From: Candidatus Hadarchaeota archaeon
GTDB lineage: Archaea > Hadarchaeota > Hadarchaeia > Hadarchaeales > JAGGTB01
Assembly: GCA_964399085.1 (NCBI GenBank)
Contig: CAYNPN010000001.1
Span: forward strand, 43,468-107,467
Direction: 5' to 3'
DNA: 64,000 nucleotides
Made by a program: the position numbers and the translations under genes
The notes under the pieces: model-generated
Told to the model about the DNA's origin: nothing
The model's input: only the letters and a program-made list of their open reading frames with translations
The model's database searches: none
Shown here: one piece after another, positions 1 through 64,000 of the stretch
How the letters are laid out: each line of letters begins with the position of its first letter
How positions within the stretch are numbered: the first letter of the stretch is position 1

Positions 1-2103
1 TCTTCAAGGCCTCCTCGTAAGATCTAGCGGTTCCTCCCTCGGGCTGATTTAATTCCAGCTTATCTATCATTGCGCCGAATCTTTGCCTGTCCTCCGTCAT
101 GTCTATGGACTTAGGGGAAGTACCAAGGATGTTCACTCCTTCCTCCTCAAGTTCCTCGGCAATATTTAGTGGAGTCTGACCTCCGAACTGCACTACGACT
201 CCTTTAGGTTCCTCTTCCTCGATTATTCCCAAGATATCTTCCGCAGTCAATGGTTCAAAGTATAGCTTGTCCGAAGTGTCATAATCCGTTGAGACCGTCT
301 CCGGGTTGCTATTAACCATAATTGTCTCATAGCCTTCCTCCTCCAGTGCGAAAGCGGATTGGACGCAGCAATAATCAAACTCTATTCCTTGGCCAATCCT
401 ATTGGGACCAGACCCGAGAATCATTACCGACTCTTTATCGGTCTCCCTCACTTCCGATTCATCTCCATAGGTCGAGTAGTAATAGGGAGTCTTTGCCTCG
501 AACTCGGCCGCACAGGTATCCACTGCCTTATAAGTTGATTTTATTCCCGAGTCCTGACGATGATGTCTCACTTTCTTCTTCTCGGAATCCAAAAGATGAG
601 CAAGTTGTTTGTCCGAGAAACCATATCTTTTGGCCTTCCTGAGCATCCTTTCGGGCATTTCTTCCAATCTATCGTATTCTTTAATCTCCTCCTCAACCCC
701 GATGATGTTCTTAATTCTAGATATGAACCAAGGATCGATTTGAGTAAGCTCGCTGACTTCCTCAATGGAATATCCTTCCATCAGAGCGTGTTTGACGTAA
801 AATACTCTCTCGGGAGTCGGCTTCGAGAGCTTTCTCTCCAAATCAGCTTCTTCAAGTTCCACGGAATCTCCATCGGAGCCCAGACCGGCTCTTCCAATCT
901 CAAGGGAACGAATTGCTTTCTGGAGAGCCTCTTCGAAAGTCCTGCCAATTGACATTGTTTCTCCGACGGATTTCATTTGAGTGGTAAGTATTTCATTAGC
1001 TCCGGGAAGTTTGTCAAAGGGCCACCTTGGAGCCTTAACTACCGTATAGTCGATAGTGGGCTCGAAGGATGCCGGGGTCTCCTTCGTAATATCATTTGGT
1101 ATTTCATCCAATGTCAGTCCAATAGCCAATTTCGCGGCTATTTTCGCGATAGGAAATCCTGTGGCCTTCGAGGCCAAAGCGGAAGACCTTGAGACTCTCG
1201 GATTCATCTCGACAACTATCATTCTTCCGTTCTCAGGATTTACGGCGAATTGGATATTTGAGCCGCCAGTCTCAACTCCTATCTCTCTGATTATGTCAAT
1301 GGAGTAATCCCTCATCCTCTGATATTCCTCGTCGGTTAAGGTCTGAGAAGGGGCACAAGTAATAGAATCTCCAGTGTGGATGCCCATAGGAGTCATGTTC
1401 TCGACCGTGCAAATTATTACCACGTTGTCAGCCAAATCACGCATGACCTCCAATTCAAATTCCTTCCATCCCTCGACGGATTCCTCTATCAAAACCTGAT
1501 TAATTCTACTTCTACTAATTCCTCTTGTAGCTATCTCGTGAAGTTCCTCCTGATTGTAAGCCGATCCTCCACCCGATCCACCCAGAGTGTAAGCGGGCCT
1601 GACAACGACCGGATACCCGATTTCGTCGGCAACTTCCACGGCATCATCCGGGTCGGTGACCGCTTGGCTCCGAAGATAGGGCACATCGATATTGGCCATT
1701 GCATTCTTGAAGCTGGTTCTGTCCTCCGCCTTATTGATAGCCTCAGCGTCTGCACCGATGAGCTCCACGTCAAACTGTTCCAAAATTCCCTCCTCGGAAA
1801 GAGATGAAGCTATATTCAGGCCCTCCTGAGCGCCTAGAGTCGGAAGCAGGGCATCAGGGCGCTCCTTCTCAATTACCTTTCTCGCAAAATCCGAGGTCAA
1901 AGGTTCAATATAAGTCCTGTCTGCCATATCAAAATCAGTCATTATGGTAGCGGGATTCGAATTCATCAAAATCGTCTTATACCCCTCCTCCCTCAGAGCC
2001 TTGCAAGCCTGTGAGCCCGAATAGTCAAATTCGCATGCCTGGCCTATTCGAATCGGGCCGGATCCTATAACCATTATGCTTTCAATATCCTCTCTCTTAG
2101 GCA
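1..2103 (-). CDS. carB: Carbamoyl-phosphate synthase large subunit, N-terminal ~701 codons (3' end runs off the window start)
   Basis: Absent from the ORF track because there is no stop inside the window. My reverse-strand translation from ATG 2103-2101 stays open to position 1. It reads [57 protein letters not shown] ... [30 protein letters not shown] ... [29 protein letters not shown] ... second half [22 protein letters not shown]. These are textbook CarB motifs. Confidence 0.9.
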
Positions 2104-2238
2104 TGTTTTTCCTGACCCTTCGTCTTCTTTAAGCCAATGATTTTTAATCGTTATTAACATTCACCAAGAACACGATGAAAATTCAAAACCTTTTTTCGCA
2201 AATGCTAGAATATAGTTTTGGGTTTCGAGGTCTCTGAA

Positions 2239-3678
2239 ATGGGTGAGGAAAAATTTGGTTATGAAGATTTTCTGTCTCCATTCACATGGAGATACGGAAG
2301 CTCCGACATGAGGGAAATCTTCTCCGAAATAGAGTATAGAACTCTCTGGAGAAAAATCTGGGTCTCCCTAGCCGAAGCCCAAGCAGAATATGGATTGATA
2401 TCGGAAGAAGAACTTGAAGACCTCAAGTCGAAGGCCTCCCCAGAGCACATTGACTTGGAGAGAGCTCACGAGATAGAGGAGAAGATCGGACACGATTTGA
2501 TGGCGGAGGTAAAAACCTACGCGGAGCAATGTCCCACGGGCGGAGGTAAGATCCACCTTGGGGCCACTTCAATGGACATCGAGGACAACGCGGACGTAAT
2601 CAGGATGAAAAAGGGCTTCGAATTGATAATGAAAAAATTAGTGAATTGTCTGAAATTGTGTTCGGAACATGTAGACGAATATAAAGAAATGGCCTGTATG
2701 GGATGGACACATATTCAGCCCGCAGAACCTACCACGGTCGGGTATAGATTCGCCAATTACGCTCAGGATTTAGTATTGGATATCACAGCACTGGAAAAAT
2801 TACTCGATGGTTTTCTGAAAGGTAAGGGGATAAAGGGCGCCGTAGGTACATCGGCCAGCTATCAGAGGTTGCTCGGTGAAGATGAATCTCCAGCCGAGAT
2901 GGAAAAAAAGGTAATGGACAAACTCGAATTAGATTACTTCCCTGTCTCGTCACAGACTTACCCCCGAAAACTAGACTATCTCGTCCTTTCAACACTCTCC
3001 AGCATAAGTCAAAGTGTGCATAAGTTCGCTCTCGACCTGAGACATCTCCAATCTCCTCCGTTTGGAGAGTTATCGGAACCGCTGAAGGAAGAACAAGTGG
3101 GATCTTCAGCCATGCCTTTCAAGAAAAATCCCGTAACTTCCGAGAGAATGTGCTCCTTGTCCCGATACGTCTCATCTCTGCCCAAAATAGCTTGGGAAAA
3201 TTCGGCACAATCCATTTTGGAAAGAACCCTTGACGATTCCGCCAATCGGAGGATAATAATACCCGAATCCTTCCTAGCAGTCGACGAAATCCTAAGACTA
3301 TATGAAAAAATTCTGAAGGATTTGACCGTCTATCCTGAGATGATAAAATTAAACCTAAAAAAATTCGGAATGTTTTCCGGGACGGAAGCAATTCTGATGA
3401 AACTAGTCGAGGAAGGAGAAGATAGACAGGAAATACACGAGAAACTGAGGGTAATATCCTCGCAGGCATGGGAGAAGGTGATGAAAGGAATGGAGAATCC
3501 ACTTCCTAAGCTCCTAAAAGAAGATGAAGTGATAGGGGAACATCTTGAAGAAGATGAAGTAGACGAATTATTAGAACCGTCGGAGCACGTAGGCGACGCT
3601 CCCGAGCGTTGTAAGGAATTCATCGAAAATACCGTAGAACCTATTCTCTCACGACACGAAGACAAATTAGAGATTTAA
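2239..3678 (+). CDS. purB: Adenylosuccinate lyase
   Basis: Track ORF 2218..3678. The probable start is ATG 2239 (MGEEKFGYEDFLSPFTWRYGS). Fumarate-lyase family motifs are present: GATSMDIEDNA and the signature loop GSSAMPFKKNP. Confidence 0.9.
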   Translation: MGEEKFGYEDFLSPFTWRYGSSDMREIFSEIEYRTLWRKIWVSLAEAQAEYGLISEEELEDLKSKASPEHIDLERAHEIEEKIGHDLMAEVKTYAEQCPTGGGKIHLGATSMDIEDNADVIRMKKGFELIMKKLVNCLKLCSEHVDEYKEMACMGWTHIQPAEPTTVGYRFANYAQDLVLDITALEKLLDGFLKGKGIKGAVGTSASYQRLLGEDESPAEMEKKVMDKLELDYFPVSSQTYPRKLDYLVLSTLSSISQSVHKFALDLRHLQSPPFGELSEPLKEEQVGSSAMPFKKNPVTSERMCSLSRYVSSLPKIAWENSAQSILERTLDDSANRRIIIPESFLAVDEILRLYEKILKDLTVYPEMIKLNLKKFGMFSGTEAILMKLVEEGEDRQEIHEKLRVISSQAWEKVMKGMENPLPKLLKEDEVIGEHLEEDEVDELLEPSEHVGDAPERCKEFIENTVEPILSRHEDKLEI

Positions 3679-3679
3679 A

Positions 3680-4552
3680 TTGCCGGTCGAAACCATGGCA
3701 AATCTATTGGACGGAAAAAAACTTGCAAACGAAATCAAGAAAGAAATTACTAAAAAAATTAGCAAATCGCAAAAATCTTACGGACTAGCAGCCGTCTTAA
3801 TAGGAGACAATCCGGCCTCCAAAAAATATCTTAAACTAAAGGATAAGGACTGTACCGAGGTCGGAATAGATTTCGAGAACTTTCACCTCTCCTCGAACGT
3901 TTCCATGGAAGAAGTTTTGGATTTACTGAACGAGCTAAATCAAAACGAGGATTTCGATGGAATAATCGTCCAATTTCCAGTGCCCGATCATCTGGAATGG
4001 AAAAAGATAACGAATGCGATAAATCCCGAAAAGGATGTCGACGGGCTGCATCCCTATAATGTCGGGAAACTCTGGTCTTCCGACTACAACTTCCAGGAAG
4101 ACCTCATACCATGTACTCCTAGAGGAATAATCACAATGTTAGAGAGATACGAAATAGATGTCGAGGGAATGGACGCCGTTATCATTAATAGGAGTGATCT
4201 AGTCGGCAAACCCCTAGCGAAACTTCTTCTCGACAGAAATGCTACCGTAACCCTCTGCCATTCCAAAACGGATAATATCGAGGCTCATGCTTCATCCTGC
4301 GACTTGTTAATAACGGCTGTAGGTAGGAGACCGGATTTCGTGGTGACCGAGGAAATGGTAAAGGAAGGAGCCGTGGTGGTAGACGTAGGAATGAACTACA
4401 TCGAAGACGAACTATACGGAGACGTAAAATTTGAGGAAGTAAAGGAAAAGGCATCCTATATCACTCCCGTTCCTGGAGGAGTCGGGCCCATGACTCGGGT
4501 CTCGCTTTTAGAAAACGTCTTGAACGCCGGAGCTAAGAAAGACTTATCTTAA
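3680..4552 (+). CDS. folD: Bifunctional methylene-THF dehydrogenase / methenyl-THF cyclohydrolase
   Basis: LLDGKKLANEIK, DGIIVQFPVP, VINRSDLVGKPLAKLL and TPVPGGVGPMT. The start may be ATG 3695 rather than TTG 3680. Confidence 0.88.
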   Translation: MPVETMANLLDGKKLANEIKKEITKKISKSQKSYGLAAVLIGDNPASKKYLKLKDKDCTEVGIDFENFHLSSNVSMEEVLDLLNELNQNEDFDGIIVQFPVPDHLEWKKITNAINPEKDVDGLHPYNVGKLWSSDYNFQEDLIPCTPRGIITMLERYEIDVEGMDAVIINRSDLVGKPLAKLLLDRNATVTLCHSKTDNIEAHASSCDLLITAVGRRPDFVVTEEMVKEGAVVVDVGMNYIEDELYGDVKFEEVKEKASYITPVPGGVGPMTRVSLLENVLNAGAKKDLS

Positions 4553-4593
4553 TTATCTTCCAAGTGGGAAAATGCAGATAATGGGGTACAATT

Positions 4594-5304
4594 TTGGCTA
4601 AAGAAAGGCTGGGCATTTTGGCCTCCGGAAGAGGTTCAAACTTTCAAGCTATAATGAGAAACATAGAACTTGGCGCCTTGAAAAACGTAGACGCGGGAGT
4701 TTTAATAACGGATAATCCAGAGGCCCGAGCACTTGAGGTAGCGAATCATTTCGATGTCCCCCATAAAATCGTCGATGCTGGAGGCAAGGATAAGAAAGAA
4801 TACGAAAAGAAAATTCACGAAATTTTCAAGAACCACGACATTTCCCTCGTTATTCTAGCAGGCTTCATGCGAATAGTGAGTCCATACCTCATCGAGGAAT
4901 ATGAGGAGAGGATGATGAATATACACCCTTCTCTCCTTCCGGCCTTCAAGGGTTTGGATGCGCAAAAAAAGGCCCTAGACTATGGAGTCAAAGTGTCTGG
5001 ATGTACGGTTCACTACGTCTCCCAAGAAGTCGATTCCGGCCCCATAATCGTGCAACACCCGGTCCCAGTTAAAGAGGACGATACCGAAGAGAGCCTATCG
5101 GAGCGAATTTTGATATTCGAACACAGGTTATATTCAAAAGCCATTCAGCTTCATGCAGATGACAATCTAAAGGTCGAGGGGAGGAGAGTAAAAATCAATG
5201 CAGATGAAATTTGGAGAAAAAATTGGAAAAAAAGACAGAAGAAGTTTATTGAACATCAGGAGGAGGCCTTGGAGGAAGGTAAAGTATTCAAGGAGATAGG
5301 ATAA
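4594..5304 (+). CDS. purN: Phosphoribosylglycinamide formyltransferase (GAR transformylase) with an extra K/E-rich C-terminal tail
   Basis: ASGRGSNFQAI, LAGFMRIV, NIHPSLLPAF and SGCTVHYV..VDSGPII. Confidence 0.88.
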   Translation: MAKERLGILASGRGSNFQAIMRNIELGALKNVDAGVLITDNPEARALEVANHFDVPHKIVDAGGKDKKEYEKKIHEIFKNHDISLVILAGFMRIVSPYLIEEYEERMMNIHPSLLPAFKGLDAQKKALDYGVKVSGCTVHYVSQEVDSGPIIVQHPVPVKEDDTEESLSERILIFEHRLYSKAIQLHADDNLKVEGRRVKINADEIWRKNWKKRQKKFIEHQEEALEEGKVFKEIG

Positions 5305-6461
5305 TGCCTACGAAATACGAGGAAGTCGGAGTAGACGCCCAGAAGGAAGGGATTGAGGTATTCGAATCGACCATAGACAATCTCTTTCCCGAGGCCTTCT
5401 GTACCGTAAGTAGAGATCCGGACAACGAGGACCGGGGGATAGTACTCCACACGGATGGAGCCGGAAGCAAGCCCGTACAGAATTACCTTCTCTGGAAGGA
5501 AACCGGTGATCTGAGCTGGTTTGAAACTATAGGCCAAGATGTACTCGCCATGAATATAGACGATTTGATATGTATCGGGGGAAGGCCCTTGGCGTTTGTA
5601 GACTACATCGCCCTGAACAAGGGGCTCTTCCCCAAGAAAAAAGTTTTGTCGGAACTAAATTCGGGTTTTAGTAAAACTCTGGATCTAATGGAAAAGTATG
5701 GGCTCGATATTTCCTTCTTGGGTGGCGAAACGGCGGATCTGCCAGATCAATTAAAAACTCTCGACGTTTCCGGTACGATTTACGGGCGCGTCAAGCTCTC
5801 TGAAGCCATTACCGGCGAGGATGTAGAACCTGGGAACGAAATAATCGGTCTGAGAAGTGGGGGACGGACCGAATATGAAGAGGAGCAAAACAGTGGCATT
5901 ATGTGTAATGGGATAACCCTAGCAAGACATTGTCTAATGAAGGAAGATTATGAGAAAGAATACCCCGAAATAAAGGGTCCCGAAAAAGGATACTACGGCA
6001 AATTCGATGTCGAGGAATACACTTCCGAAATAGGGATGAAAGTTGGTGAGGCCATCGTCTCTCCGACCAGGATATTCGCCCCCGTTTTGAACGAAATTCT
6101 CGAAAAATTCCGCGAACGGGTGAAGGGAATAGTTCATAACACGGGGGGAGGTCAAACAAAGAGTCTAAATCTCGGAGAAAACATCCATTACTTGAAGGAG
6201 AATCCAATAGAACCGGATCCAATTTTTAAACTCATCCAAAGGGAATCCGGGGAGGAGTGGAAAGCGATGTACGAAGACTACAACATGGGTACCGGAATGG
6301 AAATAATAGCAGAAGAGGGCCAAGGAGACAAAATCCTGGATATAGCCGAAGATTTCGATTTAGAGGGAAAGGTTATTGGAGAATGTGAGAAAAATGATGG
6401 GGGAAACAAGGTAACCATCGACAGTCAATTTGGAAAATTCACATACCAAGAAGGTGAATGA
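5304..6461 (+). CDS. purM: Phosphoribosylformylglycinamidine cyclo-ligase (AIR synthase family)
   Basis: PurM-fold motifs: YEEVGVD, LHTDGAGSK, DDLICIGGRPLAFVDY and GGETADLPD. It lies between purN and purS. The start overlaps the purN stop. Confidence 0.8.
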   Translation: MPTKYEEVGVDAQKEGIEVFESTIDNLFPEAFCTVSRDPDNEDRGIVLHTDGAGSKPVQNYLLWKETGDLSWFETIGQDVLAMNIDDLICIGGRPLAFVDYIALNKGLFPKKKVLSELNSGFSKTLDLMEKYGLDISFLGGETADLPDQLKTLDVSGTIYGRVKLSEAITGEDVEPGNEIIGLRSGGRTEYEEEQNSGIMCNGITLARHCLMKEDYEKEYPEIKGPEKGYYGKFDVEEYTSEIGMKVGEAIVSPTRIFAPVLNEILEKFRERVKGIVHNTGGGQTKSLNLGENIHYLKENPIEPDPIFKLIQRESGEEWKAMYEDYNMGTGMEIIAEEGQGDKILDIAEDFDLEGKVIGECEKNDGGNKVTIDSQFGKFTYQEGE

Positions 6462-6718
6462 AAATTAAAACCTATCACGCCAGAATCGAAGTGAAATTAA
6501 AGCCGGACCATATCGATTCAGAAGGGCTTACTACGAAGGAAGCTCTGAGAGATATGGGATTTGAAGTTAAAGGGGCGTCAACCGCCAAAGTTTACGAGAT
6601 AGATTTTGAGGCCTCCTCTACTGAAGATGCCGAAAAAAAGGTCGAGGATATGTGCAAAAAGCTGCTAGCAAATCCCGTCAAAGACGATTACAAAGTTGAG
6701 GTGGAAAAAGCTGGATGA
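6458..6718 (+). CDS. purS: FGAM synthase subunit PurS
   Basis: An 86-aa protein that overlaps both neighbours. Its size and its position between purM and purL are typical of PurS. Confidence 0.8.
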   Translation: MKIKTYHARIEVKLKPDHIDSEGLTTKEALRDMGFEVKGASTAKVYEIDFEASSTEDAEKKVEDMCKKLLANPVKDDYKVEVEKAG

Positions 6719-9089
6719 TTTCTCCCTTATCGAGGAAAGAGAGAATCTATCTTTTGAGCTAGTCGAAATAAATCTCCCAGAAGCTGACGATTCCGATCTC
6801 ATGAAGATAAGCGAGGATTTCGGGCTCGCCTTGAGCCTGGAGGACATGAAGAAGTGTAAAAGACATTTTTCTAACACTGAGAAAAAGCCGACGGATGTGG
6901 AAATACAGACGATAGCCCAGACATGGTCCGAGCATTGTTATCACCGGACCTTCCGAGGAAATATTACAATGAATGGCAAGGAGGTCTGTCTCCTTGAAGA
7001 CTACATAAAAAAAGCCACCGAAGAAATTTCTCCAGATTGGTGTGTTTCCGTATTCAAGGACAATGCTGGTATTGTGGAGTTCGATGAGGAGAGATCGATA
7101 GCCGCCAAGGTAGAAACACACAACCATCCCTCCGCCATAGATCCCTTCGGCGGAGCGGCAACCGGAGTCGGCGGGGTCATTAGAGATATTCTCGGGGTTT
7201 GGGCCCGACCTATAGCAAACACGGATGTTCTTTGTTTCGGGCCTTTGGATTACGATTACGATAAGCTCCCCCAAGGAACGAAACACCCAAGATACCTATT
7301 CCAAGGAGTTACCGATGGAATAGGCCACTACGGAAATAACATGGGCATTCCTACCGTAAACGGGGCGATTTGTTTCGATGAAGGATACGTTGGAAATGTG
7401 GTGGTTTATTGCGGTTGTATAGGCACTATGCCTACCGATTCTTACGTAAGAAATCCGGAGCCGGGAGATATAGCAATCCTAGCGGGTGGAAAAACCGGTA
7501 GAGATGGAATTCACGGCGTAACTTTTGCCTCGGAGGAACTGACGGAGGAATCGGAAGAGTCACAGAGGCCGGCAGTACAAATACCCAATCCTATCGAGGA
7601 GGAAAAATTGAGGAGGGCAATCCTGAAAATCCGAGAGAAGGGGCTCGGAAAGGCAATAACGGATCTCGGAGGTGGGGGCCTATCGTCCGCCATGGGCGAA
7701 ACTGCCCACGATGCGGATTGTGGAGCTAGAGTTAATCTAGAAAGGGTTCCACTGAAACACGGTGAGATAGCGCCCTGGGAGATATGGATATCGGAATCCC
7801 AAGAAAGGATGTTTTTGGTCGTCGGGGAGGAAGACGTGGAGAAAGTTCTCGAAATATTTGAAAGTGAAAATGTCGAGGCGACTCGAGTAGGTAAATTTAC
7901 TGACGACGAAAAACTCAAGGTCTACTACAAAGACAATCTAGTCGCCGATTTAGATTTGGATTTCCTTTTCCAACCTCCAAAAATATCCCGAATGGCCAAA
8001 TGGAATGAGCCCGATTTAGAGGAACCACAGATATCGGAGCCCGAAGACTTTGAAGAGGTGTTATTGGATCTTTTATCCTCTTATAACGTCTCAAGTAAGG
8101 AATCGGTCATCAGGACCTACGATCACGAAGTGCAGGGAAACACTATCTTGAAGCCCCTTCAAGGAGAACACGCCGGTCCAAACAATGGAGCAGTTTTGAA
8201 ACCATTTCCGGATTCGAGGAAGGGAATAGCTATCTCCTCGGGGATAAAACCGAGCTATGGAAAAATCGATCCCTATTCCATGGCAGCTTCCGCAATAGAG
8301 GAAGCAATTAGAAACAACGTTGCAGTAGGTGGCAGAAGAATTTCTTTGCTGGACAACTTTACTTGGGGGAATCCGGAAAAGGAGGAGGAATTAGGAAAGC
8401 TCGTAAAGGCCTGCGAGGCCTGTTACGACATCGCCAAGGATTTCCAAACTCCCTTCATCTCGGGAAAGGATAGCCTTTACAACGAATCTCCCTTGGGGCC
8501 AGTCACGCCAACGTTATTGATAACCGCCGTCGGAATAGTCCCTGACGTGGAAAGCGCTGTCTCGATGGATTTAAAGAAGAAAGGAAATCCAATTTATCTC
8601 GTCGGAGAAACTTATCGAGAGTTAGGTGGATCTGAATATTACAAGCTAAACGGATATCTGGGTAGAAGCGTGCCAAAAGTCAGACCCCAACGAGCCAAGA
8701 GGAATGTAGAAACAATTAAGGAAGCGATTGACGAAGGATATGTCCGGTCCTGCCATGATCTCTCCGACGGTGGACTCGCAATTTCCATAAGCGAAATGTC
8801 TTTTTCGGGCGGATTGGGGGCCGAATTGAACCTCGAAAAAGTACCGAGTTCCATAAATAGGGACGACTTCCTTCTATTCTCCGAATCAAATGGTAGATTC
8901 CTAGTCGAAGTGCCCGAAGGAAAGGCCACCGAATTTGAAAACCTAGCGGAGGAATGTGTGTGCTCTCGGGTTGGTAAAGTGAAGGGCGGAGACAAGCTCC
9001 AAATTACTGATTTAAATAACGGAGAAATTTTGAACTCGAAATTGTCCGAACTGAGAAAAGCCTGGAAGGGAGGGACTGAGCCTGAGTGA
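6696..9089 (+). CDS. purL: FGAM synthase II (synthetase subunit)
   Basis: TWSEHCYHRTF, ETHNHPSAIDPFGGAATGVGGVIRD, AGGKTGRDGIHG and SGKDSLYNE. The start is uncertain: TTG 6696, with the next in-frame ATG at 6801. Confidence 0.9.
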   Translation: MRWKKLDDFSLIEERENLSFELVEINLPEADDSDLMKISEDFGLALSLEDMKKCKRHFSNTEKKPTDVEIQTIAQTWSEHCYHRTFRGNITMNGKEVCLLEDYIKKATEEISPDWCVSVFKDNAGIVEFDEERSIAAKVETHNHPSAIDPFGGAATGVGGVIRDILGVWARPIANTDVLCFGPLDYDYDKLPQGTKHPRYLFQGVTDGIGHYGNNMGIPTVNGAICFDEGYVGNVVVYCGCIGTMPTDSYVRNPEPGDIAILAGGKTGRDGIHGVTFASEELTEESEESQRPAVQIPNPIEEEKLRRAILKIREKGLGKAITDLGGGGLSSAMGETAHDADCGARVNLERVPLKHGEIAPWEIWISESQERMFLVVGEEDVEKVLEIFESENVEATRVGKFTDDEKLKVYYKDNLVADLDLDFLFQPPKISRMAKWNEPDLEEPQISEPEDFEEVLLDLLSSYNVSSKESVIRTYDHEVQGNTILKPLQGEHAGPNNGAVLKPFPDSRKGIAISSGIKPSYGKIDPYSMAASAIEEAIRNNVAVGGRRISLLDNFTWGNPEKEEELGKLVKACEACYDIAKDFQTPFISGKDSLYNESPLGPVTPTLLITAVGIVPDVESAVSMDLKKKGNPIYLVGETYRELGGSEYYKLNGYLGRSVPKVRPQRAKRNVETIKEAIDEGYVRSCHDLSDGGLAISISEMSFSGGLGAELNLEKVPSSINRDDFLLFSESNGRFLVEVPEGKATEFENLAEECVCSRVGKVKGGDKLQITDLNNGEILNSKLSELRKAWKGGTEPE

Positions 9090-9102
9090 AATAAAGGCGT
9101 GT

Positions 9103-9897
9103 GTGCTGAGAGCTGGAGGCACCAACTGCGATATCGAAACAAAACATGCCCTAGATGACTTCAAGGGAGTAAATTCGGAGGTAGTTAGAGTGGATAGGCT
9201 GGGTAGAAATAATGTCCTCCAGGAATACGACTGTCTCGTTATACCGGGCGGATTCTCCTTCGGCGATCACATTAGGGCCGGAGCCGTCTTTGCAAATAGG
9301 ATAAGAACGATCTTCGGTGAAGAACTGAAGAGATTTGCAGAAGAGGGAAATGTGATACTGGGAATATGCAACGGCTTTCAAGTTTTGGTCGAAACTGGTC
9401 TCCTCCCAGGTCTAGAAGGTATCAGCGAATATCCCAAGGCCGCGCTAGCCATTAACGAATCCGCCAAGTACGAATGCAGATGGACCTACCTGAAAAACGA
9501 GAATGAGGGAAAATGCATATTTACTCGAGAAATGGAAAAGGGAGAGAAATTATTCATCCCTGTCGCCCACAAGGAAGGAAGATTCATTTTACAGAAGGAA
9601 AGGGAGGAGGAACTTCTCGAAAAACTCTACGAAAATGACCAAATAGTCCTTCGATACTGCGATAGGGAGGGAAAATACGCCGATGGGAAATATCCTCAAA
9701 ATCCCAACGGAAGCATACACGATATAGCCGGGATTTGCGATCCGAATGGAAAAATTTTCGGATTGATGCCACATCCCGAAAGGGCCTACAATGGAATCCA
9801 TCTCCCCGACTGGACAAGAAAGTCCGAAATTCCGGAATATGCCGATGGGCGATTAATCTTCAAATCTATGGTAGAATACCTAAAGCAAAAAGCTTGA
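9103..9897 (+). CDS. purQ: FGAM synthase I (glutaminase subunit)
   Basis: GGTNCD, GICNGFQVL (Cys nucleophile) and MPHPER. The first canonical start is GTG 9103. The frame is open upstream to 9082 and there encodes the expected first beta-strand (SEIKACVLRAGG). Confidence 0.88.
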   Translation: MLRAGGTNCDIETKHALDDFKGVNSEVVRVDRLGRNNVLQEYDCLVIPGGFSFGDHIRAGAVFANRIRTIFGEELKRFAEEGNVILGICNGFQVLVETGLLPGLEGISEYPKAALAINESAKYECRWTYLKNENEGKCIFTREMEKGEKLFIPVAHKEGRFILQKEREEELLEKLYENDQIVLRYCDREGKYADGKYPQNPNGSIHDIAGICDPNGKIFGLMPHPERAYNGIHLPDWTRKSEIPEYADGRLIFKSMVEYLKQKA

Positions 9898-9904
9898 AGC
9901 GCGT

Positions 9905-11317
9905 TCACTTTCCTACATCGTTTCGGTAATCCATGTAGCTGAAATAGACTCCTCCGTCATCGCCTTCCAAATCGGAGTATGTCTTCTCCCTTGCCTCTTC
10001 CAAAGTATTTCCTCGATTGGTAAATGTGAGAACTCTCCCACCCCGCGTCCTTATATATCCCTGATGCAAATCGGTGCCGTTATGATAGACGAATCCACCC
10101 ACATGCTCACCTATGCCTTCACTGCCAACTCTTTCCCTCTTCTTACCCCGAAGGAAAATGGGTTGTTTACTGTAGTACTCTCCCGGATATCCGGCGTATC
10201 CTTCCACTGGCTTTCCATCCTCCCAAGGCCTTCCGCTGACAGCACAGACCGCTAAGCAATAATCCGAGCTCCAATTTATATCGACCTGGCTAAGCTGCCC
10301 GCCCGCCACCGAATCATATATCTCATATATATCCGTCTCCAATCTCGGGAGCCTTGCCTGGGCCTCGGGATCTCCATCCCTGACGTTGATTTCTAAAACG
10401 TATGGCTGTCTTTCTCCATCCTCCTCCACAGCCATCAGAACAAAGTGAAGGATTCCCTGGTAATCCTGGTCGAGATTTTCTACCGTCGGTCTCGCAATTT
10501 CCTCCATTATCTTTTCGGACAATTCCTCGCCGACTTCCTCCGGAGAATACGCTCCCATCCCCCCAGTGTTTGGATTTATCCCGTCGAAATAATCCTCTAT
10601 GAAAGGATGATCCGAGTCCTCATATCTACGCTTGTAATCCTTAGCCGTTCCAAAGGGTTTGATCGTCTCTCCATCAGTTATGGCGAAGAAAGAAATTTCA
10701 TCTCCACTCAGTCTCTCCTCCATCTCTATCCTCCGGCCCGCGCCATCGTATTTTTCATTGAATTCGTCGCTGCTAATGATATCAATTGCCGAGTATGTCT
10801 CTTCCAAGGAGCTACAGACAAAGGCGCCCTTTCCAGCAGCAATCCCGTCGGCCTTGGGAACTAGATTTTTACCCGGATTCTCCCCGTAGAACTGTTTAGC
10901 CCATTCCTTTGCTTTTTCGGGATCTTCGAAATTCTTGTAAGTCGGCACAGGCACCCCAATTGAATCGAGATATTCCTTGGCATCACATTTACTGGTCTCG
11001 AGAAACGCGGCATCTTCAGTCGGCCCTACGATTGGAATATCCGTCATGGATCTAAACTTATCAACTATCCCCTCGGAAATCCATCCTTCGGGTCCTGGAA
11101 CCGCCAAGTCAATATCGAGGTTCCTAGCCCTTTCTATAATCTCAGGTATTCTTTCCTCCTTACTCCCTTCCGGTAAGGGAACATCTTCTCCCCCATATTC
11201 GTGAACTCCGGCATTGCCCGGAGTAACGTACACATTATCTATCTCTGGGCTCTGAGAAAAAGCGTGGGCGATTGCGTTTCCTCGGCCTCCACCGTCGATT
11301 ATTAAGACATTAGACAT
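9905..11317 (-). CDS. purD: Phosphoribosylamine-glycine ligase (GAR synthetase)
   Basis: MSNVLIIDGGGRGNAIAHAF and an ATP-grasp core with GGMGAYSP. 470 aa. Confidence 0.88.
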   Translation of the reverse strand: MSNVLIIDGGGRGNAIAHAFSQSPEIDNVYVTPGNAGVHEYGGEDVPLPEGSKEERIPEIIERARNLDIDLAVPGPEGWISEGIVDKFRSMTDIPIVGPTEDAAFLETSKCDAKEYLDSIGVPVPTYKNFEDPEKAKEWAKQFYGENPGKNLVPKADGIAAGKGAFVCSSLEETYSAIDIISSDEFNEKYDGAGRRIEMEERLSGDEISFFAITDGETIKPFGTAKDYKRRYEDSDHPFIEDYFDGINPNTGGMGAYSPEEVGEELSEKIMEEIARPTVENLDQDYQGILHFVLMAVEEDGERQPYVLEINVRDGDPEAQARLPRLETDIYEIYDSVAGGQLSQVDINWSSDYCLAVCAVSGRPWEDGKPVEGYAGYPGEYYSKQPIFLRGKKRERVGSEGIGEHVGGFVYHNGTDLHQGYIRTRGGRVLTFTNRGNTLEEAREKTYSDLEGDDGGVYFSYMDYRNDVGK

Positions 11318-12791
11318 TTTCTACCCTCTCGTATACCCTGCTTGACCTATTCTCCCCCCTTTCAAACTCCGCCTTATATCTATCCGCCATTTTCTGGGCG
11401 AGAGGCGTAGGATAATCCTCGTTTATACAACCCAAACACAGTTCATCCTTCTCCAGTCCAGTTGCCTTGACAAAATTCTCAAGGGATTGATAGTTGACGC
11501 TGCTAACCCCAATTTCCTCCGCTATCTCCTCGGGCGTGTGATCAGAACCTATCAATTCATCGTAGGTCGTCATGTCGATTCCGTAGAAACAGGGTGCTAT
11601 TATTCGGGGGAAGGTTATATAGAGATGGATGTCTCCCACTCCGGCCTTTTTCATCTTCCTTACTACTCTCCGGGAAGTTGTTCCTCTAACAATGCTGTCC
11701 TCCGCGATGGCAACATTCTTGCCTCTAATTTTTCCCCAGTCGACGTTGAGCTTTTTATCGATTATCTTGTTTCGTTTATCCGAAGAGGAAATGAAAGCTC
11801 GGCTCGTCACATATCTATGTTTTCGCACAGCTCTCTCCCAGGGCAGTCCAGTTTCCATATGGAGTCCATAGGCGGCATCGTCCGCAGTTTGAGGGATTGA
11901 TACAATCACATCGGCCTTCTCTGTGATGTCGGGATTTTCCCTCCCCAGATTCCTTCCGAACTCTTCCCTTATTTTGTAGACGGGTTTTCCGTTGAAGATG
12001 GCATCGGGTCGGGCAAAGTAATCATACTCGAAAGAACAAAAAGCCCTTCTATCGGTATTGACTATCCTTTCTCGCTCGAATCCTTCATCAGAGAAAACCA
12101 AGAGTTCACCGGGTTTAACTTCTCCCTTATATTCAAGCCCATTGATACTCAATCCCACGCTCTCGGATGAAACTGCATATAATTCCTTATCGCTTGACCT
12201 GCCATAACAGAGGGGTTTGATGCCTAAGGGATCCCTAAAAGCGAAAAGTCTTCCATCGCCATCCAGTCCGACGACAGAGAAAGAGCCCTCGATTTCCTCC
12301 ATACAGTATTTCACTGCCTGAGAAAAATCTCCGTCCTCGAATCCTTCGAGAAGTTTCTTACTGAGCAGCTCCGTATCCGAAGTTGAGGAAAGGCCATCGA
12401 ATTTTCTATCAAGTTCCTTCCTAAGCTCAGGGTTGTTGACTAAATTGCCATTGTATCCTATCGCTATTTTCTTTCCGTCATGTTCGTCGATGAAAGGTTG
12501 AATATCCTCCCAAAGTTTATCCTTATCCCCAGATGTGGCATATCTTACGTGTCCTATTCCCACGCTACCGGTCATATTCTCAAACTGGATGTCCGAATGA
12601 CCATCTTCAACTGGCATTAGACCGAGGCCATTGACTGATTGAAATTCTTCATTCCACGTGAGAAGCCCGTACGATTGATGTCCTCTATGATTTTGAGATA
12701 TCATTCCCCAATATAAAGAAGAAACTACTTCTTCATCTTCAAAGTCATACGCTCCAATTATTCCACAAGATTCACTGATACGTCCCGACAT
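11310..12791 (-). CDS. purF: Amidophosphoribosyltransferase
   Basis: An N-terminal propeptide followed by CGIIGAY (Ntn Cys). PRTase loop VAIAEDSIVRGTTS. It overlaps the purD start by 8 nt. Confidence 0.9.
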   Translation of the reverse strand: MSGRISESCGIIGAYDFEDEEVVSSLYWGMISQNHRGHQSYGLLTWNEEFQSVNGLGLMPVEDGHSDIQFENMTGSVGIGHVRYATSGDKDKLWEDIQPFIDEHDGKKIAIGYNGNLVNNPELRKELDRKFDGLSSTSDTELLSKKLLEGFEDGDFSQAVKYCMEEIEGSFSVVGLDGDGRLFAFRDPLGIKPLCYGRSSDKELYAVSSESVGLSINGLEYKGEVKPGELLVFSDEGFERERIVNTDRRAFCSFEYDYFARPDAIFNGKPVYKIREEFGRNLGRENPDITEKADVIVSIPQTADDAAYGLHMETGLPWERAVRKHRYVTSRAFISSSDKRNKIIDKKLNVDWGKIRGKNVAIAEDSIVRGTTSRRVVRKMKKAGVGDIHLYITFPRIIAPCFYGIDMTTYDELIGSDHTPEEIAEEIGVSSVNYQSLENFVKATGLEKDELCLGCINEDYPTPLAQKMADRYKAEFERGENRSSRVYERVENV

Positions 12792-12845
12792 TCAATTACC
12801 AATTTTCGCGTAGTGTTAAAATTGTTTTCTCTGAGATGCCGGAGG

Positions 12846-13322
12846 TCACTTCAAATCTCCATCGCCCTTCTCCACTTTCTCTCTTAGTTTTTCCTTGTAG
12901 GCCGAAATCTTCTCCCGCAGTTTGGGATTATCAAGAGCCAGTATCTTTACGGCAGCTTCAGCCGCATTCTGGGGGTCAAGCACCACCATCGGGCAAACTC
13001 CACTGGGCATCCTCAAAGAGGAGAAGATATCTGCTCCCGAAAACTTGTCGGAATAAGGAGGACATGCTATTACAGGTGAAATCGTATTTGCGTCTACTAG
13101 CCCCGAAAGTGCATTCGATCTTCCCGCCACAGTTAGATATACAATTCCGTCTTCTTCGTCATGCTCTTCTAAAATATCCAAAACTTTCTCCGGGGTTTTA
13201 TGAGCGGAAGCTACCCTAATTTCATGGTCAACGTTAATTTCCTCTAAAAATTCAACAGCAGGTTCCGTAAAATCAAAATCCTTTTCGGATCCCATTATGA
13301 TAATTACTTTTTCACCGCTCAC
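12846..13322 (-). CDS. purE: N5-CAIR mutase / AIR carboxylase catalytic subunit
   Basis: VIIIMGSEKDF, SAHKTPEK and AGRSNALSG. 158 aa. Confidence 0.88.
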   Translation of the reverse strand: MSGEKVIIIMGSEKDFDFTEPAVEFLEEINVDHEIRVASAHKTPEKVLDILEEHDEEDGIVYLTVAGRSNALSGLVDANTISPVIACPPYSDKFSGADIFSSLRMPSGVCPMVVLDPQNAAEAAVKILALDNPKLREKISAYKEKLREKVEKGDGDLK

Positions 13323-13373
13323 GGTTAAATGATAGAAATAAAGACATTTTAAATTATCCTAGCCAGAGATATT

Positions 13374-14405
13374 TCAAAGAGCGGATTTCAAATCATCTAA
13401 GACAGTTTTCAAATCTCTGACGTCAAAAAAATCCTTCCCAATATACCTATTGGCTCCAGCTTGATACATTTCACTAGCCAAATCCTCCACTCCGAGAACG
13501 CGGGGTTCACTATCGACCAATTTTTTCCAATTTTTAATTCCTTCCTCTTTGGCCCTGCTTTTAGCCTCCCTTATTTCATCGTGCCACTCTGACTGTTCGT
13601 CCTTGTAAGCCTGTCTCAAAACCTCCTTGCTCACGTGCATGCCATCAACGGTGAATCTATCCTCGTCAAAGGTTCCTGCGACATCCCCAACCACTATATC
13701 TCCATCCATATAAAGCAGTTCAATCTTACCGTCCTCGTGAGTCATTCCAACTTCCTCAGCTCTCTCGGTTATAACCCGATTTGTCTTTCTGGCTATCGAG
13801 TAAATCTTATCTAATGAGACTCCGGATATTTCCTCGGCTTCCTCATCATCGATATACCTATCCTGTTCCTCAAGCTTTGTAGAGGCCTCTACAATTGGAT
13901 TCTCCAACGAAACTGGCTCGGCTGGCCAATCATCAATATCTAGACCTATATCCCTTGGAGAATATCTTCTTCTAGCGGACGATCCCTCAGGTATCCTATT
14001 TCTGAATATTATCTCTAGAGGTATCAGGTAATTGTTAACTGAATTATTTTGGAAGATGGAATAATCATGCTTTCCATCGATAAATTCGGGTTCCAAAACA
14101 TTGACGAGTCTTACGTGCATCTTATCGGAAGCCTCCTCTAAATCATCCAAATTTTTGATTTCCCCGTTCTCCTCCATTCCAAGATAGTGAGTTTCTATCC
14201 CTTCTTCCTCAAGCTTCTGGAAGGTGAAGGCTCCCATCATTGCCAACGCCTCGCCCTTCCGATCTATTTTTTTCGGCATCTCTCCCCAGTCAAAAACGGA
14301 GTATCTATCCGAGAAATGGAAAATTCCCCTACCAGATGATTCTTCAGTGGGGGGTTTCAAAATTTCCAAATCTTTAACGCTTCCCATTTTTCCCGTTTTT
14401 TCCAT
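13374..14405 (-). CDS. purC: SAICAR synthetase (long archaeal type)
   Basis: Track ORF 13374..14456. The probable start is ATG 14405 or 14387. FSDRYSVFDWGEMP is a SAICAR synthetase N-terminal motif. Confidence 0.82.
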   Translation of the reverse strand: MEKTGKMGSVKDLEILKPPTEESSGRGIFHFSDRYSVFDWGEMPKKIDRKGEALAMMGAFTFQKLEEEGIETHYLGMEENGEIKNLDDLEEASDKMHVRLVNVLEPEFIDGKHDYSIFQNNSVNNYLIPLEIIFRNRIPEGSSARRRYSPRDIGLDIDDWPAEPVSLENPIVEASTKLEEQDRYIDDEEAEEISGVSLDKIYSIARKTNRVITERAEEVGMTHEDGKIELLYMDGDIVVGDVAGTFDEDRFTVDGMHVSKEVLRQAYKDEQSEWHDEIREAKSRAKEEGIKNWKKLVDSEPRVLGVEDLASEMYQAGANRYIGKDFFDVRDLKTVLDDLKSAL

Positions 14406-14478
14406 TTTTATTAAGATTATAATTAATTTTTCACACAAACGATTTAACCCCCACAAAATAACTTTCTATAAGATTATA

Positions 14479-15579
14479 ATGATTGACAGGGGAGAAATTG
14501 AAGAAACTCTATCAGGTTATGAAGGAGAATTAACTCTGGGGATATTATGCTCTCACTCGGCCCTTCAGTTGTTGCACGGAGCCAAATTGGAGGGCATGAA
14601 AACCTTGGGGATATGCCCTGAAGAGAGAGAAAGAACATATAGCGCATTCCCCAAAGCAAGGCCGGATGAATTCCTAATTCTTGACGAATTCAGAGATATC
14701 CTAGAGGAAGAAAACCAGGAAAAATTGCTCAATGATAACACTGTTATTATCCCCCATGGTTCCTTCGTCGAATATGTAGGTGCGGAAAACTTACTCGACA
14801 AATTTAGAGTACCCATCTTCGGAAATAGAAATTCCCTGAGGTGGGAAGGGAATAGAAAAAAACAGAGAGAATGGCTGCAGAAGTCAGGAGTCCAGATGCC
14901 GAAACGGTATGAAAACCCGTCAGAAATTGATAGGAGAGTTTTCGTCAAATTTAGCGGAGCTAAAGGAGGTAGAGGTGCCTTTATTGCGAGTACGGAAGAA
15001 GAGTATGAAGAAAAATTAAACGAAAAGCTAGAAGAAGGAGCCGTCGAAAAGGACGACCTAGAGAATGTTACTATTCAAGAATTCGTTCCGGGTGTAAGAT
15101 ATTATCCGCACTATTTCTTCTCACCCTTCGCTAACCAAGGGGCAGAAGTAATGGATGGTTATATCGAAATACTAGGTATGGACAGGCGAATAGAACCAAT
15201 CGACGAATCTTATAGAGGATTACCCGAGGTATCAGAGGATTTTTTCGACTACACAGTGACAGGAAATGAGCCCTTAGTCACCAGAGAGAAACTATTGGTC
15301 GATTTGCTGGAAATAGGAACCAACGTTATCGAGACTTCATCCGAAATATTTCCACCTGGTATCGTAGGGCCCTTCTGCATCGAAACAGTTTATCATCCGG
15401 AACGCGGCTTCACGGCCTTTGAAATATCAGGTCGAATCGTTGCCGGAACAAATCTATTCCCAATGGGATCTCCATATTCACATTACTTTTACGAAGAACC
15501 TATGTCTACTGGACGCAGAATAGCGAGGGAAATTAAAGAGGGAAGAAAAAAGGATGGATTGGACAGAATAATATATTGA
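14479..15579 (+). CDS. purP: 5-formaminoimidazole-4-carboxamide ribonucleotide (FAICAR) synthetase, ATP-grasp
   Basis: The true start is ATG 14479 (MIDRGEIEETL...). LGILCSHSALQLLHGAKLEGMKT is a PurP-type motif. The track extension 14224-14478 is antisense to purC and I reject it. Confidence 0.82.
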   Translation: MIDRGEIEETLSGYEGELTLGILCSHSALQLLHGAKLEGMKTLGICPEERERTYSAFPKARPDEFLILDEFRDILEEENQEKLLNDNTVIIPHGSFVEYVGAENLLDKFRVPIFGNRNSLRWEGNRKKQREWLQKSGVQMPKRYENPSEIDRRVFVKFSGAKGGRGAFIASTEEEYEEKLNEKLEEGAVEKDDLENVTIQEFVPGVRYYPHYFFSPFANQGAEVMDGYIEILGMDRRIEPIDESYRGLPEVSEDFFDYTVTGNEPLVTREKLLVDLLEIGTNVIETSSEIFPPGIVGPFCIETVYHPERGFTAFEISGRIVAGTNLFPMGSPYSHYFYEEPMSTGRRIAREIKEGRKKDGLDRIIY

Positions 15580-15589
15580 GAGTGATTTC

Positions 15590-16795
15590 ATGCCCCCACA
15601 CGAAGAAATTGAAAGATCTAAAGTTCAAAAAATAGCCTCGGATTACGATCCTGGAGATATAACCATAGGGATATTTGGTTCGCACTCAGCGCTCCCCATT
15701 GGTTACTCGGCGAAAAGAGCAGGCCTATCAACTATGTTGTTTGCAAAGAAAGGTAGAGAAAAGACTTACGCAAAACATAATGCAAAATTGTACGACGACG
15801 CAATAGTTCTCGATGACTGGGGAGACTTAATTTCAGAAGACAAGCAGGAGATGATGAGAGAAAAGAACGTCATCTTCATGCCTAACCGTTCATTCGTGGT
15901 CTACGTGGGTTTGGAAAATATTGAAAGTGATTTCGAAATCCCTGTCTATGGCTCCCGGAAGTTATTTAGAGCCGAGGAAAGGACAGCCTCTCCACCACGG
16001 AATCAATACTATTTGCTAGATCAAGCGGGGATAAGGACTCCGAAAATATTTGAAGATCCGGAGGAAATAAACCGGCTTTCAGTCGTAAAGGTTCAGCAGA
16101 AAGACAACCCATTGGAGAGGGCTTATTTCTATCCTAGTAGCCCTGAGGAATATCACCAGATGGCCGAAGATAAAATCGAGTCCGGAGAGATCAGTAAGGA
16201 GGGATTAGAAAAGGCAACTATAGAAGAATTTGTAGTAGGACCAATGCTGAATGCCAACTTTCATTCATTTGGAATGAATCTCTCACAGGATTATTTTCCT
16301 AACGACATAGATCTCGTCGGATTCAGCGATAGGGAGCAAACAAATGAGAGTGGATTTAGAAACCTACCGGCCAATCTACAGTTAAATCTTTCCGAGAGGG
16401 GATTCGTGAGAACCAACGAGGAAATTTGCCACAGGGGGAAGACCCTTCGCGAGTCAAAAATAGAGATGATATACGGAACTGCGGAAAAACTAATGGAAAC
16501 TCTGAAAGAGGAGGTTCCACCTGGAATGATAGGGCCTGTGGGAATCCAAGGAGCAGTTCCAACCGACGATAATAACAGACCTGAATTCATCGTTTTCGAC
16601 TTGAGCTTCAGGGTCCCAGGAGATCCCGCAATGGGACCAACCTCGCCGTATCTTAGATACTTGAATGCAAAACATTCCACCGATTACGAAGAGTTTATGC
16701 CAGAGGGTTGGAAAATAAAAGAACCTCTCGATCTATCGATGATGGAAATTTGTAGAGCAGTTACACAAGGAAACCTTAAGGAGATAGTTAGCTGA
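15590..16795 (+). CDS. PurP paralog (second FAICAR-synthetase-like ATP-grasp protein)
   Basis: IGIFGSHSALPIGYSAKRAGLST is collinear with the upstream PurP. 401 aa. It begins 10 nt after the purP stop. Confidence 0.75.
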   Translation: MPPHEEIERSKVQKIASDYDPGDITIGIFGSHSALPIGYSAKRAGLSTMLFAKKGREKTYAKHNAKLYDDAIVLDDWGDLISEDKQEMMREKNVIFMPNRSFVVYVGLENIESDFEIPVYGSRKLFRAEERTASPPRNQYYLLDQAGIRTPKIFEDPEEINRLSVVKVQQKDNPLERAYFYPSSPEEYHQMAEDKIESGEISKEGLEKATIEEFVVGPMLNANFHSFGMNLSQDYFPNDIDLVGFSDREQTNESGFRNLPANLQLNLSERGFVRTNEEICHRGKTLRESKIEMIYGTAEKLMETLKEEVPPGMIGPVGIQGAVPTDDNNRPEFIVFDLSFRVPGDPAMGPTSPYLRYLNAKHSTDYEEFMPEGWKIKEPLDLSMMEICRAVTQGNLKEIVS

Positions 16796-16870
16796 GATAA
16801 TTGAGATTTAGCGGGTTTTTTACTTTTTCCGAGATTAGAGTAGAAGGTTCATCGACCCTTTTTCGAACCA

Positions 16871-19564
16871 TTATTTTCCAAAATATTTAGCCATCTTGAC
16901 TGTGTTTGGATTTTCCTCTTCAATTTGAAACCCAAATTTTCTGCACAGACGCAAAATCCGGGTACTTTCACTCTTTATCATGCCCCAAAGAATTTCTAGA
17001 TCCTTATCTCTGGCAACACTAATCAGAGATTTTAATAGGACTGAACCCAGTCCCAAACCTTGCCAAGGGTCCCCGACCACCACGGCAAATTCGCCTGTGT
17101 CCTTTTGTGGATCAATAGAAATACTCCCCATTCCAATTATTTTCGATCTACCATCTTCCTTCAGTTCTGCCACCAAGCGAATTTCTCTCTCATAGTCTAC
17201 GCTGGTAAATCGAACGATATCGTCGTGGCTGAGTTCCCTACTTTGAGAGAAAAATCTCTTTTTTAGGGTCTCCTTGGAAAAACTGTCGAAGAGATTAAAA
17301 ATTAATGGCTCATCTTCTGGCCTTATCGGGCGGATAGTGACTTCCCTATCGCCCTTCAGGTTTCTTCTTTCTATATATCTCAGAGGATATGGCTCGATTA
17401 TGAGATGATCATGCGGATCTCCGGAGGAGGGGATATCTTCATTGGAAAGGCTTATTCGCGCATCAATGGCCGAAAGACCTCCTTTCCAACCTGCTAAGGT
17501 AAATTCCATCTTCTCTATTTCAGGGAGATCTATAATCAACTGGGAGAGACGAGCGAGATATTCGTGTAGTGTCCTAATCTTCTCCGAAGGTTCATCGTCA
17601 AGCTCTCGGATTAACTTGGCAATTTCCGTCCTCTCAATCAATCTAGATGAATGGACCTGATTGAGAGGTGGAAAATCGGCTGCCTCATCTTGATATAAAC
17701 TTCCTTCGATGCCTCCCTTTCCAAATAAAATATAAGACCCGAATCTCCGATGCTTTCTGGAGCCTAACATAATTTCGTAGTCAATATTCCTAATCATCCT
17801 CTGAACAGTGACACCACGGATCTCCTTCTCAGGATGTAAATTCTCAGCGTTCTCAATAATCGCACTATAAGCATTTCTCACTTCGCTCTCGGATCTGAGA
17901 TCAAGGGCCACTCCTCGGGCCTTCCATTTTTGAGATATATATGGAGATCTAACTTTCAAAACGACGGGGAAACCGATCTTCTTTGCCAAATCCACTGCTT
18001 TTTCCGAACTAGAAGCTACATGAGTTTCATTAGCAGGTATACCGTAGGTTTGTAGAAATTCTTTTGACTCCTCCTCCATCAGAACACTTCGATTCTCGGT
18101 CGCCAAATTTTCCATCATAGACTTGAGATAATCTCTTTGATGGACCTGATCTTTGACAGGTACTTCATGGGATGATAAAGGCTCAGGAGTCTCGTAGAGA
18201 AGTTCTCTATTCCTTAGATGCCTATACATATACATGAAAATCCTTGAGCCCTGTCGAGGTGAGTTGACTGTGGGAATACCTCCTTGACGAAGTATATTTC
18301 GGCTCTTTTGTGTCGCTTCTCCACCCAGCCAACAAGACAAAATAGGTTTCCTCTCATTCTGAGCTAAATCGGCTAATTCTTCTGCTAGATCCCTTGATGA
18401 GAAAATACCGTGAGGAGTGTAAACAACCAATACTCCATCGACATTCTCATCGTCTTTACAGGACTCTATACAGGTAATGTAATCATCTATACTGGCATCA
18501 CTGGATATATCGATGGGATTCGATTTACTGGCATATCTGGGGAGTGTATCCTGTAGATCGTTCTTCGTTTTATCGGAAAGAGGTGCCAGTTCCCCGTCGT
18601 ACTCAATAAGGGCATCAACCGCCATAATTCCAGGTCCCCCGGCATTTGTAACTATAGCTAAATTGGGTCCAGTTGGAAGACATTCGTGGGCCAAAGCTTC
18701 AGAACAGCCGAACAGGTCATCTATACTGTCTACCCGAACCACGCCGGTTCTATTGAAAAGGGCATCATATAGCGAATCCTTTCCGGGTGAGGCACCTATA
18801 TGTGAAGAGACCGTTTTCGAGCTCTCGGGGTATACTCCTGACTTCTCCAAGACTAAAGGACCGGTTCTAGAAAAGTCTTTGGCTGCACTTATGAATTTTT
18901 CCGGTCTGTTTATGGACTCTACATGCATAAGAATTGTATTGGTTCGGGTGTCCTTCCCAAAATAATCAATCAGATCACCAAAATCCACATCAATCATATT
19001 CCCGACGGAAACAAATGCACTGAATCCGACGCCCGTCCCTTCTTGACGATTTATTATTGAAGGTCCCAAGGCCCCACTCTGGGAAATGAAGGCAATTCTG
19101 CCCGAATCGGGTGTCTTTTCCGATATGGTAGCATTTAATTTTTGAGAAGGTCTAACGACTCCTAGAGAATTTGGGCCTAGAATCCGTATTTCGTGCTTTC
19201 TCCTCTCCTTCTCAATCCTTTTTTCTAATCTTTTTCCCTTGGAATTACTCTCCCGAAAACCGGAGGAGATGATTATAACCGCGGGGATGTCCGCTTCTCC
19301 ACATTCTCGAACCATCTTTGGCACTGTCCGAGCAGGAGTAACTATACAAGCGAGGTCGGCCTGTCCAGAAATATCTTTTACACTGCCTACTGTATCGAAT
19401 CCCCAAATTTTCTCCCTATTAGGATTGACCAAATAAACCTCGTCCTTATAGTCCTCCACCAGATTCTTTGTGAGGGTTCTAGCTACGGAGTCTTCTCTGT
19501 CCGTGGCTCCAATAACAGCAATAGAACTAGGCTCGAAAAATTTTTCCAAATTTTTCGTGGACAT
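16871..19564 (-). CDS. Pat-like protein: ADP-forming acyl-CoA synthetase-like domains fused to a C-terminal GNAT acetyltransferase
   Basis: N-terminal CoA-binding motif (SIAVIGATDRE). The succinyl-CoA-synthetase-like and ATP-grasp parts follow. The C-terminal GNAT carries DPWQGLGLGSVLL. The start is ATG 19564 (track start TTG 19573). Confidence 0.85.
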   Translation of the reverse strand: MSTKNLEKFFEPSSIAVIGATDREDSVARTLTKNLVEDYKDEVYLVNPNREKIWGFDTVGSVKDISGQADLACIVTPARTVPKMVRECGEADIPAVIIISSGFRESNSKGKRLEKRIEKERRKHEIRILGPNSLGVVRPSQKLNATISEKTPDSGRIAFISQSGALGPSIINRQEGTGVGFSAFVSVGNMIDVDFGDLIDYFGKDTRTNTILMHVESINRPEKFISAAKDFSRTGPLVLEKSGVYPESSKTVSSHIGASPGKDSLYDALFNRTGVVRVDSIDDLFGCSEALAHECLPTGPNLAIVTNAGGPGIMAVDALIEYDGELAPLSDKTKNDLQDTLPRYASKSNPIDISSDASIDDYITCIESCKDDENVDGVLVVYTPHGIFSSRDLAEELADLAQNERKPILSCWLGGEATQKSRNILRQGGIPTVNSPRQGSRIFMYMYRHLRNRELLYETPEPLSSHEVPVKDQVHQRDYLKSMMENLATENRSVLMEEESKEFLQTYGIPANETHVASSSEKAVDLAKKIGFPVVLKVRSPYISQKWKARGVALDLRSESEVRNAYSAIIENAENLHPEKEIRGVTVQRMIRNIDYEIMLGSRKHRRFGSYILFGKGGIEGSLYQDEAADFPPLNQVHSSRLIERTEIAKLIRELDDEPSEKIRTLHEYLARLSQLIIDLPEIEKMEFTLAGWKGGLSAIDARISLSNEDIPSSGDPHDHLIIEPYPLRYIERRNLKGDREVTIRPIRPEDEPLIFNLFDSFSKETLKKRFFSQSRELSHDDIVRFTSVDYEREIRLVAELKEDGRSKIIGMGSISIDPQKDTGEFAVVVGDPWQGLGLGSVLLKSLISVARDKDLEILWGMIKSESTRILRLCRKFGFQIEEENPNTVKMAKYFGK

Positions 19565-19773
19565 TAATAACAATTCTTAATTTCTATATATTCTCATATT
19601 AGTATTTAGACTATTATCAATGCTTTCGGGAAATTTGGTAATGTCAGGGACGATCTATTTTCAATAAGAAATAACTGAAATGGACCGCAAAAAGAAACAA
19701 AAAGAATTTAAAGCGAATAGACTAATCCTCAGTATCTATAACAAAAATAAAAACTAAACGGAGGTGGAAAAAC

Positions 19774-21792
19774 ATGAAAAACGTTGCAGGAAATCTTAGT
19801 GATGCAGGAAAAAAGTGGATAAAAGAAGACCCGGAGAAAGAAGACGTCTACTGGCCAAATGAGAATTTAAAGGAAAAAGCATGGATTAGTGATCCAAAAA
19901 TATACGAAGAAGCTCAAGAAAATCCAAAAGGTTTCTGGGCGGAAAAAGCTAAAGATGCCTTAGACTGGTTTGAAGAGTGGGACGAGATAGAAGAATGGAA
20001 TCCACCTTACTTTAACTGGTTTTTAGGCTCCGAAACTAACTTAACCTACAATTGCCTTGACCGTCACTTAGAGGATCGCAGAAATCAAGCTGCCATAATT
20101 TGGGAACCCGAACCAATTCACGAAGAGGAAAGGATATTGACCTACCAGAGGCTTTATCGGGAGGTCAATCAGCTAGCAAACGCGCTCAAGGAGCTCGGTG
20201 TAGAGAAAGGAGATCCTATAACATTCTGGATGCCCATGATTCCGGAAACGGCCGTATCTGCTCTCGCTTGCCAGAGAATCGGAGCTTGGCACTCGATTGT
20301 GTACACCGCCTTCAGCCCCAACGCAGTCAAAGAAAGGATGGAAGACGCTGGATCTAAGACATTAATAACAGCCGACGGCTTTCACAGGGATGGAAGCACA
20401 ATCACTTTAAAAGAAAAAATTGACCCTGTTCTAGAAGATTTAAACGTTGAAAATTGTATTGTCGCAAATCGCGCAAATACGGATCCCTCATTACAGGAGG
20501 GTAGAGACTATCCCTATGAGGATCTTATCGAGGACAAGGATGTACATTGTGAGCCGACACCTATAGATGCAGAAGATACTGGTTTTCTCCTATATACCTC
20601 AGGGACGACTGGAAAGCCAAAAGGGATTCAACATTCTTGCGGTGCCTATGCAGCTCAGGCTGCCATCACCACGAAATGGGTATTCGACCTCCATCCTAAT
20701 GATGTATTCTTCTCTACAGCTGATATTGGATGGATCACAGGGCATAGCTACACCCTCTATGGGCCATTATTGAATGGTAGCACTACAATATGGTACGAAG
20801 GTTCTCCATACCAACCAGAACCGAATAGGTTATGGAAGATAATAGAAAAATACGGAGCGAATGTGTTCTACACAGCCCCAACTGCCCTAAGAGCGCTTAG
20901 GCAAAGAGGCAATGAATGGATTGAGGACCACGATTTGAGTACGCTGCGTCTTCTCGGATCTGTAGGAGAGCCGATAGATCCAGACACTTGGAAATGGTTC
21001 TTCGAAAAGATAGGAGGCGGTCGTTGCCCCATCGTGGATACCTACTGGCAGACTGAGACAGGCGGAATTTTGCTGACATCATTGCCAGGTGTCGGACCAT
21101 TTGTACCGGGTGTTGCCGGCCCAGCCCTTCCTGGAATTACCTACGATGTACTCGATGCTACCGGCCAACCAGTGGAACCTGGAGAGAGCGGAAAAGTCGT
21201 TCAACAGCATCCCTTCGGCATCGGAATGCTCAGAGGTATTTACGAAGCACCTGAAAAATACAAAGAAGAATATTGGAGCGAATACGGCGACGAAATTTAC
21301 TACTCGGGAGACGGAGGAAGAAAAGTCGATATCGAGATAGGGGGCCGAAACCTAATCGAAATCACTGGTAGGATGGACGATGTTCTAGAAGTCTCGGGAC
21401 ACAGGCTTGGGACCGCAGAAATAGAGGATGCTGTAGGTAGTTTGGACGAAATGGTTGAGGAGGCCGTAGTCTCAAAACCTCACGAAATCAAGGGTGAAGT
21501 ACCGGTAGTTTTCGCAATAACCATACCTGAGATAGATATCCGGAAAGAAGGAGAAGAGCTCAAGGAAAAGGTAAAGGAAATAGTCAGAGAAAAGGTAGGT
21601 CCCGTCGCAACGCCTGAAGAAGTCTACTTTGTTACAGATGTTCCGCGAACCGAAAGTGGAAAAGTAATCAGAAGATTCCTCAAAGGGCTGATTAAGGACG
21701 AAGAATTAGGAGACATGACCACTGCGAGCAACTCCGAGATTCTAGTGGAATTGGCGGAGAAAGTGGGATACGAAGGGCCCGAAGAGATATAG
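19774..21792 (+). CDS. acs: Acetyl-CoA synthetase (AMP-forming)
   Basis: YTSGTTGKPKG, WQTETGG and a C-terminal RTESGKVIRRFL, which holds the Lys position acetylated in characterised Acs enzymes. Confidence 0.92.
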   Translation: MKNVAGNLSDAGKKWIKEDPEKEDVYWPNENLKEKAWISDPKIYEEAQENPKGFWAEKAKDALDWFEEWDEIEEWNPPYFNWFLGSETNLTYNCLDRHLEDRRNQAAIIWEPEPIHEEERILTYQRLYREVNQLANALKELGVEKGDPITFWMPMIPETAVSALACQRIGAWHSIVYTAFSPNAVKERMEDAGSKTLITADGFHRDGSTITLKEKIDPVLEDLNVENCIVANRANTDPSLQEGRDYPYEDLIEDKDVHCEPTPIDAEDTGFLLYTSGTTGKPKGIQHSCGAYAAQAAITTKWVFDLHPNDVFFSTADIGWITGHSYTLYGPLLNGSTTIWYEGSPYQPEPNRLWKIIEKYGANVFYTAPTALRALRQRGNEWIEDHDLSTLRLLGSVGEPIDPDTWKWFFEKIGGGRCPIVDTYWQTETGGILLTSLPGVGPFVPGVAGPALPGITYDVLDATGQPVEPGESGKVVQQHPFGIGMLRGIYEAPEKYKEEYWSEYGDEIYYSGDGGRKVDIEIGGRNLIEITGRMDDVLEVSGHRLGTAEIEDAVGSLDEMVEEAVVSKPHEIKGEVPVVFAITIPEIDIRKEGEELKEKVKEIVREKVGPVATPEEVYFVTDVPRTESGKVIRRFLKGLIKDEELGDMTTASNSEILVELAEKVGYEGPEEI

Positions 21793-21877
21793 TCGAGTAA
21801 ACTGGCAAGTCTAAAAATAGCCATTTCAAAAATATGACCTTGGAAACTCAAGGTCTTCCTTCTTTTTTTAACTTCCC

Positions 21878-22019
21878 CCCGAAAAGTCTACCTCCCAATC
21901 GTGGATTGAATAGGCGATGAATCGACGTTTACTTTCAACCAAATCCCTGATAAGAGTGTGAAACTAGGGAAAGCCTTCGGAAGCCCCCTAATAACGAAGG
22001 GGACGAGTTAGGTGGGTGC
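21878..22019 (+). mobile_element. MITE-like derivative (~142 bp) of the IS200/IS605 element at 44137-45373, with left and right ends fused and no ORF
   Basis: 21884-21930 aligns with 44140-44190 (..ctcccaatcgtggatt..gatgaatcg.cgttta.tttca). 21980-22016 aligns base for base (36 nt, 8 differences) with 45334-45369 (gaagcc..taacga....cgagttaggtgg). It abuts the stop codon of the gene at 22022. Confidence 0.7.
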
Positions 22020-22021
22020 AA

Positions 22022-24691
22022 TTACTCCGGTCTGAGATGTAGTATGGCTTTGACTGTATCCTCGCTTTCTTCTTCTATTTCAAAACCTAGCTTCTCGCAC
22101 AAGTTAATCATGGGTTTATTTCTTTTCATAATAGTGCCCCAAATATGATTTAATCCCTTATCTTCAGCCGCCCCAATTACAGCATCTGTTAATTTTTCCC
22201 CGAGGCCAAGTCCCTGCCAAGGGTCTCCCACCACAATTGCAAATTCGCCCGAATTCTCACCCGGATCGATTATTAAACGACCTACTCCTATCATCTTTCT
22301 TTTTCCCTCCTCCTCAAGTATCCCTATTATTGCCATTTCCCGCCGGTAGTCAATATTAGTATATCTCACCATATCCTCATGAGAAACCTCCTTCATAGGT
22401 CCAAAAAATCGATTTCTCCATGTCTCCTCCGAAAAAGTTTCGAAGAGTTCAAATTCCAATGGTTCGTCCTCCGGTCTTATTGGTCGAAGCGTGACAGGCC
22501 GTCCGTCATCAAGTTCCCATTCCTCTACGTATTTTCGGGGATAGGGCTCAATAACCAAATGATCATGACTTTGTGATTCCTCAATACATCGACTCGAATC
22601 AATCCTCATTTGGACGTCCAGAGTCAGAAATCCCTCCCCTGTCTTTACGAATGGATTAATATCGATCAAATCAATCTCCGGAAAATCTATTATCAATTGC
22701 GACAGTTTTATGAGATGCTCCTCCAAGCTTCTTAAGACATCCGTTGAATCTTCTCCGGATTCCCTGAGCCGATTATAAACTTTGGTGTCCTCTATCAGAC
22801 GATGGGCCAGAGTTTGATTCAGGGGAGGATAACCAATAGCTATATCCTCATAGTATCCCAAATCCTTTCCACCTCTTCCGAAAAGAATACCGGACTTAAA
22901 AACAGGATTTTTCCTCAACCCCAAAATTAGCTCCATTTCGATGTCAGATATCATCTCCTCGACTATGACGCCATCTATATCGGCTGAAGGACATTTCTCC
23001 TCGGTTTCCTCGATTATTTTATCATAAGCCTCTCTAATCTCCTCCCTCGAATTCAAGTTACGAGCAATGCCCAGATCCTCATTCCGTATATCATGAGATT
23101 GTACCTTCAGATTAACTGGAAATCCCATCTCAGATGCGTGTTCCGCAGCTTCGGAGGATGTAGTGACTAAATGACTCTGTGGAATAGGTATTCCGTAGGT
23201 TTCGAGGATCTTTCTCGACTCGGATTTAGATAAGTACTCTCGATCCTCGTTGGCGAGTCTTCTGAGCATAACTTTGAGGTTGTATTTCGGCGGTGTTCTA
23301 TTAACTGGAAGCTCTTCAGGCGTTTCTAGCAACCTTTCCAAGTTCCTAGCGTAGCTATTCAAATACATATAGGCCGTGATAGACTGTTCCGGGGTAGACT
23401 GAACGGAGTACCCACTACTCCTCAGAATCTGTTGACCTTCCTTAATTTTCTCTCCCCCCATCCAGCAGGGTAGGATCGGTTTTTCCGACCCTTCTTTGAG
23501 GGAGGCTATCGCTTCGGCAGCTTCCACGGATCCTAGGGTTCCTAACGGGGTATATAAGCAGAGTATTCCGTTTACGTTCTCATCTTCAAGGCAAATTTTC
23601 ACGGCATTTTTATACTTCTCCGGGCTAATATTGTTCGTAAAATTAATCGGATTTTCTACGGTCGAATCTTCCGGCAAAATATTTCCGAGATCGCTTTTCG
23701 TCTCCTCTGACAAATCAGCAAGAGACCCGCCCTGCTCAATTAGGGCATCGGTGGCCATTTCCTCCGGCCCCTCGGCGTTTGTAACTATAGCTAGACTCGA
23801 CCCCTCGGGTAAATTTTGCTTTGCGAGCGTCTCTGAGGCCGTGAAAAGATCCTCTATAGTGTCAACCCGGGTTATGCCCGCTCTCTTGAAAGCTGCATCG
23901 TAAAACTTGTCCGAACTTATTTCGAACCTATCGGGGGGAAGATTACGCGCTCCCTTTTCGTGTTTTCCCGACTTGACTGCCATTATCGGCTTCGTCCTGG
24001 CGAATCCCCTAGCGGCGCTCATGAATCTTTCCGCCTCCATGATCTCCTTTACATACATGAGGATGCTTCCGGTCCTAGGATTCCTGCCGAAATAATCTAT
24101 CAAATCTGCGAAGTTTACGTCTATCATGTCCCCCACCGACACGAAGCTACTGAAACCAAACTGTGCATTCATCGCCCAATCAAGAGTGGCAGAAGACAGA
24201 GCGTCGCTTTGTGAGAGAAAAGTCAACTCCCCGGGTTCTGGCATTTGTTTAATAAGGGAAGCGTTGAGGTTTTGATGGGGATTCATAATTCCCAGACTGT
24301 TGGGGCCCAAGATCCTCATCTCGTGCTTTTTTCTCATCCTCGTTATTTTCTCTTCTAGCCCGTCCTCCTTACAGTGCGGCTTTCCTAGATCTGATATAAT
24401 GAGAAGGGCTGGGATATCGGCCGAGCCGCATTTTTCAACAGAATCTATGATAGAATTATTTTGGGGAGTAATTATTCCAAGGTCGATTGATTCGGAAATC
24501 TCTTCGACATCCGAAAAGGTTTCATTTTCATAAACTTCGTCCAACTCTTGATTTACGGGAAAAAGCTCTCCCTTGCTTCTATCCGTCAAATTCCTCATGA
24601 GAATAGACCCAGCTGAACCCCCCTTATCACTGGCTCCAATAAGTGCAATATTCTTGGGTTTGAATATTTTATCCAAGTTCGTGTGTGGCAA
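22022..24691 (-). CDS. Second Pat-like protein (ACS-like domains + C-terminal GNAT)
   Basis: Collinear with 16871..19564: NIALIGASDKGGS ... C-terminal DPWQGLGLGEKL. 889 aa. Confidence 0.85.
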   Translation of the reverse strand: MPHTNLDKIFKPKNIALIGASDKGGSAGSILMRNLTDRSKGELFPVNQELDEVYENETFSDVEEISESIDLGIITPQNNSIIDSVEKCGSADIPALLIISDLGKPHCKEDGLEEKITRMRKKHEMRILGPNSLGIMNPHQNLNASLIKQMPEPGELTFLSQSDALSSATLDWAMNAQFGFSSFVSVGDMIDVNFADLIDYFGRNPRTGSILMYVKEIMEAERFMSAARGFARTKPIMAVKSGKHEKGARNLPPDRFEISSDKFYDAAFKRAGITRVDTIEDLFTASETLAKQNLPEGSSLAIVTNAEGPEEMATDALIEQGGSLADLSEETKSDLGNILPEDSTVENPINFTNNISPEKYKNAVKICLEDENVNGILCLYTPLGTLGSVEAAEAIASLKEGSEKPILPCWMGGEKIKEGQQILRSSGYSVQSTPEQSITAYMYLNSYARNLERLLETPEELPVNRTPPKYNLKVMLRRLANEDREYLSKSESRKILETYGIPIPQSHLVTTSSEAAEHASEMGFPVNLKVQSHDIRNEDLGIARNLNSREEIREAYDKIIEETEEKCPSADIDGVIVEEMISDIEMELILGLRKNPVFKSGILFGRGGKDLGYYEDIAIGYPPLNQTLAHRLIEDTKVYNRLRESGEDSTDVLRSLEEHLIKLSQLIIDFPEIDLIDINPFVKTGEGFLTLDVQMRIDSSRCIEESQSHDHLVIEPYPRKYVEEWELDDGRPVTLRPIRPEDEPLEFELFETFSEETWRNRFFGPMKEVSHEDMVRYTNIDYRREMAIIGILEEEGKRKMIGVGRLIIDPGENSGEFAIVVGDPWQGLGLGEKLTDAVIGAAEDKGLNHIWGTIMKRNKPMINLCEKLGFEIEEESEDTVKAILHLRPE

Positions 24692-24792
24692 CTTCTCACC
24701 TAAGTAAACTAACTCAGGATGTTTGATTAATACTAGGGGGAATACTAGAACGTTCTAAGTATTGGATTGCCCGAAAGTCCCCGTTTCTTCGG

Positions 24793-24820
24793 TTTTTTTG
24801 TTATGGGTGTAACAAAAAAT
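24793..24820. repeat. Palindrome copy 1: tttttttgttaTGGGTGtaacaaaaaat (10-bp arms, 6-nt spacer)
   Basis: Read directly from the sequence. Its last base is the first base of the stop-codon complement of gene 24820..25380. Confidence 0.9.
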
Positions 24821-25380
24821 TATTCAATTTTTTCTCTTAGTGGCGAAATCCTTTCCCTCAAACTCTCAGAAAATTCCATATCATCGGTCCAATCATTTTT
24901 CATTAACCTTTCACACTTCTCGATGACTTTTCTAATTTTTTGAAAATCGTCCTCATCCAAACTATCTTTATACTCCAGCCTAAGAAGGGCCTCAATTGAA
25001 GAATCTAAGGTTTGCTTGGGGGTAATTTTTATCCGATTCAAAGCTTCCCTCATTGCACTCATTCGATCTCCGGGGGGGAGAATTCCATCAAACGAATAGA
25101 GATCAATTGGATCCCATTTCGAATCCCCAAAAAAATCATCTAACTTATATCTGGCCTTCTTTGGGATAGCTATGACGCTTTTACCTAACCTGAGGTGGGG
25201 TAACGGGGTCAATAAACCAGGATAAAATCTCTCATAAACTTTTTCACGGCCTTTCTGATCCTCTCGTTTGGTCCTTGATTTGAAACCAAATAACTTTCTA
25301 TAGAACTTTGTTCTCTTTGACCCCTTAAATTGAAGATCAAAACTATAGATTCTGGCTAGAATTCCATCATCTATTTCCAT
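24820..25380 (-). CDS. Hypothetical protein, 186 aa, unknown function
   Basis: Clean ORF with an ATG start. The N-terminal ~100 aa (ARIYSFDLQF.GSKRTKFYRKLFGF ... LRLGKSVIAIP ... IDLYSFDG) has a beta-alpha-beta pattern that weakly resembles Cas2/VapD-type ferredoxin folds. That resemblance is inference only. The C-terminal half is helical and acidic. Confidence 0.7.
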   Translation of the reverse strand: MEIDDGILARIYSFDLQFKGSKRTKFYRKLFGFKSRTKREDQKGREKVYERFYPGLLTPLPHLRLGKSVIAIPKKARYKLDDFFGDSKWDPIDLYSFDGILPPGDRMSAMREALNRIKITPKQTLDSSIEALLRLEYKDSLDEDDFQKIRKVIEKCERLMKNDWTDDMEFSESLRERISPLREKIE

Positions 25381-25383
25381 CAG

Positions 25384-25409
25384 TTTTTGTTATGGGTGTA
25401 ACAAAAAAT
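25384..25409. repeat. Palindrome copy 2: tttttgttaTGGGTGtaacaaaaaat
   Basis: Begins 3 nt beyond the ATG complement of gene 24820..25380. On the gene strand it would span the TATA-to-start interval. Confidence 0.9.
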
Positions 25410-25486
25410 AAACTTTTGCTTTGTCTCTATTGAACACCACCCCCTTCGTTTCGAGTGGAGTATAATAAAAATCAAAAAATAAAAGG

Positions 25487-25511
25487 TTTTTTTGTTATGG
25501 GTGTAACAAAA
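25487..25511. repeat. Palindrome copy 3: tttttttgttaTGGGTGtaacaaaa
   Basis: Read directly from the sequence. It lies 78 nt from copy 2 in the AT-rich spacer before tyrS. Confidence 0.9.
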
Positions 25512-25608
25512 TAATTATATGAGAATATCGACCTTACTTAAAAATAGAATAAAAAATATAGGTTTTCGAAGAATTTATTTCCACTTGAAACAAAGGAGTG
25601 GCATTGAT

Positions 25609-26673
25609 TCACCGAGTTACTTTCTGCTGTTTTACGAATTCATATAGTTTATTAGCTTCTTCGTTTTCTTCAAAATATTCTCTAATAGGTTTCACCAATT
25701 CGTTAAGATATCTCGCTATATTCTTTTTCAAATCCAGAGGATGAAGATTCTCATTGAGGTATGCTTCCTCCAATTCCTCATAATTGTTAAACTTCATGTT
25801 ACCACCATATTCTTCCTTTCTCCTAATTTCAACCCCTTCAAAGTTTTCAAAAACCAGATGCTTTGTATAGTCTATAATCGGGTTATTTTTGACTTTACCC
25901 TCTGGACAATAAGCTCCTTTGATTTTTTCCAGAATTTCTTGCTCGGAGTCATGAACGTAAATAGAGGTAGAAGGTTTACTCTTACTCATCTTCTCTTCTT
26001 CACCACCACCCCCCAAACCCATCAACATATGATGAGAAACAGTCACAGGTTTCTCTCTATCCAATTTATCAGAGACTTCCCGTGCCAGCATATTCGCCCT
26101 CCTCTGATCTTGGCCCAGCTGACAGATATCCACATCGAGGTGGAAAATATCCGCCACCTGCATACTAGGATAAAAAATCCATGCCGCGGGATTTTCTCCA
26201 ACGCTTTCTCTCCCAGCTATCTTCAAAGCCCTTCGAGCTCTGTTTAGAGTGTGATTTTTCGCAACTCTAATTACAGTCTCCCAATATTCTTTATCGATTA
26301 TTTCGGATGCCCACAGAACCTCGACTTTGTCCATAGGAACGCCGGCTGCCCTCCAGACCTCTTGGAAGTATTCACCGACTTTCCTTATTTTTTCCAAATC
26401 TCCTCCCATCTTGTCGTTAATCCAAGCGTGCCAATCCGCAATAAGTAACTTGAATCTGACACCCGCGTCTATCAATTTCTTCAGATTTTGGGCCCTATAT
26501 ACGCCGAAAGCAACATGAGCCAAGCCCGAGGGTTCAAACCCGTCGTATGCCACGGGGTTTTGCTTTCTTTTTAGGAGGTCTTTCAACTCCTCCTCCGTGA
26601 CGATTTCCTCTCCCACTTCCCTAATTAGTTCAAATCTTTCATCAACATCCATGCTTACACCTAGTTTTTCCAT
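25609..26673 (-). CDS. tyrS: Tyrosyl-tRNA synthetase (archaeal type)
   Basis: AYDGFEPSGLAHV (HIGH-region equivalent), LIADWHAW and KMSKSKPST (KMSKS loop). Confidence 0.9.
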   Translation of the reverse strand: MEKLGVSMDVDERFELIREVGEEIVTEEELKDLLKRKQNPVAYDGFEPSGLAHVAFGVYRAQNLKKLIDAGVRFKLLIADWHAWINDKMGGDLEKIRKVGEYFQEVWRAAGVPMDKVEVLWASEIIDKEYWETVIRVAKNHTLNRARRALKIAGRESVGENPAAWIFYPSMQVADIFHLDVDICQLGQDQRRANMLAREVSDKLDREKPVTVSHHMLMGLGGGGEEEKMSKSKPSTSIYVHDSEQEILEKIKGAYCPEGKVKNNPIIDYTKHLVFENFEGVEIRRKEEYGGNMKFNNYEELEEAYLNENLHPLDLKKNIARYLNELVKPIREYFEENEEANKLYEFVKQQKVTR

Positions 26674-26800
26674 CCTCCGACTAGTCCCTTGGTATTTTAT
26701 TTTTTATTTCTTTATTACTTGGAAGGTTTCAATATTTTAGCAAGAGGGGATTTTAATCAAGCTTTTAAGCAAATCGACCCATCTCACAAGAGGCGGGAGG

Positions 26801-27625
26801 ATGAAATCCAGAGCAAGGTCTATTGCAATTTCCTCCGGTAAGGGGGGTACGGGTAAGACAACCCTGACTGCAAATCTCGGTATAGCCCTTGCCAACGAAG
26901 GACACGACGTTACAATCCTCGACGCCGATTTGACCATGGCCAATTTGGGAATTATTATAGGAATGGACAACTGTGAAGTCAGCTTCTTGGACGTCCTTTC
27001 GGGCCAGGTAGATCTTGAGGAGGCCATCTACCAAGATTACGGCGTTAAAGTAGTTCCCACCGGCTTCCGGTTTGAGGATGTACATGAAACCCTTTCGGAT
27101 GTGGATTCCGAGAGCGTCGAAAGTGCTGTCGGCGAGATTTTACGTCGTACCGAGATTCTATTAATCGACGTCCCCGCAGGAATGACGGATAATTCAATAA
27201 TTTCAATCGCGGCGGCCAGAGAAATGCTTCCTGTGACCAATCCGAATTATTCCAGCATCGTCGATACCTACAAGACGATTCGTTTAGCCAACGTTGTGGA
27301 TACTTGGACCAGGGGACTTGTACTTAATCGAGTCGGAAGATCTTCGGATATCTCTCAGGGGGAGATAGAGCACTTCATGGGAAAGACCCTCGGCTCCGTC
27401 TCCATTATCTCGGAGATCCCCGAGGATGAAGTCGTTCAGGAGGCCGAGCGTGCGGGTACCCCTGTCACGGTCTACGAACCCGAGGCCAGAGCTTCAAAAT
27501 CTATTTACGAACTGTCGAAGGTTATAACCGGCGAATCGGAACTACCTTACGAACCCTACGAGGAAAAGGAAATTGATAGAACGATCAAAAGACTTTCCCG
27601 GGCCCTCACCGGCCGCCGGACCTAG
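26801..27625 (+). CDS. minD: MinD/ParA-family P-loop ATPase
   Basis: Deviant Walker A SSGKGGTGKTT. ILDADLTMANL. 274 aa. Confidence 0.85.
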   Translation: MKSRARSIAISSGKGGTGKTTLTANLGIALANEGHDVTILDADLTMANLGIIIGMDNCEVSFLDVLSGQVDLEEAIYQDYGVKVVPTGFRFEDVHETLSDVDSESVESAVGEILRRTEILLIDVPAGMTDNSIISIAAAREMLPVTNPNYSSIVDTYKTIRLANVVDTWTRGLVLNRVGRSSDISQGEIEHFMGKTLGSVSIISEIPEDEVVQEAERAGTPVTVYEPEARASKSIYELSKVITGESELPYEPYEEKEIDRTIKRLSRALTGRRT

Positions 27626-28343
27626 TTAATTTTCCACTCATCCACAGTAAAAGAAACGTAAAGGAGATCAGGCTTCCACCCACGATAATAGTTTGCAATA
27701 CAGGGGAATTTATGATGGTGCCTCTAAAAGCGCCAATTATTCCCTCTATGAAAGCTGCAAAAACGATTAGGCAAAATGCGGGTAGGATTAGAGGCGATAC
27801 ACTCTCACCCGCTTTTTTAAGGGGGATCACACTTCTATCCCCCACGCTTTTTATACTGCCCATTCCTAGTTTGATTCCAATGCCGATTCCTAGGATATAA
27901 CCGGTGAGTTCAAAGACCCCATGTGGAAGTATCAGAGAAAGGGTCTGTAATATGGTGTACTCGGATAATGAGGTGAAAAATCCGATTACGAGACCGTTTA
28001 AAATCAGAGCGTAGAGAGGGAATAATCCAAAAACTACACCCAGCCCTATAATCTGAACGATAACCGTGATGTTATTTCCCAATATGAATCCAGTCATTTC
28101 AAGGAAGGAGTCAATATTCTGTATTTCTTTTTGAATTCTTTCTTGCATAGGCTCCAACTGCTCTTTAATTATCTGGGTTACTGGATTTCCCCCTCTCTGA
28201 GATAGAAAAAACCCTGTAATGATTGTGACTATAAAAATTCCTAAAACGCACAGCAGTATTTTTCTATTATCTTTGACAGCTTTCGGAAAATCATTTCTGA
28301 AGGTTTCGCCTAATTTATCCTTAAGGGAAAGATTATCGTCCAT
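27606..28343 (-). CDS. Integral membrane protein, SpoIIM-like (DUF95 type)
   Basis: Five to six hydrophobic segments with the HGVFELTGYILG motif typical of stage II sporulation protein M homologs. Confidence 0.65.
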   Translation of the reverse strand: MDDNLSLKDKLGETFRNDFPKAVKDNRKILLCVLGIFIVTIITGFFLSQRGGNPVTQIIKEQLEPMQERIQKEIQNIDSFLEMTGFILGNNITVIVQIIGLGVVFGLFPLYALILNGLVIGFFTSLSEYTILQTLSLILPHGVFELTGYILGIGIGIKLGMGSIKSVGDRSVIPLKKAGESVSPLILPAFCLIVFAAFIEGIIGAFRGTIINSPVLQTIIVGGSLISFTFLLLWMSGKLTRSGGR

Positions 28344-28524
28344 TGTGAGTTCCTATTTTTACTCTATCTTCTAGTAGAACTTAAAATAATCTTTCACTTC
28401 AAATCTAGAGACAGTTTCCAATTATAGAAAAATAAGGAAAAGGGTTGAAAAGGAGATAGACCTCAAGCTTTCGGTGGTCGAACGGGATATCTCCTTTTCT
28501 TAGTTAATTTGTTCGGCGAATGAT

Positions 28525-30135
28525 CTAATCCTTCAAAATTCGTTCGTAGGCATCGGATTCCACTTCGTCCATCAGAGGTAAGTCGGTTACTCTCGCTGCT
28601 CTTTCAGTTAGAGCGGCGAGATCATCTCTACCCACCAAGTCCAAATTCCATTTTCGAGTGCCGGCCAGCAGCTGTTGAAGTCCCACTCCTATTCTGTCGT
28701 GGAGATATGTGTAGACCGCTATTGCTCCTGGCGGGATTTTGTCATAGTCCTTTCCGTATTCTTCTTTCAGGTCATCGGTAGTAATGAAGAACTCATCGAT
28801 CTTTGAGCCGTATTTATCTTCAAACTTGGAGGGAAGTCTATCTTCTTCAGCTAATTGCTTGAAGTATCTCCCTTTGAAAGCCGCCGTAATAGGTGCTCTG
28901 GCCATTGTTATTGACTTTATGTATGGTTCATCTCCGAAGTTACTCATGGCAATCGATTTTAACATCTGGGTTTCTTGGATGAAACCTCCCGCCATGCTAA
29001 TATCGGGGACATATTTATTTTCTTCGTCCAAAATCTTTGCACATTTTAGTATCTGTGCTTCTAGGTATACCGTCGGTGTACTCATTTCATTCATCATGGG
29101 AACCGGGCTCATTCCGGTACCTCCACCGGCACCATCGAAAGTAATGTAATCTACTTCTGCCTCGGAGGCTGCCCTCATCGTCCAAGCGACATCGGAGGGT
29201 CTATATGCTCCGGTCTTAAGAGTTACCTTTTTGGCTCCCTTCTCTCTAAGCTGTTCTACATCTTCTATAAAGCCCTTTTCTGTGGGCATACCGACTCTGC
29301 TATGTCGCTCGAAAGATTGGATTATTCCGTCTTTGTAGGCTTCTTTAACAGCTGGCTTCTCCGGATCCGGGAGAACTACATACCCCCTATTCTTTAGAGT
29401 AATAGCTCTGTCAATATCGGGTATTCTCACCTCTCCACCGATAGCTTTGGCTCCCTGACCCCACTTTCTTTCTATAATATTTACTCCTAGATCTGAAATT
29501 ACGTATTCATCTACAGCGGACCTTTCGTCTTCAACGTTAGTTTGAACGGACACGTCTCCGTGTTCCCCGTCCCAGAATTCTCTGTATTTTTCTATTCTGT
29601 ATTCCATATCCTTTGAATAGTCAATTGTGCCTTCGGAGAATTTTGCGTCGGGATCCATTCTGCAGACGTTTTCTCCAATTACCAGTATAGCCCCGGATAA
29701 AGCGGCCCCTATCGATAGGGCGTCCCAGTGCCGTTTGGCGACTTCGGTGGATCCGTAAGCTCCCGAAGCGATTGGGACTTTCAGCGGGATACCTCCCATT
29801 TCCGAGGAGATATCGACGTTGTTAAAGAGCGCTTTGTCCGAATCTTCCTCGATTCCTCTGGCTCCTCGAAGTCTCGATAGGATATTCAGATCTGACCAGT
29901 CCAGACCGTAATTCTTCAATGAAGCTGCGGTGCTAGTTCCGAATTCCTCGGGAATTGGGTAAAGAGTTTCTCTCCCTCGAAAAGCCGATTTACTTACTTC
30001 ACAGAGCACAGGACATTCTTCGATACAAATGGGGCACATTCCACTTGTGGGACTTACATCGCTAACTCTAGTTTTCGTACCCGTAGTTGACATACCGTTC
30101 AGATAGGACGAGTCTTCCTTGACTCTTTCAGTCAT
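28525..30135 (-). CDS. FMN-binding glutamate-synthase-family protein (GltB domain-2-like) with an N-terminal Cys cluster
   Basis: CPICIEECPVLCEV and FDGAGGGTGMSP. The TIM-barrel part is collinear with the GltS FMN domain. Confidence 0.75.
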   Translation of the reverse strand: MTERVKEDSSYLNGMSTTGTKTRVSDVSPTSGMCPICIEECPVLCEVSKSAFRGRETLYPIPEEFGTSTAASLKNYGLDWSDLNILSRLRGARGIEEDSDKALFNNVDISSEMGGIPLKVPIASGAYGSTEVAKRHWDALSIGAALSGAILVIGENVCRMDPDAKFSEGTIDYSKDMEYRIEKYREFWDGEHGDVSVQTNVEDERSAVDEYVISDLGVNIIERKWGQGAKAIGGEVRIPDIDRAITLKNRGYVVLPDPEKPAVKEAYKDGIIQSFERHSRVGMPTEKGFIEDVEQLREKGAKKVTLKTGAYRPSDVAWTMRAASEAEVDYITFDGAGGGTGMSPVPMMNEMSTPTVYLEAQILKCAKILDEENKYVPDISMAGGFIQETQMLKSIAMSNFGDEPYIKSITMARAPITAAFKGRYFKQLAEEDRLPSKFEDKYGSKIDEFFITTDDLKEEYGKDYDKIPPGAIAVYTYLHDRIGVGLQQLLAGTRKWNLDLVGRDDLAALTERAARVTDLPLMDEVESDAYERILKD

Positions 30136-30345
30136 TAATTTATCACCTCGTGTGGTATTATTTCGAGTTTTTTATTCTACGATGAATACTTTAATACATT
30201 CATTTACCAGGGAAATAGGAAACATTTTTCCTAATAAATTTTCTCATACAAAACTGTAAAGACGAAGTTTTGATATTAATATGACTCTTCGAAAGATTTC
30301 TGAAGCAATTTAGTTGATAAGGATATAAGTAAGTAGGGAAATAAC

Positions 30346-31467
30346 TTGTCCGGAAATAAAGTTGGTTTAATTGTCAACCCCATTGCAGGGATGGGTGGAA
30401 AGGTTGGACTGAAAGGCACCGATGGTCCTGAAGTCGTGGAGAAAGCTAGGGGGCTTGGAGCGGAACCCGTTGCCCCCGAGAGGGCTCAAAAAGCTCTTGA
30501 GAAACTCAAGGATTCTAAGATTCAGTTAGATATTCTGACGTGTTCCGACGAGATGGGGGAGAAAGAGGCCAAAAATGCCGGTTTCAGTCCTCAAGTGATT
30601 TTAGAAGTAGTATCCGGAAAAACTAAGCCTCAGGACACCAAGGAAACGGCCAAAAAACTTCTGGATAAGAATGTTGACATAATTTTATTTGCCGGCGGAG
30701 ATGGGACGGCAATAGACATTTCGCACGTAGTTGGAAAGAATGTGCCTCTTCTGGGGATTCCCACTGGAGTTAAAATGCATTCGGCCGTATTCGCAAACAC
30801 TCCCGAGATCGCCGGAAAGCTGGTGTCGAGATATTTGTCCGGAAACGGTCTCCCTTTGCGGGAAGCGGAAGTTATGGACGTGGACGAGGAGGCGTTTAGA
30901 CGGAACGAGCTGGATACTGATTTAAAGGGATTTGCGCTTACCCCCTACGACCCTCGATGGGTGCAGGCGGCCAAATCTCCGACCGTTTCTTCAGGCTCGG
31001 AGAAAGAGGATCAGGAGTCGATAGCCGAGTGGGTCGTCGAGAAGCTTGAAGAAGATAGACTTTATGTCCTAGGGCCCGGGACGACGACCAGGGCCGTGGC
31101 AGAGGAACTGGGCATCTCGGATTTTACCCTTTTGGGCGTCGATTTGATTAGGGGAGGGAAACTGATGGCCAAGGACGTTACTGAAGGAGAAATTTTGGAG
31201 GAGGTAGGGGACGACCCCTCGACGATAATCGTGAGCCCGATCGGCAAGCAGGGATTTATTTTCGGCCGAGGCAATCAGCAGATAAGCCCCCGAGTGATTA
31301 GGAAAGTTGGTACGGACAACCTAATGATTCTGGCTACTCCACAAAAACTCGTGGAGACCTCCATGCTCAAGACCGACACTGGGGACCCGGAATTGGATGA
31401 AGAGTTAAGGGGATACCAAAGAGTTATAATGGGATATGGCACCACTAGACCGGTTCCGGTCAGTTAA
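30346..31467 (+). CDS. ATP-NAD kinase-family protein (COG3199-like)
   Basis: IVNPIAGMGGK and the FAGGDGTAIDI (GGDGT) motif. TTG start. Confidence 0.7.
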   Translation: MSGNKVGLIVNPIAGMGGKVGLKGTDGPEVVEKARGLGAEPVAPERAQKALEKLKDSKIQLDILTCSDEMGEKEAKNAGFSPQVILEVVSGKTKPQDTKETAKKLLDKNVDIILFAGGDGTAIDISHVVGKNVPLLGIPTGVKMHSAVFANTPEIAGKLVSRYLSGNGLPLREAEVMDVDEEAFRRNELDTDLKGFALTPYDPRWVQAAKSPTVSSGSEKEDQESIAEWVVEKLEEDRLYVLGPGTTTRAVAEELGISDFTLLGVDLIRGGKLMAKDVTEGEILEEVGDDPSTIIVSPIGKQGFIFGRGNQQISPRVIRKVGTDNLMILATPQKLVETSMLKTDTGDPELDEELRGYQRVIMGYGTTRPVPVS

Positions 31468-32051
31468 GACACTAACTTATCTTGACAGGTTTTGCAAAGC
31501 GGATCTCCCTTTTTGTCTACGGCGTGGATGTGATTGGAGAAAGACATTACGCATTTGGGATTGTCGCAGTGTCCGAGCCCGAAAGTATGCCCGACCTCGT
31601 GAATGGCCTCCTTTGCTGCACGCTCAAGAAATAGTTTTCGATTTTCTTCGTCCCCGTAAAATCCCGGTTTTAGTCTGTGGAGGGAAATAATTGATATCCT
31701 GCCGTATCGGCGCGCCTGGCCGAAAACGAAATTTAAATTCTTGCTGAACAGGTCCATGGATGTCACTGCGAGGCATTTTTCATTTTCGGAAATTTTTACA
31801 TTTTCGGCCACGTGTTCCAGCATTTTGCCGGCTCTGTATTGACCCCTTTTCTCGTCATAGGCTTCGGAAGGTATTTCTAAATTCGATTTGACGCTAATAT
31901 CGTCTATAACCGAAGGAAATGTTGCTTTGAGAGAATCTGATATTTTGCTCAATGCATCTTGGGGGATATCTCCAATAGGAATTATTTCTATAAGCAATCT
32001 ATCTTGTTGGTTTATTTCTTCCCTATAATTTAAGTGCAAAGCTGCGAACAA
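31464..32051 (-). CDS. amzA: Archaemetzincin (zinc metallopeptidase)
   Basis: HEVGHTFGLGHCDNPKCVMSFSN followed by a C-terminal CKTC zinc site. Confidence 0.88.
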   Translation of the reverse strand: MFAALHLNYREEINQQDRLLIEIIPIGDIPQDALSKISDSLKATFPSVIDDISVKSNLEIPSEAYDEKRGQYRAGKMLEHVAENVKISENEKCLAVTSMDLFSKNLNFVFGQARRYGRISIISLHRLKPGFYGDEENRKLFLERAAKEAIHEVGHTFGLGHCDNPKCVMSFSNHIHAVDKKGDPLCKTCQDKLVS

Positions 32052-32167
32052 ATTAACGATTCATCGGTGTTACCTTGGAGATAAGCTTGGCGGTTCTCAC
32101 ACTCATTTTGTATTTCCCTCCTCCCCGGATAGCTTTTATCAGGTGCCGGCAATAACAGGACGGTAGC

Positions 32168-32653
32168 GTGATGTTGGAAAAAATTTTGGTTCCTATAGAC
32201 TCCATAGAGTGGGACAACACCCTGAACGGGGTCGAGACCGCAATGGAATTTTATGAGGCATGCGGTATAGAGGAGGACCCCGAGCTGATTTTCATCCATG
32301 TCTTTGAAACTGACTCCGGGGTCCCAGTGTCCGAAAAGGACAGAATACGCAAACTTAAGGAGAGCAAGATCAAGGACGAATTTGACACGATAGAGGAAAT
32401 GTGCAGTGAAAGAGGGGTCGAAAATATTAGGACGATCACGAGAGAAGGAGAGCCCGATGAAAAGATCGTGGAGCTTGCCCAAGAAGAAGGCGCGGACATG
32501 ATAGTTATGGGATCCGGAAAGTTGCACGATAGAACCACTAAGGGTAAAATTCAAAAATTTGTCTACGGCAGCGTCACGGAAAACGTGATTCACAAGGCCC
32601 CGTGCTCGGTCTTGGTATCTAGATCCGAATCCCAAAAATTTGAAGAGGAATAA
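32168..32653 (+). CDS. Universal stress protein family
   Basis: ILVPIDS and a C-terminal GSVTENVIHKAPCSVLV. Confidence 0.85.
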   Translation: MMLEKILVPIDSIEWDNTLNGVETAMEFYEACGIEEDPELIFIHVFETDSGVPVSEKDRIRKLKESKIKDEFDTIEEMCSERGVENIRTITREGEPDEKIVELAQEEGADMIVMGSGKLHDRTTKGKIQKFVYGSVTENVIHKAPCSVLVSRSESQKFEEE

Positions 32654-32726
32654 ATTCTCGGCCCCGATAAACGAGAAGCCTTGCCAGGTCGTCCAAGTTT
32701 TTTAGTCAGCTCGCTGAAATACTTGA

Positions 32727-33929
32727 GTGGAGAGAAATATGTACGGAGATATTTTTGAGGAGGAGATGTCGAAGGAGACCGTATTTAAAGATCAGTCGAA
32801 GCTCTCCCCCGACTTCGTTCCCGAGGAGCTGGTCCATCGGGAGGAAGAGTTTAGGAAGCTGACTCAATTCTTTAAACCCGTCTTGGAGAATCAGGCGAGT
32901 CAGAGGGTTCTGGTATCCGGCTCGGTGGGGGTCGGAAAGACGGCTCTCACATCGAGATTTGGCCAAGAACTGGAGTCGGCCGCCAAAAAGCGGGATATGG
33001 ATTTGGTCTACGCCCACGTAAACTGCCGGAAACGGGGGACGCCACAAATGGTTCTCCACAACCTGGCCAGTAATTTTCCCATCAGCGTGCCGAAGAGAGG
33101 ATTCGCACCACAGGAAATTATGGAACATATAGTCGACTATTTGGAGAAGAAGGACGTCTATCTCACCGTAACACTGGATGAACTCGATTACTTTATTCGT
33201 CAGAACGGTCCGGATCTTCTCTATTCCCTTACTCGAGTCGCCGAGGAATCTGGGACCCCCAATAGGTTGAGTATAATTGCCACTTCGTTTTCGCCGGACT
33301 TCCTGAAGTCCCTCGACGAGGCAACGCGCAGCACTTTCATGCACAACCAGATAGATATGGACAGATACAGCGCCGATCAGCTCTACGACATCCTATATCA
33401 GAGGGTAGATCTCGCCTTCAAGCCCAATATGGTCAGAGATGAAGCCATCGACCTCATTTCGAACATTGCATCCCGACGGGGAGATGCAAGATTTGCTCTC
33501 GAGCTCCTATCCTATTCCGGCATGATCGCCAGTCAGGGTGAGATCGTGGAGGTTTCGCCCAATCACGTTAGGAGGGCCAAGTCCGAGATAAACCCGGAGA
33601 TAAGGAAGGATGTCCTTATGGACCTCAGAAAACACGAGCTTCTATCGTTGCTCGCTCTCGCCAGGAGGCTGAAGATATCCGACGAGGCATTCGCCTTGAC
33701 CGGCGATGTGGAGGAGGCCTACAATATAGTCTGTGAGGAGTATCAGGAGAAACCTCGCAAACACGTCCAGTTTTGGAATTATATAAATAAGTTGGAGAAT
33801 TTGGGGATAGTTGATACCGAGAAATCAAGAGGAGGACACAGGGGTAAGAGCCAAAGGATCAGCATTTCCGACGCCCCCCCTGAGATGGTGGAGGAAGAAG
33901 TGGAAAAAATTCTTGAAAGAGGAAATTGA
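32727..33929 (+). CDS. cdc6: Orc1/Cdc6 replication initiator
   Basis: LVHREEEF.KL, Walker A GSVGVGKTA, Walker B TLDELD and a C-terminal winged helix (GKSQRISI). Confidence 0.9.
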   Translation: MERNMYGDIFEEEMSKETVFKDQSKLSPDFVPEELVHREEEFRKLTQFFKPVLENQASQRVLVSGSVGVGKTALTSRFGQELESAAKKRDMDLVYAHVNCRKRGTPQMVLHNLASNFPISVPKRGFAPQEIMEHIVDYLEKKDVYLTVTLDELDYFIRQNGPDLLYSLTRVAEESGTPNRLSIIATSFSPDFLKSLDEATRSTFMHNQIDMDRYSADQLYDILYQRVDLAFKPNMVRDEAIDLISNIASRRGDARFALELLSYSGMIASQGEIVEVSPNHVRRAKSEINPEIRKDVLMDLRKHELLSLLALARRLKISDEAFALTGDVEEAYNIVCEEYQEKPRKHVQFWNYINKLENLGIVDTEKSRGGHRGKSQRISISDAPPEMVEEEVEKILERGN

Positions 33930-33949
33930 TCGTAATCCTACCGAATAGT

Positions 33950-34042
33950 GGGGCGGTGGTCTAGCTAGGTTGAGGACACCAGCTTCGGGACCTTCAAAGG
34001 CGAAAAAGCTGGAGATCCGGGGTTCGAATCCCCGCCGCCCCA
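33950..34042 (+). tRNA. tRNA-Pro (anticodon CGG) with a 17-nt intron (33990-34006) at the canonical 37/38 position
   Basis: Hand fold. Acceptor stem GGGGCGG/CCGCCCC. D stem GTCT/GGAC. Anticodon stem CCAGC/GCTGG. Loop TTCGGG|A. T arm CGGGG-TTCGAAT-CCCCG. Discriminator A. The intron forms a bulge-helix-bulge: UUCG/CGAA 4-bp helix flanked by the 3-nt bulges GGA and AAA. CCA is not encoded. Confidence 0.9.
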
Positions 34043-34107
34043 ATCGAACCTTTTATTCGGTTACTGGGCCCACTCCACCTTAGCTTCATAATGAAGCCTT
34101 GAAAATA

Positions 34108-34139
34108 GGCCGTGTAGTCACCTGCAAGACTACCGGACC
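34108..34139 (+). repeat. Palindromic site A1: ggccgtGTAGTCacctgcaaGACTACcggacc
   Basis: 6-bp perfect (12-bp imperfect) inverted arms around the core ACCTGCAA. This core variant is shared with B2. Confidence 0.8.
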
Positions 34140-34224
34140 ATCCACTTAGTATTATCAATAGCCACCAAGCAAAGAGTAATCTAATATTAGATTTTCACTT
34201 AGAAAGGCATAATCTTGTTTACTC

Positions 34225-34287
34225 CTAAACCATCTGGCTTTTCCAGTAGTCACCTACAAGATGACTGGAAAAGCCGAATAGTTTTAG
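34225..34287 (+). repeat. Palindromic site A2, with 12-bp perfect arms ggcttttccagt/actggaaaagcc around agtcacctacaagatg
   Basis: Read directly from the sequence. The arms extend imperfectly to ~26 bp. The core CTACAAGA is shared with B1. Confidence 0.85.
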
Positions 34288-34788
34288 ATTTTTGTTATAC
34301 TCATAACTAAAAATTGAACTTCTTGTTGATTCTCTAAACAGGGTTTTCTTCTACTTTCTCTAATAATTTCCTGAGATTATTAATTTCTTCAAAATTTAGC
34401 CCATTTAAAATTTCATTTTCGATGCAGAAATTGAAATCCTTAGTAGATTGAACAATTTTTACTTTCCCCTTCCACTGATGTTGTAGGCTTCCAAGCGATT
34501 TTTTCCGAGCAAATAGTCGAGGTATTTTTCCGTCGTGTTCCAGTTCAGGTCGGCGAACCTAACAATTGTATTTTTTACAGTCTTCACTACTCTTCACTGT
34601 CTCCAGAATATCGGCCCCAGTTTTTCCAGCCCCCAACCCATTAAACCATCACAACACCTTTAAAAGACACGGGGGAATAAATGGAAAACAGAAAAATCAG
34701 TTACTTTGTGAACTACTGAGCTCAGGAATAGCTAATATTTTACGAGTAATAAAGTTTTATGAGGAATAAAGGACTCAAAGTGTGTCCT

Positions 34789-35130
34789 TTATTTAAATGT
34801 GTGAATGAAAAACCCATCCCCGGATTTGTTTTCTTTTAGAAAATCTGAAAGTTCTTCTATTTCTACTAAGTTTATGGCTCTGGATGGACAATTTTCAACA
34901 CAAGGAACTATTCCTTTCTTTTCAAATAGCTCCATACATTCATTGCTCTCAACACATGCTCCTGTAGAAAAATGGGAGAATTCAATTCTAGGCCCACTCT
35001 CTGTATCTATAGGACCTTTCTTATCTAAGCTTATTCTTGGGGGGTTATTACCCACCGCCTTACAGCTTGCTACGCAAACACCGTTGCCAATGCATTTCTG
35101 TTGATCTATCACGATTACATGTGTAGCCAT
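34789..35130 (-). CDS. 4Fe-4S ferredoxin-domain protein
   Basis: CIGNGVCVASC and CVENCPSRAI cluster motifs. The stop lies 1 nt from the start of the upstream oxidoreductase gene. Confidence 0.75.
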   Translation of the reverse strand: MATHVIVIDQQKCIGNGVCVASCKAVGNNPPRISLDKKGPIDTESGPRIEFSHFSTGACVESNECMELFEKKGIVPCVENCPSRAINLVEIEELSDFLKENKSGDGFFIHTFK

Positions 35131-35131
35131 T

Positions 35132-37210
35132 TCAGTTAACCCTCTCTATTTTACAAGGGATACCTCTTTCCCCCATGTATCCAGTTACTGGATCTACATT
35201 ATCGTGTATGTCAATAAGGCGTGCTTCCTGATGTTCTCCCCTTGAAGCAATAACTGAGTCTGAGTGCATGCGTTCTGAAACTTTAGCCTTGTATTCTGCA
35301 CTGCCATTTTTTGTCTGAATTTTAATCCAGTCTCCGTCCTTTATCTCTTTTTCTTCAGCTACGCTTTTGTGAATGTAAGCCCGATTCTCCTCTAAAGTCT
35401 CTTCCAGGTCAGTTATTGCTGACCAAGTTGACCAAGAATGTTGTCTTTTCGGAGTAAAACTGGAAAATATCAGTGGGAATTCCTCATTTTGGCGGGGCCA
35501 TTGTTCATCGTGCCAAGTTGGTAGAGGCTCTACTCCAAAGTTTTCTAATATACTGGAGTAGATTTCGACTTTGCCAGTCGGAGTTTTAAACCCTTCCTCT
35601 TCATAAAGCCTTTCTTCTGCCTTTTCACCGACTTTTATAATCCCTTTTTCACGTAGTTCTTCAAATGAAATATATAATGGATCTAACATATAGTTGACAA
35701 TCTCTTTATTGTTTCTAAAGGGGAAATCATCTCCAAATCCCATTTTTTCAGCTAATTCGCCATATAATTCTAATCGCGATTTACATTCTCCAGGTGGTTC
35801 CACTAGTTTCTGCCGGACACTAATTATCCCCTCTTTATTGAAATTGGCTAGAGAGAAATTGTTTCTTTCAAGAAATGTTGTTGACGGGAATATTACGTCT
35901 GCTAGTTCACCGGTTTCGTTCATGTATACGTCATAGACAACAAGCAAATCCAAATTGTTTTTTATTCCCTTAACTGCTTTCTTATAATTAGGTTTTCTAA
36001 CTACGAAATTGCTCGCATCACAAATCAGTGCTTTTATATTTCCTTCCCAAAATTCCTCCATAAATGCGTTATCTATTACAGTTCTTTCTTTTGAGGCATT
36101 GTAAATTGCAGGATACTGTTTATATTTTTCGTGTTTAGGAATATTTCTTTTTTCATGCAAACCAAATCTTTTATCCCCCGTTAAAGTTCGTTCATCTATT
36201 TTCGGTTCTCTGTCCCTGTAAAATTGTTTTGCTCCAATAATATCGATATTTCCTGTTATTGTTTCTAAAATAGAAAGCGCTCGGGCATTTTGAAAGTACT
36301 GTGAGTGATGACAGCTAACATTTGGAGTTATCCAGGCCGGTTTCTTTGAGGCAAATATACGTGCAACTTCTTTAATGGTTTCCGCATCTACATCGGTTAT
36401 TTTTTCTGCCCACTCTGGCTTGTATTTTTTTACGTGTTCTTTGAGTTTATCGAAGCCATAAGTCCAATCTTCTATAAATTCTTTGTCGTAGAGGCCTTCT
36501 TCAATTATGACGTTTATCATTGCGAGAGCCATTGCAAAGTCCGTGTTCGGTCTTATTCTTACCCATTTATCAGCTTTTGATGCTATTGGGGTTAATCTGG
36601 GGTCTATGACTATCAGGTCAGTATCTCCGTTTAAGACAGCGTCTGGAACCCCCATATACGCTTCTAAATTCCCATTCCAAATAATTACCAGCTTAGAGGA
36701 TTTGAAAAAATCGAATGTATCTAGCACATCATATGATGCAGCGCCGAACGTATACATTTCAGATAGAAGGTTTGGTGCATAGCACAGTCCTGATCCATCG
36801 CAATAGTTCGACGAACCAATTGCGTCCATAAACCTTCTGTGTAGACGAAAGCTGTAAGGTTCAGCCTCACATCCAGTAACCAATCCTACCGAATCTGATC
36901 CGTATTCTTCTATTATCTCATTCAGCTTGTTTGCAGTATAATTAATGGCCTTACTCCAAGATACCTCTCTCCACTTTCCTTTTCCCCTCTTTCCATCTCT
37001 AATCAGTGGCTCTGTTAGGCGTTTGTCATCGTATTCAAATTGAGTTGCTGAGGCTCCTTTTGCACAAAGAACTCCACGATTCATTGGATGCTCTTTATTA
37101 CCATAAAGTGACTTGATTTTTCCGTTTTTTAAATGGGCAATCATTCCACATTCTTTTCTACAGATTTTACAAGTAGTTTTTAAAAACTGTTCACGGTTAT
37201 CTGAGCCCAT
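35132..37210 (-). CDS. Molybdopterin (bis-MGD) oxidoreductase, cytoplasmic type
   Basis: N-terminal Fe-S motif CKICRKECGM...C. MopB core and a C-terminal beta-barrel. No twin-arginine leader. 692 aa. Confidence 0.82.
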   Translation of the reverse strand: MGSDNREQFLKTTCKICRKECGMIAHLKNGKIKSLYGNKEHPMNRGVLCAKGASATQFEYDDKRLTEPLIRDGKRGKGKWREVSWSKAINYTANKLNEIIEEYGSDSVGLVTGCEAEPYSFRLHRRFMDAIGSSNYCDGSGLCYAPNLLSEMYTFGAASYDVLDTFDFFKSSKLVIIWNGNLEAYMGVPDAVLNGDTDLIVIDPRLTPIASKADKWVRIRPNTDFAMALAMINVIIEEGLYDKEFIEDWTYGFDKLKEHVKKYKPEWAEKITDVDAETIKEVARIFASKKPAWITPNVSCHHSQYFQNARALSILETITGNIDIIGAKQFYRDREPKIDERTLTGDKRFGLHEKRNIPKHEKYKQYPAIYNASKERTVIDNAFMEEFWEGNIKALICDASNFVVRKPNYKKAVKGIKNNLDLLVVYDVYMNETGELADVIFPSTTFLERNNFSLANFNKEGIISVRQKLVEPPGECKSRLELYGELAEKMGFGDDFPFRNNKEIVNYMLDPLYISFEELREKGIIKVGEKAEERLYEEEGFKTPTGKVEIYSSILENFGVEPLPTWHDEQWPRQNEEFPLIFSSFTPKRQHSWSTWSAITDLEETLEENRAYIHKSVAEEKEIKDGDWIKIQTKNGSAEYKAKVSERMHSDSVIASRGEHQEARLIDIHDNVDPVTGYMGERGIPCKIERVN

Positions 37211-37310
37211 TTAACCGTTTTATATTCTCTTTCAGAAGTTTTATATGGGTTTCGGTTTAGAAAATGGTGCTGATGGTGTGCTGATTCTTCTATTCTAGTT
37301 AGGGTTGCTG

Positions 37311-37340
37311 GACGCCTCCAAACCACGATATGGAGGCGTC
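37311..37340. repeat. Hairpin gacgcctcc-N12-ggaggcgtc, with the same 9-bp stem as 51790-51820
   Basis: tgGACGCCTCC...GGAGGCGTCa is identical at both loci (11 + 10 nt) while the loops differ. Confidence 0.8.
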
Positions 37341-37518
37341 AGACGAAAATTTGACAGAACAAGAAATAAAAGAATTTGCTCTCGAAAGAGTGCCTACCTA
37401 TGCCCATCCTAGAAAATTTTTCTTTAAAGATGAGCTTCCAAAAAGCGGAGTTCTAAAAACAAAACACTTCAAACTGGAGGAAGAGGCCAAAGATCTTCTC
37501 TCGGATCCTCTTGGTTAA
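37330..37518 (+). pseudogene. C-terminal fragment of an AMP-dependent acyl-CoA synthetase
   Basis: LTEQEIKEFALERVPTYAHPRKFFFKDELPKSG..K matches the conserved C-terminal block of adenylate-forming ligases. The apparent ATG is part of the hairpin at 37311-37340. Its orientation is opposite to the intact ligase. Confidence 0.65.
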
Positions 37519-37700
37519 AAGGACAGAATTAACGACTAATACACGTTTCTTAATCCGATGAAATATATATGCCACATCGGTAATGGAGCGTCTGAGCTAT
37601 TTTTCCTATGGTCATCATATCCTGCAATGTTGGCGGGGGGATTACTATATGTTAGAATTCTTACTTTATTTTCAACTTCATAAGTTATTCGGATATTTTT

Positions 37701-39248
37701 TTACTCATTTTTCTTCAACTTTTCCCTATCCACCTTTCCAGTCGTTGTTCTGGGAAAATCTTCTTCGCCTAAAAATTCGTAGGATTTTGGTCTCAAATAG
37801 CTAGCAAACTCTTGTTCTGCCCACCACTTATCTAAATCCTCGGCTTTGAGTTTTTTACTATTTCTGATATATGCCTTTGGAACTTTACCCCACTTTTCGT
37901 GCGAAATTGGAACCACCACCGAATCGATGACATCGGGATGGTTGGATAATTTATCGCTTACGTCTTCGGCGTGGATTTTCACCCCGCCACTCTTGAACAT
38001 GAAATCCATTCTTCCAGTTAAGTATAAATATCCTTCTTCATCGATGTATCCCGTATCCCCAGTTTTGCACCAACCATTGGGATATACTTCTTCAGTGTCA
38101 ACAGGCGTATCCTTCCATACCCTTGACGTTTCAGTCATAGGGTTATGTATATATATCTCTCCCTCCTCTCCTCTTTCCTTTGGTTCTCCACTCTCTGGGT
38201 CTCGGATTTTAATTTCTGTTTCGGGAAAAGGCAACCCCACGCTTTCGACTGACTTCTGCACATTTCTATCAAGAAACGGGTAAGTATGTGTTCCTGCGGT
38301 TTCGGTCATGTAATAAGTATGAAAGATTTTGGGGCACACTTTCTCTCTAATCCGCCTCAATTCAGATTCCGATATTTTTTCTCCCCCTATATGTACCCTT
38401 TCCAAACTATCTAAATCGTATTTTTCTGGATTTTCTTCCAATTCTCCTATTATCCAAGGCCATAGGGACGGAACAGCAAAAAAGGTAGTTATTTTTTCTT
38501 CTCCGAGGGCTGAGAGCACGTCAGATATGGTGAATTCTCGAAGATAAACCATAGTAGCTGCAGTATACATAGTCGAGCCAACCCAAGCCCACCAAGCCAT
38601 AAAGTTTGTTGCGTAGGGATAGAGGAATCTTTCCCAGTACGATTCTAACCCTGGAGAATTAGATATCAAGAATAGTCTTCCTTGATTAGTGAATGTTATA
38701 GGCTTAGGTCTTCCCGTCGTTCCGGATGTAAATATTATGTTACAGTCATCATCTGCGTTGACTTCTATGTCTGGTTCCTCTGCCCCACTATATTTTTCCA
38801 TTATTTCATTATATGTGAACTCTTCCGGAGAATCTCCAGATCCTCCAATCGAAACAAAAGCTTCGACACTAGGTAAACCCATTTCCTTCATCCCCTCAAC
38901 TTTTTCTACTAAATCTTCATCGTATACCATAACTTTAGGCTTTAGTACATTAGCCATCCATTTCAACCCCTCTACTCCTTCGAGATGTGACAGATTGGAT
39001 GAGATACCTCCAAACTTTTGAGAGGCATACGCAGAAACCTGATGGGCGACACTAGGCCTACACAATGTAATCATTCTGTCTCCTTTTTCCATCCCTGCCT
39101 CTTCTCTGTAAAAAGCACTCATTGCATTTAGCCCCCTGTTTAATTCCTTGAATGTTATTCTCTCTCCTTTTGGGTAATCTACTGCTGCTTCCCTCTCACC
39201 AAAGTTATCCCCCAACCATCTGAAAACTTCCTTCCAGCTTTTCATCAT
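37701..39248 (-). CDS. AMP-dependent acyl-CoA synthetase/ligase
   Basis: IIFTSGTTGRPKP, GWCKTGDTGYIDEEGYLYLTGR and a C-terminal PRTTTGKVDR. Confidence 0.88.
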   Translation of the reverse strand: MMKSWKEVFRWLGDNFGEREAAVDYPKGERITFKELNRGLNAMSAFYREEAGMEKGDRMITLCRPSVAHQVSAYASQKFGGISSNLSHLEGVEGLKWMANVLKPKVMVYDEDLVEKVEGMKEMGLPSVEAFVSIGGSGDSPEEFTYNEIMEKYSGAEEPDIEVNADDDCNIIFTSGTTGRPKPITFTNQGRLFLISNSPGLESYWERFLYPYATNFMAWWAWVGSTMYTAATMVYLREFTISDVLSALGEEKITTFFAVPSLWPWIIGELEENPEKYDLDSLERVHIGGEKISESELRRIREKVCPKIFHTYYMTETAGTHTYPFLDRNVQKSVESVGLPFPETEIKIRDPESGEPKERGEEGEIYIHNPMTETSRVWKDTPVDTEEVYPNGWCKTGDTGYIDEEGYLYLTGRMDFMFKSGGVKIHAEDVSDKLSNHPDVIDSVVVPISHEKWGKVPKAYIRNSKKLKAEDLDKWWAEQEFASYLRPKSYEFLGEEDFPRTTTGKVDREKLKKNE

Positions 39249-39265
39249 TTTGTCATCTCACTCCC

Positions 39266-41320
39266 TCATAACTGTTTTATTTTACATAAGCAGGATCTCA
39301 TATCGACTGCTCCTGAAACCGGATCTTTGGGTTCCTCAGGAGTTACGAGATTTATATTTGATTTCCCTCCCCATCCATGGTATGCGTGAACCACGCCTTG
39401 CATTATTTCATCAGTGATTTTCGCTTTCATCTGTGCGGAGCCACGTTTGGTGGATATTTCTACAAGAGTTTCATCCTTGATTCCGTACTTTTCTGCATCG
39501 TTGGGATTAATCTCGACCAAAGGGTCTGGGAATTTTTTCCGCAACCGTGGTATGTCTCTGTAATTTGAATGCTCGAATATTGCTGTCCTCCCCCCCGTTG
39601 TCAGAACCAACGGGTACTCTGTGGCGAGATCAGGGTTCGATCTTGGAATTTCAGGGGGATCATTATAGGTAGGAAGAGGTTCATAACCGTATCTCTTCAT
39701 TTTCTCTGAATAAAGCTCAACTTTTCCCGACTCCGTATTAAACCCTTCTTCCTTGTACTTCTCGAACTCTCGCGGCGCAAAGAAGAATCCCATAGGATGT
39801 TCTTTCATCCATGTGAGTGATGTGCCCATCTGTTGACATATCTCGTCCAAAAATGCTTCCTCGCCTTCCCATGGAAAGAACTCTTCGAGTCCCATCCTTT
39901 TCGATAGCTCCAATATGAAGTTAAGATCTGATTTGCTTTCTCCTATAGGTTCTATTACTTTTTGGGCTAGTGTGGCCAAAGGCAATCCTCCACCCAGCCA
40001 GTATGTCCTGAGAGAATTTCTTTCCAATAAAGTAGCAGCAGGTAGCACCAAATCGGCTAATTTCGCCGTTTCTGTCATTCTTAAGTCCATAACCACGGTA
40101 AAGTCGCAATGTTCCAGTGCTTCCCTCGTTCTCTCCGCATTTGCACGGGTCTTGACAAAAGCTCTCCCCATAAACATGGCCGCCTTTATATCTCCTGAAA
40201 TCATTTGATCAGCCATTATAGCATCGGGCTTTTCAACCGGATAATTTATCCTTGATATTTCATCGCAAAATAAAGGGAATTCCTCCTCCGCTTTGGCTTT
40301 TTTGGTGACCTTTTCTTTAAGTTCTGTTCCTAACTTTACGGAAGGGGCAGGAGAACGCTGGGATCCCCCCTCCTTGTCTACGTTTCCTGTTATAGCTTTT
40401 AGACAGGAAATCGCTCTATTGGTTTGAAAAGCATTTGAATGTTGAGATTGTATTCCGACACCTGAATACAAGGTTGCGGGTTCTGATTTGGCGTACAAGG
40501 TTGCGGCTTCAACGATTTTATCAGCGGGTACTCGGGTTATTTCCTCCACCTTGGTAGGGGTATACTTCTTCACTTTGTCTGATAATTTATCAAAGCCAGT
40601 CGTCCATCTTTCTACAAATTCTTTGTCATAAAGGTTCCGTGATATGATTACATTCATGAAGCCTAATGCTAAGGCTCCGTCTGTCCCTGGTAGAACCTGA
40701 AGGTGGATATCGGATAATTCTGCAAGGCGCGTTCTTCTTGGATCTACCGTGATAATGGGGATTTCTTCGCTCAAACTCTTTAGTCTCTTTCGCAATTCGA
40801 CAGCCGGACCTGATTCCCAAAGATTTCCACCCCAATTCAGTAAACATTCAGTTCCCCCCGCATTCCAATACATATAGTCTCCAAAAGTTACCGCATCAGA
40901 GACTATCATGGGATACCAGCAATCATTTCCCATTGATAACATGTTGGGAGTACCGTAAGCGTATGCAAAGCGCTCCAAAGCCCACATCATCTCGTCTCCA
41001 ATGTGGGGATGTCCCATGTTTATCGCAAAGGCTTCAGGCCCATAATCCTGCTTGATTTCGTTTAACCTGTCTGATATTATATCTAAGGTCTCATCCCAAG
41101 ATATTCTCTTCCATTTGTTATTTTTCCTTTGGAGAGGATTAAGCAAACGGTTAGGCGAGTAAAGATTATCAGCCATCGCAGAAAATTTTGGACACTTTCC
41201 CCCTAGCCAACTATGGGAATCAGAAGGTTCCCAATCGACTACCTTTCCTTCCTCAACTGTAACCTCAATACCACAGTTTACTCCACACATTCCACACACT
41301 GTGTGTATTTTTTCAGTCAT
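39266..41320 (-). CDS. Molybdopterin (bis-MGD) oxidoreductase, second paralog
   Basis: N-terminal CGMCGVNCGI...C. 684 aa, collinear with 35132..37210. No Tat leader. An AT-rich promoter region lies at 41321-41400. Confidence 0.82.
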   Translation of the reverse strand: MTEKIHTVCGMCGVNCGIEVTVEEGKVVDWEPSDSHSWLGGKCPKFSAMADNLYSPNRLLNPLQRKNNKWKRISWDETLDIISDRLNEIKQDYGPEAFAINMGHPHIGDEMMWALERFAYAYGTPNMLSMGNDCWYPMIVSDAVTFGDYMYWNAGGTECLLNWGGNLWESGPAVELRKRLKSLSEEIPIITVDPRRTRLAELSDIHLQVLPGTDGALALGFMNVIISRNLYDKEFVERWTTGFDKLSDKVKKYTPTKVEEITRVPADKIVEAATLYAKSEPATLYSGVGIQSQHSNAFQTNRAISCLKAITGNVDKEGGSQRSPAPSVKLGTELKEKVTKKAKAEEEFPLFCDEISRINYPVEKPDAIMADQMISGDIKAAMFMGRAFVKTRANAERTREALEHCDFTVVMDLRMTETAKLADLVLPAATLLERNSLRTYWLGGGLPLATLAQKVIEPIGESKSDLNFILELSKRMGLEEFFPWEGEEAFLDEICQQMGTSLTWMKEHPMGFFFAPREFEKYKEEGFNTESGKVELYSEKMKRYGYEPLPTYNDPPEIPRSNPDLATEYPLVLTTGGRTAIFEHSNYRDIPRLRKKFPDPLVEINPNDAEKYGIKDETLVEISTKRGSAQMKAKITDEIMQGVVHAYHGWGGKSNINLVTPEEPKDPVSGAVDMRSCLCKIKQL

Positions 41321-41523
41321 AAAATCATACTTTTTTTCTTTTTATATGATATAAATATTTCTAATATATATAATATATATAATATAAATAAATTTTCCGC
41401 GATGTGGAGGTGCTGTTAAGTTAAGCTATTTTTAGGAGTAGATACATTCCGGAATCTGGAGGTTGGGTCGGGAGAAGTAAAGAAGGAGGTGGATACCCCC
41501 TGATTGGAAAACTCCAAAGGTTT

Positions 41524-42078
41524 TTGCAGGACCTTCTCCCGGAGAATTTTGGGAGGAATTTCAGTGATAAATATTTCGACAGGAACAGGACGAGCCCGGC
41601 TGTGAGGGCTTTCGGAGCCTATCTCTACGTGTCGCAGGGCTCAAGCTACCGGAAAGTTGCCCGGCTCCTTGAGGACTTCTCGATCTTGGTCTCCCACGTC
41701 GCCGTGTGGTCGTGGGTCCAGAGACTCGAGGAGGAGCTCGAGGGTGAAGTTTTCAGGAGAAGGAGAAGAAAGGTCATAATCGCGGACGAGACCAAAATAA
41801 AGACTAAGAAGGGCTGGATTTACGTGTTCACGACGATAGACCTTGTGAGGAGGATTTTCGTTACCTACATAGACGAGCACTCTATGCCCGAAGTCGTCTT
41901 CCAGCTTAACGAGGAGGGAATCGAGACCAAGAGGGGTAAGGGATGTTTGGCTTGGTCGGTGGAGAAAATCCTCGACAATAAAATATACATCGGTCAGTAT
42001 GAGGTCGCCGGGGTGGAATTAAGGAAATTTTTCTTAAGACTATTCGGCTTTTCCAGTCGATATCTACAAGACGACTGA
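41524..42078 (+). pseudogene. Chimeric remnant: an IS6-like DDE transposase N-terminal part fused to a ~55-aa piece of a large-serine-recombinase 'recombinase' domain
   Basis: AYLYVSQGSSYRKVARLL...VSHVAVWSWVQ...VIIADETKIKTKKGWIYVFTTID is IS6-like. Then RIFVTYIDEHSMPEVVFQLNEEGIETKRGKG..WSVEKILDNKIYIGQY matches the serine-integrase recombinase domain. The last ~15 codons are simply the translated palindrome B1. Confidence 0.6.
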
Positions 42079-42097
42079 GAAAACCAGATAGTCTTAG
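42033..42097 (+). repeat. Palindromic site B1: cttaagactattcggcttttccagtcg-atatctacaaga-cgactgagaaaaccagatagtcttag
   Basis: ~26-bp imperfect inverted arms. The core is in the same orientation as in A2. Confidence 0.85.
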
Positions 42098-42124
42098 CAA
42101 GTTACGAACCTTTCCTTCCGTTCT

Positions 42125-42142
42125 CCGCCGCCCCATCGCACC
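42125..42142 (+). repeat. Duplicate of the tRNA-Pro 3' end (candidate attR core)
   Basis: ccgccgcccca is identical to 34032-34042. The following tcgcacc compares with tcgaacc after a 1-nt gap. Confidence 0.6.
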
Positions 42143-42190
42143 AAGGTTTGAATCTTTTCCAATTTTCGGTGAGGAAAAAGAGACAAGGGA

Positions 42191-42249
42191 CTTAAGACTT
42201 ATAGATACCTGCAAGACGACTGGGGCTGAAATACTGAGTAGTCTTTAAA
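42191..42249 (+). repeat. Palindromic site B2 (degenerate): cttaagacttatagatacctgcaagacgactggggctgaaatactgagtagtctttaa
   Basis: The outer arms ttaagact/agtctttaa and the right half caagacgactg match B1. The core CCTGCAAGA matches A1. Confidence 0.7.
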
Positions 42250-42720
42250 TTCCCAGTGGAAATAGAGTCTAAAACCAGATTTTCATTCAAAGACAAAGAG
42301 GGAAATTAGCTAGGTGATAAAAATCTTATCAAGTGTTCACTCCTCCGGCAGAGTCAGCTTATGGAGCTATTGGCGACGTTTTTAATAACGATTATATTTT
42401 CTGCACTAATCGTAGAGCTAACTTTTCTTGGGGGAGAAAATCAAGTCTTTATAGATGAGGTCTCCATGGTAGGTAATGGGAAGTTTATTACTGATTTTAA
42501 TTCACTTTTATTTTTTCACCAATTTCTTCAACCATTTCCTTGTAACTGTTTCTAATCTTTACCTCAGTCACTTCTGTTACTTCCACCGTCTATCTTTGAG
42601 TTTTTCGAAAGGAAAGAAAAAGGATCAGGATTGTGCATGGAGTCTCCCCTTACAGCGTTCGTTGGATATCCGAGCCAGCCAACGTAATTTAGTGCTGTCT
42701 TCTGAAGAACCGCCATTTTT

Positions 42721-43659
42721 CTAAGATTCTTCCCCCGGAGGCCCGGCGTTTTCCGGGCGACCCGCGTTCTCATTCGCTGCGTTCTCATTCGACCCATTCG
42801 GCCCGCCGTTTCCGGGGACATCTAGCTCGTCTGGGTTTTTGTTGTTCTCGCTGTCCGTGCCCTTTACAATATTCTTGACTATTCCTGGAGGCATCTCCTT
42901 GTTCTCGAGGAACCCCTTGATCTGATTGAGAGAAACTTCCTTGTTTTCCAAAATGTTCTTGACAATGCCCGGCGAGAGTTTTCTGTTTTCCATTAGTCCC
43001 TTGAGGTTATCGAAGGTAATGTCTCTGTTATCGACGACCTGCTTAAATATACCAGGAGGCAGTTCCCTATCCTGTAAACCCTTGACGACATTTTCAACGG
43101 ACTCGAGCTTGTTCTCCAGCTTCTGCTTCAGGAGGCCCGGCGGCAGTTCACCCTGGCCGAATTCCTTCTGCATGTTTTCTTGGACCTCTTCAAGCGCCTT
43201 CTTCTGAGCTCGGCTTCTTACCATCGCCCTTTGGATGGCCGGTTTTGCCTCATTATCGACTTTGTTCTCCACGTCCTCAAGGACCTGGATGTGTTTTCTC
43301 ACCGCGTTTTGGGCTCTCTTCAGACCTTTTTTATCTTTGGACATCTTGATGCCTTTGCTTAGGCGCTTTTGGGACTCCTTCATGAGCTTCTTATGGTTGC
43401 TAGGTACGTTCTTATCCTTAGTCTTCTTGTACTCCTGTATCCTTTCTTGAGCTCTCTCTAACTGCCAGTCCTGTCCTCCCGCAAAGGTGGCTTCCTTAAT
43501 CCTTTCGCCGGCCCTCTCTAGCCCGTATAGAGGATCTCCGGGCTCTTGATCGACGAATGAGTCCACGGCTACGGGAGTTCCGATTGCTCCCCCTGCGACC
43601 GCTGCCACGGCTACAACTGCGGCTGCGGCTGCGACACCTGCCTGTCCTAATTTCAACAT
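42721..43659 (-). CDS. Membrane-anchored or secreted repeat protein
   Basis: An N-terminal Ala/Val-rich hydrophobic segment. A helical domain with PGDPLYGLERAGERIKEA. Four ~21-aa repeats centred on (E/K)(L/M)(P/S)PG(I/L)(L/F/V)K. A low-complexity N/G/P/E tail. A GGAGG RBS precedes the ATG. Confidence 0.75.
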   Translation of the reverse strand: MLKLGQAGVAAAAAVVAVAAVAGGAIGTPVAVDSFVDQEPGDPLYGLERAGERIKEATFAGGQDWQLERAQERIQEYKKTKDKNVPSNHKKLMKESQKRLSKGIKMSKDKKGLKRAQNAVRKHIQVLEDVENKVDNEAKPAIQRAMVRSRAQKKALEEVQENMQKEFGQGELPPGLLKQKLENKLESVENVVKGLQDRELPPGIFKQVVDNRDITFDNLKGLMENRKLSPGIVKNILENKEVSLNQIKGFLENKEMPPGIVKNIVKGTDSENNKNPDELDVPGNGGPNGSNENAANENAGRPENAGPPGEES

Positions 43660-43709
43660 TCTATTTTTACCTCCTATTTTTTCTAATTTTTATCCTGATA
43701 GGGCATCCC

Positions 43710-43831
43710 CTTGGAAATGATTTTCTTTATTTCCTTCAGTCGATTGGGAAATCCTTGTTCTTATTCCATCTCTTGGAGACGATTTTCTTTATTTCCCTCA
43801 ATCGTTTGGGGACTTCTTGTTTTTCTTCCAT
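43710..43831. repeat. Tandem duplication, 2 x ~60 bp at ~80% identity
   Basis: cttggaaatgattttctttatttccttcagtcgattgggaaatccttgttcttattccat / cttggagacgattttctttatttccctcaatcgtttggggacttcttgtttttcttccat, read directly from the sequence. Confidence 0.85.
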
Positions 43832-44136
43832 ATTTTTCAACTACCTCGGTTAATTCCTCTCGAAGACCTTATTTAAAGAATCTCCAACAACCGTTCACGC
43901 GGCAGATTCAAATATTCTTAATAGCCCAAAAAATATCAAAAAGAAAAAATTATGATACAAAACCGTTCACATCCGAGAAGAAAGCCTAAATTTTTCTTTA
44001 AATGGTTAAAGGAGAGAATTCGGTGTTCCTGAACGGCCACCCCCAGCATTTCGAATAAACGAGCATCACTTGGATAATAATCAGGTCCGGTCCGTGCATT
44101 AATGCATGGATAATTGCTAGTTTTTATTTCATTGAG

Positions 44137-45373
44137 CCGAGAAGACACCTTCCCAATCGTGGATTGGGTGGGTGATGAATCGGCGTTTAGTTTCACTGCC
44201 CCCTCCCGATAAGAGGTTAGAAAGTTAGGCGAGTGATTCCGTGTTGATGAAGGTTCGGAAGACGATTAAGTGCAAGATAGTCGATCTTACCGAAAAGAAG
44301 AGGAAAGCTCTTGAAAGAGAGTATGAGAATCTTCAAGAATATCTTCGCGAAAATGAGAATGTAGAACTCTATTCGGCAAACAAGCAACAGGCGGAGAGGT
44401 ACTACGAAGAGATCAAGGACGGCAAGGAATATCCTATCTCGGTTAGGAAAGATTTGATAGATATTCAAAGAGCGGACAACGAAATAGCGGAATATTGGTT
44501 AAATGTGAGAGTTGCTTCCGTCTACGGAGGTATCAATGTCCCTATCAAACCTCACATCCAAATCCCCTCCGATGGCGGCGGTGTGGAATATTGTGAATCC
44601 AAGATTTTGAAAAAGGATGGAGAGTTCTATTTTCACCTGACCGTTAAGAAAACCGTTCAGGCTAAGGAATCCTACGACGGTCTCCTTGCCGTAGATGTCG
44701 GGCAGAAATACCTCGCGGTGTCGGTGGCATCGCACAGAGATAGACCGAAATTTCGGGGCAGGGAGATCAGAGGAATTCGGAGACACTACAACTGGCTGCG
44801 GAAAAGGCTCGGGGAGAAGAAGCTGAAAGATGAAATAGCGAGACTTTCGGACAAGGAATCCCGAAAGGTAGACCAAAAACTACATGAAATAGCCAAAGAA
44901 CTCGTAGAAGAAGCCGACCAAAACGATGAGTTGATAGTCGTCGGAAACCTTGAAGGATTGAGGAAAGGCAGCGGCGATATGGGGGAGACGATGAACCGGA
45001 TGATCGGCAATTTTCCCTACCACAAGCTCGCAAAATATCTCGAATATAAGGCTAACGAAAGAGGGATACAGGTCTTGAAGATGAACGAGCACTACACCAG
45101 TCGAGAATGTAGCAGGTGCGGTGCAAAAGGAAAAAGACCGAATCAGGGAACTTTCAAGTGTCCCCGGTGCGGATACGAGGTTAATGCCGACTTCAACGGC
45201 GCCAAGAATATTTTCGAACGTACCAAGGTGGCGTCGGGTAACATTCCCGGCGTCGGGGCCGTGAGTGGGCCGGCCCTTAACCCTTCCGATATGGTCTCCA
45301 CCTCTGGCTCTACAAGTGGGGAGACCGAGGAGGGAAGCCTCTTCCTAACGAGCGAGGCGAGTTAGGTGGAGGT
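44137..45373 (+). mobile_element. IS200/IS605-family element carrying only tnpB (IS1341-like); the ends are approximate (+/-5 nt)
   Basis: The left end has the hairpin CCCAAT-cgtgg-ATTGGG (44152-44168). The right end has the hairpin GCCTC-N12-GAGGC (45337-45358) followed by gagttaggtgg. Both ends recur in the MITE at 21878-22019, and the left end recurs at 54247-54296. Confidence 0.75.
44247..45365 (+). CDS. tnpB: TnpB (RuvC-like, RNA-guided-nuclease family; OrfB_IS605)
   Basis: RuvC triad context: LAVDVG (D), IVVGNLEG (E) and VNADFNGAKNI (D). Zinc ribbon CSRCG...CPRCG. The track starts at GTG 44241, and an ATG lies at 44247. Confidence 0.88.
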   Translation: MKVRKTIKCKIVDLTEKKRKALEREYENLQEYLRENENVELYSANKQQAERYYEEIKDGKEYPISVRKDLIDIQRADNEIAEYWLNVRVASVYGGINVPIKPHIQIPSDGGGVEYCESKILKKDGEFYFHLTVKKTVQAKESYDGLLAVDVGQKYLAVSVASHRDRPKFRGREIRGIRRHYNWLRKRLGEKKLKDEIARLSDKESRKVDQKLHEIAKELVEEADQNDELIVVGNLEGLRKGSGDMGETMNRMIGNFPYHKLAKYLEYKANERGIQVLKMNEHYTSRECSRCGAKGKRPNQGTFKCPRCGYEVNADFNGAKNIFERTKVASGNIPGVGAVSGPALNPSDMVSTSGSTSGETEEGSLFLTSEAS

Positions 45374-45384
45374 AGTTCACACTA

Positions 45385-53032: not shown

Positions 53033-54230
53033 AAGTCCCGACCTGAAACAAAGTTTGGGGTTTATAAATTTCCAGTAGAGTAGTCGAGAGTATCTTTTTT
53101 ATGTGGAGAATTCCTCATAGGTGTTCGTGTACGGAACGTACTCGTCCTCCAAAGCTGCCTTTGCAAAGGTCAGGAGCTTCTCCTTGACCCTTCGCACGTA
53201 GTTCGCCGCCATCGTGAAGTCCCTCCCTTCGGCTCTCTCCACCCACCGGTCGATTTCCTCGCGGAACCAGCCTATTCGATCATTCAACCTTTCGGTATCT
53301 TCGTCCCGCCAGAACTTCTCGACCGAGTTCTGGAGAGTTTGAAGGCGTGACTTCAAAATCCGACGCATCTTCTTCCTGAAGTTCTTCGGTGCGTCCTCCT
53401 TCCACAGACAGTAATCCACGTACTTTACCGCGTGAAAGTGGCAGATCTGGATCCCCTTCGCGTCTTCAAAAGCGTCGTTTATCTCCCGATCGGAATCGCA
53501 AACGACGAACACGTTCGACAAATCCAGTGTTTTTTCAAGCTCTTTCCGGATTTCAGACCATTCCTCGTTCACGCCGGCGGATAAGAGCGAATATTCGTCC
53601 TCTTCCGTATTATAACCGAGAACTAGGTGCAGGTAGTTGAAAGGTTCCTCTCCCTGATTATGCACCTTCGTCTCATCGACCAGAATCACGTCCACGTCAC
53701 CTCTCGGCTCGGCGTCGATCTCCAAGTCCTGGACACGCCTCCAAAGCGTGGACTTGCTCAGGTTCGAGTGCGACAGTTCTTTAACGGTCTCAACCGCTTT
53801 CCGATAGCTTAGTTTGGAGATCTGCTCGATCGATTCGAGCGAAACATCCTCAAGGATGATTTTCCTCTTGGGCATGTTTAGAACCTTTTCCGCTGGAGCG
53901 AACACTTCACCTGTTTCTTTATCTCTAACCCTAGTTAAGTTCAGGTCGAGGGTCTCGACACTCGTCTTGAAAGTTCTCGACTTCAAACAGTGTCTCTGAT
54001 ACCTCGTCCTCTCGTACTCTTCACCGCACAGCTCTTCCACCCGGTCTTTCTCGACATCACGGATCACCTTCTCGACAATCTCCTTCTCCAAACCCTTCAC
54101 TTGATCGATCAAACCCACCAAATTCAGGTTTTCATGTTGAATGTTGATTTTTATCGTTGTTTTTTTCATTATACCACCTATACTATTTTTAAAGGGAGGA
54201 ATTACAAAACTCCAACTAGTCCTGGGACAC
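53033..54230 (-). mobile_element. DDE-transposase IS element; approximate ends taken from imperfect terminal inverted repeats
   Basis: Left agtttggggtttataaatttcc (53051-53073) compares with the reverse complement of the right end, agttggagttttgtaattcc (54196-54218). Both ends are preceded by gtccc. Confidence 0.45.
53099..54169 (-). CDS. DDE transposase (ISL3/IS256-like motif pattern; family uncertain)
   Basis: VILVDETKV, VVCDSDREINDAF and IQICHFHAVKY. 356 aa. Confidence 0.75.
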   Translation of the reverse strand: MKKTTIKINIQHENLNLVGLIDQVKGLEKEIVEKVIRDVEKDRVEELCGEEYERTRYQRHCLKSRTFKTSVETLDLNLTRVRDKETGEVFAPAEKVLNMPKRKIILEDVSLESIEQISKLSYRKAVETVKELSHSNLSKSTLWRRVQDLEIDAEPRGDVDVILVDETKVHNQGEEPFNYLHLVLGYNTEEDEYSLLSAGVNEEWSEIRKELEKTLDLSNVFVVCDSDREINDAFEDAKGIQICHFHAVKYVDYCLWKEDAPKNFRKKMRRILKSRLQTLQNSVEKFWRDEDTERLNDRIGWFREEIDRWVERAEGRDFTMAANYVRRVKEKLLTFAKAALEDEYVPYTNTYEEFST

Positions 54231-54246
54231 TACCAAAAAATTGTGT

Positions 54247-54296
54247 CGGATTCATCACCCATCCCATCCACGATTGGGAAGGTGTCTTCTCCGACA
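54247..54296 (-). repeat. Solo left-end fragment of the IS200/IS605 element
   Basis: Its reverse complement ggagaagacaccttcccaatcgtggatgggatgggtgatgaatccga aligns with 44139-44183. Confidence 0.7.
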
Positions 54297-54322
54297 AAAG
54301 AGATAATTTTGTAAGGTATCAC

Positions 54323-54826
54323 ATGAAAGATGAAAAAATTCCGGATGTCGTTAAGAAATGCTATGAAAAACTCCCCCATTTCTCCGATGGGAGGGTTGAT
54401 TATTCGGCGGCTGACGTGTCTCCCACTCTAATTTCTTTCTTGAAGTGTGGAAATGAAATTCTTATACTAAAGAGAAGCGAAAAGGTCGGAACGTATCGGA
54501 ATAGGTGGAGCGTAATCGCCGGCTATCTGGACGAGTTAAAACCAGTTGGTGAGAAAGTCAAGGAGGAAGTGAAGGAAGAAACAGGAGTAGAAGATGAAAA
54601 GATATCTTCAATCGAATTGGGCGATTCTTTCCGATTTGAGGGCGAAAAAACCACTTGGGTTCCCCATCCTGCCTTAGTAGAGGTAGAAGATAAACCGGAG
54701 ATAGATTTGAACTGGGAACATACGGATTATAAATGGGTAAAAAAGGATGAGATAGATGACTATCTTTCTCGACATCTCCTGAAAGGGCTTGAAAAGGTTT
54801 TGCCTGACCATAATCCCTCCGGATAG
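54323..54826 (+). CDS. NUDIX hydrolase
   Basis: True start ATG 54323 (MKDEKIPDVV). Nudix-box-like GYLDELKPVGEKVKEEVKEETGV. The track extension from 53990 is antisense to the transposase. Confidence 0.75.
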   Translation: MKDEKIPDVVKKCYEKLPHFSDGRVDYSAADVSPTLISFLKCGNEILILKRSEKVGTYRNRWSVIAGYLDELKPVGEKVKEEVKEETGVEDEKISSIELGDSFRFEGEKTTWVPHPALVEVEDKPEIDLNWEHTDYKWVKKDEIDDYLSRHLLKGLEKVLPDHNPSG

Positions 54827-54926
54827 ATGATTCTTCTCGTCCTTCATTCCTGCCAAGAAATAAAAAGCATAAAAGAGTGCTTCGTTCGTGTGAAAAGGAC
54901 TCGAGAATCATGTATAGGGAATTACT

Positions 54927-57164
54927 ATGAAGACCAAACTTTACATCAACGGATTGCCGGAAAACTCCCGGCCGGGAAATATCTTAGGAGCTATAGCTAA
55001 TCAGGCGAAGATAGACGGAGAAAACGTCGGAAATATAGACATTAAAGGATCGATAGCTACCGTTTCCGTGTCGGGAGATGTGGCGGGTGAGGTGGTCGAA
55101 CAGCTGAATAATGTCTCAGGAGAATCCGTTTCAGTAAGGAAGGCAGATTCCGGTAAGAGAGATGTACATTTTTTGGAGCTTGCAAGGTTGGTTGAAATTG
55201 AAAGGGAGGAAGAGATGAGGAGGCACGAGGAGGAGATAAAGAGGCTTTCGGGCTACGAGAGGGAGAAGAAAGGACGGGCGATTCTCCATCTGAAAGGAAA
55301 GGACGATGGGACCGGACTAGGTGGCAAGGATTTGATAAAATTTGTCAGGCGAAAACAGGGAGAAGAGCTCCCGGAGAACGAGATAAGCGTCGGAGATCTT
55401 GTGATGCTTTCTAAAAAGGATCCTCTTCGCGATGATAACCCGACCGGAACTGTTGCGAGAAAGACCAACTATTCTATCACTGTTGCCTTTGACAAGAAAC
55501 CTCCCGGATTCCTCTATGGAAAAGGGATAAGATGCGATTTGTACGTGAACGATATTACTTATCAGCGCCAGTTGGAAGCTCTATCGGAAGCGGACAAGGC
55601 AGAGGATACCAGGCTCGGGGAGCTGGTCGATAAGTTCTTGGGAATCGAGAAAATTGAGTTTGGAGATAATAAGGAGAGCGTGGACTTTCTCAATGAGAAC
55701 TTGAACCGATCTCAGAAAAAAGCCGTCGAGAAGGCCTTATCGGCAGAGGATTTCTTTCTGATTCATGGTCCCCCCGGGACGGGTAAAACGGTTACCTCTG
55801 TAGAGATAGCTAGACAACTGATAGGGCGGGGAGAAAAGGTTCTATGCACAGCTGATTCAAATACGGCCGTCGATAACCTGGTGGAGTGGTTGGCTGACAG
55901 GGGCGAGAAAGTAGTAAGAATCGGACACCCCGCGAGAGTAACCCCAACGCTCAGGAGTCATACCCTGGACGAGATTGTTCAGCAGAACGAGAAATATCAA
56001 AAGAGTCAGGAGTTGAGAGATAAGGCCATGGATTTGGTGGACAAGCAAGACGAGCTTACGCATCCCGGTGGGAGGTGGCGGAGGGGCATGAGTGATGAGA
56101 GAATAAAGTCGCTGGCCAAAAAAGGAAAAGGTTCGAGAGGCGTTTCTCCCTCTCGGATCAAAGAAATGGCCTCTTGGCTGGAGATTCAAGAAAATATCGA
56201 CGAGTTGTTTGAGAAAATAGAGAGGCTTGAAGAGGAGGCCGTCGATGAGATTATTGGATGGGCAGACGTAGTGTGTGCCACAAACTCGGGCTGTGGTTCG
56301 GAGCTTATGTCCGATAGACGTTTCGATTCACTCGTTATAGATGAGGCCACCCAAGCTACCGAACCGAGCTGCTGGATTCCGATTACTATATGCGATAGAG
56401 TCGTCATGGCGGGAGATCATAAACAGTTGCCGCCAACTATTCTAAGCGAGGAGGCACAGGAGCTCAATAAAACGCTCTTTCAATCATTGGTCGAGGAGTA
56501 TGGGGATAAAATTGGAAGCGTTCTGAGAGTTCAATATAGAATGCACGAAAAGATCATGAATTTCTCCAATCAGGAATTTTACGATGGAGTGCTGAAAGCG
56601 GATACCTCGGTAGCAAATCATACACTTGGGGACCTGATAGACCAGGAGATTGGTTTCGATTCTCATGAGATCCTCGAAGATACATTAGCTCCTGAGCCGC
56701 CTATCGTCTTCTTGGATACGGTACAGACCGAGGCGGGAGAAAGGACCAGAAAGGGATCTACATCAAAGGAGAATCCAAAGGAAGCGGAGTTAGTTTCCTT
56801 TCTTGCGTCCAAGCTTCTAGAATTGGGTTTGAAGCCGACGAATATCGCGGTTATCACGCCCTACGATGATCAAGTAGACCTAATTAGTAGGAAGATAGAC
56901 TCGGAAGATTTAGAAATAGATACTGTCGATGGTTTTCAGGGGAGGGAAAAGGAAGTTATTTTACTCTCCTTTGTTCGGAGCAACGAGGAGAATAATGTAG
57001 GATTTCTGGAAGATGTTAGGAGACTAAATGTCTCATTGACCAGAGCCAAAAGGAAGTTGGTCATTATTGGGGACAGCTCGACGATCGAGGCCCACGAAAC
57101 TTACTCAAACCTACTAGATTACATTTCCTGTAACGGTAAAATTCTGAAATTGTCGACGACCTGA
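54927..57164 (+). CDS. Superfamily-1 (Upf1/IGHMBP2-like) helicase with an N-terminal DbpA-like RNA-binding domain
   Basis: Walker A IHGPPGTGKT, Walker B VIDEATQ, GDHKQLPPT, VDGFQGREKEVILLS and RRLNVSLTRAK. Confidence 0.88.
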   Translation: MKTKLYINGLPENSRPGNILGAIANQAKIDGENVGNIDIKGSIATVSVSGDVAGEVVEQLNNVSGESVSVRKADSGKRDVHFLELARLVEIEREEEMRRHEEEIKRLSGYEREKKGRAILHLKGKDDGTGLGGKDLIKFVRRKQGEELPENEISVGDLVMLSKKDPLRDDNPTGTVARKTNYSITVAFDKKPPGFLYGKGIRCDLYVNDITYQRQLEALSEADKAEDTRLGELVDKFLGIEKIEFGDNKESVDFLNENLNRSQKKAVEKALSAEDFFLIHGPPGTGKTVTSVEIARQLIGRGEKVLCTADSNTAVDNLVEWLADRGEKVVRIGHPARVTPTLRSHTLDEIVQQNEKYQKSQELRDKAMDLVDKQDELTHPGGRWRRGMSDERIKSLAKKGKGSRGVSPSRIKEMASWLEIQENIDELFEKIERLEEEAVDEIIGWADVVCATNSGCGSELMSDRRFDSLVIDEATQATEPSCWIPITICDRVVMAGDHKQLPPTILSEEAQELNKTLFQSLVEEYGDKIGSVLRVQYRMHEKIMNFSNQEFYDGVLKADTSVANHTLGDLIDQEIGFDSHEILEDTLAPEPPIVFLDTVQTEAGERTRKGSTSKENPKEAELVSFLASKLLELGLKPTNIAVITPYDDQVDLISRKIDSEDLEIDTVDGFQGREKEVILLSFVRSNEENNVGFLEDVRRLNVSLTRAKRKLVIIGDSSTIEAHETYSNLLDYISCNGKILKLSTT

Positions 57165-57294
57165 TTCCTGGAAATAGATTTTCAAAACCATCAGTGAACC
57201 TTCAAAAAGATGTAAAAAAAGTGAGAAGGTTAATTCCTAGGAACCCAGCTAGGGTAAGAGAAAGTTTAAAGACGAAATTTTCGAGCCGGTCCCT

Positions 57295-58287
57295 ATGCTT
57301 GAAAGAATTCTGAAGACGATTCGTTCCGAAAGGCCCGATAGACCCCCGGTAATTCCTTTCGTGATGCAATATGCCGCTAAAGTCGCCGGGATTGACTACC
57401 GAGATTACTGCAAAGATGGGGATGCTATGGCAAAATCCCAGCTAGAGTGCCTTAGGGAGTTTGGTTACGATGCTGCCAACGTTTCCAGCGACGCCCATCG
57501 CCTGGCCGATGCGCTGGGCGGAAAACTTGATTTTCCGAAAAACGGTGTTCCACGGGTAACCGAGCAACCAATAAAATCCGAGGAAGATTTGGAGAAGGCA
57601 TCCGTCCCCGATCCAAGGGAGGCGGAAAGATGTCTCGAGAGGCTCAGGGCGATCGAGAGGATAAAGGAAGAGGGCCCCGATATACCAGTAATTGGGTGGA
57701 TTGAAGGAGCATTATCCGATGCCAGCTCAATATATGGAGTTAAGGAAACCCTGATAGATTTTAAGAAAAATAAGGATTTTCTGGAAGACCTATTTGAGTT
57801 TGTTATGGAATTCGATCTGGAGTTTGCAAAGGCCCAGATTGAGGCTGGAGCAGATATAATTGGCGCGGGTGATTCGTTAGCTTCTCAAGTTTCCGCTTCC
57901 AACTTTAAGAAATCCGTAAAATATACCAGCGAAATCTTTGAGAAAATAGATACACCCGCTTTGTATCATGTCTGTGGAGATACTACCCACCAACTGGAGA
58001 ATCTAAGAAATTCGGAGGCCGATATTGTCGATCTCGACTGGCAGGTCGACCTTGCAGAGGCTAGGGAAAAATTCGGTCAGGAGATTTGTATCCGGGGGAA
58101 TATAAACCCCAGCTTCCTGGTAAGTAAGAACCCGGATGAAATAGAAGACCTATGTTTACAGGCCATTGAGAAAGCAGGAAAAAATGGAAGTTTCATTTTG
58201 AGTGCGGGGTGTGAAATCCCCCCCGACACTAAGAGGGGAAATCTAGAGACTATGATAAGTACTGCAAAGAATTATGCCTATAGCTAG
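57295..58287 (+). CDS. Uroporphyrinogen-decarboxylase-family protein (MtaA/CmuA-like methyltransferase fold)
   Basis: PDRPPVIPFVMQYAAKVAG ... HVCGDT ... a URO-D family pattern. 330 aa. The substrate is not inferable. Confidence 0.7.
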   Translation: MLERILKTIRSERPDRPPVIPFVMQYAAKVAGIDYRDYCKDGDAMAKSQLECLREFGYDAANVSSDAHRLADALGGKLDFPKNGVPRVTEQPIKSEEDLEKASVPDPREAERCLERLRAIERIKEEGPDIPVIGWIEGALSDASSIYGVKETLIDFKKNKDFLEDLFEFVMEFDLEFAKAQIEAGADIIGAGDSLASQVSASNFKKSVKYTSEIFEKIDTPALYHVCGDTTHQLENLRNSEADIVDLDWQVDLAEAREKFGQEICIRGNINPSFLVSKNPDEIEDLCLQAIEKAGKNGSFILSAGCEIPPDTKRGNLETMISTAKNYAYS

Positions 58288-58314
58288 GAGGTCATTTCAA
58301 AATATTTTTCTCAT

Positions 58315-58569
58315 CTACTCCTCTTCGGATTCTTCTTCGGTCTTGAACCGAAATATTAGGAATATAATGAGAAGTACAATGGAAATTCCCAAGAAAAGGG
58401 CTCCTCTCTCCAGATATGAACCACTCGCTAGTAATGAAAGAGCGGGAATCGGGGCAAAACGGTTATTCCAAAACCCGTTATTCCCCTCGGCACCGAGCAA
58501 ATTTTCTCCTTTAGAATAAGATTCATTTCCATTCGGATTTGAAATGTTTTTTTGAAGATAATCTTTCAT
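58315..58569 (-). CDS. Small protein with a C-terminal TM segment and an acidic tail
   Basis: An ORF only. It has a hydrophobic stretch (ALFLGISIVLLIIFLIF). I recognised no homology. Confidence 0.3.
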   Translation of the reverse strand: MKDYLQKNISNPNGNESYSKGENLLGAEGNNGFWNNRFAPIPALSLLASGSYLERGALFLGISIVLLIIFLIFRFKTEEESEEE

Positions 58570-58683
58570 GTTAATAATTTGGTTAATTATCCCTCCTTAA
58601 AAAGGATATTACTGATTCTTGACCTCGAAGTCCAAGAAGGTTTATTTCCGCGGAGGCACGAAATAGATTTGAGAAGGTTAAAA

Positions 58684-59733
58684 ATGGGTAATAAAGAGAC
58701 AAGTGAAAGAGTTACCGAAAGCATATTTGGAACCATCGGAGACACGCCCCTGGTGAAGCTAAACGGAATTTCGGAGAGCGAAGGAATTGAGCCTTCAATA
58801 CTTGGTAAATTGGAGATGTTCAATCCAACGGGTAGCTTAAAGGACCGAATTTTCTATGAGATGATTACACGAGCGATTGACGAGGGGGAGTTGGAGCCCG
58901 GAATGAAGATTATAGAAGCGTCTACCGGAAATGCAGGAATTGCCTGTTCTTTCGTCGGGGGACACCTCGGTTATGATGTGACGATCGTGATGCCGGAGGG
59001 AATGAGTAAGGAGAGAGTGAAAATTATGGAGGCCTATGGTGCAAATGTTGTATTTACTCCTGGTGGCGAAAGCGACGTGGACCTCTCGTTGGAAAGAGTG
59101 GAGGAAATAGTTGAAGAAAATCCGGGAGAATACTGGCACGCAAGTCAATACGATAATCCGGCGAATGTCGAGGCCCACTACAAGACGACCGGGACCGAAA
59201 TATGGGATCAGACCGATGGAGAAGTGGATGCGTTTCTAGCTACTCAGGGAACCGGCGGTACTCTTACTGGGGTGGGTCGGTATCTGAGGGACAAAAACCC
59301 CGACGTGAGGCTGTATGCGGGAGAGCCATCCGAGGCCCCTATGTTGTCCAAGAGGGAGTGGGGATCCCACAGGATTGAGGGAATCGGAGACGGATTCGTC
59401 CCCAAAAATCTGGATCTTGCCCAGCTCACCGGAATATTTCTGACATCTTCCGAAGAAGCCATCGAGATGTCGAAGAGGCTGGCCGAGGAAGAAGGAATTT
59501 TTTGCGGGATATCCTCCGGGAGCAATGTGGCTGGAGCAGTTAAGCTCGCCCGCGAACATCCCGAACTCGACTTTATAGTTACCATGATCAATGACACGGG
59601 CCAAAGGTATTATTCGACGCCGTTGTGTGGAGTTGACAAGGAATTAGAAGTTCCGGATCGAGAACATCCGATAGACGAATATACCAAGAAGCAGCTCGAT
59701 AAGTATCAGGAAGGCTGGGAAATAATTGAGTGA
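58684..59733 (+). CDS. cysK: PLP-dependent cysteine synthase / cystathionine-beta-synthase family
   Basis: True start ATG 58684 (MGNKETSERV). PLP-lysine motif NPTGSLKDR. GTGGTLTG loop. Confidence 0.82.
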   Translation: MGNKETSERVTESIFGTIGDTPLVKLNGISESEGIEPSILGKLEMFNPTGSLKDRIFYEMITRAIDEGELEPGMKIIEASTGNAGIACSFVGGHLGYDVTIVMPEGMSKERVKIMEAYGANVVFTPGGESDVDLSLERVEEIVEENPGEYWHASQYDNPANVEAHYKTTGTEIWDQTDGEVDAFLATQGTGGTLTGVGRYLRDKNPDVRLYAGEPSEAPMLSKREWGSHRIEGIGDGFVPKNLDLAQLTGIFLTSSEEAIEMSKRLAEEEGIFCGISSGSNVAGAVKLAREHPELDFIVTMINDTGQRYYSTPLCGVDKELEVPDREHPIDEYTKKQLDKYQEGWEIIE

Positions 59734-59737
59734 TTTT

Positions 59738-61102
59738 TTAGTTACTCCCTTCCTTTTTCATTATCCCCCTAGCGGCGAGAATACCGGTCGCGCTGGCGTT
59801 CACTATGTCTCTGGATAGCCCGGCTCCATCTCCCGCGACGAAGAGATTCTCCAAACCCGTTTCCATTTTCTCGTCTACTCCAATCCTCATCGCGTAGAGC
59901 TTTACCTCGGGGGCGTAGAGGAGGGTCGAGTTGGATGCTACTCCCGGGATGACTTTATCAAGTTGATCGAGACCTTCTTGGAGGTTGGTAACGATTCTTC
60001 CCGGCAGTGCCATCGAAATGTCTCCCGGAGTTACGCTTCTGAGGGTAGGATCCACGTGCCCCCTCTTCACCCGACTCGTTGTGGATCTCTGTCCATTTCG
60101 GAGGTCTCCAAGTCTCTGCACTACTGGTCTCCCCCCTCCTATGGTAGTGGCTAGATTGCCTATAGAACCCCCATAGGCCGTGGTATCCGTAACCGGTTCC
60201 GTAAGAGTGACGCGGGACAGAAATGCGAAATTGGTATTTTCGGATTTTTTCGATTTAAAGGAATGCCCGTTTACTCCCACATGATTATCGTACTTCTCCT
60301 CCACCACGAAACCCTCGTGATTAGTACAGAAAGTCCGGACGAAGTCGTCGAAAGACTTAGTTCTTATGTGGAATTTAGGATCTCTACTGACTTCGATAAC
60401 CGGTTCCATGACTATGGACGGTATTTCCACCCTTACACCCACGTCTATGGCTCCATGAGAGATTTCCAAGCCCAATTTTTGCGCCTGTTCTGCGAGCCAT
60501 ACTGCTCCGGACCTTCCCGGCGCCGCAAGCGTGTATTTAGACTCCAATTTTTCTCCGTCGACGACGATTCCGTCTTCTTCAATTTCCTGAACATCGGATT
60601 TAAGTTGAAATTCGACGCCTTTCTCCTCCAGTTCATTTTTAAACGATGTAATTAGATCGGGCAGATTTTCGGAGCCTATGTGTCTTTGCCTGACGGGTAT
60701 AAATTTTACATCCGCGGCCGCGGCCTTTCGAGCCAATTCTTCGGTCTTGTCGGTCTCCTTTCCATAAATTTTCTCGGAGGCGCCATGCTCGATGAAAACT
60801 GAGTCGATATAATCAATTAGATTGAATGCTTCCTGTCTGCTCACAAATTGAGTTAAATCTCCTCCAATTCGGGGACTGAGGTTTAGAGTTCCGTCGGACA
60901 TTCCACCGGTTCCACCTAACCCTTGCATGACATCACAAGGGTTACATTCGATGCATTCCCCGGTCTCCGTGGCTGGGCAGCTTCTCTCTTTAATTGGCTT
61001 TCCTCTTTCGATTACTTTTATGGATAGATTTGAATTATCAGCTAGTTTCTTTGCTGCGAATAGTCCGGCCGGCCCGGCACCAAAAATGATAACTTCGGTC
61101 AA
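59738..61102 (-). CDS. FAD-dependent protein (COG2509-like NAD(FAD)-utilising dehydrogenase)
   Basis: Dinucleotide fold VIIFGAGPAGLFAAKKL. C-terminal FVAGDGAG. TTG start. Confidence 0.75.
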   Translation of the reverse strand: MTEVIIFGAGPAGLFAAKKLADNSNLSIKVIERGKPIKERSCPATETGECIECNPCDVMQGLGGTGGMSDGTLNLSPRIGGDLTQFVSRQEAFNLIDYIDSVFIEHGASEKIYGKETDKTEELARKAAAADVKFIPVRQRHIGSENLPDLITSFKNELEEKGVEFQLKSDVQEIEEDGIVVDGEKLESKYTLAAPGRSGAVWLAEQAQKLGLEISHGAIDVGVRVEIPSIVMEPVIEVSRDPKFHIRTKSFDDFVRTFCTNHEGFVVEEKYDNHVGVNGHSFKSKKSENTNFAFLSRVTLTEPVTDTTAYGGSIGNLATTIGGGRPVVQRLGDLRNGQRSTTSRVKRGHVDPTLRSVTPGDISMALPGRIVTNLQEGLDQLDKVIPGVASNSTLLYAPEVKLYAMRIGVDEKMETGLENLFVAGDGAGLSRDIVNASATGILAARGIMKKEGSN

Positions 61103-61185
61103 AGTTAACCCCTCCCCCTAAATACTGATGCCCCTATAAAAAATTTATCGACTAATTTTCATTTTCTTAAAAATCCTAACATGCC

Positions 61186-61687
61186 TCATTTTTCCGCTTG
61201 ATTTCCTTCTTTCTGGTTTTTATAAATCGTAGCTTTCTCCTGAACTTTTTTTAATTCTTTAGTCTTTTCTAAAGTTTCTTCTGTTATTTCTCCCTTTATC
61301 TCCCCAGGCATCCCCGTGACAAAACTTTCTGAAGGTATCTCTTTTCCCGGAACCACCGTTCCGGCACCAATTAGACAATTCTCACCGATTTTAGCGTTAT
61401 CGAATATTATCCAGTTTATATCCATGGAGTATCGCTCCGGGGCTTATTAGCACGTTTTTTCCTATCTTTACGTCAATTCCTTCTGGAGCTTCTAGAAATG
61501 CTTTGTCCATAATAGCCGAATTTTCCTCTATTTCTACAAATCCTTCATCTGCTCTGATTGCTGTTCCTGGCCAGACACTACAGTAATCTCCTAGTCTTAC
61601 ATCCCCTATAACGATAGCATTTTCATCTACAAAGGCCGTTTTGGAAATATCAGGGGATTTTCCTTCAAATGAACGAATATTATCCAT
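61186..61687 (-). pseudogene. Gamma-carbonic-anhydrase-like / hexapeptide-repeat protein split by one frameshift
   Basis: ORFs 61397..61687 (...ISPGAILHGYKLDNIR*) and 61186..61425 (MDINWIIFDNAKIGENCLIGAGTVVPGKEIP...) overlap by 29 nt. Together they read as one continuous left-handed beta-helix protein if a 1-nt shift is made near 61400-61420. Confidence 0.7.
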
Positions 61688-61753
61688 TTAAACCTCTATT
61701 CTCCTTCCGGAATTTATAGAGGTTCCTTAAAAAAATATAAAGGGATGAAATCT

Positions 61754-62527
61754 CTACCCTTTTAGATTTTTGAGCTTCCCCAAAAAGGTACCGTCGATGA
61801 GGTATATTTCTGCTTCTTCCAAGTCTATTGCCCCGGCTTTAAATAAAGGCCCCAAAAATTTTTCCGGAATACCCCGGTTTATAGAGCTCCCTCCAACGAT
61901 TTTGCTAAATGCCGGAATTATCATTATTTCCGGCCCGTTCTCTACAGCTATATCCCTCAGATTATCGGGCAAGTTTTCAACTTTGAGGCCCGTCTTTACC
62001 CAAGCCGGCTCAGTTGCCCTCCCTCCGAGTTCGTCTTTAAATCCAATCATGGGATGGTTATGCCCCATAATAATGGTTTCAGCTTTCAGCAGATTCGGTT
62101 CCGGCCAAGCATGTCCGTGTAGTAATCCTACTTTGCCACCTCCTACGGTGGTACCCCCCGCCTCGTGCAAAGTAACATCTCTCGGTATCAATCCCTCGAT
62201 ATCTCCATCGTGATTCCCGGGGACAATCTCAACTTGGACTACCTTGCTAAGCTCGGAAAAGAAATCCGGCAAGTTTTCCCACTCTTGCCAGCTCGTGATG
62301 GGGATGTTATGCTTAACATCTCCCAGCATGAATAGTCGGTCCGCTTCTTCATTTTCTATAATTTCCAGTAATTTTTCCTCGACTTCGGGGATGCGGGAGG
62401 GAATTTCAATGCCTTTATCGGATAAGTCTGCGGCTATTCCTAGGTGAAGATCGGCAACTGCAAGGGATACCTCCCCATCCACTTCAATTTTGAGCGCGTG
62501 AGTATGTGGTATTGGTGATATGTTCAT
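61754..62527 (-). CDS. Calcineurin-like metallophosphoesterase
   Basis: VADLHLG, MLGDVKHN, PGNHDG, LLHGHAWP and MGHNHP. Confidence 0.85.
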   Translation of the reverse strand: MNISPIPHTHALKIEVDGEVSLAVADLHLGIAADLSDKGIEIPSRIPEVEEKLLEIIENEEADRLFMLGDVKHNIPITSWQEWENLPDFFSELSKVVQVEIVPGNHDGDIEGLIPRDVTLHEAGGTTVGGGKVGLLHGHAWPEPNLLKAETIIMGHNHPMIGFKDELGGRATEPAWVKTGLKVENLPDNLRDIAVENGPEIMIIPAFSKIVGGSSINRGIPEKFLGPLFKAGAIDLEEAEIYLIDGTFLGKLKNLKG

Positions 62528-62577
62528 TTTGTTTCCTAACGTGAGATTAGTTTGTAAATGTTAAGCCATCTTTCCAT

Positions 62578-62604
62578 ATTTTTTGTTACACCCATAACAA
62601 AAAT
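62578..62604. repeat. Palindrome copy 4 (spacer inverted): attttttgttaCACCCAtaacaaaaat
   Basis: The same arms as copies 1-3 at 24.8-25.5 kb. It lies in the 150-nt gap between two minus-strand genes. Confidence 0.9.
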
Positions 62605-62677
62605 ACATATTAGGATACAATTTTCCCTTATCAGTCAAAATCCATTTCTAAAATTCGATTATCTGAAGATACTGGGG

Positions 62678-63358
62678 TCACGATTTGGAGAATTCGTACA
62701 CTTCTCCAGGATCCAAGTCGATAGCTTCCGCTTCGGTATCCGCTTTTTTTAATTCTTCCAAGAATTTATCGGAGGATTGATCCAAGACTGGAAATGTTTT
62801 ATAGTGCATCGGAATGACTTTTTCAGGTTCTATTAGCTCCACGGCTCTAGCTGCTTCTCGAGCCCCCATTGTGTAGTAGTCACCTATGGGCAGGCAAGCG
62901 ATTTCGGGATCATAAAGTTCACTGATTAATTCCATGTCACCGAAAATACTGGTGTCACCTGCGTGGTAAATCCGCTTTTCATCTAATCCCAGCACGAATC
63001 CTGTGGGAACGGCTCGATCTGAGGAATGGAAGGCCTTTACCATGGAAATGTCAAATCCTTCTACTTCCTCCGTGGCTCCTATGTTCATTCCAATAACTTC
63101 CTCCACTTCCTCTGATACCGCGTAACTCCCGAGCTCGAAAATTCCAACAAAGGTTGCGCCGGTATTCTTGCATATTTCAATCGAATCCCCCAGATGATCC
63201 ATGTGATCATGGGTCACGCAAACTACATCCACATCTTCTATTTCCTCGGCTTCAATGGGGGCCTCCGGATTATCCGTTAGAAAAGGATCTATTAGAATGG
63301 TCCCTTCTTCGGATTTTATTTCAAATCCCGACTGTCCCAACCATTTAATACTTCCCAT
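62678..63358 (-). CDS. Metallo-beta-lactamase-fold hydrolase (UPF0173 type)
   Basis: WLGQSGF and VTHDHMDHLGD (HxHxDH). 226 aa. Confidence 0.85.
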   Translation of the reverse strand: MGSIKWLGQSGFEIKSEEGTILIDPFLTDNPEAPIEAEEIEDVDVVCVTHDHMDHLGDSIEICKNTGATFVGIFELGSYAVSEEVEEVIGMNIGATEEVEGFDISMVKAFHSSDRAVPTGFVLGLDEKRIYHAGDTSIFGDMELISELYDPEIACLPIGDYYTMGAREAARAVELIEPEKVIPMHYKTFPVLDQSSDKFLEELKKADTEAEAIDLDPGEVYEFSKS

Positions 63359-63585
63359 TCTTCTCCCTCGAAATCGTTTCAGGTTAGAAGTTTAATTAAT
63401 TTTCGAGCGAATGATTTGCGATGATTATCAAAGTTGAGAGATCGAGAAGGGAAGCCTTCCTAACGAAAAGAGTGAGTTAGTTAGAGGTGTTTCCCATTCA
63501 TAAATAATATTCGAATCTTAGATTTAATCGTGCTCAGGGAAATTTTTGTCAATTGAGACCCCCGAAACAAAAATGAGGTTAGAAA

Positions 63586-64000
63586 GTGAAGGGTGTAGGA
63601 ATAGACCTTGCCGGAAAGGAAGAAAATCCTACAGGAGTTTCGATATTGGATGATAATTCCATTATATCCCGGCTATTCCATTCAGATGACGAGGTAATTT
63701 CTATCTGCGAGAAATCAAATCCCGATATAATTGCAATGGATGCACCGTTGAGCAAGCCTAAAGAAGGAGGACTTCGAGAATGCGATTCCGGGCTTGTTGA
63801 AAGAGGATATCGCGTTCTACCTCCACTCCTTGGGGGAATGAAATCGCTTACGGAGAGGGGAATTCGACTTGCTGACAATTTACAAAAAAGAGATTTTGAG
63901 GTGATAGAAGTCCATCCGCTCACCTCGGGAAAAACGCTCTTCAACACCTCGGCGAGAGAGAAATGGATATCCATGCTATCGGAGAAAGGGTGGGAGATAG
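63586..64000 (+). CDS. RNase-H-fold protein (DUF429-like), with the 3' end outside the window
   Basis: My translation from GTG 63586 reads VKGVGIDLAGKEENPTGVSILDDNSIISRLFHSDDEVISICEKSNPDIIAMDAPLSKPKEGGLRECDSGLVERGYRVLPP.... It is open to the window end. The 131-aa track ORF on the opposite strand is the antisense artefact. Confidence 0.6.
   Translation, partial: MKGVGIDLAGKEENPTGVSILDDNSIISRLFHSDDEVISICEKSNPDIIAMDAPLSKPKEGGLRECDSGLVERGYRVLPPLLGGMKSLTERGIRLADNLQKRDFEVIEVHPLTSGKTLFNTSAREKWISMLSEKGWEI

Follow-up and report, generated by a model that had tools for sequence, protein, structure and literature searches.

A palindrome-bracketed gene at a putative chromosomal replication origin of Hadarchaeota and its product as a candidate origin-binding protein

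What reads a short palindrome that brackets one archaeal gene almost to the nucleotide, and what does it do there? The question is raised by a 64 kb stretch of Hadarchaeota DNA (the window), in which a first-pass annotation made from the letters alone had pointed to a gene for a 186-aa protein (nt 24820–25380, minus strand) with a copy of the palindrome at either end and further copies elsewhere. The locus occurs only in assembled contigs of DNA metagenomes, which represent uncultured organisms, and the other genes near it are acs, tyrS, a minD-like gene and a spoIIM-like gene. An Rfam search of the window returned one tRNA and nothing else.

In this genome the palindrome reads TTTTTGTTA-TGGGTG-TAACAAAAA, and the 24-mer used for searching was TTTTTGTTATGGGTGTAACAAAAA. 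All four annotated copies were recovered, three of them exact and one (copy 3) with a single outermost mismatch; the 24-mer had no match in 100 dinucleotide-preserving shuffles, and none is expected by chance. Copy 1 (nt 24793–24820, T7-GTTA-TGGGTG-TAAC-A6, with the exact 24-mer at nt 24795–24818) does abut the end of the 186-aa gene, its A-run extending to nt 24819, next to the stop codon at nt 24820–24822 (TTA on the plus strand). The gene strand reads TAA-TTTTTTGTTACACCCATAAC at this point, and this copy supplies a run of T6 directly past the stop codon, as had been described. Copy 2 (nt 25384–25409, exact 24-mer at nt 25384–25407), a putative operator, begins 3 nt upstream of the ATG (CAT on the plus strand, nt 25378–25380). 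Copy 3 (nt 25487–25511, 24-mer at nt 25489–25512) lies in the 228 bp spacer between the gene and tyrS. Copy 4 (nt 62578–62604), with its centre reversed and the exact 24-mer on the other strand at nt 62580–62603, sits between genes for a metallophosphoesterase (nt 61754–62527, minus strand), 52 nt upstream of it, and a metallo-beta-lactamase-fold protein (nt 62678–63358, minus strand). A fifth, degenerate copy (TTTTTGTTATACTCATAACTAAAA, nt 34289–34312) was found downstream of orc1 and a tRNA gene.

The first-pass annotation recognised the promoter-like layout of the locus but missed that the gene between the palindromes lies at an apparent chromosomal replication origin. A loose search for the ORB pattern (up to two mismatches) gave three matches in the 64 kb, and the two best, with 0 and 1 mismatch, lie here on opposite strands, inverted and 120 bp apart. 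The gene-proximal ORB (nt 25437–25459, minus strand, TCCACTCGAAACGAAGGGGGTGG) and the distal ORB (nt 25580–25601, plus strand, TCCACTTGAAACAAAGGAGTGG) match the published archaeal consensus, CTTCCAGTGGAAACGAAAGGGGT (PMC4153887, Table 2). Both are conserved in the related loci L003, L012 and L049, and the ORB of L003 and L012, TCCAGTGGAAACGAAGGGGTG, also agrees with the consensus. The stretch between the two ORBs (nt 25460–25579), a putative DNA-unwinding element, is 19.2% GC (the window as a whole has 44.7%), and an AT content this high is reached by only 0.016% of all 120-bp windows across the 64 kb. Palindrome copy 3 lies within it, its core starting 48 nt from the TCCA end of the gene-proximal ORB, and is the sole part of the stretch that is conserved between species. 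The far side of the putative origin is occupied by tyrS (tyrosyl-tRNA synthetase, nt 25609–26673, minus strand, Pfam tRNA-synt_1b), which is adjoined by a gene for a MinD/ParA-type P-loop ATPase (nt 26801–27625, plus strand, Pfam ParA/CbiA) that is listed here for context only. The orc1/cdc6 initiator gene (nt 32727–33929, plus strand, Pfam Cdc6_lid, Cdc6_C and AAA) is 7.1 kb from the ORB pair.

In its inverted consensus ORBs, the AT-rich stretch between them and an Orc1/Cdc6 gene in the vicinity, the locus resembles canonical archaeal origins (PMC4010727; PMC4153887). It differs from them in having a single ORB per side and in its immediate neighbours, which are tyrS and the new gene and not an initiator gene (orc1/cdc6 or whiP); orc1/cdc6 adjoins most characterised archaeal origins but lies 7 kb off here, and in CAZSNS (L047) and CAYLJV (L030) its distance from the origin is likewise 7–8 kb. 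GC skew in the window follows the gene strand and is of no help in placing the origin. A plasmid or viral origin was rejected, as no relatives were found in PLSDB, INPHARED and IMG/VR. The AAA ATPases encoded beside the relatives in L056 and the Asgard locus L058 were considered as Orc1/Cdc6 proteins, an identity that could not be established.

The arrangement of ORB, AT-rich stretch with palindrome, ORB, gene and palindrome recurs in more than 60 related loci with 34–65% protein identity. Four species keep both ORBs and all three palindromes in place while the remaining spacer has diverged. In 47 of 50 metagenome loci an ORB, termed ORB(+), is found just upstream of the gene, at most 140 nt away; 38 of the 50 have the inverted ORB pair and 39 the upstream palindrome, against a background of 7 ORB and 9 palindrome matches in 99 kb of flanking DNA. 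The distance from palindrome to ORB is fixed in 39 loci, being 41–44 nt in 36 metagenome loci and 47–49 nt in loci of the Hadarchaeota type. At the other end of the gene, a GTTAC-N4-GTAAC palindrome lies within 110 nt past the stop codon in 29 of 46 metagenome loci, and the position of copy 1 is also occupied in L003, L012, L049, L053 and L061/L062. By tblastn, tyrS stands beside the origin in 41 loci.

Across lineages the palindrome takes the general form TTTGTTAC-N4-GTAACAAA, in which the arms GTTAC/GTAAC are constant and the centre varies by lineage: TATA in L055, CATG in L056, ATAT in L057 and TGGGTG in Hadarchaeota. The copies of one locus usually have the same centre, and L053, L054 and L060 each have two variants. 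Most lineages have a loopless site that is perfectly palindromic from end to end, a form that fits binding of duplex DNA by a symmetric dimer. A simple model of this kind does not account for the Hadarchaeota centre, which lacks symmetry but is the same in every copy.

The description of the region upstream of the gene, AAAGTTTATTTTTTGTTACACCCATAACAAAAACTGATG on the gene strand, proved accurate. A TATA-like A/T box (AAGTTTATTTTTT, nt 25403–25416, minus strand) can be recognised in the sequence, centred about 27 nt before the ATG and overlapping the distal arm of copy 2; the palindrome fills the interval from this element to the start codon and covers about −4 to −27 of the presumed promoter of an apparently leaderless gene. 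The archaeal repressors MDR1, LrpA and Phr bind between the TATA box and the start site on leaderless promoters. Equivalent A/T boxes are present in L019, L054, L056 and L057, and the order A/T-rich box, palindrome, 0–5 nt and ATG is found in about eleven further loci (L003, L012, L019, L049, L053, L054–L057, L060–L062). The conserved layout, which persists even in L019, where the gene has left its usual neighbours, fits an operator for autoregulation. The copy at the ATG is absent in MSBL1-type and many metagenome lineages, and autoregulation is therefore not universal. Its position over its own promoter and next to a TATA-like box is shared with the sites of known leaderless-promoter repressors, but the 186-aa protein lacks an HTH, wHTH or RHH domain, and the same site here is also placed in the origin and at 3′ gene ends.

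The palindrome is not private to the 186-aa gene. Five Hadarchaeota genomes carry about 6–19 exact copies each (some 3–16 outside the module of origin and gene), intergenic throughout, in every orientation and beside unrelated neighbours; none of the 64 non-redundant exact 22-mers in these genomes is inside a gene. The first-pass annotation had held that a palindrome standing before dozens of unrelated genes, irrespective of this protein, would be a generic promoter or terminator element, and the census goes only part of the way in that direction. Among 80 sites that differ from the 24-mer at no more than six positions, 56 match it exactly, 13 deviate at a single position (nearly always outermost) and 11 at 3–6. 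Many copy positions are species-specific, and several sites are orthologous and identical between species whose proteins are 60–75% identical. Exact copies lie 170–220 nt past the orc1 stop codon in L030, L036 and L047, and in L009 and in L016 the metallophosphoesterase gene likewise has a copy, at 53–55 nt, the one in L016 having its centre reversed. Within a genome the copies are nearly the same, and between lineages they differ. A classical regulon was rejected as unlikely, since the genes with a palindrome in their 5′ region are functionally unrelated and the sites prefer neither promoters nor 3′ ends.

Could the palindromes be mainly bidirectional terminators or insulators, which shield the origin and separate genes, with the protein unrelated to them? 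They carry T6–7 runs on both strands, 12 of 68 copies are within 5 nt of a stop codon, some directly follow tRNA genes, and their hairpins are more stable than those of shuffled sequence (z about −3.5). Against this, the hairpins are weak (−4 to −8 kcal/mol), for which reason an RNA-structure explanation was set aside; Rfam recognised no RNA family at the palindrome/ORB region of the window or of eight related loci. The gene regions adjacent to the 57 classifiable copies are convergent, tandem and divergent in a near-random ratio of 15:31:11, so that 11 copies stand between divergent gene starts. Terminators also leave the exact conservation of all 24 positions between species and the fixed ORB spacing unexplained, because archaeal termination needs the T-run alone, and we consider this explanation improbable. 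A scan for sigma-70 promoters and intrinsic terminators is uninformative for archaeal DNA.

The flanks of 68 copies show no similarity past about 28 nt, which rules out an extended mobile element or MITE. The suggestion of a small gene cassette duplicated together with its insertion site is unsupported, because the flanks of the copies are unrelated and their positions are conserved across species. A related possibility is that the palindromes are mobile repeats, comparable to the bacterial REP/RAYT system and spread by the Cas2- or HUH-like nuclease or transposase that they bracket. As in that system, a short palindrome flanks the gene and is scattered through intergenic DNA in copies that are homogeneous per genome and differ by lineage, many at species-specific positions; the flipped centre at one orthologous site and the predicted ferredoxin-like N-terminal domain of the protein would also agree with it. 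The 186-aa protein, however, has no HUH or Y1 motif and no Y1 transposase or other Pfam match, copies number only about 6–19 per genome (tens compared with the hundreds of REP elements), and several sites recur with the same sequence at orthologous positions in different species. Even distant lineages keep a fixed spacing to the ORB, and the plasmid, phage and IMG/VR collections hold no relatives. Mobile repeats are, on balance, the least probable of the explanations considered.

The distribution of copies along the chromosome bears on another proposal, in which the palindromes are parS-like sites near the origin, the 186-aa protein is the centromere-binding protein and the MinD/ParA-type ATPase is the motor. 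The sites are exact and conserved across species, and in these fragmented assemblies 8 of the 11 copies of CAZSNS are on the 68-kb origin contig, while CAYLJV has 6 on its 88-kb origin contig and 4 on contig 1, all within the first 190 of 717 kb. In 7 loci, among them the distant L097 and L065, the tyrS beside the origin is adjoined by a MinD-like gene (tblastn gave one more match, in L014, which is not an origin locus). In most loci, though, the ATPase gene is missing from that position. It is separated from the 186-aa gene by tyrS and the origin, in the window it lies on the other strand, and the two share no operon, unlike ParABS and SegAB. The copies of CAZEBR are scattered over many contigs, also in a fragmented assembly, and no ParB, RHH or SegB-like fold is seen in the protein. 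Partition seems a very unlikely role.

The protein itself was described as an orphan of no recognised family, of which the second part stands. Homologues form 27 clusters among MAGs (44–65% identity), with 44 representatives in a library of 1.84 billion proteins and 54 metagenome loci. Pfam gave a sub-threshold match only, and searches of Pfam, NCBIfam, PHROGs, PADLOC and PDB sequences, the last with both a single sequence and a profile, assigned it to no known family. The AF2 model is confident (full length pLDDT 94.3, pTM 0.86; N-terminal domain alone pLDDT 91) and predicts a basic, ferredoxin-like N-terminal domain (residues ~8–100, pI 9–11) and an acidic C-terminal domain of four helices. 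The structure prediction and Foldseek search proposed earlier yielded a confident ferredoxin-like model and no significant match: no fold match with E < 0.05 was returned for the full-length model against the PDB (to April 2026) and viral structures, or for the N-terminal domain against the PDB, and no known DNA-binding fold was identified at that level (Foldseek E > 0.05).

The earlier impression of a Cas2/VapD-like pattern is compatible with the predicted fold. The N-terminal domain has a predicted beta-alpha-beta-beta...alpha-beta order with a conserved Asp ending strand 1 (SFD motif), and the highest Foldseek probabilities (0.72–0.75) were to Cas2 chains, namely 5xvn_F (E 0.16, probability 0.75, TM 0.41) and 5zyf_C (probability 0.72, TM 0.45/0.53). 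These matches have E > 0.1 and do not suffice to place the protein in the Cas2 family; TM values are 0.41–0.53, and Pfam and NCBIfam give no match. The 186-aa protein also differs from Cas2 in an extra beta-hairpin (PHLRLGKSV) and its C-terminal helical domain. There is no CRISPR repeat array at the locus and no cas gene nearby, and the absence of an HUH motif holds as well, since the conserved His of PHLRLGKSV occurs as H-L-R and distant members lack it. In Asgard archaea, distant relatives of the N-terminal domain are encoded beside XPD and RadB-like genes, so that the domain may serve more widely in DNA transactions.

Taken together, the data favour, with slightly better than even confidence, a new origin-associated, autoregulated palindrome-binding protein at a chromosomal origin of the Hadarchaeota type. 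On the evidence of comparative sequence analysis, the 186-aa product is probably a novel DNA-binding protein, with the palindrome as its target at the origin, in the promoter of its own gene and at a dozen or more further sites. The main alternative, unlikely but the most credible of those set against it, is that the palindrome is a real origin element read by an Orc1/Cdc6 paralogue, MCM, another protein or through DNA structure, and that the gene is a mere neighbour sharing the element at its promoter and terminator. CAZEBR speaks on both sides. Its origin (L041) retains the palindrome although the gene is elsewhere, and the relocated gene (L019) keeps a palindrome 5 nt before its ATG. A neighbour would also accord with the loss of the operator copy in many lineages, the lack of a recognisable DNA-binding fold and the unrelated genes beside dispersed copies. 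The 186-aa gene is, on the other hand, the only uncharacterised gene constantly tied to the palindrome in more than 60 loci, the centre variants follow the lineage of the gene, and the N-terminal domain is strongly basic.

Neither the palindrome strings nor Hadarchaeota origins turned up in a search of the literature. The closest parallel is at Sulfolobus oriC1, where the ucm motif is bound by the protein UBP (Dhanaraju et al. 2025, PMC12141716), and the best reading of the 186-aa protein by analogy is as a functional counterpart of UBP. In both cases a short conserved motif lies in the AT-rich unwinding element between inverted ORBs, apart from the Orc1 sites, and recurs at many other, mostly intergenic sites near genes of disparate function; the candidate reader is likewise small, basic and rich in beta-hairpins. 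The systems differ in that ucm, 11 bp long and not palindromic, is bound by UBP as a monomer, whereas the site here is a 20–28-bp inverted repeat. UBP (Saci_0847 / SiRe_1573) has 111 aa and is unrelated (neither model of the present protein has a Foldseek match with E < 0.05 in the PDB to April 2026, and PDB sequences gave no match), and its 329 ChIP peaks compare with about 6–19 exact sites per genome here. The ubp gene has not been reported as origin-adjacent or autoregulated, and binding has been demonstrated for UBP but is inferred here.

If the 186-aa protein acts in this manner, its target would be the palindrome in duplex form, which it would most probably contact as a dimer by way of the basic beta-hairpins in the N-terminal domain. 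On its own promoter, presumed leaderless, it would occupy the interval from TATA box to start site and so keep RNA polymerase out, which amounts to autorepression, while at the origin binding beside Orc1 would affect unwinding, or how the MCM helicase is loaded or leaves. On the dispersed copies it would behave as a site-specific nucleoid-associated protein, and the T-runs on both strands may in addition stop transcription. A bolder proposal, which we regard as possible but somewhat doubtful, is that the family takes part in archaeal replication initiation throughout the lineage, as a component not recognised before. The origin-encoded protein would dock on the palindrome about four helical turns from the Orc1-bound ORB, inside the unwinding element, and there gate helicase loading or origin firing, with its own gene repressed from the same kind of site. 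The dozen or so origin-biased sites would then form a titration or organising system with a logic like that of DnaA boxes/datA or ParB/parS, and initiation, protein dosage and chromosome organisation might thereby be coupled.

What is known of archaeal origins comes mostly from a handful of cultured models, and origin factors other than Orc1/Cdc6 are only beginning to emerge, UBP in Sulfolobus (2025) being the case in point. The present results offer a likely origin position for these genomes and a named, putative candidate for a new origin-binding protein, together with a simple in-vitro test of it, using recombinant 186-aa protein and the 28-mer. What is new is an origin layout conserved across an uncultured clade (Hadarchaeota, MSBL1 and relatives), in which a further cis element keeps a fixed spacing to the ORB and is accompanied by an adjoining, dedicated gene whose product matches no known fold.

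The 24-mer TTTTTGTTATGGGTGTAACAAAAA, which spans the palindrome, occurs exactly at nt 24795–24818 and 25384–25407 of the window and, on the opposite strand, at nt 62580–62603; at nt 25489–25512 it carries one mismatch, in the outermost position. None of 100 dinucleotide-preserving shuffles matched it, and the placement of the copies in the first-pass annotation is upheld. The bracketing of the 186-aa gene (nt 24820–25380, minus strand) also holds on reading the sequence: copy 1 directly adjoins the stop codon, and 3 nt separate the start codon from copy 2, the gene-strand sequence 5' of the gene being AAAGTTTATTTTTTGTTACACCCATAACAAAAACTG-ATG. A fifth, degenerate copy (nt 34289–34312) has three mismatches, in the centre and one arm.

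Comparison of the flanks of the copies revealed a conserved block between copies 2 and 3. Pattern searches then gave two boxes resembling the origin recognition box (ORB), TCCACTCGAAACGAAGGGG (nt 25441–25459, minus strand) and TCCACTTGAAACAAAGGAG (nt 25580–25598, plus strand), the only good pattern matches in 64 kb. Both conform to the consensus ORB published for archaea, CTTCCAGTGGAAACGAAAGGGGT (PMC4153887, Table 2), and to the mini-ORB of Sulfolobus, GATTTTCAGATGAAACG (PMC3089459). They are in inverted orientation, G-rich ends outward, and the 120 bp between them, within which copy 3 is situated, has a GC content of 19.2%, an AT-richness matched by just 0.016% of windows of 120 bp across the 64 kb. 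Archaeal origins are defined by inverted ORBs on either side of an AT-rich unwinding element (PMC4010727), and by this layout the locus is very probably a replication origin. It is atypical in one point, as the initiator gene is not directly adjacent: orc1/cdc6 (nt 32727–33929, plus strand; Cdc6_lid, Cdc6_C and AAA domains) lies 7.1 kb from the ORBs. Rfam matched a tRNA of 93 nt (55 bits) 20 nt past its stop codon (nt 33950–34042, plus strand), while ARAGORN returned no tRNAs over the whole window; this tRNA gene is probably intron-containing or otherwise atypical. Elsewhere in the window, two paralogues of roughly 890–900 aa with similar starts (nt 16871–19573 and 22022–24691, both minus strand) flank a 672-aa AMP-forming-type ORF, and the second specifies an ADP-forming acyl-CoA synthetase with a fused GNAT acetyltransferase domain. 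The mobile elements, one TnpB/Cas12f-like gene (Cas12f1-like_TNB domain) and two ORFs with transposase-like N-termini (nt 44241–45365 and 51806–52888, plus strand; nt 53099–54169, minus strand), are far from the origin.

In an alignment of the window with loci of three Hadarchaeota species (L003, L012, L049), both ORBs and all three palindromes are conserved in position and the remaining AT-rich spacer has wholly diverged. Across 417 kb of retrieved DNA, the ORB pattern gave just 10 matches, all belonging to inverted pairs; they lie in the window, at the same three loci and at L041 of the related genome CAZEBR. At L041 the ORB pair adjoins tyrS, a palindrome lies 79 nt outside the pair, and the 186-aa gene is absent; the gene is found on another contig (L019), still with a palindrome 5 nt 5' of its ATG. 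The gene–palindrome and origin–palindrome links therefore each outlast separation. More distant family members follow the same plan with different palindrome centres: TTTGTTAC-TATA-GTAACAGAAA three times in L055 (49% protein identity; one beyond ORB(−), one between the two ORBs and one 2 nt 5' of the ATG), TTTGTTAC-CATG-GTAACAGAAA twice in L056 (56%), ...ACATATGTA... twice in L057 (45%) and, in L054 (44%), a perfect palindrome of 22 bp, TTTTGTTACACGTGTAACAAAA, placed 3 nt 5' of the ATG, with an ORB upstream.

A metagenome census gave 54 loci, 50 with enough upstream sequence. The gene-proximal box, ORB(+), lies within 140 nt of the gene in 47 of the 50, and 38 have the inverted pair; loci failing the first ORB regular expression carry variant ORBs at the same place. 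An upstream GTTAC-N4-GTAAC palindrome is present in 39 loci, in 38 of them 5' of an ORB(+). The distance from the start of the palindrome core to ORB(+) is 41–44 nt in 36 loci and 47–49 nt in the Hadarchaeota type (48 nt in the window), and a palindrome follows the stop codon within 110 nt in 29 of 46 loci. In the 99 kb of flanking DNA lying beyond 600 nt from the gene, the ORB pattern matched seven times and the palindrome pattern nine times. This fixed ORB spacing, like the 24/24 conservation and the copies at divergent promoters, does not fit a pure terminator or insulator, which is an improbable reading even with the T-runs and the abutment to stop codons in its favour. No relatives were found in plasmid, phage and IMG/VR collections, and the module is therefore chromosomal. 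The far side of the origin is occupied by tyrS in 41 loci, with a MinD-like gene adjoining it in seven; the MinD/ParA-type ATPase gene of the window (nt 26801–27625), neighbour of tyrS (nt 25609–26673), is conserved at this place in the distant loci L097 and L065, with 67% identity.

Some further arrangements were seen in individual lineages. A second conserved non-coding block, reading ...aatactttcggtgacctctc(c)cccc(t)aaa..., lies past the downstream palindrome, 30–90 nt 3' of the family gene, in five loci of distant lineages (L064, L068, L072, L088, L103), and Rfam searches of the last three gave no match to it. In MSBL1 SCGC-AAA382A03 (L053, nt 100–2400), two tandem paralogues differ greatly in base composition. 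The first is AT-rich, with a full Hadarchaeota-like module (an ORB pair and palindromes, the gene and then one for a phosphoribosyltransferase), and the second is GC-rich and of MSBL1 type, with a mini-ORB of its own; the boundary, near nt 1665, is marked by a palindrome in truncated form, TTTTTTGTTATGGGTGTAgtcc. This could be a second origin acquired by integration or a chimeric single-cell assembly. In MSBL1 SCGC-AAA259O05 (L052, nt 2004–3599), a gene for a 531-aa tyrosine recombinase (Phage_integrase) lies directly 5' of an origin-like region and family gene.

Among 185,579 species representatives, exact matches to the 22-mer core of the palindrome were confined to the genomes of five Hadarchaeota species, in which 51 stretches contain it. 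The flanks of dispersed copies are unrelated to one another, so the repeated unit is only about 28 nt. The copies are markedly uniform; allowing up to six mismatches gave 80 sites (56 exact, 13 with one mismatch, nearly always outermost, and 11 with 3–6). All copies are intergenic, in convergent, tandem and divergent regions at 15:31:11, near the random 1:2:1; a stop codon is no more than 5 nt away from 12 of 68 copies. The functions of genes that carry a copy on their 5' side (flavodoxin, tRNA methyltransferase, SpoIIM, Fic, HisF, aspartate kinase, phosphoesterases) are unrelated, which makes a classical regulon unlikely. Many copies are restricted to single species; orthologous ones comprise the origin set, a metallophosphoesterase site and a post-orc1 site. 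The last lies 170–220 nt 3' of orc1/cdc6 in three species (L030 2978, L036 3176, L047 2998; degenerate in the window), so that the initiator gene too has a palindrome on its 3' side. At the metallophosphoesterase site, 52–55 nt upstream of the gene (window 62581, L009 1767, L016 7828), L016 has the asymmetric centre (TGGGTG or CACCCA) in the orientation opposite to that of the other two. Which way the centre points is therefore of no consequence to the gene, and the flip suggests spacer inversion or replacement by gene conversion between copies.

In the fragmented assemblies available, the 68-kb origin contig of CAZSNS carries eight of its 11 copies; CAYLJV has six on its 88-kb origin contig and four on a 717-kb contig, all in the first 190 kb; those of CAZEBR are scattered. 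A ParABS-like partition system using the MinD-like ATPase would account for a bias of copies towards the origin, but operon linkage is missing and such a system is highly improbable. Slightly less probable still is REP/RAYT-like mobility of the palindromes, which would suit the bracketed gene and the uniformity of copies within a genome; HUH motifs are missing, copy number is low and copies are conserved orthologously.

Searches of NCBIfam, PHROGs and PADLOC with the 186-aa protein gave no matches, Pfam gave one below threshold (DUF3140, E = 0.011), and PDB sequences gave none of significance with the single sequence or a profile, in keeping with the first-pass view that no family was recognisable. 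The gene is, however, no orphan as had been proposed: homologues form 27 clusters (44–65% identity) from MSBL1 and Hadarchaeota-type genomes, a profile search over 1.84 billion representatives retrieved only 44 proteins, and the metagenome scan contributed 54 further loci. The AlphaFold2 model is confident (pLDDT 94.3, pTM 0.86), with an N-terminal domain of beta-alpha-beta-beta-(beta-hairpin)-alpha-beta topology followed by four C-terminal helices; the N-domain modelled alone was again confident (pLDDT 91). Foldseek against PDB and viral models returned nothing significant. Its top probabilities were Cas2 chains (0.72–0.75, TM 0.41–0.53), then PII-like and RRM domains, an order by which the predicted N-domain fold is ferredoxin-like; the Cas2-like pattern noted earlier is compatible with this fold, Cas2 being at most a candidate family. 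The N-domain is strongly basic (pI 9.2–11, brine-adapted MSBL1 lineages excepted), with two Lys/Arg-rich beta-hairpins, and the C-domain is acidic. More distant relatives, one labelled Hermodarchaeota (an Asgard group), retain only N-domain motifs (SFD...KTKFFR.LYG...PH.RLGKSV), and in some the C-terminus is weakly wHTH-like. The latter include those of two Asgard-type loci (L058 and L059, nt 3100–9000), in a conserved cluster of AAA ATPase (436–458 aa), 122-aa ORF, family gene, XPD-like helicase and RadB/RecA-like ATPase. No canonical ORB was found at these two loci; L058 has a palindrome of another kind, AAATTATTGACTTCAATAATTT, at nt 6231–6252.

Judged from sequence, the locus has an ORB-type origin layout in which a second conserved element sits, at fixed spacing, in the putative unwinding stretch, with a gene of a new family constantly beside it. 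The palindrome appears to cover the core promoter of that gene in many lineages and also follows its stop codon; the operator proposed earlier is thus reasonable but incomplete, having overlooked the conserved origin module. The palindrome is probably a functional protein-binding element, and there is a somewhat better than even chance that the 186-aa protein reads it. No other uncharacterised gene has a constant link to the palindrome, and when relocated this one retains a copy at its ATG. Centres are usually common within a locus (L053, L054 and L060 have two variants) and differ between lineages. Most lineages have a perfect, loopless dyad as the site, a form better suited to a symmetric dimer bound to duplex DNA than to a hairpin, and the N-domain is basic with its Lys/Arg-rich hairpins. 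Reading by another factor is rather unlikely. Bound over −4 to −27 of the presumed leaderless promoter, the 186-aa protein would block polymerase recruitment (autorepression) and, about four helical turns from an Orc1-bound ORB, it would be positioned at the place of MCM loading.

The nearest known parallel is the ucm motif of Sulfolobus. Origin firing requires this motif, which is located between ORB2 and ORB3 in the unwinding element; its binding protein is UBP, a basic protein of 111 aa that is also found at 329 sites, most of them intergenic, and that interacts with MCM (PMC12141716). The 186-aa protein is unrelated to UBP in sequence and predicted fold, and the motifs differ too. The larger finding is that this uncultured archaeal clade has a conserved, probable origin module and, associated with it, a new protein family.

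What the first reader, a model, noticed from the sequence alone, without database searches (positions are those of the whole stretch)
34032..42142. ~8.1-kb island at tRNA-Pro(CGG), next to orc1/cdc6, bounded by a duplicated tRNA 3' end
- **Repeat:** ccgccgcccca covers the end of the T-stem, the 3' acceptor strand and the discriminator at 34032-34042. It recurs in direct orientation at 42125-42135. The next 7 nt match 6/7 after a 1-nt gap.
- **Interval content:** the interval is one minus-strand cargo block. It ends in debris of two mobile-element genes.
- **Composition:** a few 60-nt hand counts gave roughly 38-42% GC inside. Most samples outside were higher. The encoded proteins are K/I/N-rich, whereas flanking host proteins are strongly acidic.

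This is the classical attL/attR signature of an element integrated into a tRNA gene.
Basis: partly seen in the sequence, partly recalled or inferred. Interest (0 to 1): 0.65.

Follow-up and report, generated by a model that had tools for sequence, protein, structure and literature searches.

The report
Decayed gene islet beside archaeal tRNA-Pro
An 8-kb block of metabolic genes sits just after a proline tRNA gene in an uncultured Hadarchaeota archaeon and is probably the worn-out remnant of a DNA element that once inserted there, which is an ordinary kind of feature and not proven here because no integrase gene or uninterrupted version of the site was found.

Summary
An intron-containing tRNA-Pro(CGG) lies at 33950-34042, just after orc1/cdc6. 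Its last 11 nt recur once, in direct orientation, at 42125-42135, and the repeat extends to 19 identities over 22 aligned columns.

The interval holds four intact minus-strand metabolic genes: a ferredoxin, two acetylene-hydratase-like Mo/W oxidoreductases and an acyl-CoA ligase. It also holds four gene wrecks: a frameshifted wHTH gene, a ligase C-terminal piece, an IS6 transposase N-terminus and a ~62-aa piece of a large serine recombinase.

- The repeat's chance probability is 0.002-0.07, depending on how strictly its position is fixed.
- GC3 is clearly low only for the left module.
- The protein-acidity contrast is not significant.
- No tyrosine integrase exists anywhere between 34 and 58.5 kb.
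- Every available assembly carries the block, so there is no empty site.

- A much stronger repeat brackets the cargo: two ~60-nt hairpin palindromes at 34229-34287 and 42035-42097.
- Ca. Hadarchaeum genomes place cysK directly after this tRNA, so about 24.5 kb here is variable.

Verdict: a plausible decayed tRNA-associated islet (confidence ~0.5), of an ordinary kind and low-to-moderate interest.

The parts
33950..34042 (+). tRNA-Pro(CGG) gene with a 17-nt intron (~33990-34007). This is the presumed integration target, and it is intact.
   Evidence: Rfam RF00005, 55 bits. Anticodon and intron read from the sequence. An orthologous tRNA follows orc1 in L005, L007, L008 and L009.
34029..34050 (+). 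Left copy of the direct repeat (attL-like): TCCCCGCCGCCCCAATCGAACC. The exact 11-mer is 34032-34042.
34106..34136 (+). Degenerate palindromic unit A, core CCTGCAAGACTACCGG.
   Evidence: Weak hairpin, z = -2.5.
34229..34287 (+). Palindromic hairpin unit B, the left member of the strong repeat pair that brackets the cargo.
   Evidence: 76% identical to unit C over 59 nt. Alignment score 53 against a shuffle mean of 18 and maximum of 32. Hairpin z = -5.2.
34470..34640 (-). Frameshifted pseudogene of a small winged-helix (PF14947-like) protein. Coordinates are approximate.
   Evidence: Pfam HTH_45, E = 0.006, on a stop-masked six-frame translation. Frames read. Weak evidence.
34789..35130 (-). 113-aa 4Fe-4S ferredoxin-like protein, partner of the 692-aa enzyme.
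   Evidence: Pfam Fer4 families. A ~114-aa gene follows the homologous oxidoreductase in L022 and L024. GC3 0.30.
35132..37210 (-). 692-aa cytoplasmic Mo/W-bisPGD oxidoreductase of a rare subfamily.
   Evidence: Pfam PF04879, PF00384 and PF01568. Best PDB match is acetylene hydratase 2E7Z. Five clusters at 50-58% identity, then a drop to ~35%. GC3 0.32.
37330..37518 (+). Orphan C-terminal fragment of an AMP-dependent ligase (gene debris). It marks the junction between two cargo modules.
   Evidence: Pfam AMP-binding_C, positions 41-73 of 76, E = 1.4e-4.
37701..39248 (-). 515-aa AMP-forming acyl-CoA ligase.
   Evidence: Pfam PF00501 and PF13193. NCBIfam acyl-CoA ligase families, all below curated cut-offs. 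GC3 0.39.
39266..41320 (-). 684-aa cytoplasmic Mo/W-bisPGD oxidoreductase, a distant paralogue (31% identity) of the 692-aa enzyme.
   Evidence: Best homologues at 49-54% (unnamed and Deltaproteobacteria MAGs); Ca. Hadarchaeum at 43%. GC3 0.415.
41410..41845 (+). 5' fragment of an IS6/IS240-family insertion sequence: left inverted repeat GGTGCTGTTAAGTTAAG plus transposase residues 1-~107.
   Evidence: NCBIfam IS6, positions 1-92 of 202. 67% identical to an MSBL1 transposase. Inverted repeat identified by comparison with L018. Logan contigs break at this repeat.
41824..42020 (+). ~62-aa fragment of a large serine recombinase ('Recombinase' domain only), fused in frame to the IS6 fragment.
   Evidence: Pfam PF07508, E = 1e-11. 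CcrB positions 178-239 of 542. phrog_95 integrase positions 264-319 of 651.
42035..42097 (+). Palindromic hairpin unit C, the right member of the pair. It starts ~15 nt after the recombinase fragment and ends 28 nt before the right repeat copy.
   Evidence: Hairpin z = -5.7.
42122..42142 (+). Right copy of the direct repeat (attR-like): TCTCCGCCGCCCCATCGCACC. The exact 11-mer is 42125-42135.
42193..42223 (+). Degenerate palindromic unit D, outside the interval, 57 nt after the right repeat copy.
   Evidence: It does not fold better than shuffled sequence.
51231..51248 (+). Possible third, degenerate copy of the tRNA-end junction (GCCCCATTCGAACCCTTT). Membership is uncertain.
   Evidence: Second-best downstream hit of the junction probe, P = 0.013; joint P with the first hit = 0.008. 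It lies ~490 nt outside the IS110 copy.

Best explanation
The interval 34043-42135 is a decayed, now immobile genomic islet. It lies in a hypervariable zone immediately downstream of tRNA-Pro(CGG) in a Ca. Hadarchaeota (MSBL1-like) genome.

Proposed mechanism (inferred, not shown):
1. A circular element carried an attP that matched the 3' acceptor end of tRNA-Pro plus a few bases beyond it.
2. A tyrosine-type integrase recombined that attP with the tRNA gene. This regenerated the tRNA at 33950-34042 and displaced the original 3' end to 42122-42142.
3. The integrase and any element backbone were later lost through IS6 insertion and deletions. What remains is four wrecked genes and a mosaic cargo.

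The cargo has two metabolic modules, and nothing in it can now promote excision:
- Module 1: an acetylene-hydratase-like Mo/W oxidoreductase plus its ferredoxin partner. It has low GC3 and looks like the most recent or most foreign part.
- Module 2: an acyl-CoA ligase plus a second, distantly related Mo/W oxidoreductase. Its composition is close to the host's.
For: - An intact tRNA with a direct repeat of its 3' end lies 8.1 kb downstream: 11/11 exact, 19 of 22 columns when extended.
- The exact 11-mer is expected 0.0017 times downstream.
- The 42.1-kb site is the top hit of a junction probe on the downstream + strand, P = 0.043. Real upstream and minus-strand sequence score no higher than 23.
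- The repeat falls in non-coding DNA directly beyond IS6 and serine-recombinase debris.
- The interval holds four gene wrecks in 8 kb.
- GC3 of all four cargo genes is at the bottom of the host range, ranks 0, 0, 0 and 3 of 29, p = 0.003.
- GC drops from 0.52 to 0.30 right after the tRNA.
- The closest homologues reach only 49-58% identity, come from other lineages (Bathyarchaeota, Deltaproteobacteria MAGs) and sit in unrelated gene contexts. The Ca. Hadarchaeum copy, at 43%, is a lone gene elsewhere.
- Three related lineages each have different genes after the orthologous tRNA. Ca. Hadarchaeum has cysK there, which in this window lies 24.5 kb away.
- Archaeal att sites confined to the acceptor end are known (PMC8371274).
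Against: - No tyrosine integrase gene or fragment lies in the interval, at either boundary, or anywhere from 34 to 58.5 kb.
- The only recombinase relic is of the serine family, which is not known to use tRNA targets.
- The repeat is short. If the position requirement is relaxed, its chance probability rises to 0.07-0.4.
- No replication, conjugation or viral gene is present, and no plasmid or phage record is similar.
- The right half of the interval is compositionally host-like, and the proteins are not significantly less acidic than host proteins.
- The GC drop after the tRNA could simply reflect an AT-rich intergenic spacer.
- No empty site was found in any assembly.
Confidence: 0.5

Rival explanations
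1. There was no tRNA-targeted integration. The region downstream of tRNA-Pro is simply a plastic zone, shaped by IS elements (IS6, TnpB, IS110, ISH6) and illegitimate recombination. The metabolic genes arrived or were shuffled piecemeal, and the 11-nt match to the tRNA end is coincidence.
For: - With realistic multiple testing, the repeat's chance probability is 0.07-0.4.
- A presumably spurious third hit inside a coding region (41229-41245) also scores unusually high, which suggests heavy tails in the score distribution.
- There is no integrase.
- The cargo is a mosaic of two modules with different composition, separated by a ligase fragment.
- Four IS-type elements lie within 13 kb.
- The synteny break against Ca. 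Hadarchaeum spans 24.5 kb, much of it housekeeping-like and host-like in composition.
Against: - The match is in the right orientation, on the right side, covers exactly the tRNA 3' terminus, and sits at the edge of the mobile-gene debris.
- The exact 11-mer is expected 0.0017 times.
- The excess of junction-probe hits is specific to the downstream + strand, joint P = 0.008.
Confidence: 0.3
2. The real element ends are the two ~60-nt hairpin palindromes, B at 34229-34287 and C at 42035-42097, giving a 7.8-kb unit. These would be recombination or transposition sites of a different system. Candidates are att sites of the now-fragmentary serine recombinase that abuts unit C, MITE or foldback ends, or attC-like sites. 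On this reading the tRNA-end repeat is incidental.
For: - B and C are by far the strongest repeat bounding the cargo: score 53 against a shuffle maximum of 32, and 76% identity over 59 nt.
- Both are very stable hairpins, z = -5.2 and -5.7.
- All four family members in 64 kb lie within 300 nt of the two repeat copies.
- The recombinase fragment ends ~15 nt from unit C.
- One dinucleotide in the arms groups the arms as expected for attL/attR hybrids, and the two inner arms are exactly complementary over 19-20 nt.
Against: - The arm-swap signal is contradicted by another arm position, so it is inconclusive (with a hand correction of one register).
- The recombinase is truncated by unit C rather than lying beside it.
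- attC hallmarks are absent in three of the four units: no AAC...GTT boxes and no extrahelical bases. There is no IntI, and a 7.8-kb multi-gene 'cassette' is atypical.
- The units do not resemble the IS6 inverted repeat.
- No clear target-site duplication is present.
- No other copies were found in the related loci or in IMG/VR.
Confidence: 0.12
3. The palindromes and the AT-rich spacer after orc1/tRNA-Pro are part of the chromosomal replication origin (ORB-like repeats), and the cargo was inserted into or next to that origin.
For: The region lies next to orc1/cdc6. The arms contain TTCCAGT/ACTGGAA, which is half of the canonical mini-ORB. A ~750-nt non-coding AT-rich stretch is present.
Against: - The canonical ORB consensus is not enriched: 25 hits against 22.4 expected, and none cluster near orc1.
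- The units have no G-string.
- The units lie 8 kb apart rather than flanking one unwinding element.
- The relatives show no such units next to orc1.
Confidence: 0.04

Closest known systems
tRNA-gene genomic islands integrated by tyrosine integrases (Islander-type; in archaea the pNOB8-type 'classical' integrase elements)
   Same: An intact tRNA with a displaced 3' fragment in direct orientation downstream. The interval falls within the 2-200 kb size range. The fragment lies outside protein domains. Codon composition is atypical, and the crossover region is at the T-stem/acceptor junction.
   Different: No integrase gene or remnant. The identity block is only 11 nt exact (19 of 22 columns). 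No element backbone is present. The cargo is purely metabolic and mosaic. The element is probably no longer mobile.
SNJ2-like archaeal proviruses, whose att site is confined to the amino-acid acceptor end of a tRNA (as summarised in PMC8371274)
   Same: A very short att identity limited to the 3' acceptor end of the tRNA, in a salt-adapted archaeon.
   Different: No viral genes and no integrase here. The resemblance rests on att length and position only.
SSV-type ('suicidal') archaeal integrase elements
   Same: An archaeal host, a tRNA target, and an integrated element without an intact integrase gene.
   Different: SSV-type integration leaves int(N) and int(C) halves abutting attL and attR. 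No such fragments were detected at either boundary.
Large-serine-recombinase integrative elements (CcrB/SCCmec-like, phiC31-like)
   Same: A fragment of the 'Recombinase' domain lies at one end of the interval, next to a dyad-symmetric site.
   Different: Only ~62 of ~500 residues remain. Serine integrases do not create long direct repeats and are not known to target tRNA genes. The gene is cut by the palindrome instead of lying beside it.
Integron cassette arrays / CALINs reported in some Hadarchaeota MAGs (PMC9668308)
   Same: Imperfect palindromes of ~60 nt that flank genes of one orientation, in a phylum where attC sites have been reported.
   Different: The conserved AAC/GTT boxes are missing in three of four units. 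The stems are near-perfect without extrahelical bases. There is no IntI, and the intervening unit is 7.8 kb with several genes.

Membership tests
tRNA-integrated genomic island (Islander criteria, PMC4383910) | Full-length tRNA gene at one end | tested here: met
   tRNA-Pro(CGG) at 33950-34042, Rfam 55 bits.
tRNA-integrated genomic island (Islander criteria, PMC4383910) | Displaced terminal tRNA fragment: same orientation, 3' fragment downstream, not internal to the tRNA, not inside a protein domain | tested here: met
   11-mer at 42125-42135 on the + strand covers the tRNA 3' terminus and lies in non-coding DNA. It is short, with significance 0.002-0.07.
tRNA-integrated genomic island (Islander criteria, PMC4383910) | Length of 2-200 kb | tested here: met
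   8.1 kb.
tRNA-integrated genomic island (Islander criteria, PMC4383910) | Tyrosine integrase gene inside or overlapping the island | tested here: not met
   Pfam, NCBIfam and PHROGs scans of all ORFs, plus stop-masked six-frame translations of both boundaries, gave no hit. There is also none between 42 and 58.5 kb.
tRNA-integrated genomic island (Islander criteria, PMC4383910) | Empty site (attB) in a related genome | tested here: inconclusive
   Every assembly that carries the flank genes also carries the island. The relatives (Orc1 57-77% identical) have different genes after the tRNA and no alignable flank.
SSV-type suicidal integrase element | int(N) and int(C) gene halves abutting attL and attR, with att inside the int reading frame | tested here: not met
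   ORFs that cross either repeat copy (33994-34158 -, 41906-42214 -) and all six frames of both edges have no integrase similarity.
Large serine recombinase integrative element | Intact recombinase with catalytic resolvase domain, recombinase domain and zinc-ribbon/coiled-coil | tested here: not met
   Only profile positions ~178-239 of 542 are present. The piece is fused to an IS6 fragment and truncated at unit C.
Large serine recombinase integrative element | attL/attR hybrid sites built from dyad-symmetric attB and attP half-sites | tested here: inconclusive
   One arm dinucleotide supports swapped arms and one arm position contradicts it.
Integron cassette array / CALIN | attC sites with R''(RYYYAAC)/R'(GTTRRRY) boxes, extrahelical bases and <4 kb spacing; short co-oriented cassettes; IntI optional | tested here: not met
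   Only unit B has AAC...GTT at its ends. The stems lack bulged bases. Units B and C are 7.8 kb apart. No IntI is present. Assessed by eye; IntegronFinder was not available.
IS6/IS26-type composite transposon or translocatable unit | Two IS6 copies, or one complete copy, flanking the mobilised segment | tested here: not met
   There is a single 5' fragment (left inverted repeat plus ~107 codons) at 41410-41845 and no second copy in the window.
Archaeal oriC (ORB repeats beside orc1/cdc6) | Clustered ORB or mini-ORB repeats flanking an AT-rich unwinding element | tested here: not met
   The canonical mini-ORB consensus is not enriched, 25 hits against 22.4 expected. Lineage-specific ORBs cannot be excluded.

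The most novel reading that the evidence does not exclude
The ~60-nt hairpin palindromes with a conserved, directly oriented CTRCAAGAYGAC core could be the recombination sites of a previously undescribed archaeal cassette-type element. Such an element would be serine-recombinase-borne or attC-like and would carry metabolic gene modules. It would have landed repeatedly beside tRNA-Pro, giving a tandem array whose junctions are the three tRNA-end-like sites at 34.04, 42.13 and 51.23 kb.
Probability: 0.08. Interest if true: 0.55.

Novelty: new member of a known kind. Interest (0 to 1): 0.25.

Why it matters
If the reading is right, this is one more example of tRNA-adjacent gene acquisition, here in a barely studied, uncultured archaeal lineage (Hadarchaeota/MSBL1-like). 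It would show that acetylene-hydratase-like Mo/W enzymes and an acyl-CoA ligase reached this genome horizontally, which bears on how these archaea gained parts of their anaerobic metabolism.

It does not open a new mechanism. Its practical value is as a caution: an 11-nt tRNA-end repeat without an integrase or an empty site is only suggestive. The unexplained hairpin palindromes are the one element that could lead somewhere new.

Tried and rejected
- **Empty-site search.** Exact-protein look-ups of Orc1 and of the right-flank DUF5667 protein returned only contigs that carry the island. GTDB and JGI scans with Orc1 returned only distant relatives, at 57-77% identity. The flank of L005 does not align with either junction.\n- **Logan contig breaks.** Breaks at 34013 and at 33977/33979 fall at the tRNA's own ends. 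They are explained by shared tRNA-Pro isoacceptor sequence, not by population polymorphism (inference).\n- **A longer degenerate duplication around the 11-mer.** Nothing significant lies upstream or downstream apart from the palindromes.\n- **attL/attR arm-swap model for palindromes B and C.** The result is ambiguous once my 1-nt register error is corrected.\n- **Palindromes as IS6 inverted repeats.** Rejected.\n- **Palindromes as ORB elements.** Rejected.\n- **Palindromes as attC sites.** Rejected by eye.\n- **Palindromes as known RNA families.** Rejected.\n- **Palindromes derived from cysK.** Only a 21/25-nt match, marginal once the search space is counted.\n- **The 51.2-kb site as an IS110 edge.** Rejected. 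The IS110 spans ~51743-53092.\n- **Similarity of the 8-kb interval to plasmids or phages.** None.\n- **Palindrome copies in IMG/VR.** None.\n- **The contig end of the second MAG at 37585.** The contig is identical up to its end, so it is uninformative.\n- **Technical note.** One simulation script was killed for time and was replaced by an analytic estimate.

Full report
**Source and setting.** The window comes from an uncultured Candidatus Hadarchaeota archaeon.
- Window 24993-44382 is 99.995-100% identical to contig CAJOVD010000026.1 of MAG GCA_905333695.1.
- The closest genome-collection relative of its Orc1 protein is a "Candidatus Hadarchaeota archaeon" MAG at 77% identity. Ca. Hadarchaeum species follow at 57-58%.
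- The IS6-type transposase fragment is 67% identical to one from an MSBL1 single-cell genome.

**Checking the observation.**
- ARAGORN reports no tRNA in the window. Rfam finds one at 33950-34042 on the + strand, 55 bits against a gathering score of 29.
- Read directly, the gene has anticodon CGG at 33986-33988 and a 17-nt intron at about 33990-34007, which explains the ARAGORN miss.
- The gene lies 20 nt after orc1/cdc6, 32739-33929.
- CCGCCGCCCCA covers the last three T-stem bases, the 3' acceptor strand and the discriminator. It occurs exactly twice in 64 kb, at 34032 and 42125, both on the + strand.
- A local alignment extends the repeat to 34029-34050 vs 42122-42142, with 19 identities in 22 columns.
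- Nothing further upstream or downstream of the two copies aligns significantly, apart from a separate palindrome family.

**How surprising is the repeat?** The answer depends on the question asked.
- Under a second-order Markov model of the 30 kb downstream, the exact 11-mer is expected 0.0017 times.
- Any 11-mer abutting the tRNA 3' end is expected 0.07 times.
- Any 11-mer starting in the last 45 nt of the tRNA is expected about 0.5 times. The window does contain several unrelated 11-12-mers matching other parts of the tRNA.
- A 43-nt probe spanning the tRNA end was aligned to the downstream + strand. Its three best hits score 28 (42.1 kb), 26 (51231-51248) and 24 (41229-41245, inside a coding region).
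- In 600 simulations the corresponding probabilities are 0.043, 0.013 and 0.0017, and 0.008 for the top two jointly.
- As real-sequence controls, the upstream + strand peaks at 22 and the whole minus strand at 23.
- The signal is therefore real but modest, and it is specific to the expected side and strand.

**Content of the interval.** Four intact genes lie on the minus strand:
- a 113-aa 4Fe-4S ferredoxin-like protein, 34789-35130;
- a 692-aa molybdopterin oxidoreductase, 35132-37210;
- a 515-aa AMP-forming acyl-CoA ligase, 37701-39248;
- a 684-aa molybdopterin oxidoreductase, 39266-41320.

Both oxidoreductases lack a signal peptide when read directly. Among solved structures both are closest to acetylene hydratase 2E7Z. 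They are only 31% identical to each other.

The interval also holds four wrecks:
- a frameshifted winged-helix pseudogene at about 34470-34640 (weak evidence);
- an orphan ligase C-terminus on the + strand, 37330-37518;
- the first ~107 codons of an IS6-family transposase, with its left inverted repeat at ~41410;
- fused in frame to that, a ~62-residue piece of a large serine recombinase, corresponding to CcrB positions 178-239.

**Composition.**
- At 1-kb resolution, GC is 0.376-0.411 for 34-39 kb. It is 0.44 for 39-42 kb, which matches the flanks.
- GC falls from 0.52 to 0.30 right after the tRNA. There is no comparable step at the right boundary.
- Gene by gene, GC3 is 0.30, 0.32, 0.39 and 0.415, against a mean of 0.483 (sd 0.052) for 29 host genes. 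The ranks are 0, 0, 0 and 3 of 29, Mann-Whitney p = 0.003.
- The protein-level contrast is not significant: pI p = 0.13, D+E p = 0.10, K+I+N p = 0.46. Only the ferredoxin and the 692-aa enzyme are K/I/N-rich.
- The nucleotide signal thus supports a foreign origin, most clearly for the left module.

**Where the cargo comes from.**
- The 684-aa enzyme has its best homologues at 49-54% identity, in unnamed metagenomic contigs and Deltaproteobacteria MAGs. These sit in transporter-rich contexts.
- Ca. Hadarchaeum copies reach 43% and stand alone among housekeeping genes.
- The 692-aa enzyme belongs to a small subfamily. Five clusters lie at 50-58% identity, one of them from Bathyarchaeota, and the next hits drop to ~35%.
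- In two long contigs carrying such relatives, the enzyme is again followed by a ~114-aa gene. The neighbourhoods are otherwise unrelated: benzoyl-CoA-reductase-like and radical-SAM genes in one, acetone-carboxylase-like genes in the other.
- The cargo is therefore a mosaic of at least two modules, joined where the orphan ligase fragment lies. No other genome in the searched collections carries the four-gene block.

**Integrase and element backbone.**
- Pfam, NCBIfam and PHROGs scans covered all ORFs in the interval, the small ORFs crossing either repeat copy, and stop-masked six-frame translations of both boundary regions. None found a tyrosine recombinase or a split SSV-type integrase.
- No integrase exists between 42 and 58.5 kb either.
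- The interval has no nucleotide similarity to any plasmid or phage record.
- According to the Islander paper, only tyrosine-family integrases are known to target tRNA genes, and an island candidate without an integrase is rejected (PMC4383910).
[quoted passage not shown] The shortness of the repeat is therefore not disqualifying in itself.

**Comparative evidence.**
- No empty site was found. Every contig on record that encodes the exact Orc1 or the exact right-flank DUF5667 protein either carries the island or is too short. These come from two MAGs and several Logan assemblies.
- Contig breaks at 33977/33979 and 34013 coincide with the tRNA's own ends. I attribute them to sequence shared with other tRNA-Pro genes (inference).
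- In the 77% relative (L005), the orthologous tRNA is followed by unrelated genes, and its flank does not align with either junction.
- In Ca. Hadarchaeum (L006-L009), the genes after orc1 and the tRNA correspond to window 58789-62528: cysK, an FAD oxidoreductase and a phosphoesterase.
- So about 24.5 kb (34043-~58500) is variable relative to that genus. The segment also holds TnpB, IS110 (~51743-53092) and ISH6. Its other genes (glycosyltransferase, SCP2, Fe-ADH, AOR, helicase, URO-D-like) are host-like in composition.
- tRNA-Pro is thus a synteny breakpoint in this phylum. That fits an integration hotspot, but it does not define the 8.1-kb boundaries.

- The strongest repeat bounding the cargo is a pair of ~60-nt palindromes, B (34229-34287) and C (42035-42097). 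They are 76% identical, with an alignment score of 53 against a shuffle maximum of 32. Both are very stable hairpins, z = -5.2 and -5.7.
- Two degenerate relatives exist: A (34106-34136) and D (42193-42223). Each follows a copy of the 11-mer at similar spacing, 63 and 57 nt.
- All four share a directly oriented core, CTRCAAGAYNACYGG. That motif is expected 0.05 times in the window. It is found at these four places plus once inside cysK.
- I tested whether B and C look like attL/attR hybrids of two dyad-symmetric sites. The inner arms are exactly complementary over 19-20 nt, and one dinucleotide supports swapped arms. Another arm position supports the opposite grouping (after hand correction of a 1-nt register error). 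The test is inconclusive.
- The units are not IS6 inverted repeats, not enriched ORB elements and not known RNA families. They lack attC hallmarks in three of four copies.
- They are absent from the related loci and from IMG/VR.
- Their nature remains open.

**Most likely mechanism.** I judge it most likely (about 0.5) that a circular element with an attP matching the acceptor end of tRNA-Pro was integrated by a tyrosine-type recombinase.
- That event would have regenerated the tRNA and displaced its original 3' end to 42.13 kb.
- IS6 insertion and deletions would then have removed the integrase and backbone, leaving a dead islet with mosaic metabolic cargo.
- Shown: the repeat, its position and orientation, the debris, the low GC3, the lack of close homologues, and the synteny break.
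- Inferred: the integration event itself, the former integrase, and the order of decay.
- The site at 51.23 kb may mark a further, older junction of a tandem array. The genes between 42.1 and 51.2 kb look native, however, so I give that extension little weight.

**Rivals.**
- The main rival (about 0.3) is that the repeat is coincidental, in an IS-rich plastic zone.
- A palindrome-defined element is a minor rival (about 0.12).
- An origin-related explanation is unlikely (about 0.04).

**Novelty and verdict.** This is an ordinary kind of feature, a degraded tRNA-adjacent islet, in a poorly known lineage. It fails the integrase criterion of the family it most resembles, and it lacks the empty-site proof. 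I rate it a new member of a known kind, interest 0.25. The unexplained hairpin palindromes are the only part with some potential for novelty.

Noticed in passing
34043-58500 (vs L006-L009): In Ca. Hadarchaeum the orthologous orc1/tRNA pair is followed directly by cysK, an FAD oxidoreductase and a phosphoesterase. In this window those genes lie at 58.6-62.5 kb. The tRNA is therefore followed by a ~24.5-kb lineage-specific segment, three times larger than the reported island.
   Followed up: partly
34229-34287, 42035-42097 (plus degenerate 34106-34136, 42193-42223): A family of ~60-nt hairpin palindromes with a conserved, directly oriented core CTRCAAGAYGAC. It occurs only around the two copies of the tRNA-end repeat. 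Its nature is unknown: it is not an IS6 inverted repeat, an ORB, an attC site or an Rfam family.
   Followed up: partly
51231-51248: A third sequence resembling the tRNA-end junction (GCCCCATTCGAACCCTTT). It is the second-best downstream hit of the junction probe (P = 0.013) and lies ~490 nt outside the IS110 copy.
   Followed up: partly
51193-51742: A ~550-nt GC-rich (0.51-0.54) block with no convincing ORF and no Rfam match, between a metallophosphoesterase gene and IS110. It may be an undescribed structured RNA or a gene wreck.
   Followed up: no
42206-42230 vs 59178-59202: Palindromic unit D matches a 25-nt stretch of the cysK-like gene (the HYKTTG motif region) at 21/25 nt. cysK is the gene that follows this tRNA in Ca. 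Hadarchaeum. Significance is marginal once the search space is counted.
   Followed up: partly
43710-43833: Two tandem 62-nt direct repeats (82% identical) in the spacer between the DUF5667 gene and TnpB.
   Followed up: no
41410-54169: A high density of insertion-sequence material: an IS6 fragment, TnpB (44241-45365), IS110 (~51743-53092, 76% DNA identity to a copy in an MSBL1 single-cell genome) and an ISH6 transposase (53099-54169).
   Followed up: partly
33950-34042: ARAGORN, run with bacterial settings, misses this intron-containing archaeal tRNA entirely. Only the Rfam covariance model finds it.
   Followed up: yes
37585 (end of contig L020, MAG GCA_905333355.1): The second MAG's contig stops exactly in the spacer between the low-GC module and the host-like module. 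It is 100% identical to the window up to its end. This could be a coverage drop or strain variation.
   Followed up: partly
25001-26000: The lowest-GC kilobase of the window (0.348). It includes a basic 186-aa ORF (24820-25380, pI 9.1, GC3 0.37). Not examined.
   Followed up: no

What the first reader, a model, noticed from the sequence alone, without database searches (positions are those of the whole stretch)
34108..42249. Two nested pairs of long palindromic sites at the island borders, with a reciprocal arm swap resembling attP x attB products
- **Sites:** four sites share an asymmetric core, CT(A/G)CAAGA, all on the + strand, flanked by inverted arms.
- **Nesting:** the inner pair A2 (34225-34287) and B1 (42033-42097) has core CTACAAGA. 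The outer pair A1 (34108-34139) and B2 (42191-42249) has core CTGCAAGA. The layout is A1[A2 ... B1]B2.
- **Arm swap:** A2's left arm reads atctggcttttccagt and its right arm, reverse-complemented, reads attcggcttttccagt. B1's left arm reads attcggcttttccagt and its right arm, reverse-complemented, reads atctggttttctcagt. Each site is therefore mismatched at the same dinucleotide, in reciprocal fashion.
- **Interpretation:** this is what is expected if two perfectly symmetric parent sites (attcgg...ccgaat and atctgg...ccagat) recombined inside the core. Dyad-symmetric att sites with a small asymmetric centre are typical of serine integrases. A serine-recombinase gene fragment sits directly against B1.
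- **Caveat:** the diagnostic difference is only 2 nt per arm, and the outermost arm bases do not follow the swap.
Basis: seen in the sequence. Interest (0 to 1): 0.7.

Follow-up and report, generated by a model that had tools for sequence, protein, structure and literature searches.

The report
Decayed archaeal island with palindromic junctions
An 8-kb foreign gene island sits at a proline tRNA gene of an uncultured brine-type archaeon, and its two large palindromic border sites look like the scars of site-specific insertion; this is an ordinary kind of mobile island, but with unusual sites and an unidentified recombinase.

Summary
Only A2 and B1 are long palindromes. A1 is a short one and B2 is not palindromic.

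**Inner pair.** A2 and B1 behave as recombination junctions. Joining B1-left to A2-right gives a near-perfect 60-bp palindrome (z -11). The two island-side arms are the most alike.

**Independent support.** A related species (L015) has an unrelated 8.5-kb island between the same arms. It is inserted into the site orthologous to B2. Its junctions are non-palindromic, but its rebuilt attP is palindromic (z -6.6).

**Outer pair.** A1 and B2 are not a recombinant pair. They are intact target-type sites, each 74-80 nt after a copy of the tRNA-Pro 3' end.

The island's outer limits are a regenerated tRNA 3' end (34029-34042) and a displaced fragment (42122-42135). The native tRNA flank follows the displaced fragment.

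**Recombinase.** The fragment next to B1 is real, but it is a 60-aa piece fused to an IS6 transposase fragment. Its nearest relatives lack the zinc-ribbon domain of large serine integrases. No intact recombinase lies in the window or in the L015 island. Site-specific insertion is well supported; serine catalysis is not shown.

The parts
33950..34042 (+). tRNA gene with an intron; by my reading tRNA-Pro (anticodon CGG, intron after position 37). It lies directly downstream of orc1/cdc6 (32739-33929).
   Evidence: Rfam RF00005, 55 bits. ARAGORN missed it. It is 87-95% identical to the tRNA after orc1 in L014, L015 and L016.
34029..34042 (+). Regenerated tRNA 3' end (TCCCCGCCGCCCCA); left copy of the outer direct repeat.
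   Evidence: Repeat family D9.
34043..34107 (+). Island-borne spacer between the tRNA end and A1. It is unrelated to the flank that follows this tRNA in relatives.
   Evidence: BLAST finds no match to L014, L015 or L016 beyond position 34050; alignment.
34108..34139 (+). A1: short palindrome (10-nt arms, 12-nt centre), core CTGCAAGA at 34122-34129, 80 nt after the tRNA end. Intact target-type site.
   Evidence: Fold -7.8 kcal/mol, z -3.35. Resembles the L014 site, which also lies 74 nt after its tRNA.
34225..34287 (+). A2: left junction (attL-like) of the inner island. The left arm (34227-34247) is the diverged target-type arm. Core CTACAAGA at 34254-34261. The right arm (34264-34284) is the canonical element-type arm.
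34289..34313 (+). Degenerate copy of a hairpin motif that is dispersed in this lineage (TTTTTGTTAT...ATAAC.AAAAA), directly after A2.
   Evidence: A canonical copy sits in the same place after the L015 junction.
34337..34618 (-). Frameshifted winged-helix (HTH_45-like) pseudogene at the island's left end.
   Evidence: Three overlapping reading-frame pieces. Weak PF14947 hit, E 0.006. An intact HTH_45 gene has the same position and strand in L015.
34789..41320 (-). Cargo genes: a 4Fe-4S protein (34789-35130), a molybdopterin oxidoreductase (35132-37210), an AMP-dependent ligase (37701-39248) and a second molybdopterin oxidoreductase (39266-41320). A 62-aa AMP-binding_C fragment lies on the + strand at 37330-37518.
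   Evidence: Pfam. GC is 0.408 for the island against 0.453 for the rest of the window.
41406..41844 (+). IS6-family remnant: a terminal-repeat-like GGAGGTGCTGTTAAGTTAAGC (41406-41426) and the N-terminal 107 aa of the transposase (41575-41844).
   Evidence: NF033587, E 1e-17, aa 18-107. 67% identical to an MSBL1 archaeon transposase up to the first catalytic Asp. Short-read contigs break at 41420-41436. The terminal repeat is my reading.
41824..42015 (+). Serine-recombinase 'Recombinase' domain fragment (profile positions 4-63 of 102), fused in frame to the IS6 fragment in ORF 41524-42078.
   Evidence: PF07508, E 1e-11. Matches CcrB positions 178-239. 51% identical to aa 194-252 of a 577-aa Resolvase+Recombinase+TFIIB protein.
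42033..42097 (+). B1: right junction (attR-like). The left arm (42035-42059) is the canonical element-type arm. Core CTACAAGA at 42064-42071. The right arm (42072-42096) is the diverged target-type arm.
42106..42135 (+). Conserved 19-nt block GAACCTTTCCTTCCGTTCT plus the displaced tRNA 3' fragment TCTCCGCCGCCCCA (42122-42135); right copy of the outer direct repeat.
   Evidence: A 39-nt stretch is 90% identical at L014 14334-14372.
42136..42190 (+). Native downstream flank of the tRNA, displaced to the right of the island.
   Evidence: Window 42122-42189 is 85.5% identical to L015 11264-11332, which is that genome's tRNA 3' end and flank. It is 75% identical to the L014 equivalent; alignment.
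42191..42248 (+). B2: unoccupied, non-palindromic target-type site, core CTGCAAGA at 42209-42216, 74 nt after the displaced tRNA fragment. Orthologous to the site occupied by an island in L015.
   Evidence: Fold z -0.09. Aligns with the rebuilt L015 target. Spacing.

Best explanation
**What it is.** Window 34043-42121 is a decayed, low-GC genomic island. It lies at the 3' end of an intron-bearing tRNA-Pro gene next to orc1, in an MSBL1/Hadarchaeota-type archaeon. It has two layers.

**Outer layer.**
- The island sits between a regenerated tRNA 3' end and a displaced tRNA fragment, and the native flank follows that fragment.
- This is the classic signature of integration into a tRNA gene.

**Inner layer.**
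- A 7.8-kb cargo segment is bounded by A2 and B1. I read these as the hybrid junctions of a site-specific recombination.
- One partner was a near-perfect ~60-bp palindromic element site (B1-left + A2-right).
- The other was a related but poorer palindromic target (A2-left + B1-right).
- The crossover lay inside the shared 8 bp CTACAAGA.

**A1 and B2.**
- They are unrecombined target-type sites ('landing pads').
- In this lineage such a site lies 74-80 nt downstream of each copy of the tRNA 3' end.
- In a related species the B2-type pad is occupied by a different island carrying the same element arms.

**The enzyme.**
- No island encodes an intact recombinase now.
- The window's fragment suggests a Resolvase + Recombinase-domain serine recombinase once sat beside the element site, or that one acts in trans.

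**Shown and inferred.**
- Shown: the sites, the tRNA duplication, the displaced native flank, and the L015 parallel.
- Inferred: that recombination at the cores made A2 and B1, the enzyme class, and the order of events.
For: **The locus is an insertion hot spot.**
- The tRNA end and its displaced fragment are 14 nt with 1 mismatch.
- The native flank is displaced to 42122-42189, which is 85.5% identical to the L015 tRNA end and flank.
- Island GC is 0.408 against 0.453 for the rest of the window.
- The conserved downstream genes (Metallophos_2 and the SMUBP-2-type helicase) lie 8-10 kb from the tRNA in L014 and L026. In the window they lie 16.6 kb away.

**A2 and B1 behave as hybrid junctions.**
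- A2 and B1 fold at z -5.3 and -5.7.
- The swapped parent B1-left + A2-right folds at -24.3 kcal/mol, z -11.3.
- The island-side arms match each other at 20/22. They match the L015 island-side arms at 18-21/22. The outer arms match these at only 13-17/22.

**L015 shows the same event independently.**
- Its junctions at 11340-11386 and 19845-19912 are non-palindromic (z -1.0 and -0.7).
- Its rebuilt element site folds at -21.2 kcal/mol (z -6.6).
- Its rebuilt target is non-palindromic and aligns with B2.
- Its 8-bp identity block is TGTTACAA.
- Its cargo is unrelated: IrrE-like peptidase, HD and HD-CE proteins, and a PRTase-like protein.
- Both islands have the same left-end module: element arm, hairpin, then a winged-helix gene on the - strand.

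**The sites are not a dispersed repeat.** An arm profile finds only these sites in the 64-kb window and about 106 kb of relatives' loci.

**A recombinase fragment is present**.
Against: - No intact recombinase lies in the window's 45 ORFs of 150 aa or more. None lies in the L015 island.
- No empty A2-left + B1-right site was found anywhere, and no free palindromic element site.
- By simple match counts the swap gives no net gain in symmetry, and one outer position follows the site rather than the swap.
- The window's inferred target is itself element-like. Canonical large serine integrases do not normally recombine two attP-like sites (established knowledge).
- An 8-bp identity block in both events fits tyrosine recombinases or a target-site duplication better than the 2-bp crossover of serine recombinases.
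- How the outer tRNA-level event and the inner palindrome-level event relate is unresolved.
- L015 differs from the window at species or genus level (Orc1 77% identical). The 'empty site' evidence therefore comes from across species, not from within a population.
Confidence: 0.6

Rival explanations
1. **Transposon reading.** The inner island is a DDE-type transposon, or was mobilised like one. The element-type arms are its ~23-30-bp terminal inverted repeats. The 8-bp repeat (CTACAAGA in the window, TGTTACAA in L015) is a target-site duplication, as IS6-family elements make.
For: - The terminal arms match at 20/22.
- An 8-bp direct repeat flanks both independent islands.
- In L015 the repeat abuts the arms symmetrically, with 2 nt on each side.
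- An IS6 transposase fragment lies just inside the right end.
- That IS6 elements make 8-bp duplications is established knowledge.
Against: - In the window the repeat is 0-1 nt from the left arm but 4-5 nt from the right arm.
- All three targets share the same core consensus YTRCAAGA, at a fixed 74-80 nt from a tRNA end.
- The window's target carries arms homologous to the supposed terminal repeats. This is expected for a recombinase site and not for a transposon target.
- The IS6 remnant has its own, different terminal repeat at 41406-41426.
- L015 has no transposase.
Confidence: 0.12
2. **Accessory-site reading.** The palindromes do not recombine. They are binding sites (arm-type or accessory sites, or operators of the adjacent winged-helix regulator) clustered around the attachment region of an island that integrates into the tRNA through a tyrosine integrase. 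The only real junctions are then the tRNA 3' end and its displaced fragment.
For: - The tRNA duplication and the displaced native flank are present.
- On a circular form, B1, the tRNA-like core, A1 and A2 would all fall within about 400 bp (coordinates).
- A winged-helix gene or pseudogene lies next to A2 and next to the L015 site.
- Islands in tRNA genes are usually made by tyrosine integrases (PMC4383910).
Against: - In L015 the two half-sites lie 8.5 kb apart, each joined to half of a B2-type site, and they rebuild a z -6.6 palindrome. Binding sites would not be split this way.
- The best-matching arms are the two island-side ones.
- No tyrosine integrase was found.
Confidence: 0.15
3. **Repeat-family reading.** The sites belong to a generic REP/MITE-like palindromic repeat family, or arose by local duplication. 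The arm pattern would then be chance.
For: - The swap rests on one dinucleotide, and one arrangement in three would look reciprocal (my count).
- Another hairpin motif is truly dispersed in these genomes.
Against: - A profile of the arms finds no further copy in the 64-kb window or in about 106 kb of five relatives' loci, apart from the two L015 junctions.
- Exact-pattern scans of 185,579 species genomes, JGI metagenomes and IMG/VR found only chance hits. PLSDB plasmids and GenBank phages gave no match.
- The sites sit at fixed distances from tRNA-end copies.
Confidence: 0.08

Closest known systems
Genomic islands integrated in tRNA genes, as mapped by Islander (usually made by tyrosine integrases)
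   Same: - The tRNA 3' end is regenerated by island DNA.
- A displaced tRNA fragment, followed by the native flank, marks the far end.
- The cargo has low GC.
- The locus is a hypervariable hot spot (PMC4383910).
   Different: - No integrase gene lies in the island.
- The repeat is only 11-14 nt and imperfect.
- An extra layer of ~60-bp palindromic junctions and 'landing pad' sites lies outside the tRNA itself.
Large serine recombinase attP x attB systems (phiC31, Bxb1, A118, SCCmec CcrAB)
   Same: - The att sites have dyad symmetry around an asymmetric centre.
- The junctions are hybrids.
- The element site is more symmetric than the target.
- A Recombinase-domain fragment matching CcrB positions 178-239 lies beside the right junction.
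   Different: - The sites are longer: 21-25-nt arms and a 12-16-nt centre.
- The identity block is 8 bp, not 2 bp.
- The window's target is itself element-like.
- The nearest full-length relatives have no zinc-ribbon domain.
- The gene is a 60-aa relic fused to an IS6 fragment.
- The L015 island has no recombinase.
Tycheposons and tandem island hot spots at tRNA genes in Prochlorococcus (bioRxiv 10.1101/2020.12.28.424599)
   Same: - Cargo islands accumulate next to a tRNA.
- Partial tRNAs and fragmented integrases are scattered in the island.
- New arrivals push older ones outward.
- A minority of elements use serine recombinases.
   Different: - The host is an archaeon.
- The sites are palindromes downstream of the tRNA.
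- No replication or integration module survives here.
Integrase-less units bounded by palindromic sites: integron cassettes (attC) and Xer-dependent elements (dif-like sites)
   Same: Cargo units without their own recombinase, bounded by imperfect palindromes. This would imply mobilisation in trans.
   Different: - There are no GTTRRRY/RYYYAAC core sites, and no IntI or attI.
- The units are 8 kb and hold several genes.
- dif has two 11-nt repeats and a 6-nt spacer and is single-copy (PMC8371274). Here the arms are 21-25 nt, the centre is 12-16 nt, and there are several copies.

Membership tests
tRNA-gene (tDNA) genomic island | The target tRNA gene is regenerated by island sequence, and a displaced 3' fragment marks the other end. 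| tested here: met
   34029-34042 against 42122-42135, 13 of 14 identical. The fragment is followed by the flank that follows this tRNA in relatives, at 85.5% over 69 nt.
tRNA-gene (tDNA) genomic island | An integrase gene (normally a tyrosine recombinase) lies inside the island. | tested here: not met
   No Phage_integrase hit among the island ORFs, the six-frame translations of both ends, or the 45 window ORFs of 150 aa or more.
Large serine recombinase integration module | An intact gene with Resolvase, Recombinase and zinc-ribbon/coiled-coil domains lies next to the att site. | tested here: not met
   Only Recombinase-domain positions 4-63 of 102 survive, fused to an IS6 transposase fragment. 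No Resolvase or zinc-ribbon remnant was found. The nearest relatives have Resolvase + Recombinase only.
Large serine recombinase integration module | attL and attR are reciprocal hybrids of an attP and an attB, each an imperfect inverted repeat around the crossover. | tested here: met
   - Window: the swapped element site folds at z -11.3 and the swapped target at z -4.9.
- L015: the junctions fold at z about -1, the rebuilt element site at z -6.6, and the rebuilt target aligns with B2.
Large serine recombinase integration module | The crossover is at a 2-bp central dinucleotide, with no need for longer identity. | not testable with these tools
   The identity blocks are 8 bp in both events. 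The cleavage positions need biochemistry.
REP/MITE-like dispersed palindrome family | Many copies are scattered through intergenic regions of the genome. | tested here: not met
   The arm profile finds only the A2, B1 and L015 junction arms in the window and five relatives' loci. The whole genome was not available, so this covers about 170 kb only.
Integron gene cassette / attC | The site ends in the inverse core RYYYAAC and the core GTTRRRY, and IntI and attI lie nearby. | tested here: not met
   The site ends read CTAAAC...GTTTTAG and TAAGAC...GTCTTAG. No integron integrase was found.
Xer/dif-dependent element | [quoted passage not shown] | tested here: not met
   The arms are 21-25 nt and are separated by 12-16 nt. 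The dif geometry is from PMC8371274.
DDE transposon with terminal inverted repeats | The target-site duplication directly abuts both terminal repeats, and a transposase lies inside. | tested here: inconclusive
   - An 8-bp repeat is present in both islands.
- Its offsets are 2 and 2 nt in L015, but 0-1 and 4-5 nt in the window.
- The only transposase is a truncated IS6 with a different terminal repeat.

The most novel reading that the evidence does not exclude
MSBL1/Hadarchaeota-type archaea may carry a system of integrase-less cargo cassettes (metabolic in this window, defence-type in L015). Each would bear a ~60-bp palindromic site, and a Resolvase + Recombinase-domain serine recombinase lacking the zinc ribbon would insert it in trans. 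The target would be a conserved landing pad 74-80 nt downstream of tRNA-Pro, beside orc1. Each arriving island would bring a fresh landing pad. This would be an archaeal counterpart of integron- or tycheposon-like gene capture.
Probability: 0.15. Interest if true: 0.7.

Novelty: new member of a known kind. Interest (0 to 1): 0.4.

Why it matters
- Site-specific integration in archaea has been characterised almost only for tyrosine recombinases. A 2021 review states that archaeal serine recombinases 'were never fully investigated' (PMC8371274).
- This locus gives concrete, testable sites for an uncultured lineage: an element palindrome, a conserved target 74-80 nt after tRNA-Pro, and two independent insertions with different cargo.
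- If the enzyme is found, it would define a new archaeal integration module and a defined landing pad.
- If not, this remains an ordinary decayed island at a tRNA hot spot.

Tried and rejected
**Collection scans**
- An exact-pattern scan of 185,579 species genomes for the arm + core pattern gave 4 unrelated bacterial hits. The window's species is not in that collection.
- Element-arm scans of IMG/VR and of JGI metagenomes gave only chance hits without palindromes.
- The rebuilt element site has no match in PLSDB plasmids or GenBank phages.
- IMG/VR holds no relatives of the recombinase fragment, of the L015 winged-helix protein, or of the nearest full-length recombinase.

**Empty site in the same species**
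- All contigs carrying the window's Orc1, DUF5667 or oxidoreductase proteins carry the island, or break inside the tRNA.
- The breaks fall in conserved tRNA sequence, so they say nothing about polymorphism.

**Readings rejected**
- An attP inside the recombinase gene (as in SSV-type integrases): the + strand after A2 does not continue the gene.
- C/D-box sRNA: the Rfam snoCD11 hit scores 20 bits against a threshold of 60.
- Origin-recognition boxes: only one ORB-like match in the window, at 25579.
- A core-like site inside the MinD gene at 27268 is treated as chance.

**Other negatives**
- A recombinase relic at the right end of the L015 island: the best tblastn hit has E 2.4, and Pfam finds nothing.
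- PDB sequence search with the fragment: no hit.

Full report
**What the window is.**
- The window comes from an uncultured archaeon. Identical sequence is found in NCBI MAGs GCA_905333695.1, GCA_905333535.1 and GCA_905333355.1, and in short-read assemblies of ERR5414649.
- Its Orc1/Cdc6 protein (32739-33929) is 64-69% identical to proteins named MSBL1 or Hadesarchaea. It is 73-82% identical to unnamed relatives.
- An intron-bearing tRNA lies directly after orc1, at 33950-34042 (Rfam 55 bits). ARAGORN missed it. By my reading of the anticodon loop it is tRNA-Pro(CGG).

**Checking the observation.**
- All four sites are present as described, each with CT(A/G)CAAGA on the + strand.
- An extended 16-nt pattern is eight-fold enriched, and four of its eight matches are the sites.
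- A2 and B1 are strong palindromes: arms of 21 nt at 86% and 25 nt at 80%, and DNA hairpin z-scores of -5.3 and -5.7.
- A2 is the top close-spaced inverted repeat in the window.
- A1 is a much shorter palindrome (z -3.35). B2 is not palindromic (z -0.09).
- The TC/CT dinucleotide does swap reciprocally between the arms.
- Over 29 nt per arm the swap gives no gain in matched positions (41 as found, 39 swapped), and position -20 follows the site.
- By energy the swap does matter. B1-left + A2-right becomes a near-perfect palindrome (-24.3 kcal/mol, z -11.3). A2-left + B1-right (-13.0, z -4.9) is no worse than the actual sites.
- Swapping the outer pair yields nothing.

- The last 14 nt of the tRNA (34029-34042) recur with one mismatch at 42122-42135, between B1 and B2.
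- The sequence from that fragment onward (42122-42189) is 85.5% identical to the tRNA 3' end and downstream flank of relative L015. It is 75% identical to that of L014 (alignment).
- The DNA that now follows the window's tRNA (34043 onward) matches no relative.
- So 34043-42121 was inserted between the tRNA body and its native flank. This is the pattern of regenerated target and displaced fragment used to map tRNA-gene islands (PMC4383910).
- The island has lower GC than the rest of the window, 0.408 against 0.453.
- The locus is a hot spot. The conserved downstream genes (Metallophos_2 and the SMUBP-2-type helicase) lie 8-10 kb from the tRNA in L014 and L026. They lie 16.6 kb away here, and the genes in between differ in every relative.
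- A 39-nt block covering the displaced fragment and the 19 nt before it is 90% identical at L014 14334-14372. I cannot explain this fully.

**The comparative key: L015.**
- L015 comes from GCA_964608515.1; its Orc1 is 77% identical to the window's.
- There the tRNA is followed by the native flank and, 77 nt after the tRNA end, by CCTTAAGGACTG-TTACAAAT-CGATTGGAAAAGCCGAATAGTCTCGG.
- The right half of this site, and the DNA after it, match A2's right arm and the island's left end.
- About 8.5 kb further on lies AAAACTATTCGCCTTTTCCTATCG-tttg-TTACAAGA-CTATTGGATTTGTCGCTTAGTCTTCTC.
- Neither junction is palindromic (z -1.0 and -0.7).
- Joining the two island-side halves gives a strong palindrome (-21.2 kcal/mol, z -6.6).
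- Joining the two outer halves gives a non-palindromic site that aligns with the window's B2.
- The L015 island has different cargo: an IrrE-like peptidase, an HD protein, an HD-CE protein and a PRTase-like protein. Its GC is also low, 0.328 against 0.389 upstream.
- It shares a left-end module with the window's island: element arm, hairpin, then a winged-helix gene on the - strand. That gene is intact in L015 and frameshifted in the window.
- The four island-side arms of the two species match at 18-21 of 22. The window's outer arms match them at only 13-17 of 22.
- This is independent evidence that a palindromic element site recombines with a target downstream of this tRNA.

**Reading the four sites.**
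- A2 and B1 are junctions of the inner 7.8-kb island.
- Its target was not B2. It was another, element-like palindrome (A2-left + B1-right) lying in a thin 'shell': 211 nt on the left, including A1, and 50 nt on the right.
- That shell is itself bounded by the tRNA-end repeats.
- A1 and B2 are intact target-type sites. Their cores lie 80 and 74 nt after a tRNA-end copy. The equivalent sites lie at 77 nt in L015 and 74 nt in L014.
The outer layer is the tRNA duplication, not an A1/B2 recombinant pair.
- The order of events is inferred and unresolved. So is whether one enzyme made both layers.

**The recombinase.**
- ORF 41524-42078 is a chimera. Residues 18-107 are the N-terminus of an IS6 transposase (NF033587, E 1e-17), 67% identical to an MSBL1 protein up to the first catalytic Asp.
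- Residues 101-164 are positions 4-63 of the serine-recombinase 'Recombinase' domain, corresponding to CcrB 178-239.
- A full HMMER search found 41 relatives. The closest full-length ones have Resolvase + Recombinase domains and no zinc ribbon: two of about 317 aa, and one of 577 aa with a TFIIB repeat.
- No other recombinase debris lies at either island end.
- No serine or tyrosine recombinase is among the window's 45 larger ORFs. The window does hold a TnpB and an IS110 transposase.
- The L015 island has no recombinase.
- The enzyme class therefore remains open. Dyad-symmetric sites and the fragment favour a serine enzyme. The 8-bp identity blocks and an element-like target fit a tyrosine or lox/dif-like system at least as well.

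**Rivals.**
- A dispersed REP/MITE family is not supported. An arm profile finds nothing else in the window or in about 106 kb of relatives' loci. Pattern scans of large collections found only chance hits. Searches of plasmids and phages found no match.
- A transposon with terminal repeats and an 8-bp duplication fits L015. It fits the window poorly, because the offsets are unequal, the core is conserved in every target, and the target resembles the 'terminal repeats'.
- Passive binding sites around a tyrosine-type attachment region cannot explain the split palindrome in L015.

**Verdict.**
- This is a real and fairly well-supported mobile-element border structure of a known general kind: an integrative genomic island at a tRNA hot spot.
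- It lies in a poorly studied archaeal lineage and has unusually long palindromic sites. No enzyme has been identified.
- Interest is moderate.

Noticed in passing
window 24796-24817, 25385-25406, 25490-25511 (+), 62581-62602 (-); also L014, L015, L026-L029: A near-invariant hairpin, TTTTTTGTTATGGGTGTAACAAAAAA, is dispersed in intergenic regions. It keeps the same loop across species whose Orc1 proteins are only 73-78% identical to the window's. Shuffles of the window predict no matches. Its function is unknown; a terminator or a protein-binding site are possibilities.
   Followed up: partly
window 25407-25489 (between two hairpin copies); L014 2547-2616, L015 2435-2508, L026 4054-4118: A conserved ~75-nt segment (…CACCCCTTCGTTTCGAGTGGAGTATAATAAAAA…) is bracketed by two copies of the hairpin in four genomes. 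It could be a small RNA gene or an origin element. Rfam finds nothing there at gathering thresholds.
   Followed up: no
window ~24800-25700: This is the most AT-rich stretch of the window (GC 0.35). It holds a single ORB-like box, TTCCACTTGAAAC, at 25579, and L014 has GTTTCCAGTGGAAACAAAGGG at the matching place. It may be the replication origin, about 7 kb upstream of orc1.
   Followed up: partly
window 42106-42144 and L014 14334-14372: A 39-nt block (GAACCTTTCCTTCCGTTCT plus the displaced tRNA 3' fragment) is 90% identical in two species whose surrounding non-coding DNA does not align. In L014 it lies 3 kb downstream of the tRNA and is preceded by a core-like CTTACAAATC. This suggests a shared or constrained attachment module.
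   Followed up: partly
window 41524-42078; proteins P0126, P0136, P0140: The nearest full-length relative of the recombinase fragment is a 577-aa protein with Resolvase, Recombinase and TFIIB-repeat domains. Others are ~317-aa Resolvase + Recombinase proteins without a zinc ribbon. Some hits carry the domain 3-7 times in one protein.
   Followed up: partly
window 41340-41436: An AT-rich low-complexity palindromic stretch (TATATAATATA repeats) lies just before an IS6-like terminal repeat at 41406-41426. Short-read contigs break at 41420-41436, consistent with other IS6 copies in the genome.
   Followed up: partly
window 44241-45365 and 51806-52888: A TnpB (Cas12f1-like TNB domain) gene and an IS110-family (DEDD) transposase gene lie in the variable zone downstream of the island. 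The MAG contig ends inside the TnpB gene, at 44382.
   Followed up: no
window 37330-37518 (+): A 62-aa ORF matching only the C-terminal end of AMP-binding enzymes lies between the cargo genes, on the opposite strand to the intact ligase. It is probably a gene fragment left by rearrangement inside the island.
   Followed up: no
window 27241-27281 (inside the MinD/ParA-like gene 26801-27625): A coding stretch, TTCCAGCATCGTCGATACCTACAAGACGA, resembles B1's inner left arm and core. It has no palindromic partner and was treated as chance.
   Followed up: partly
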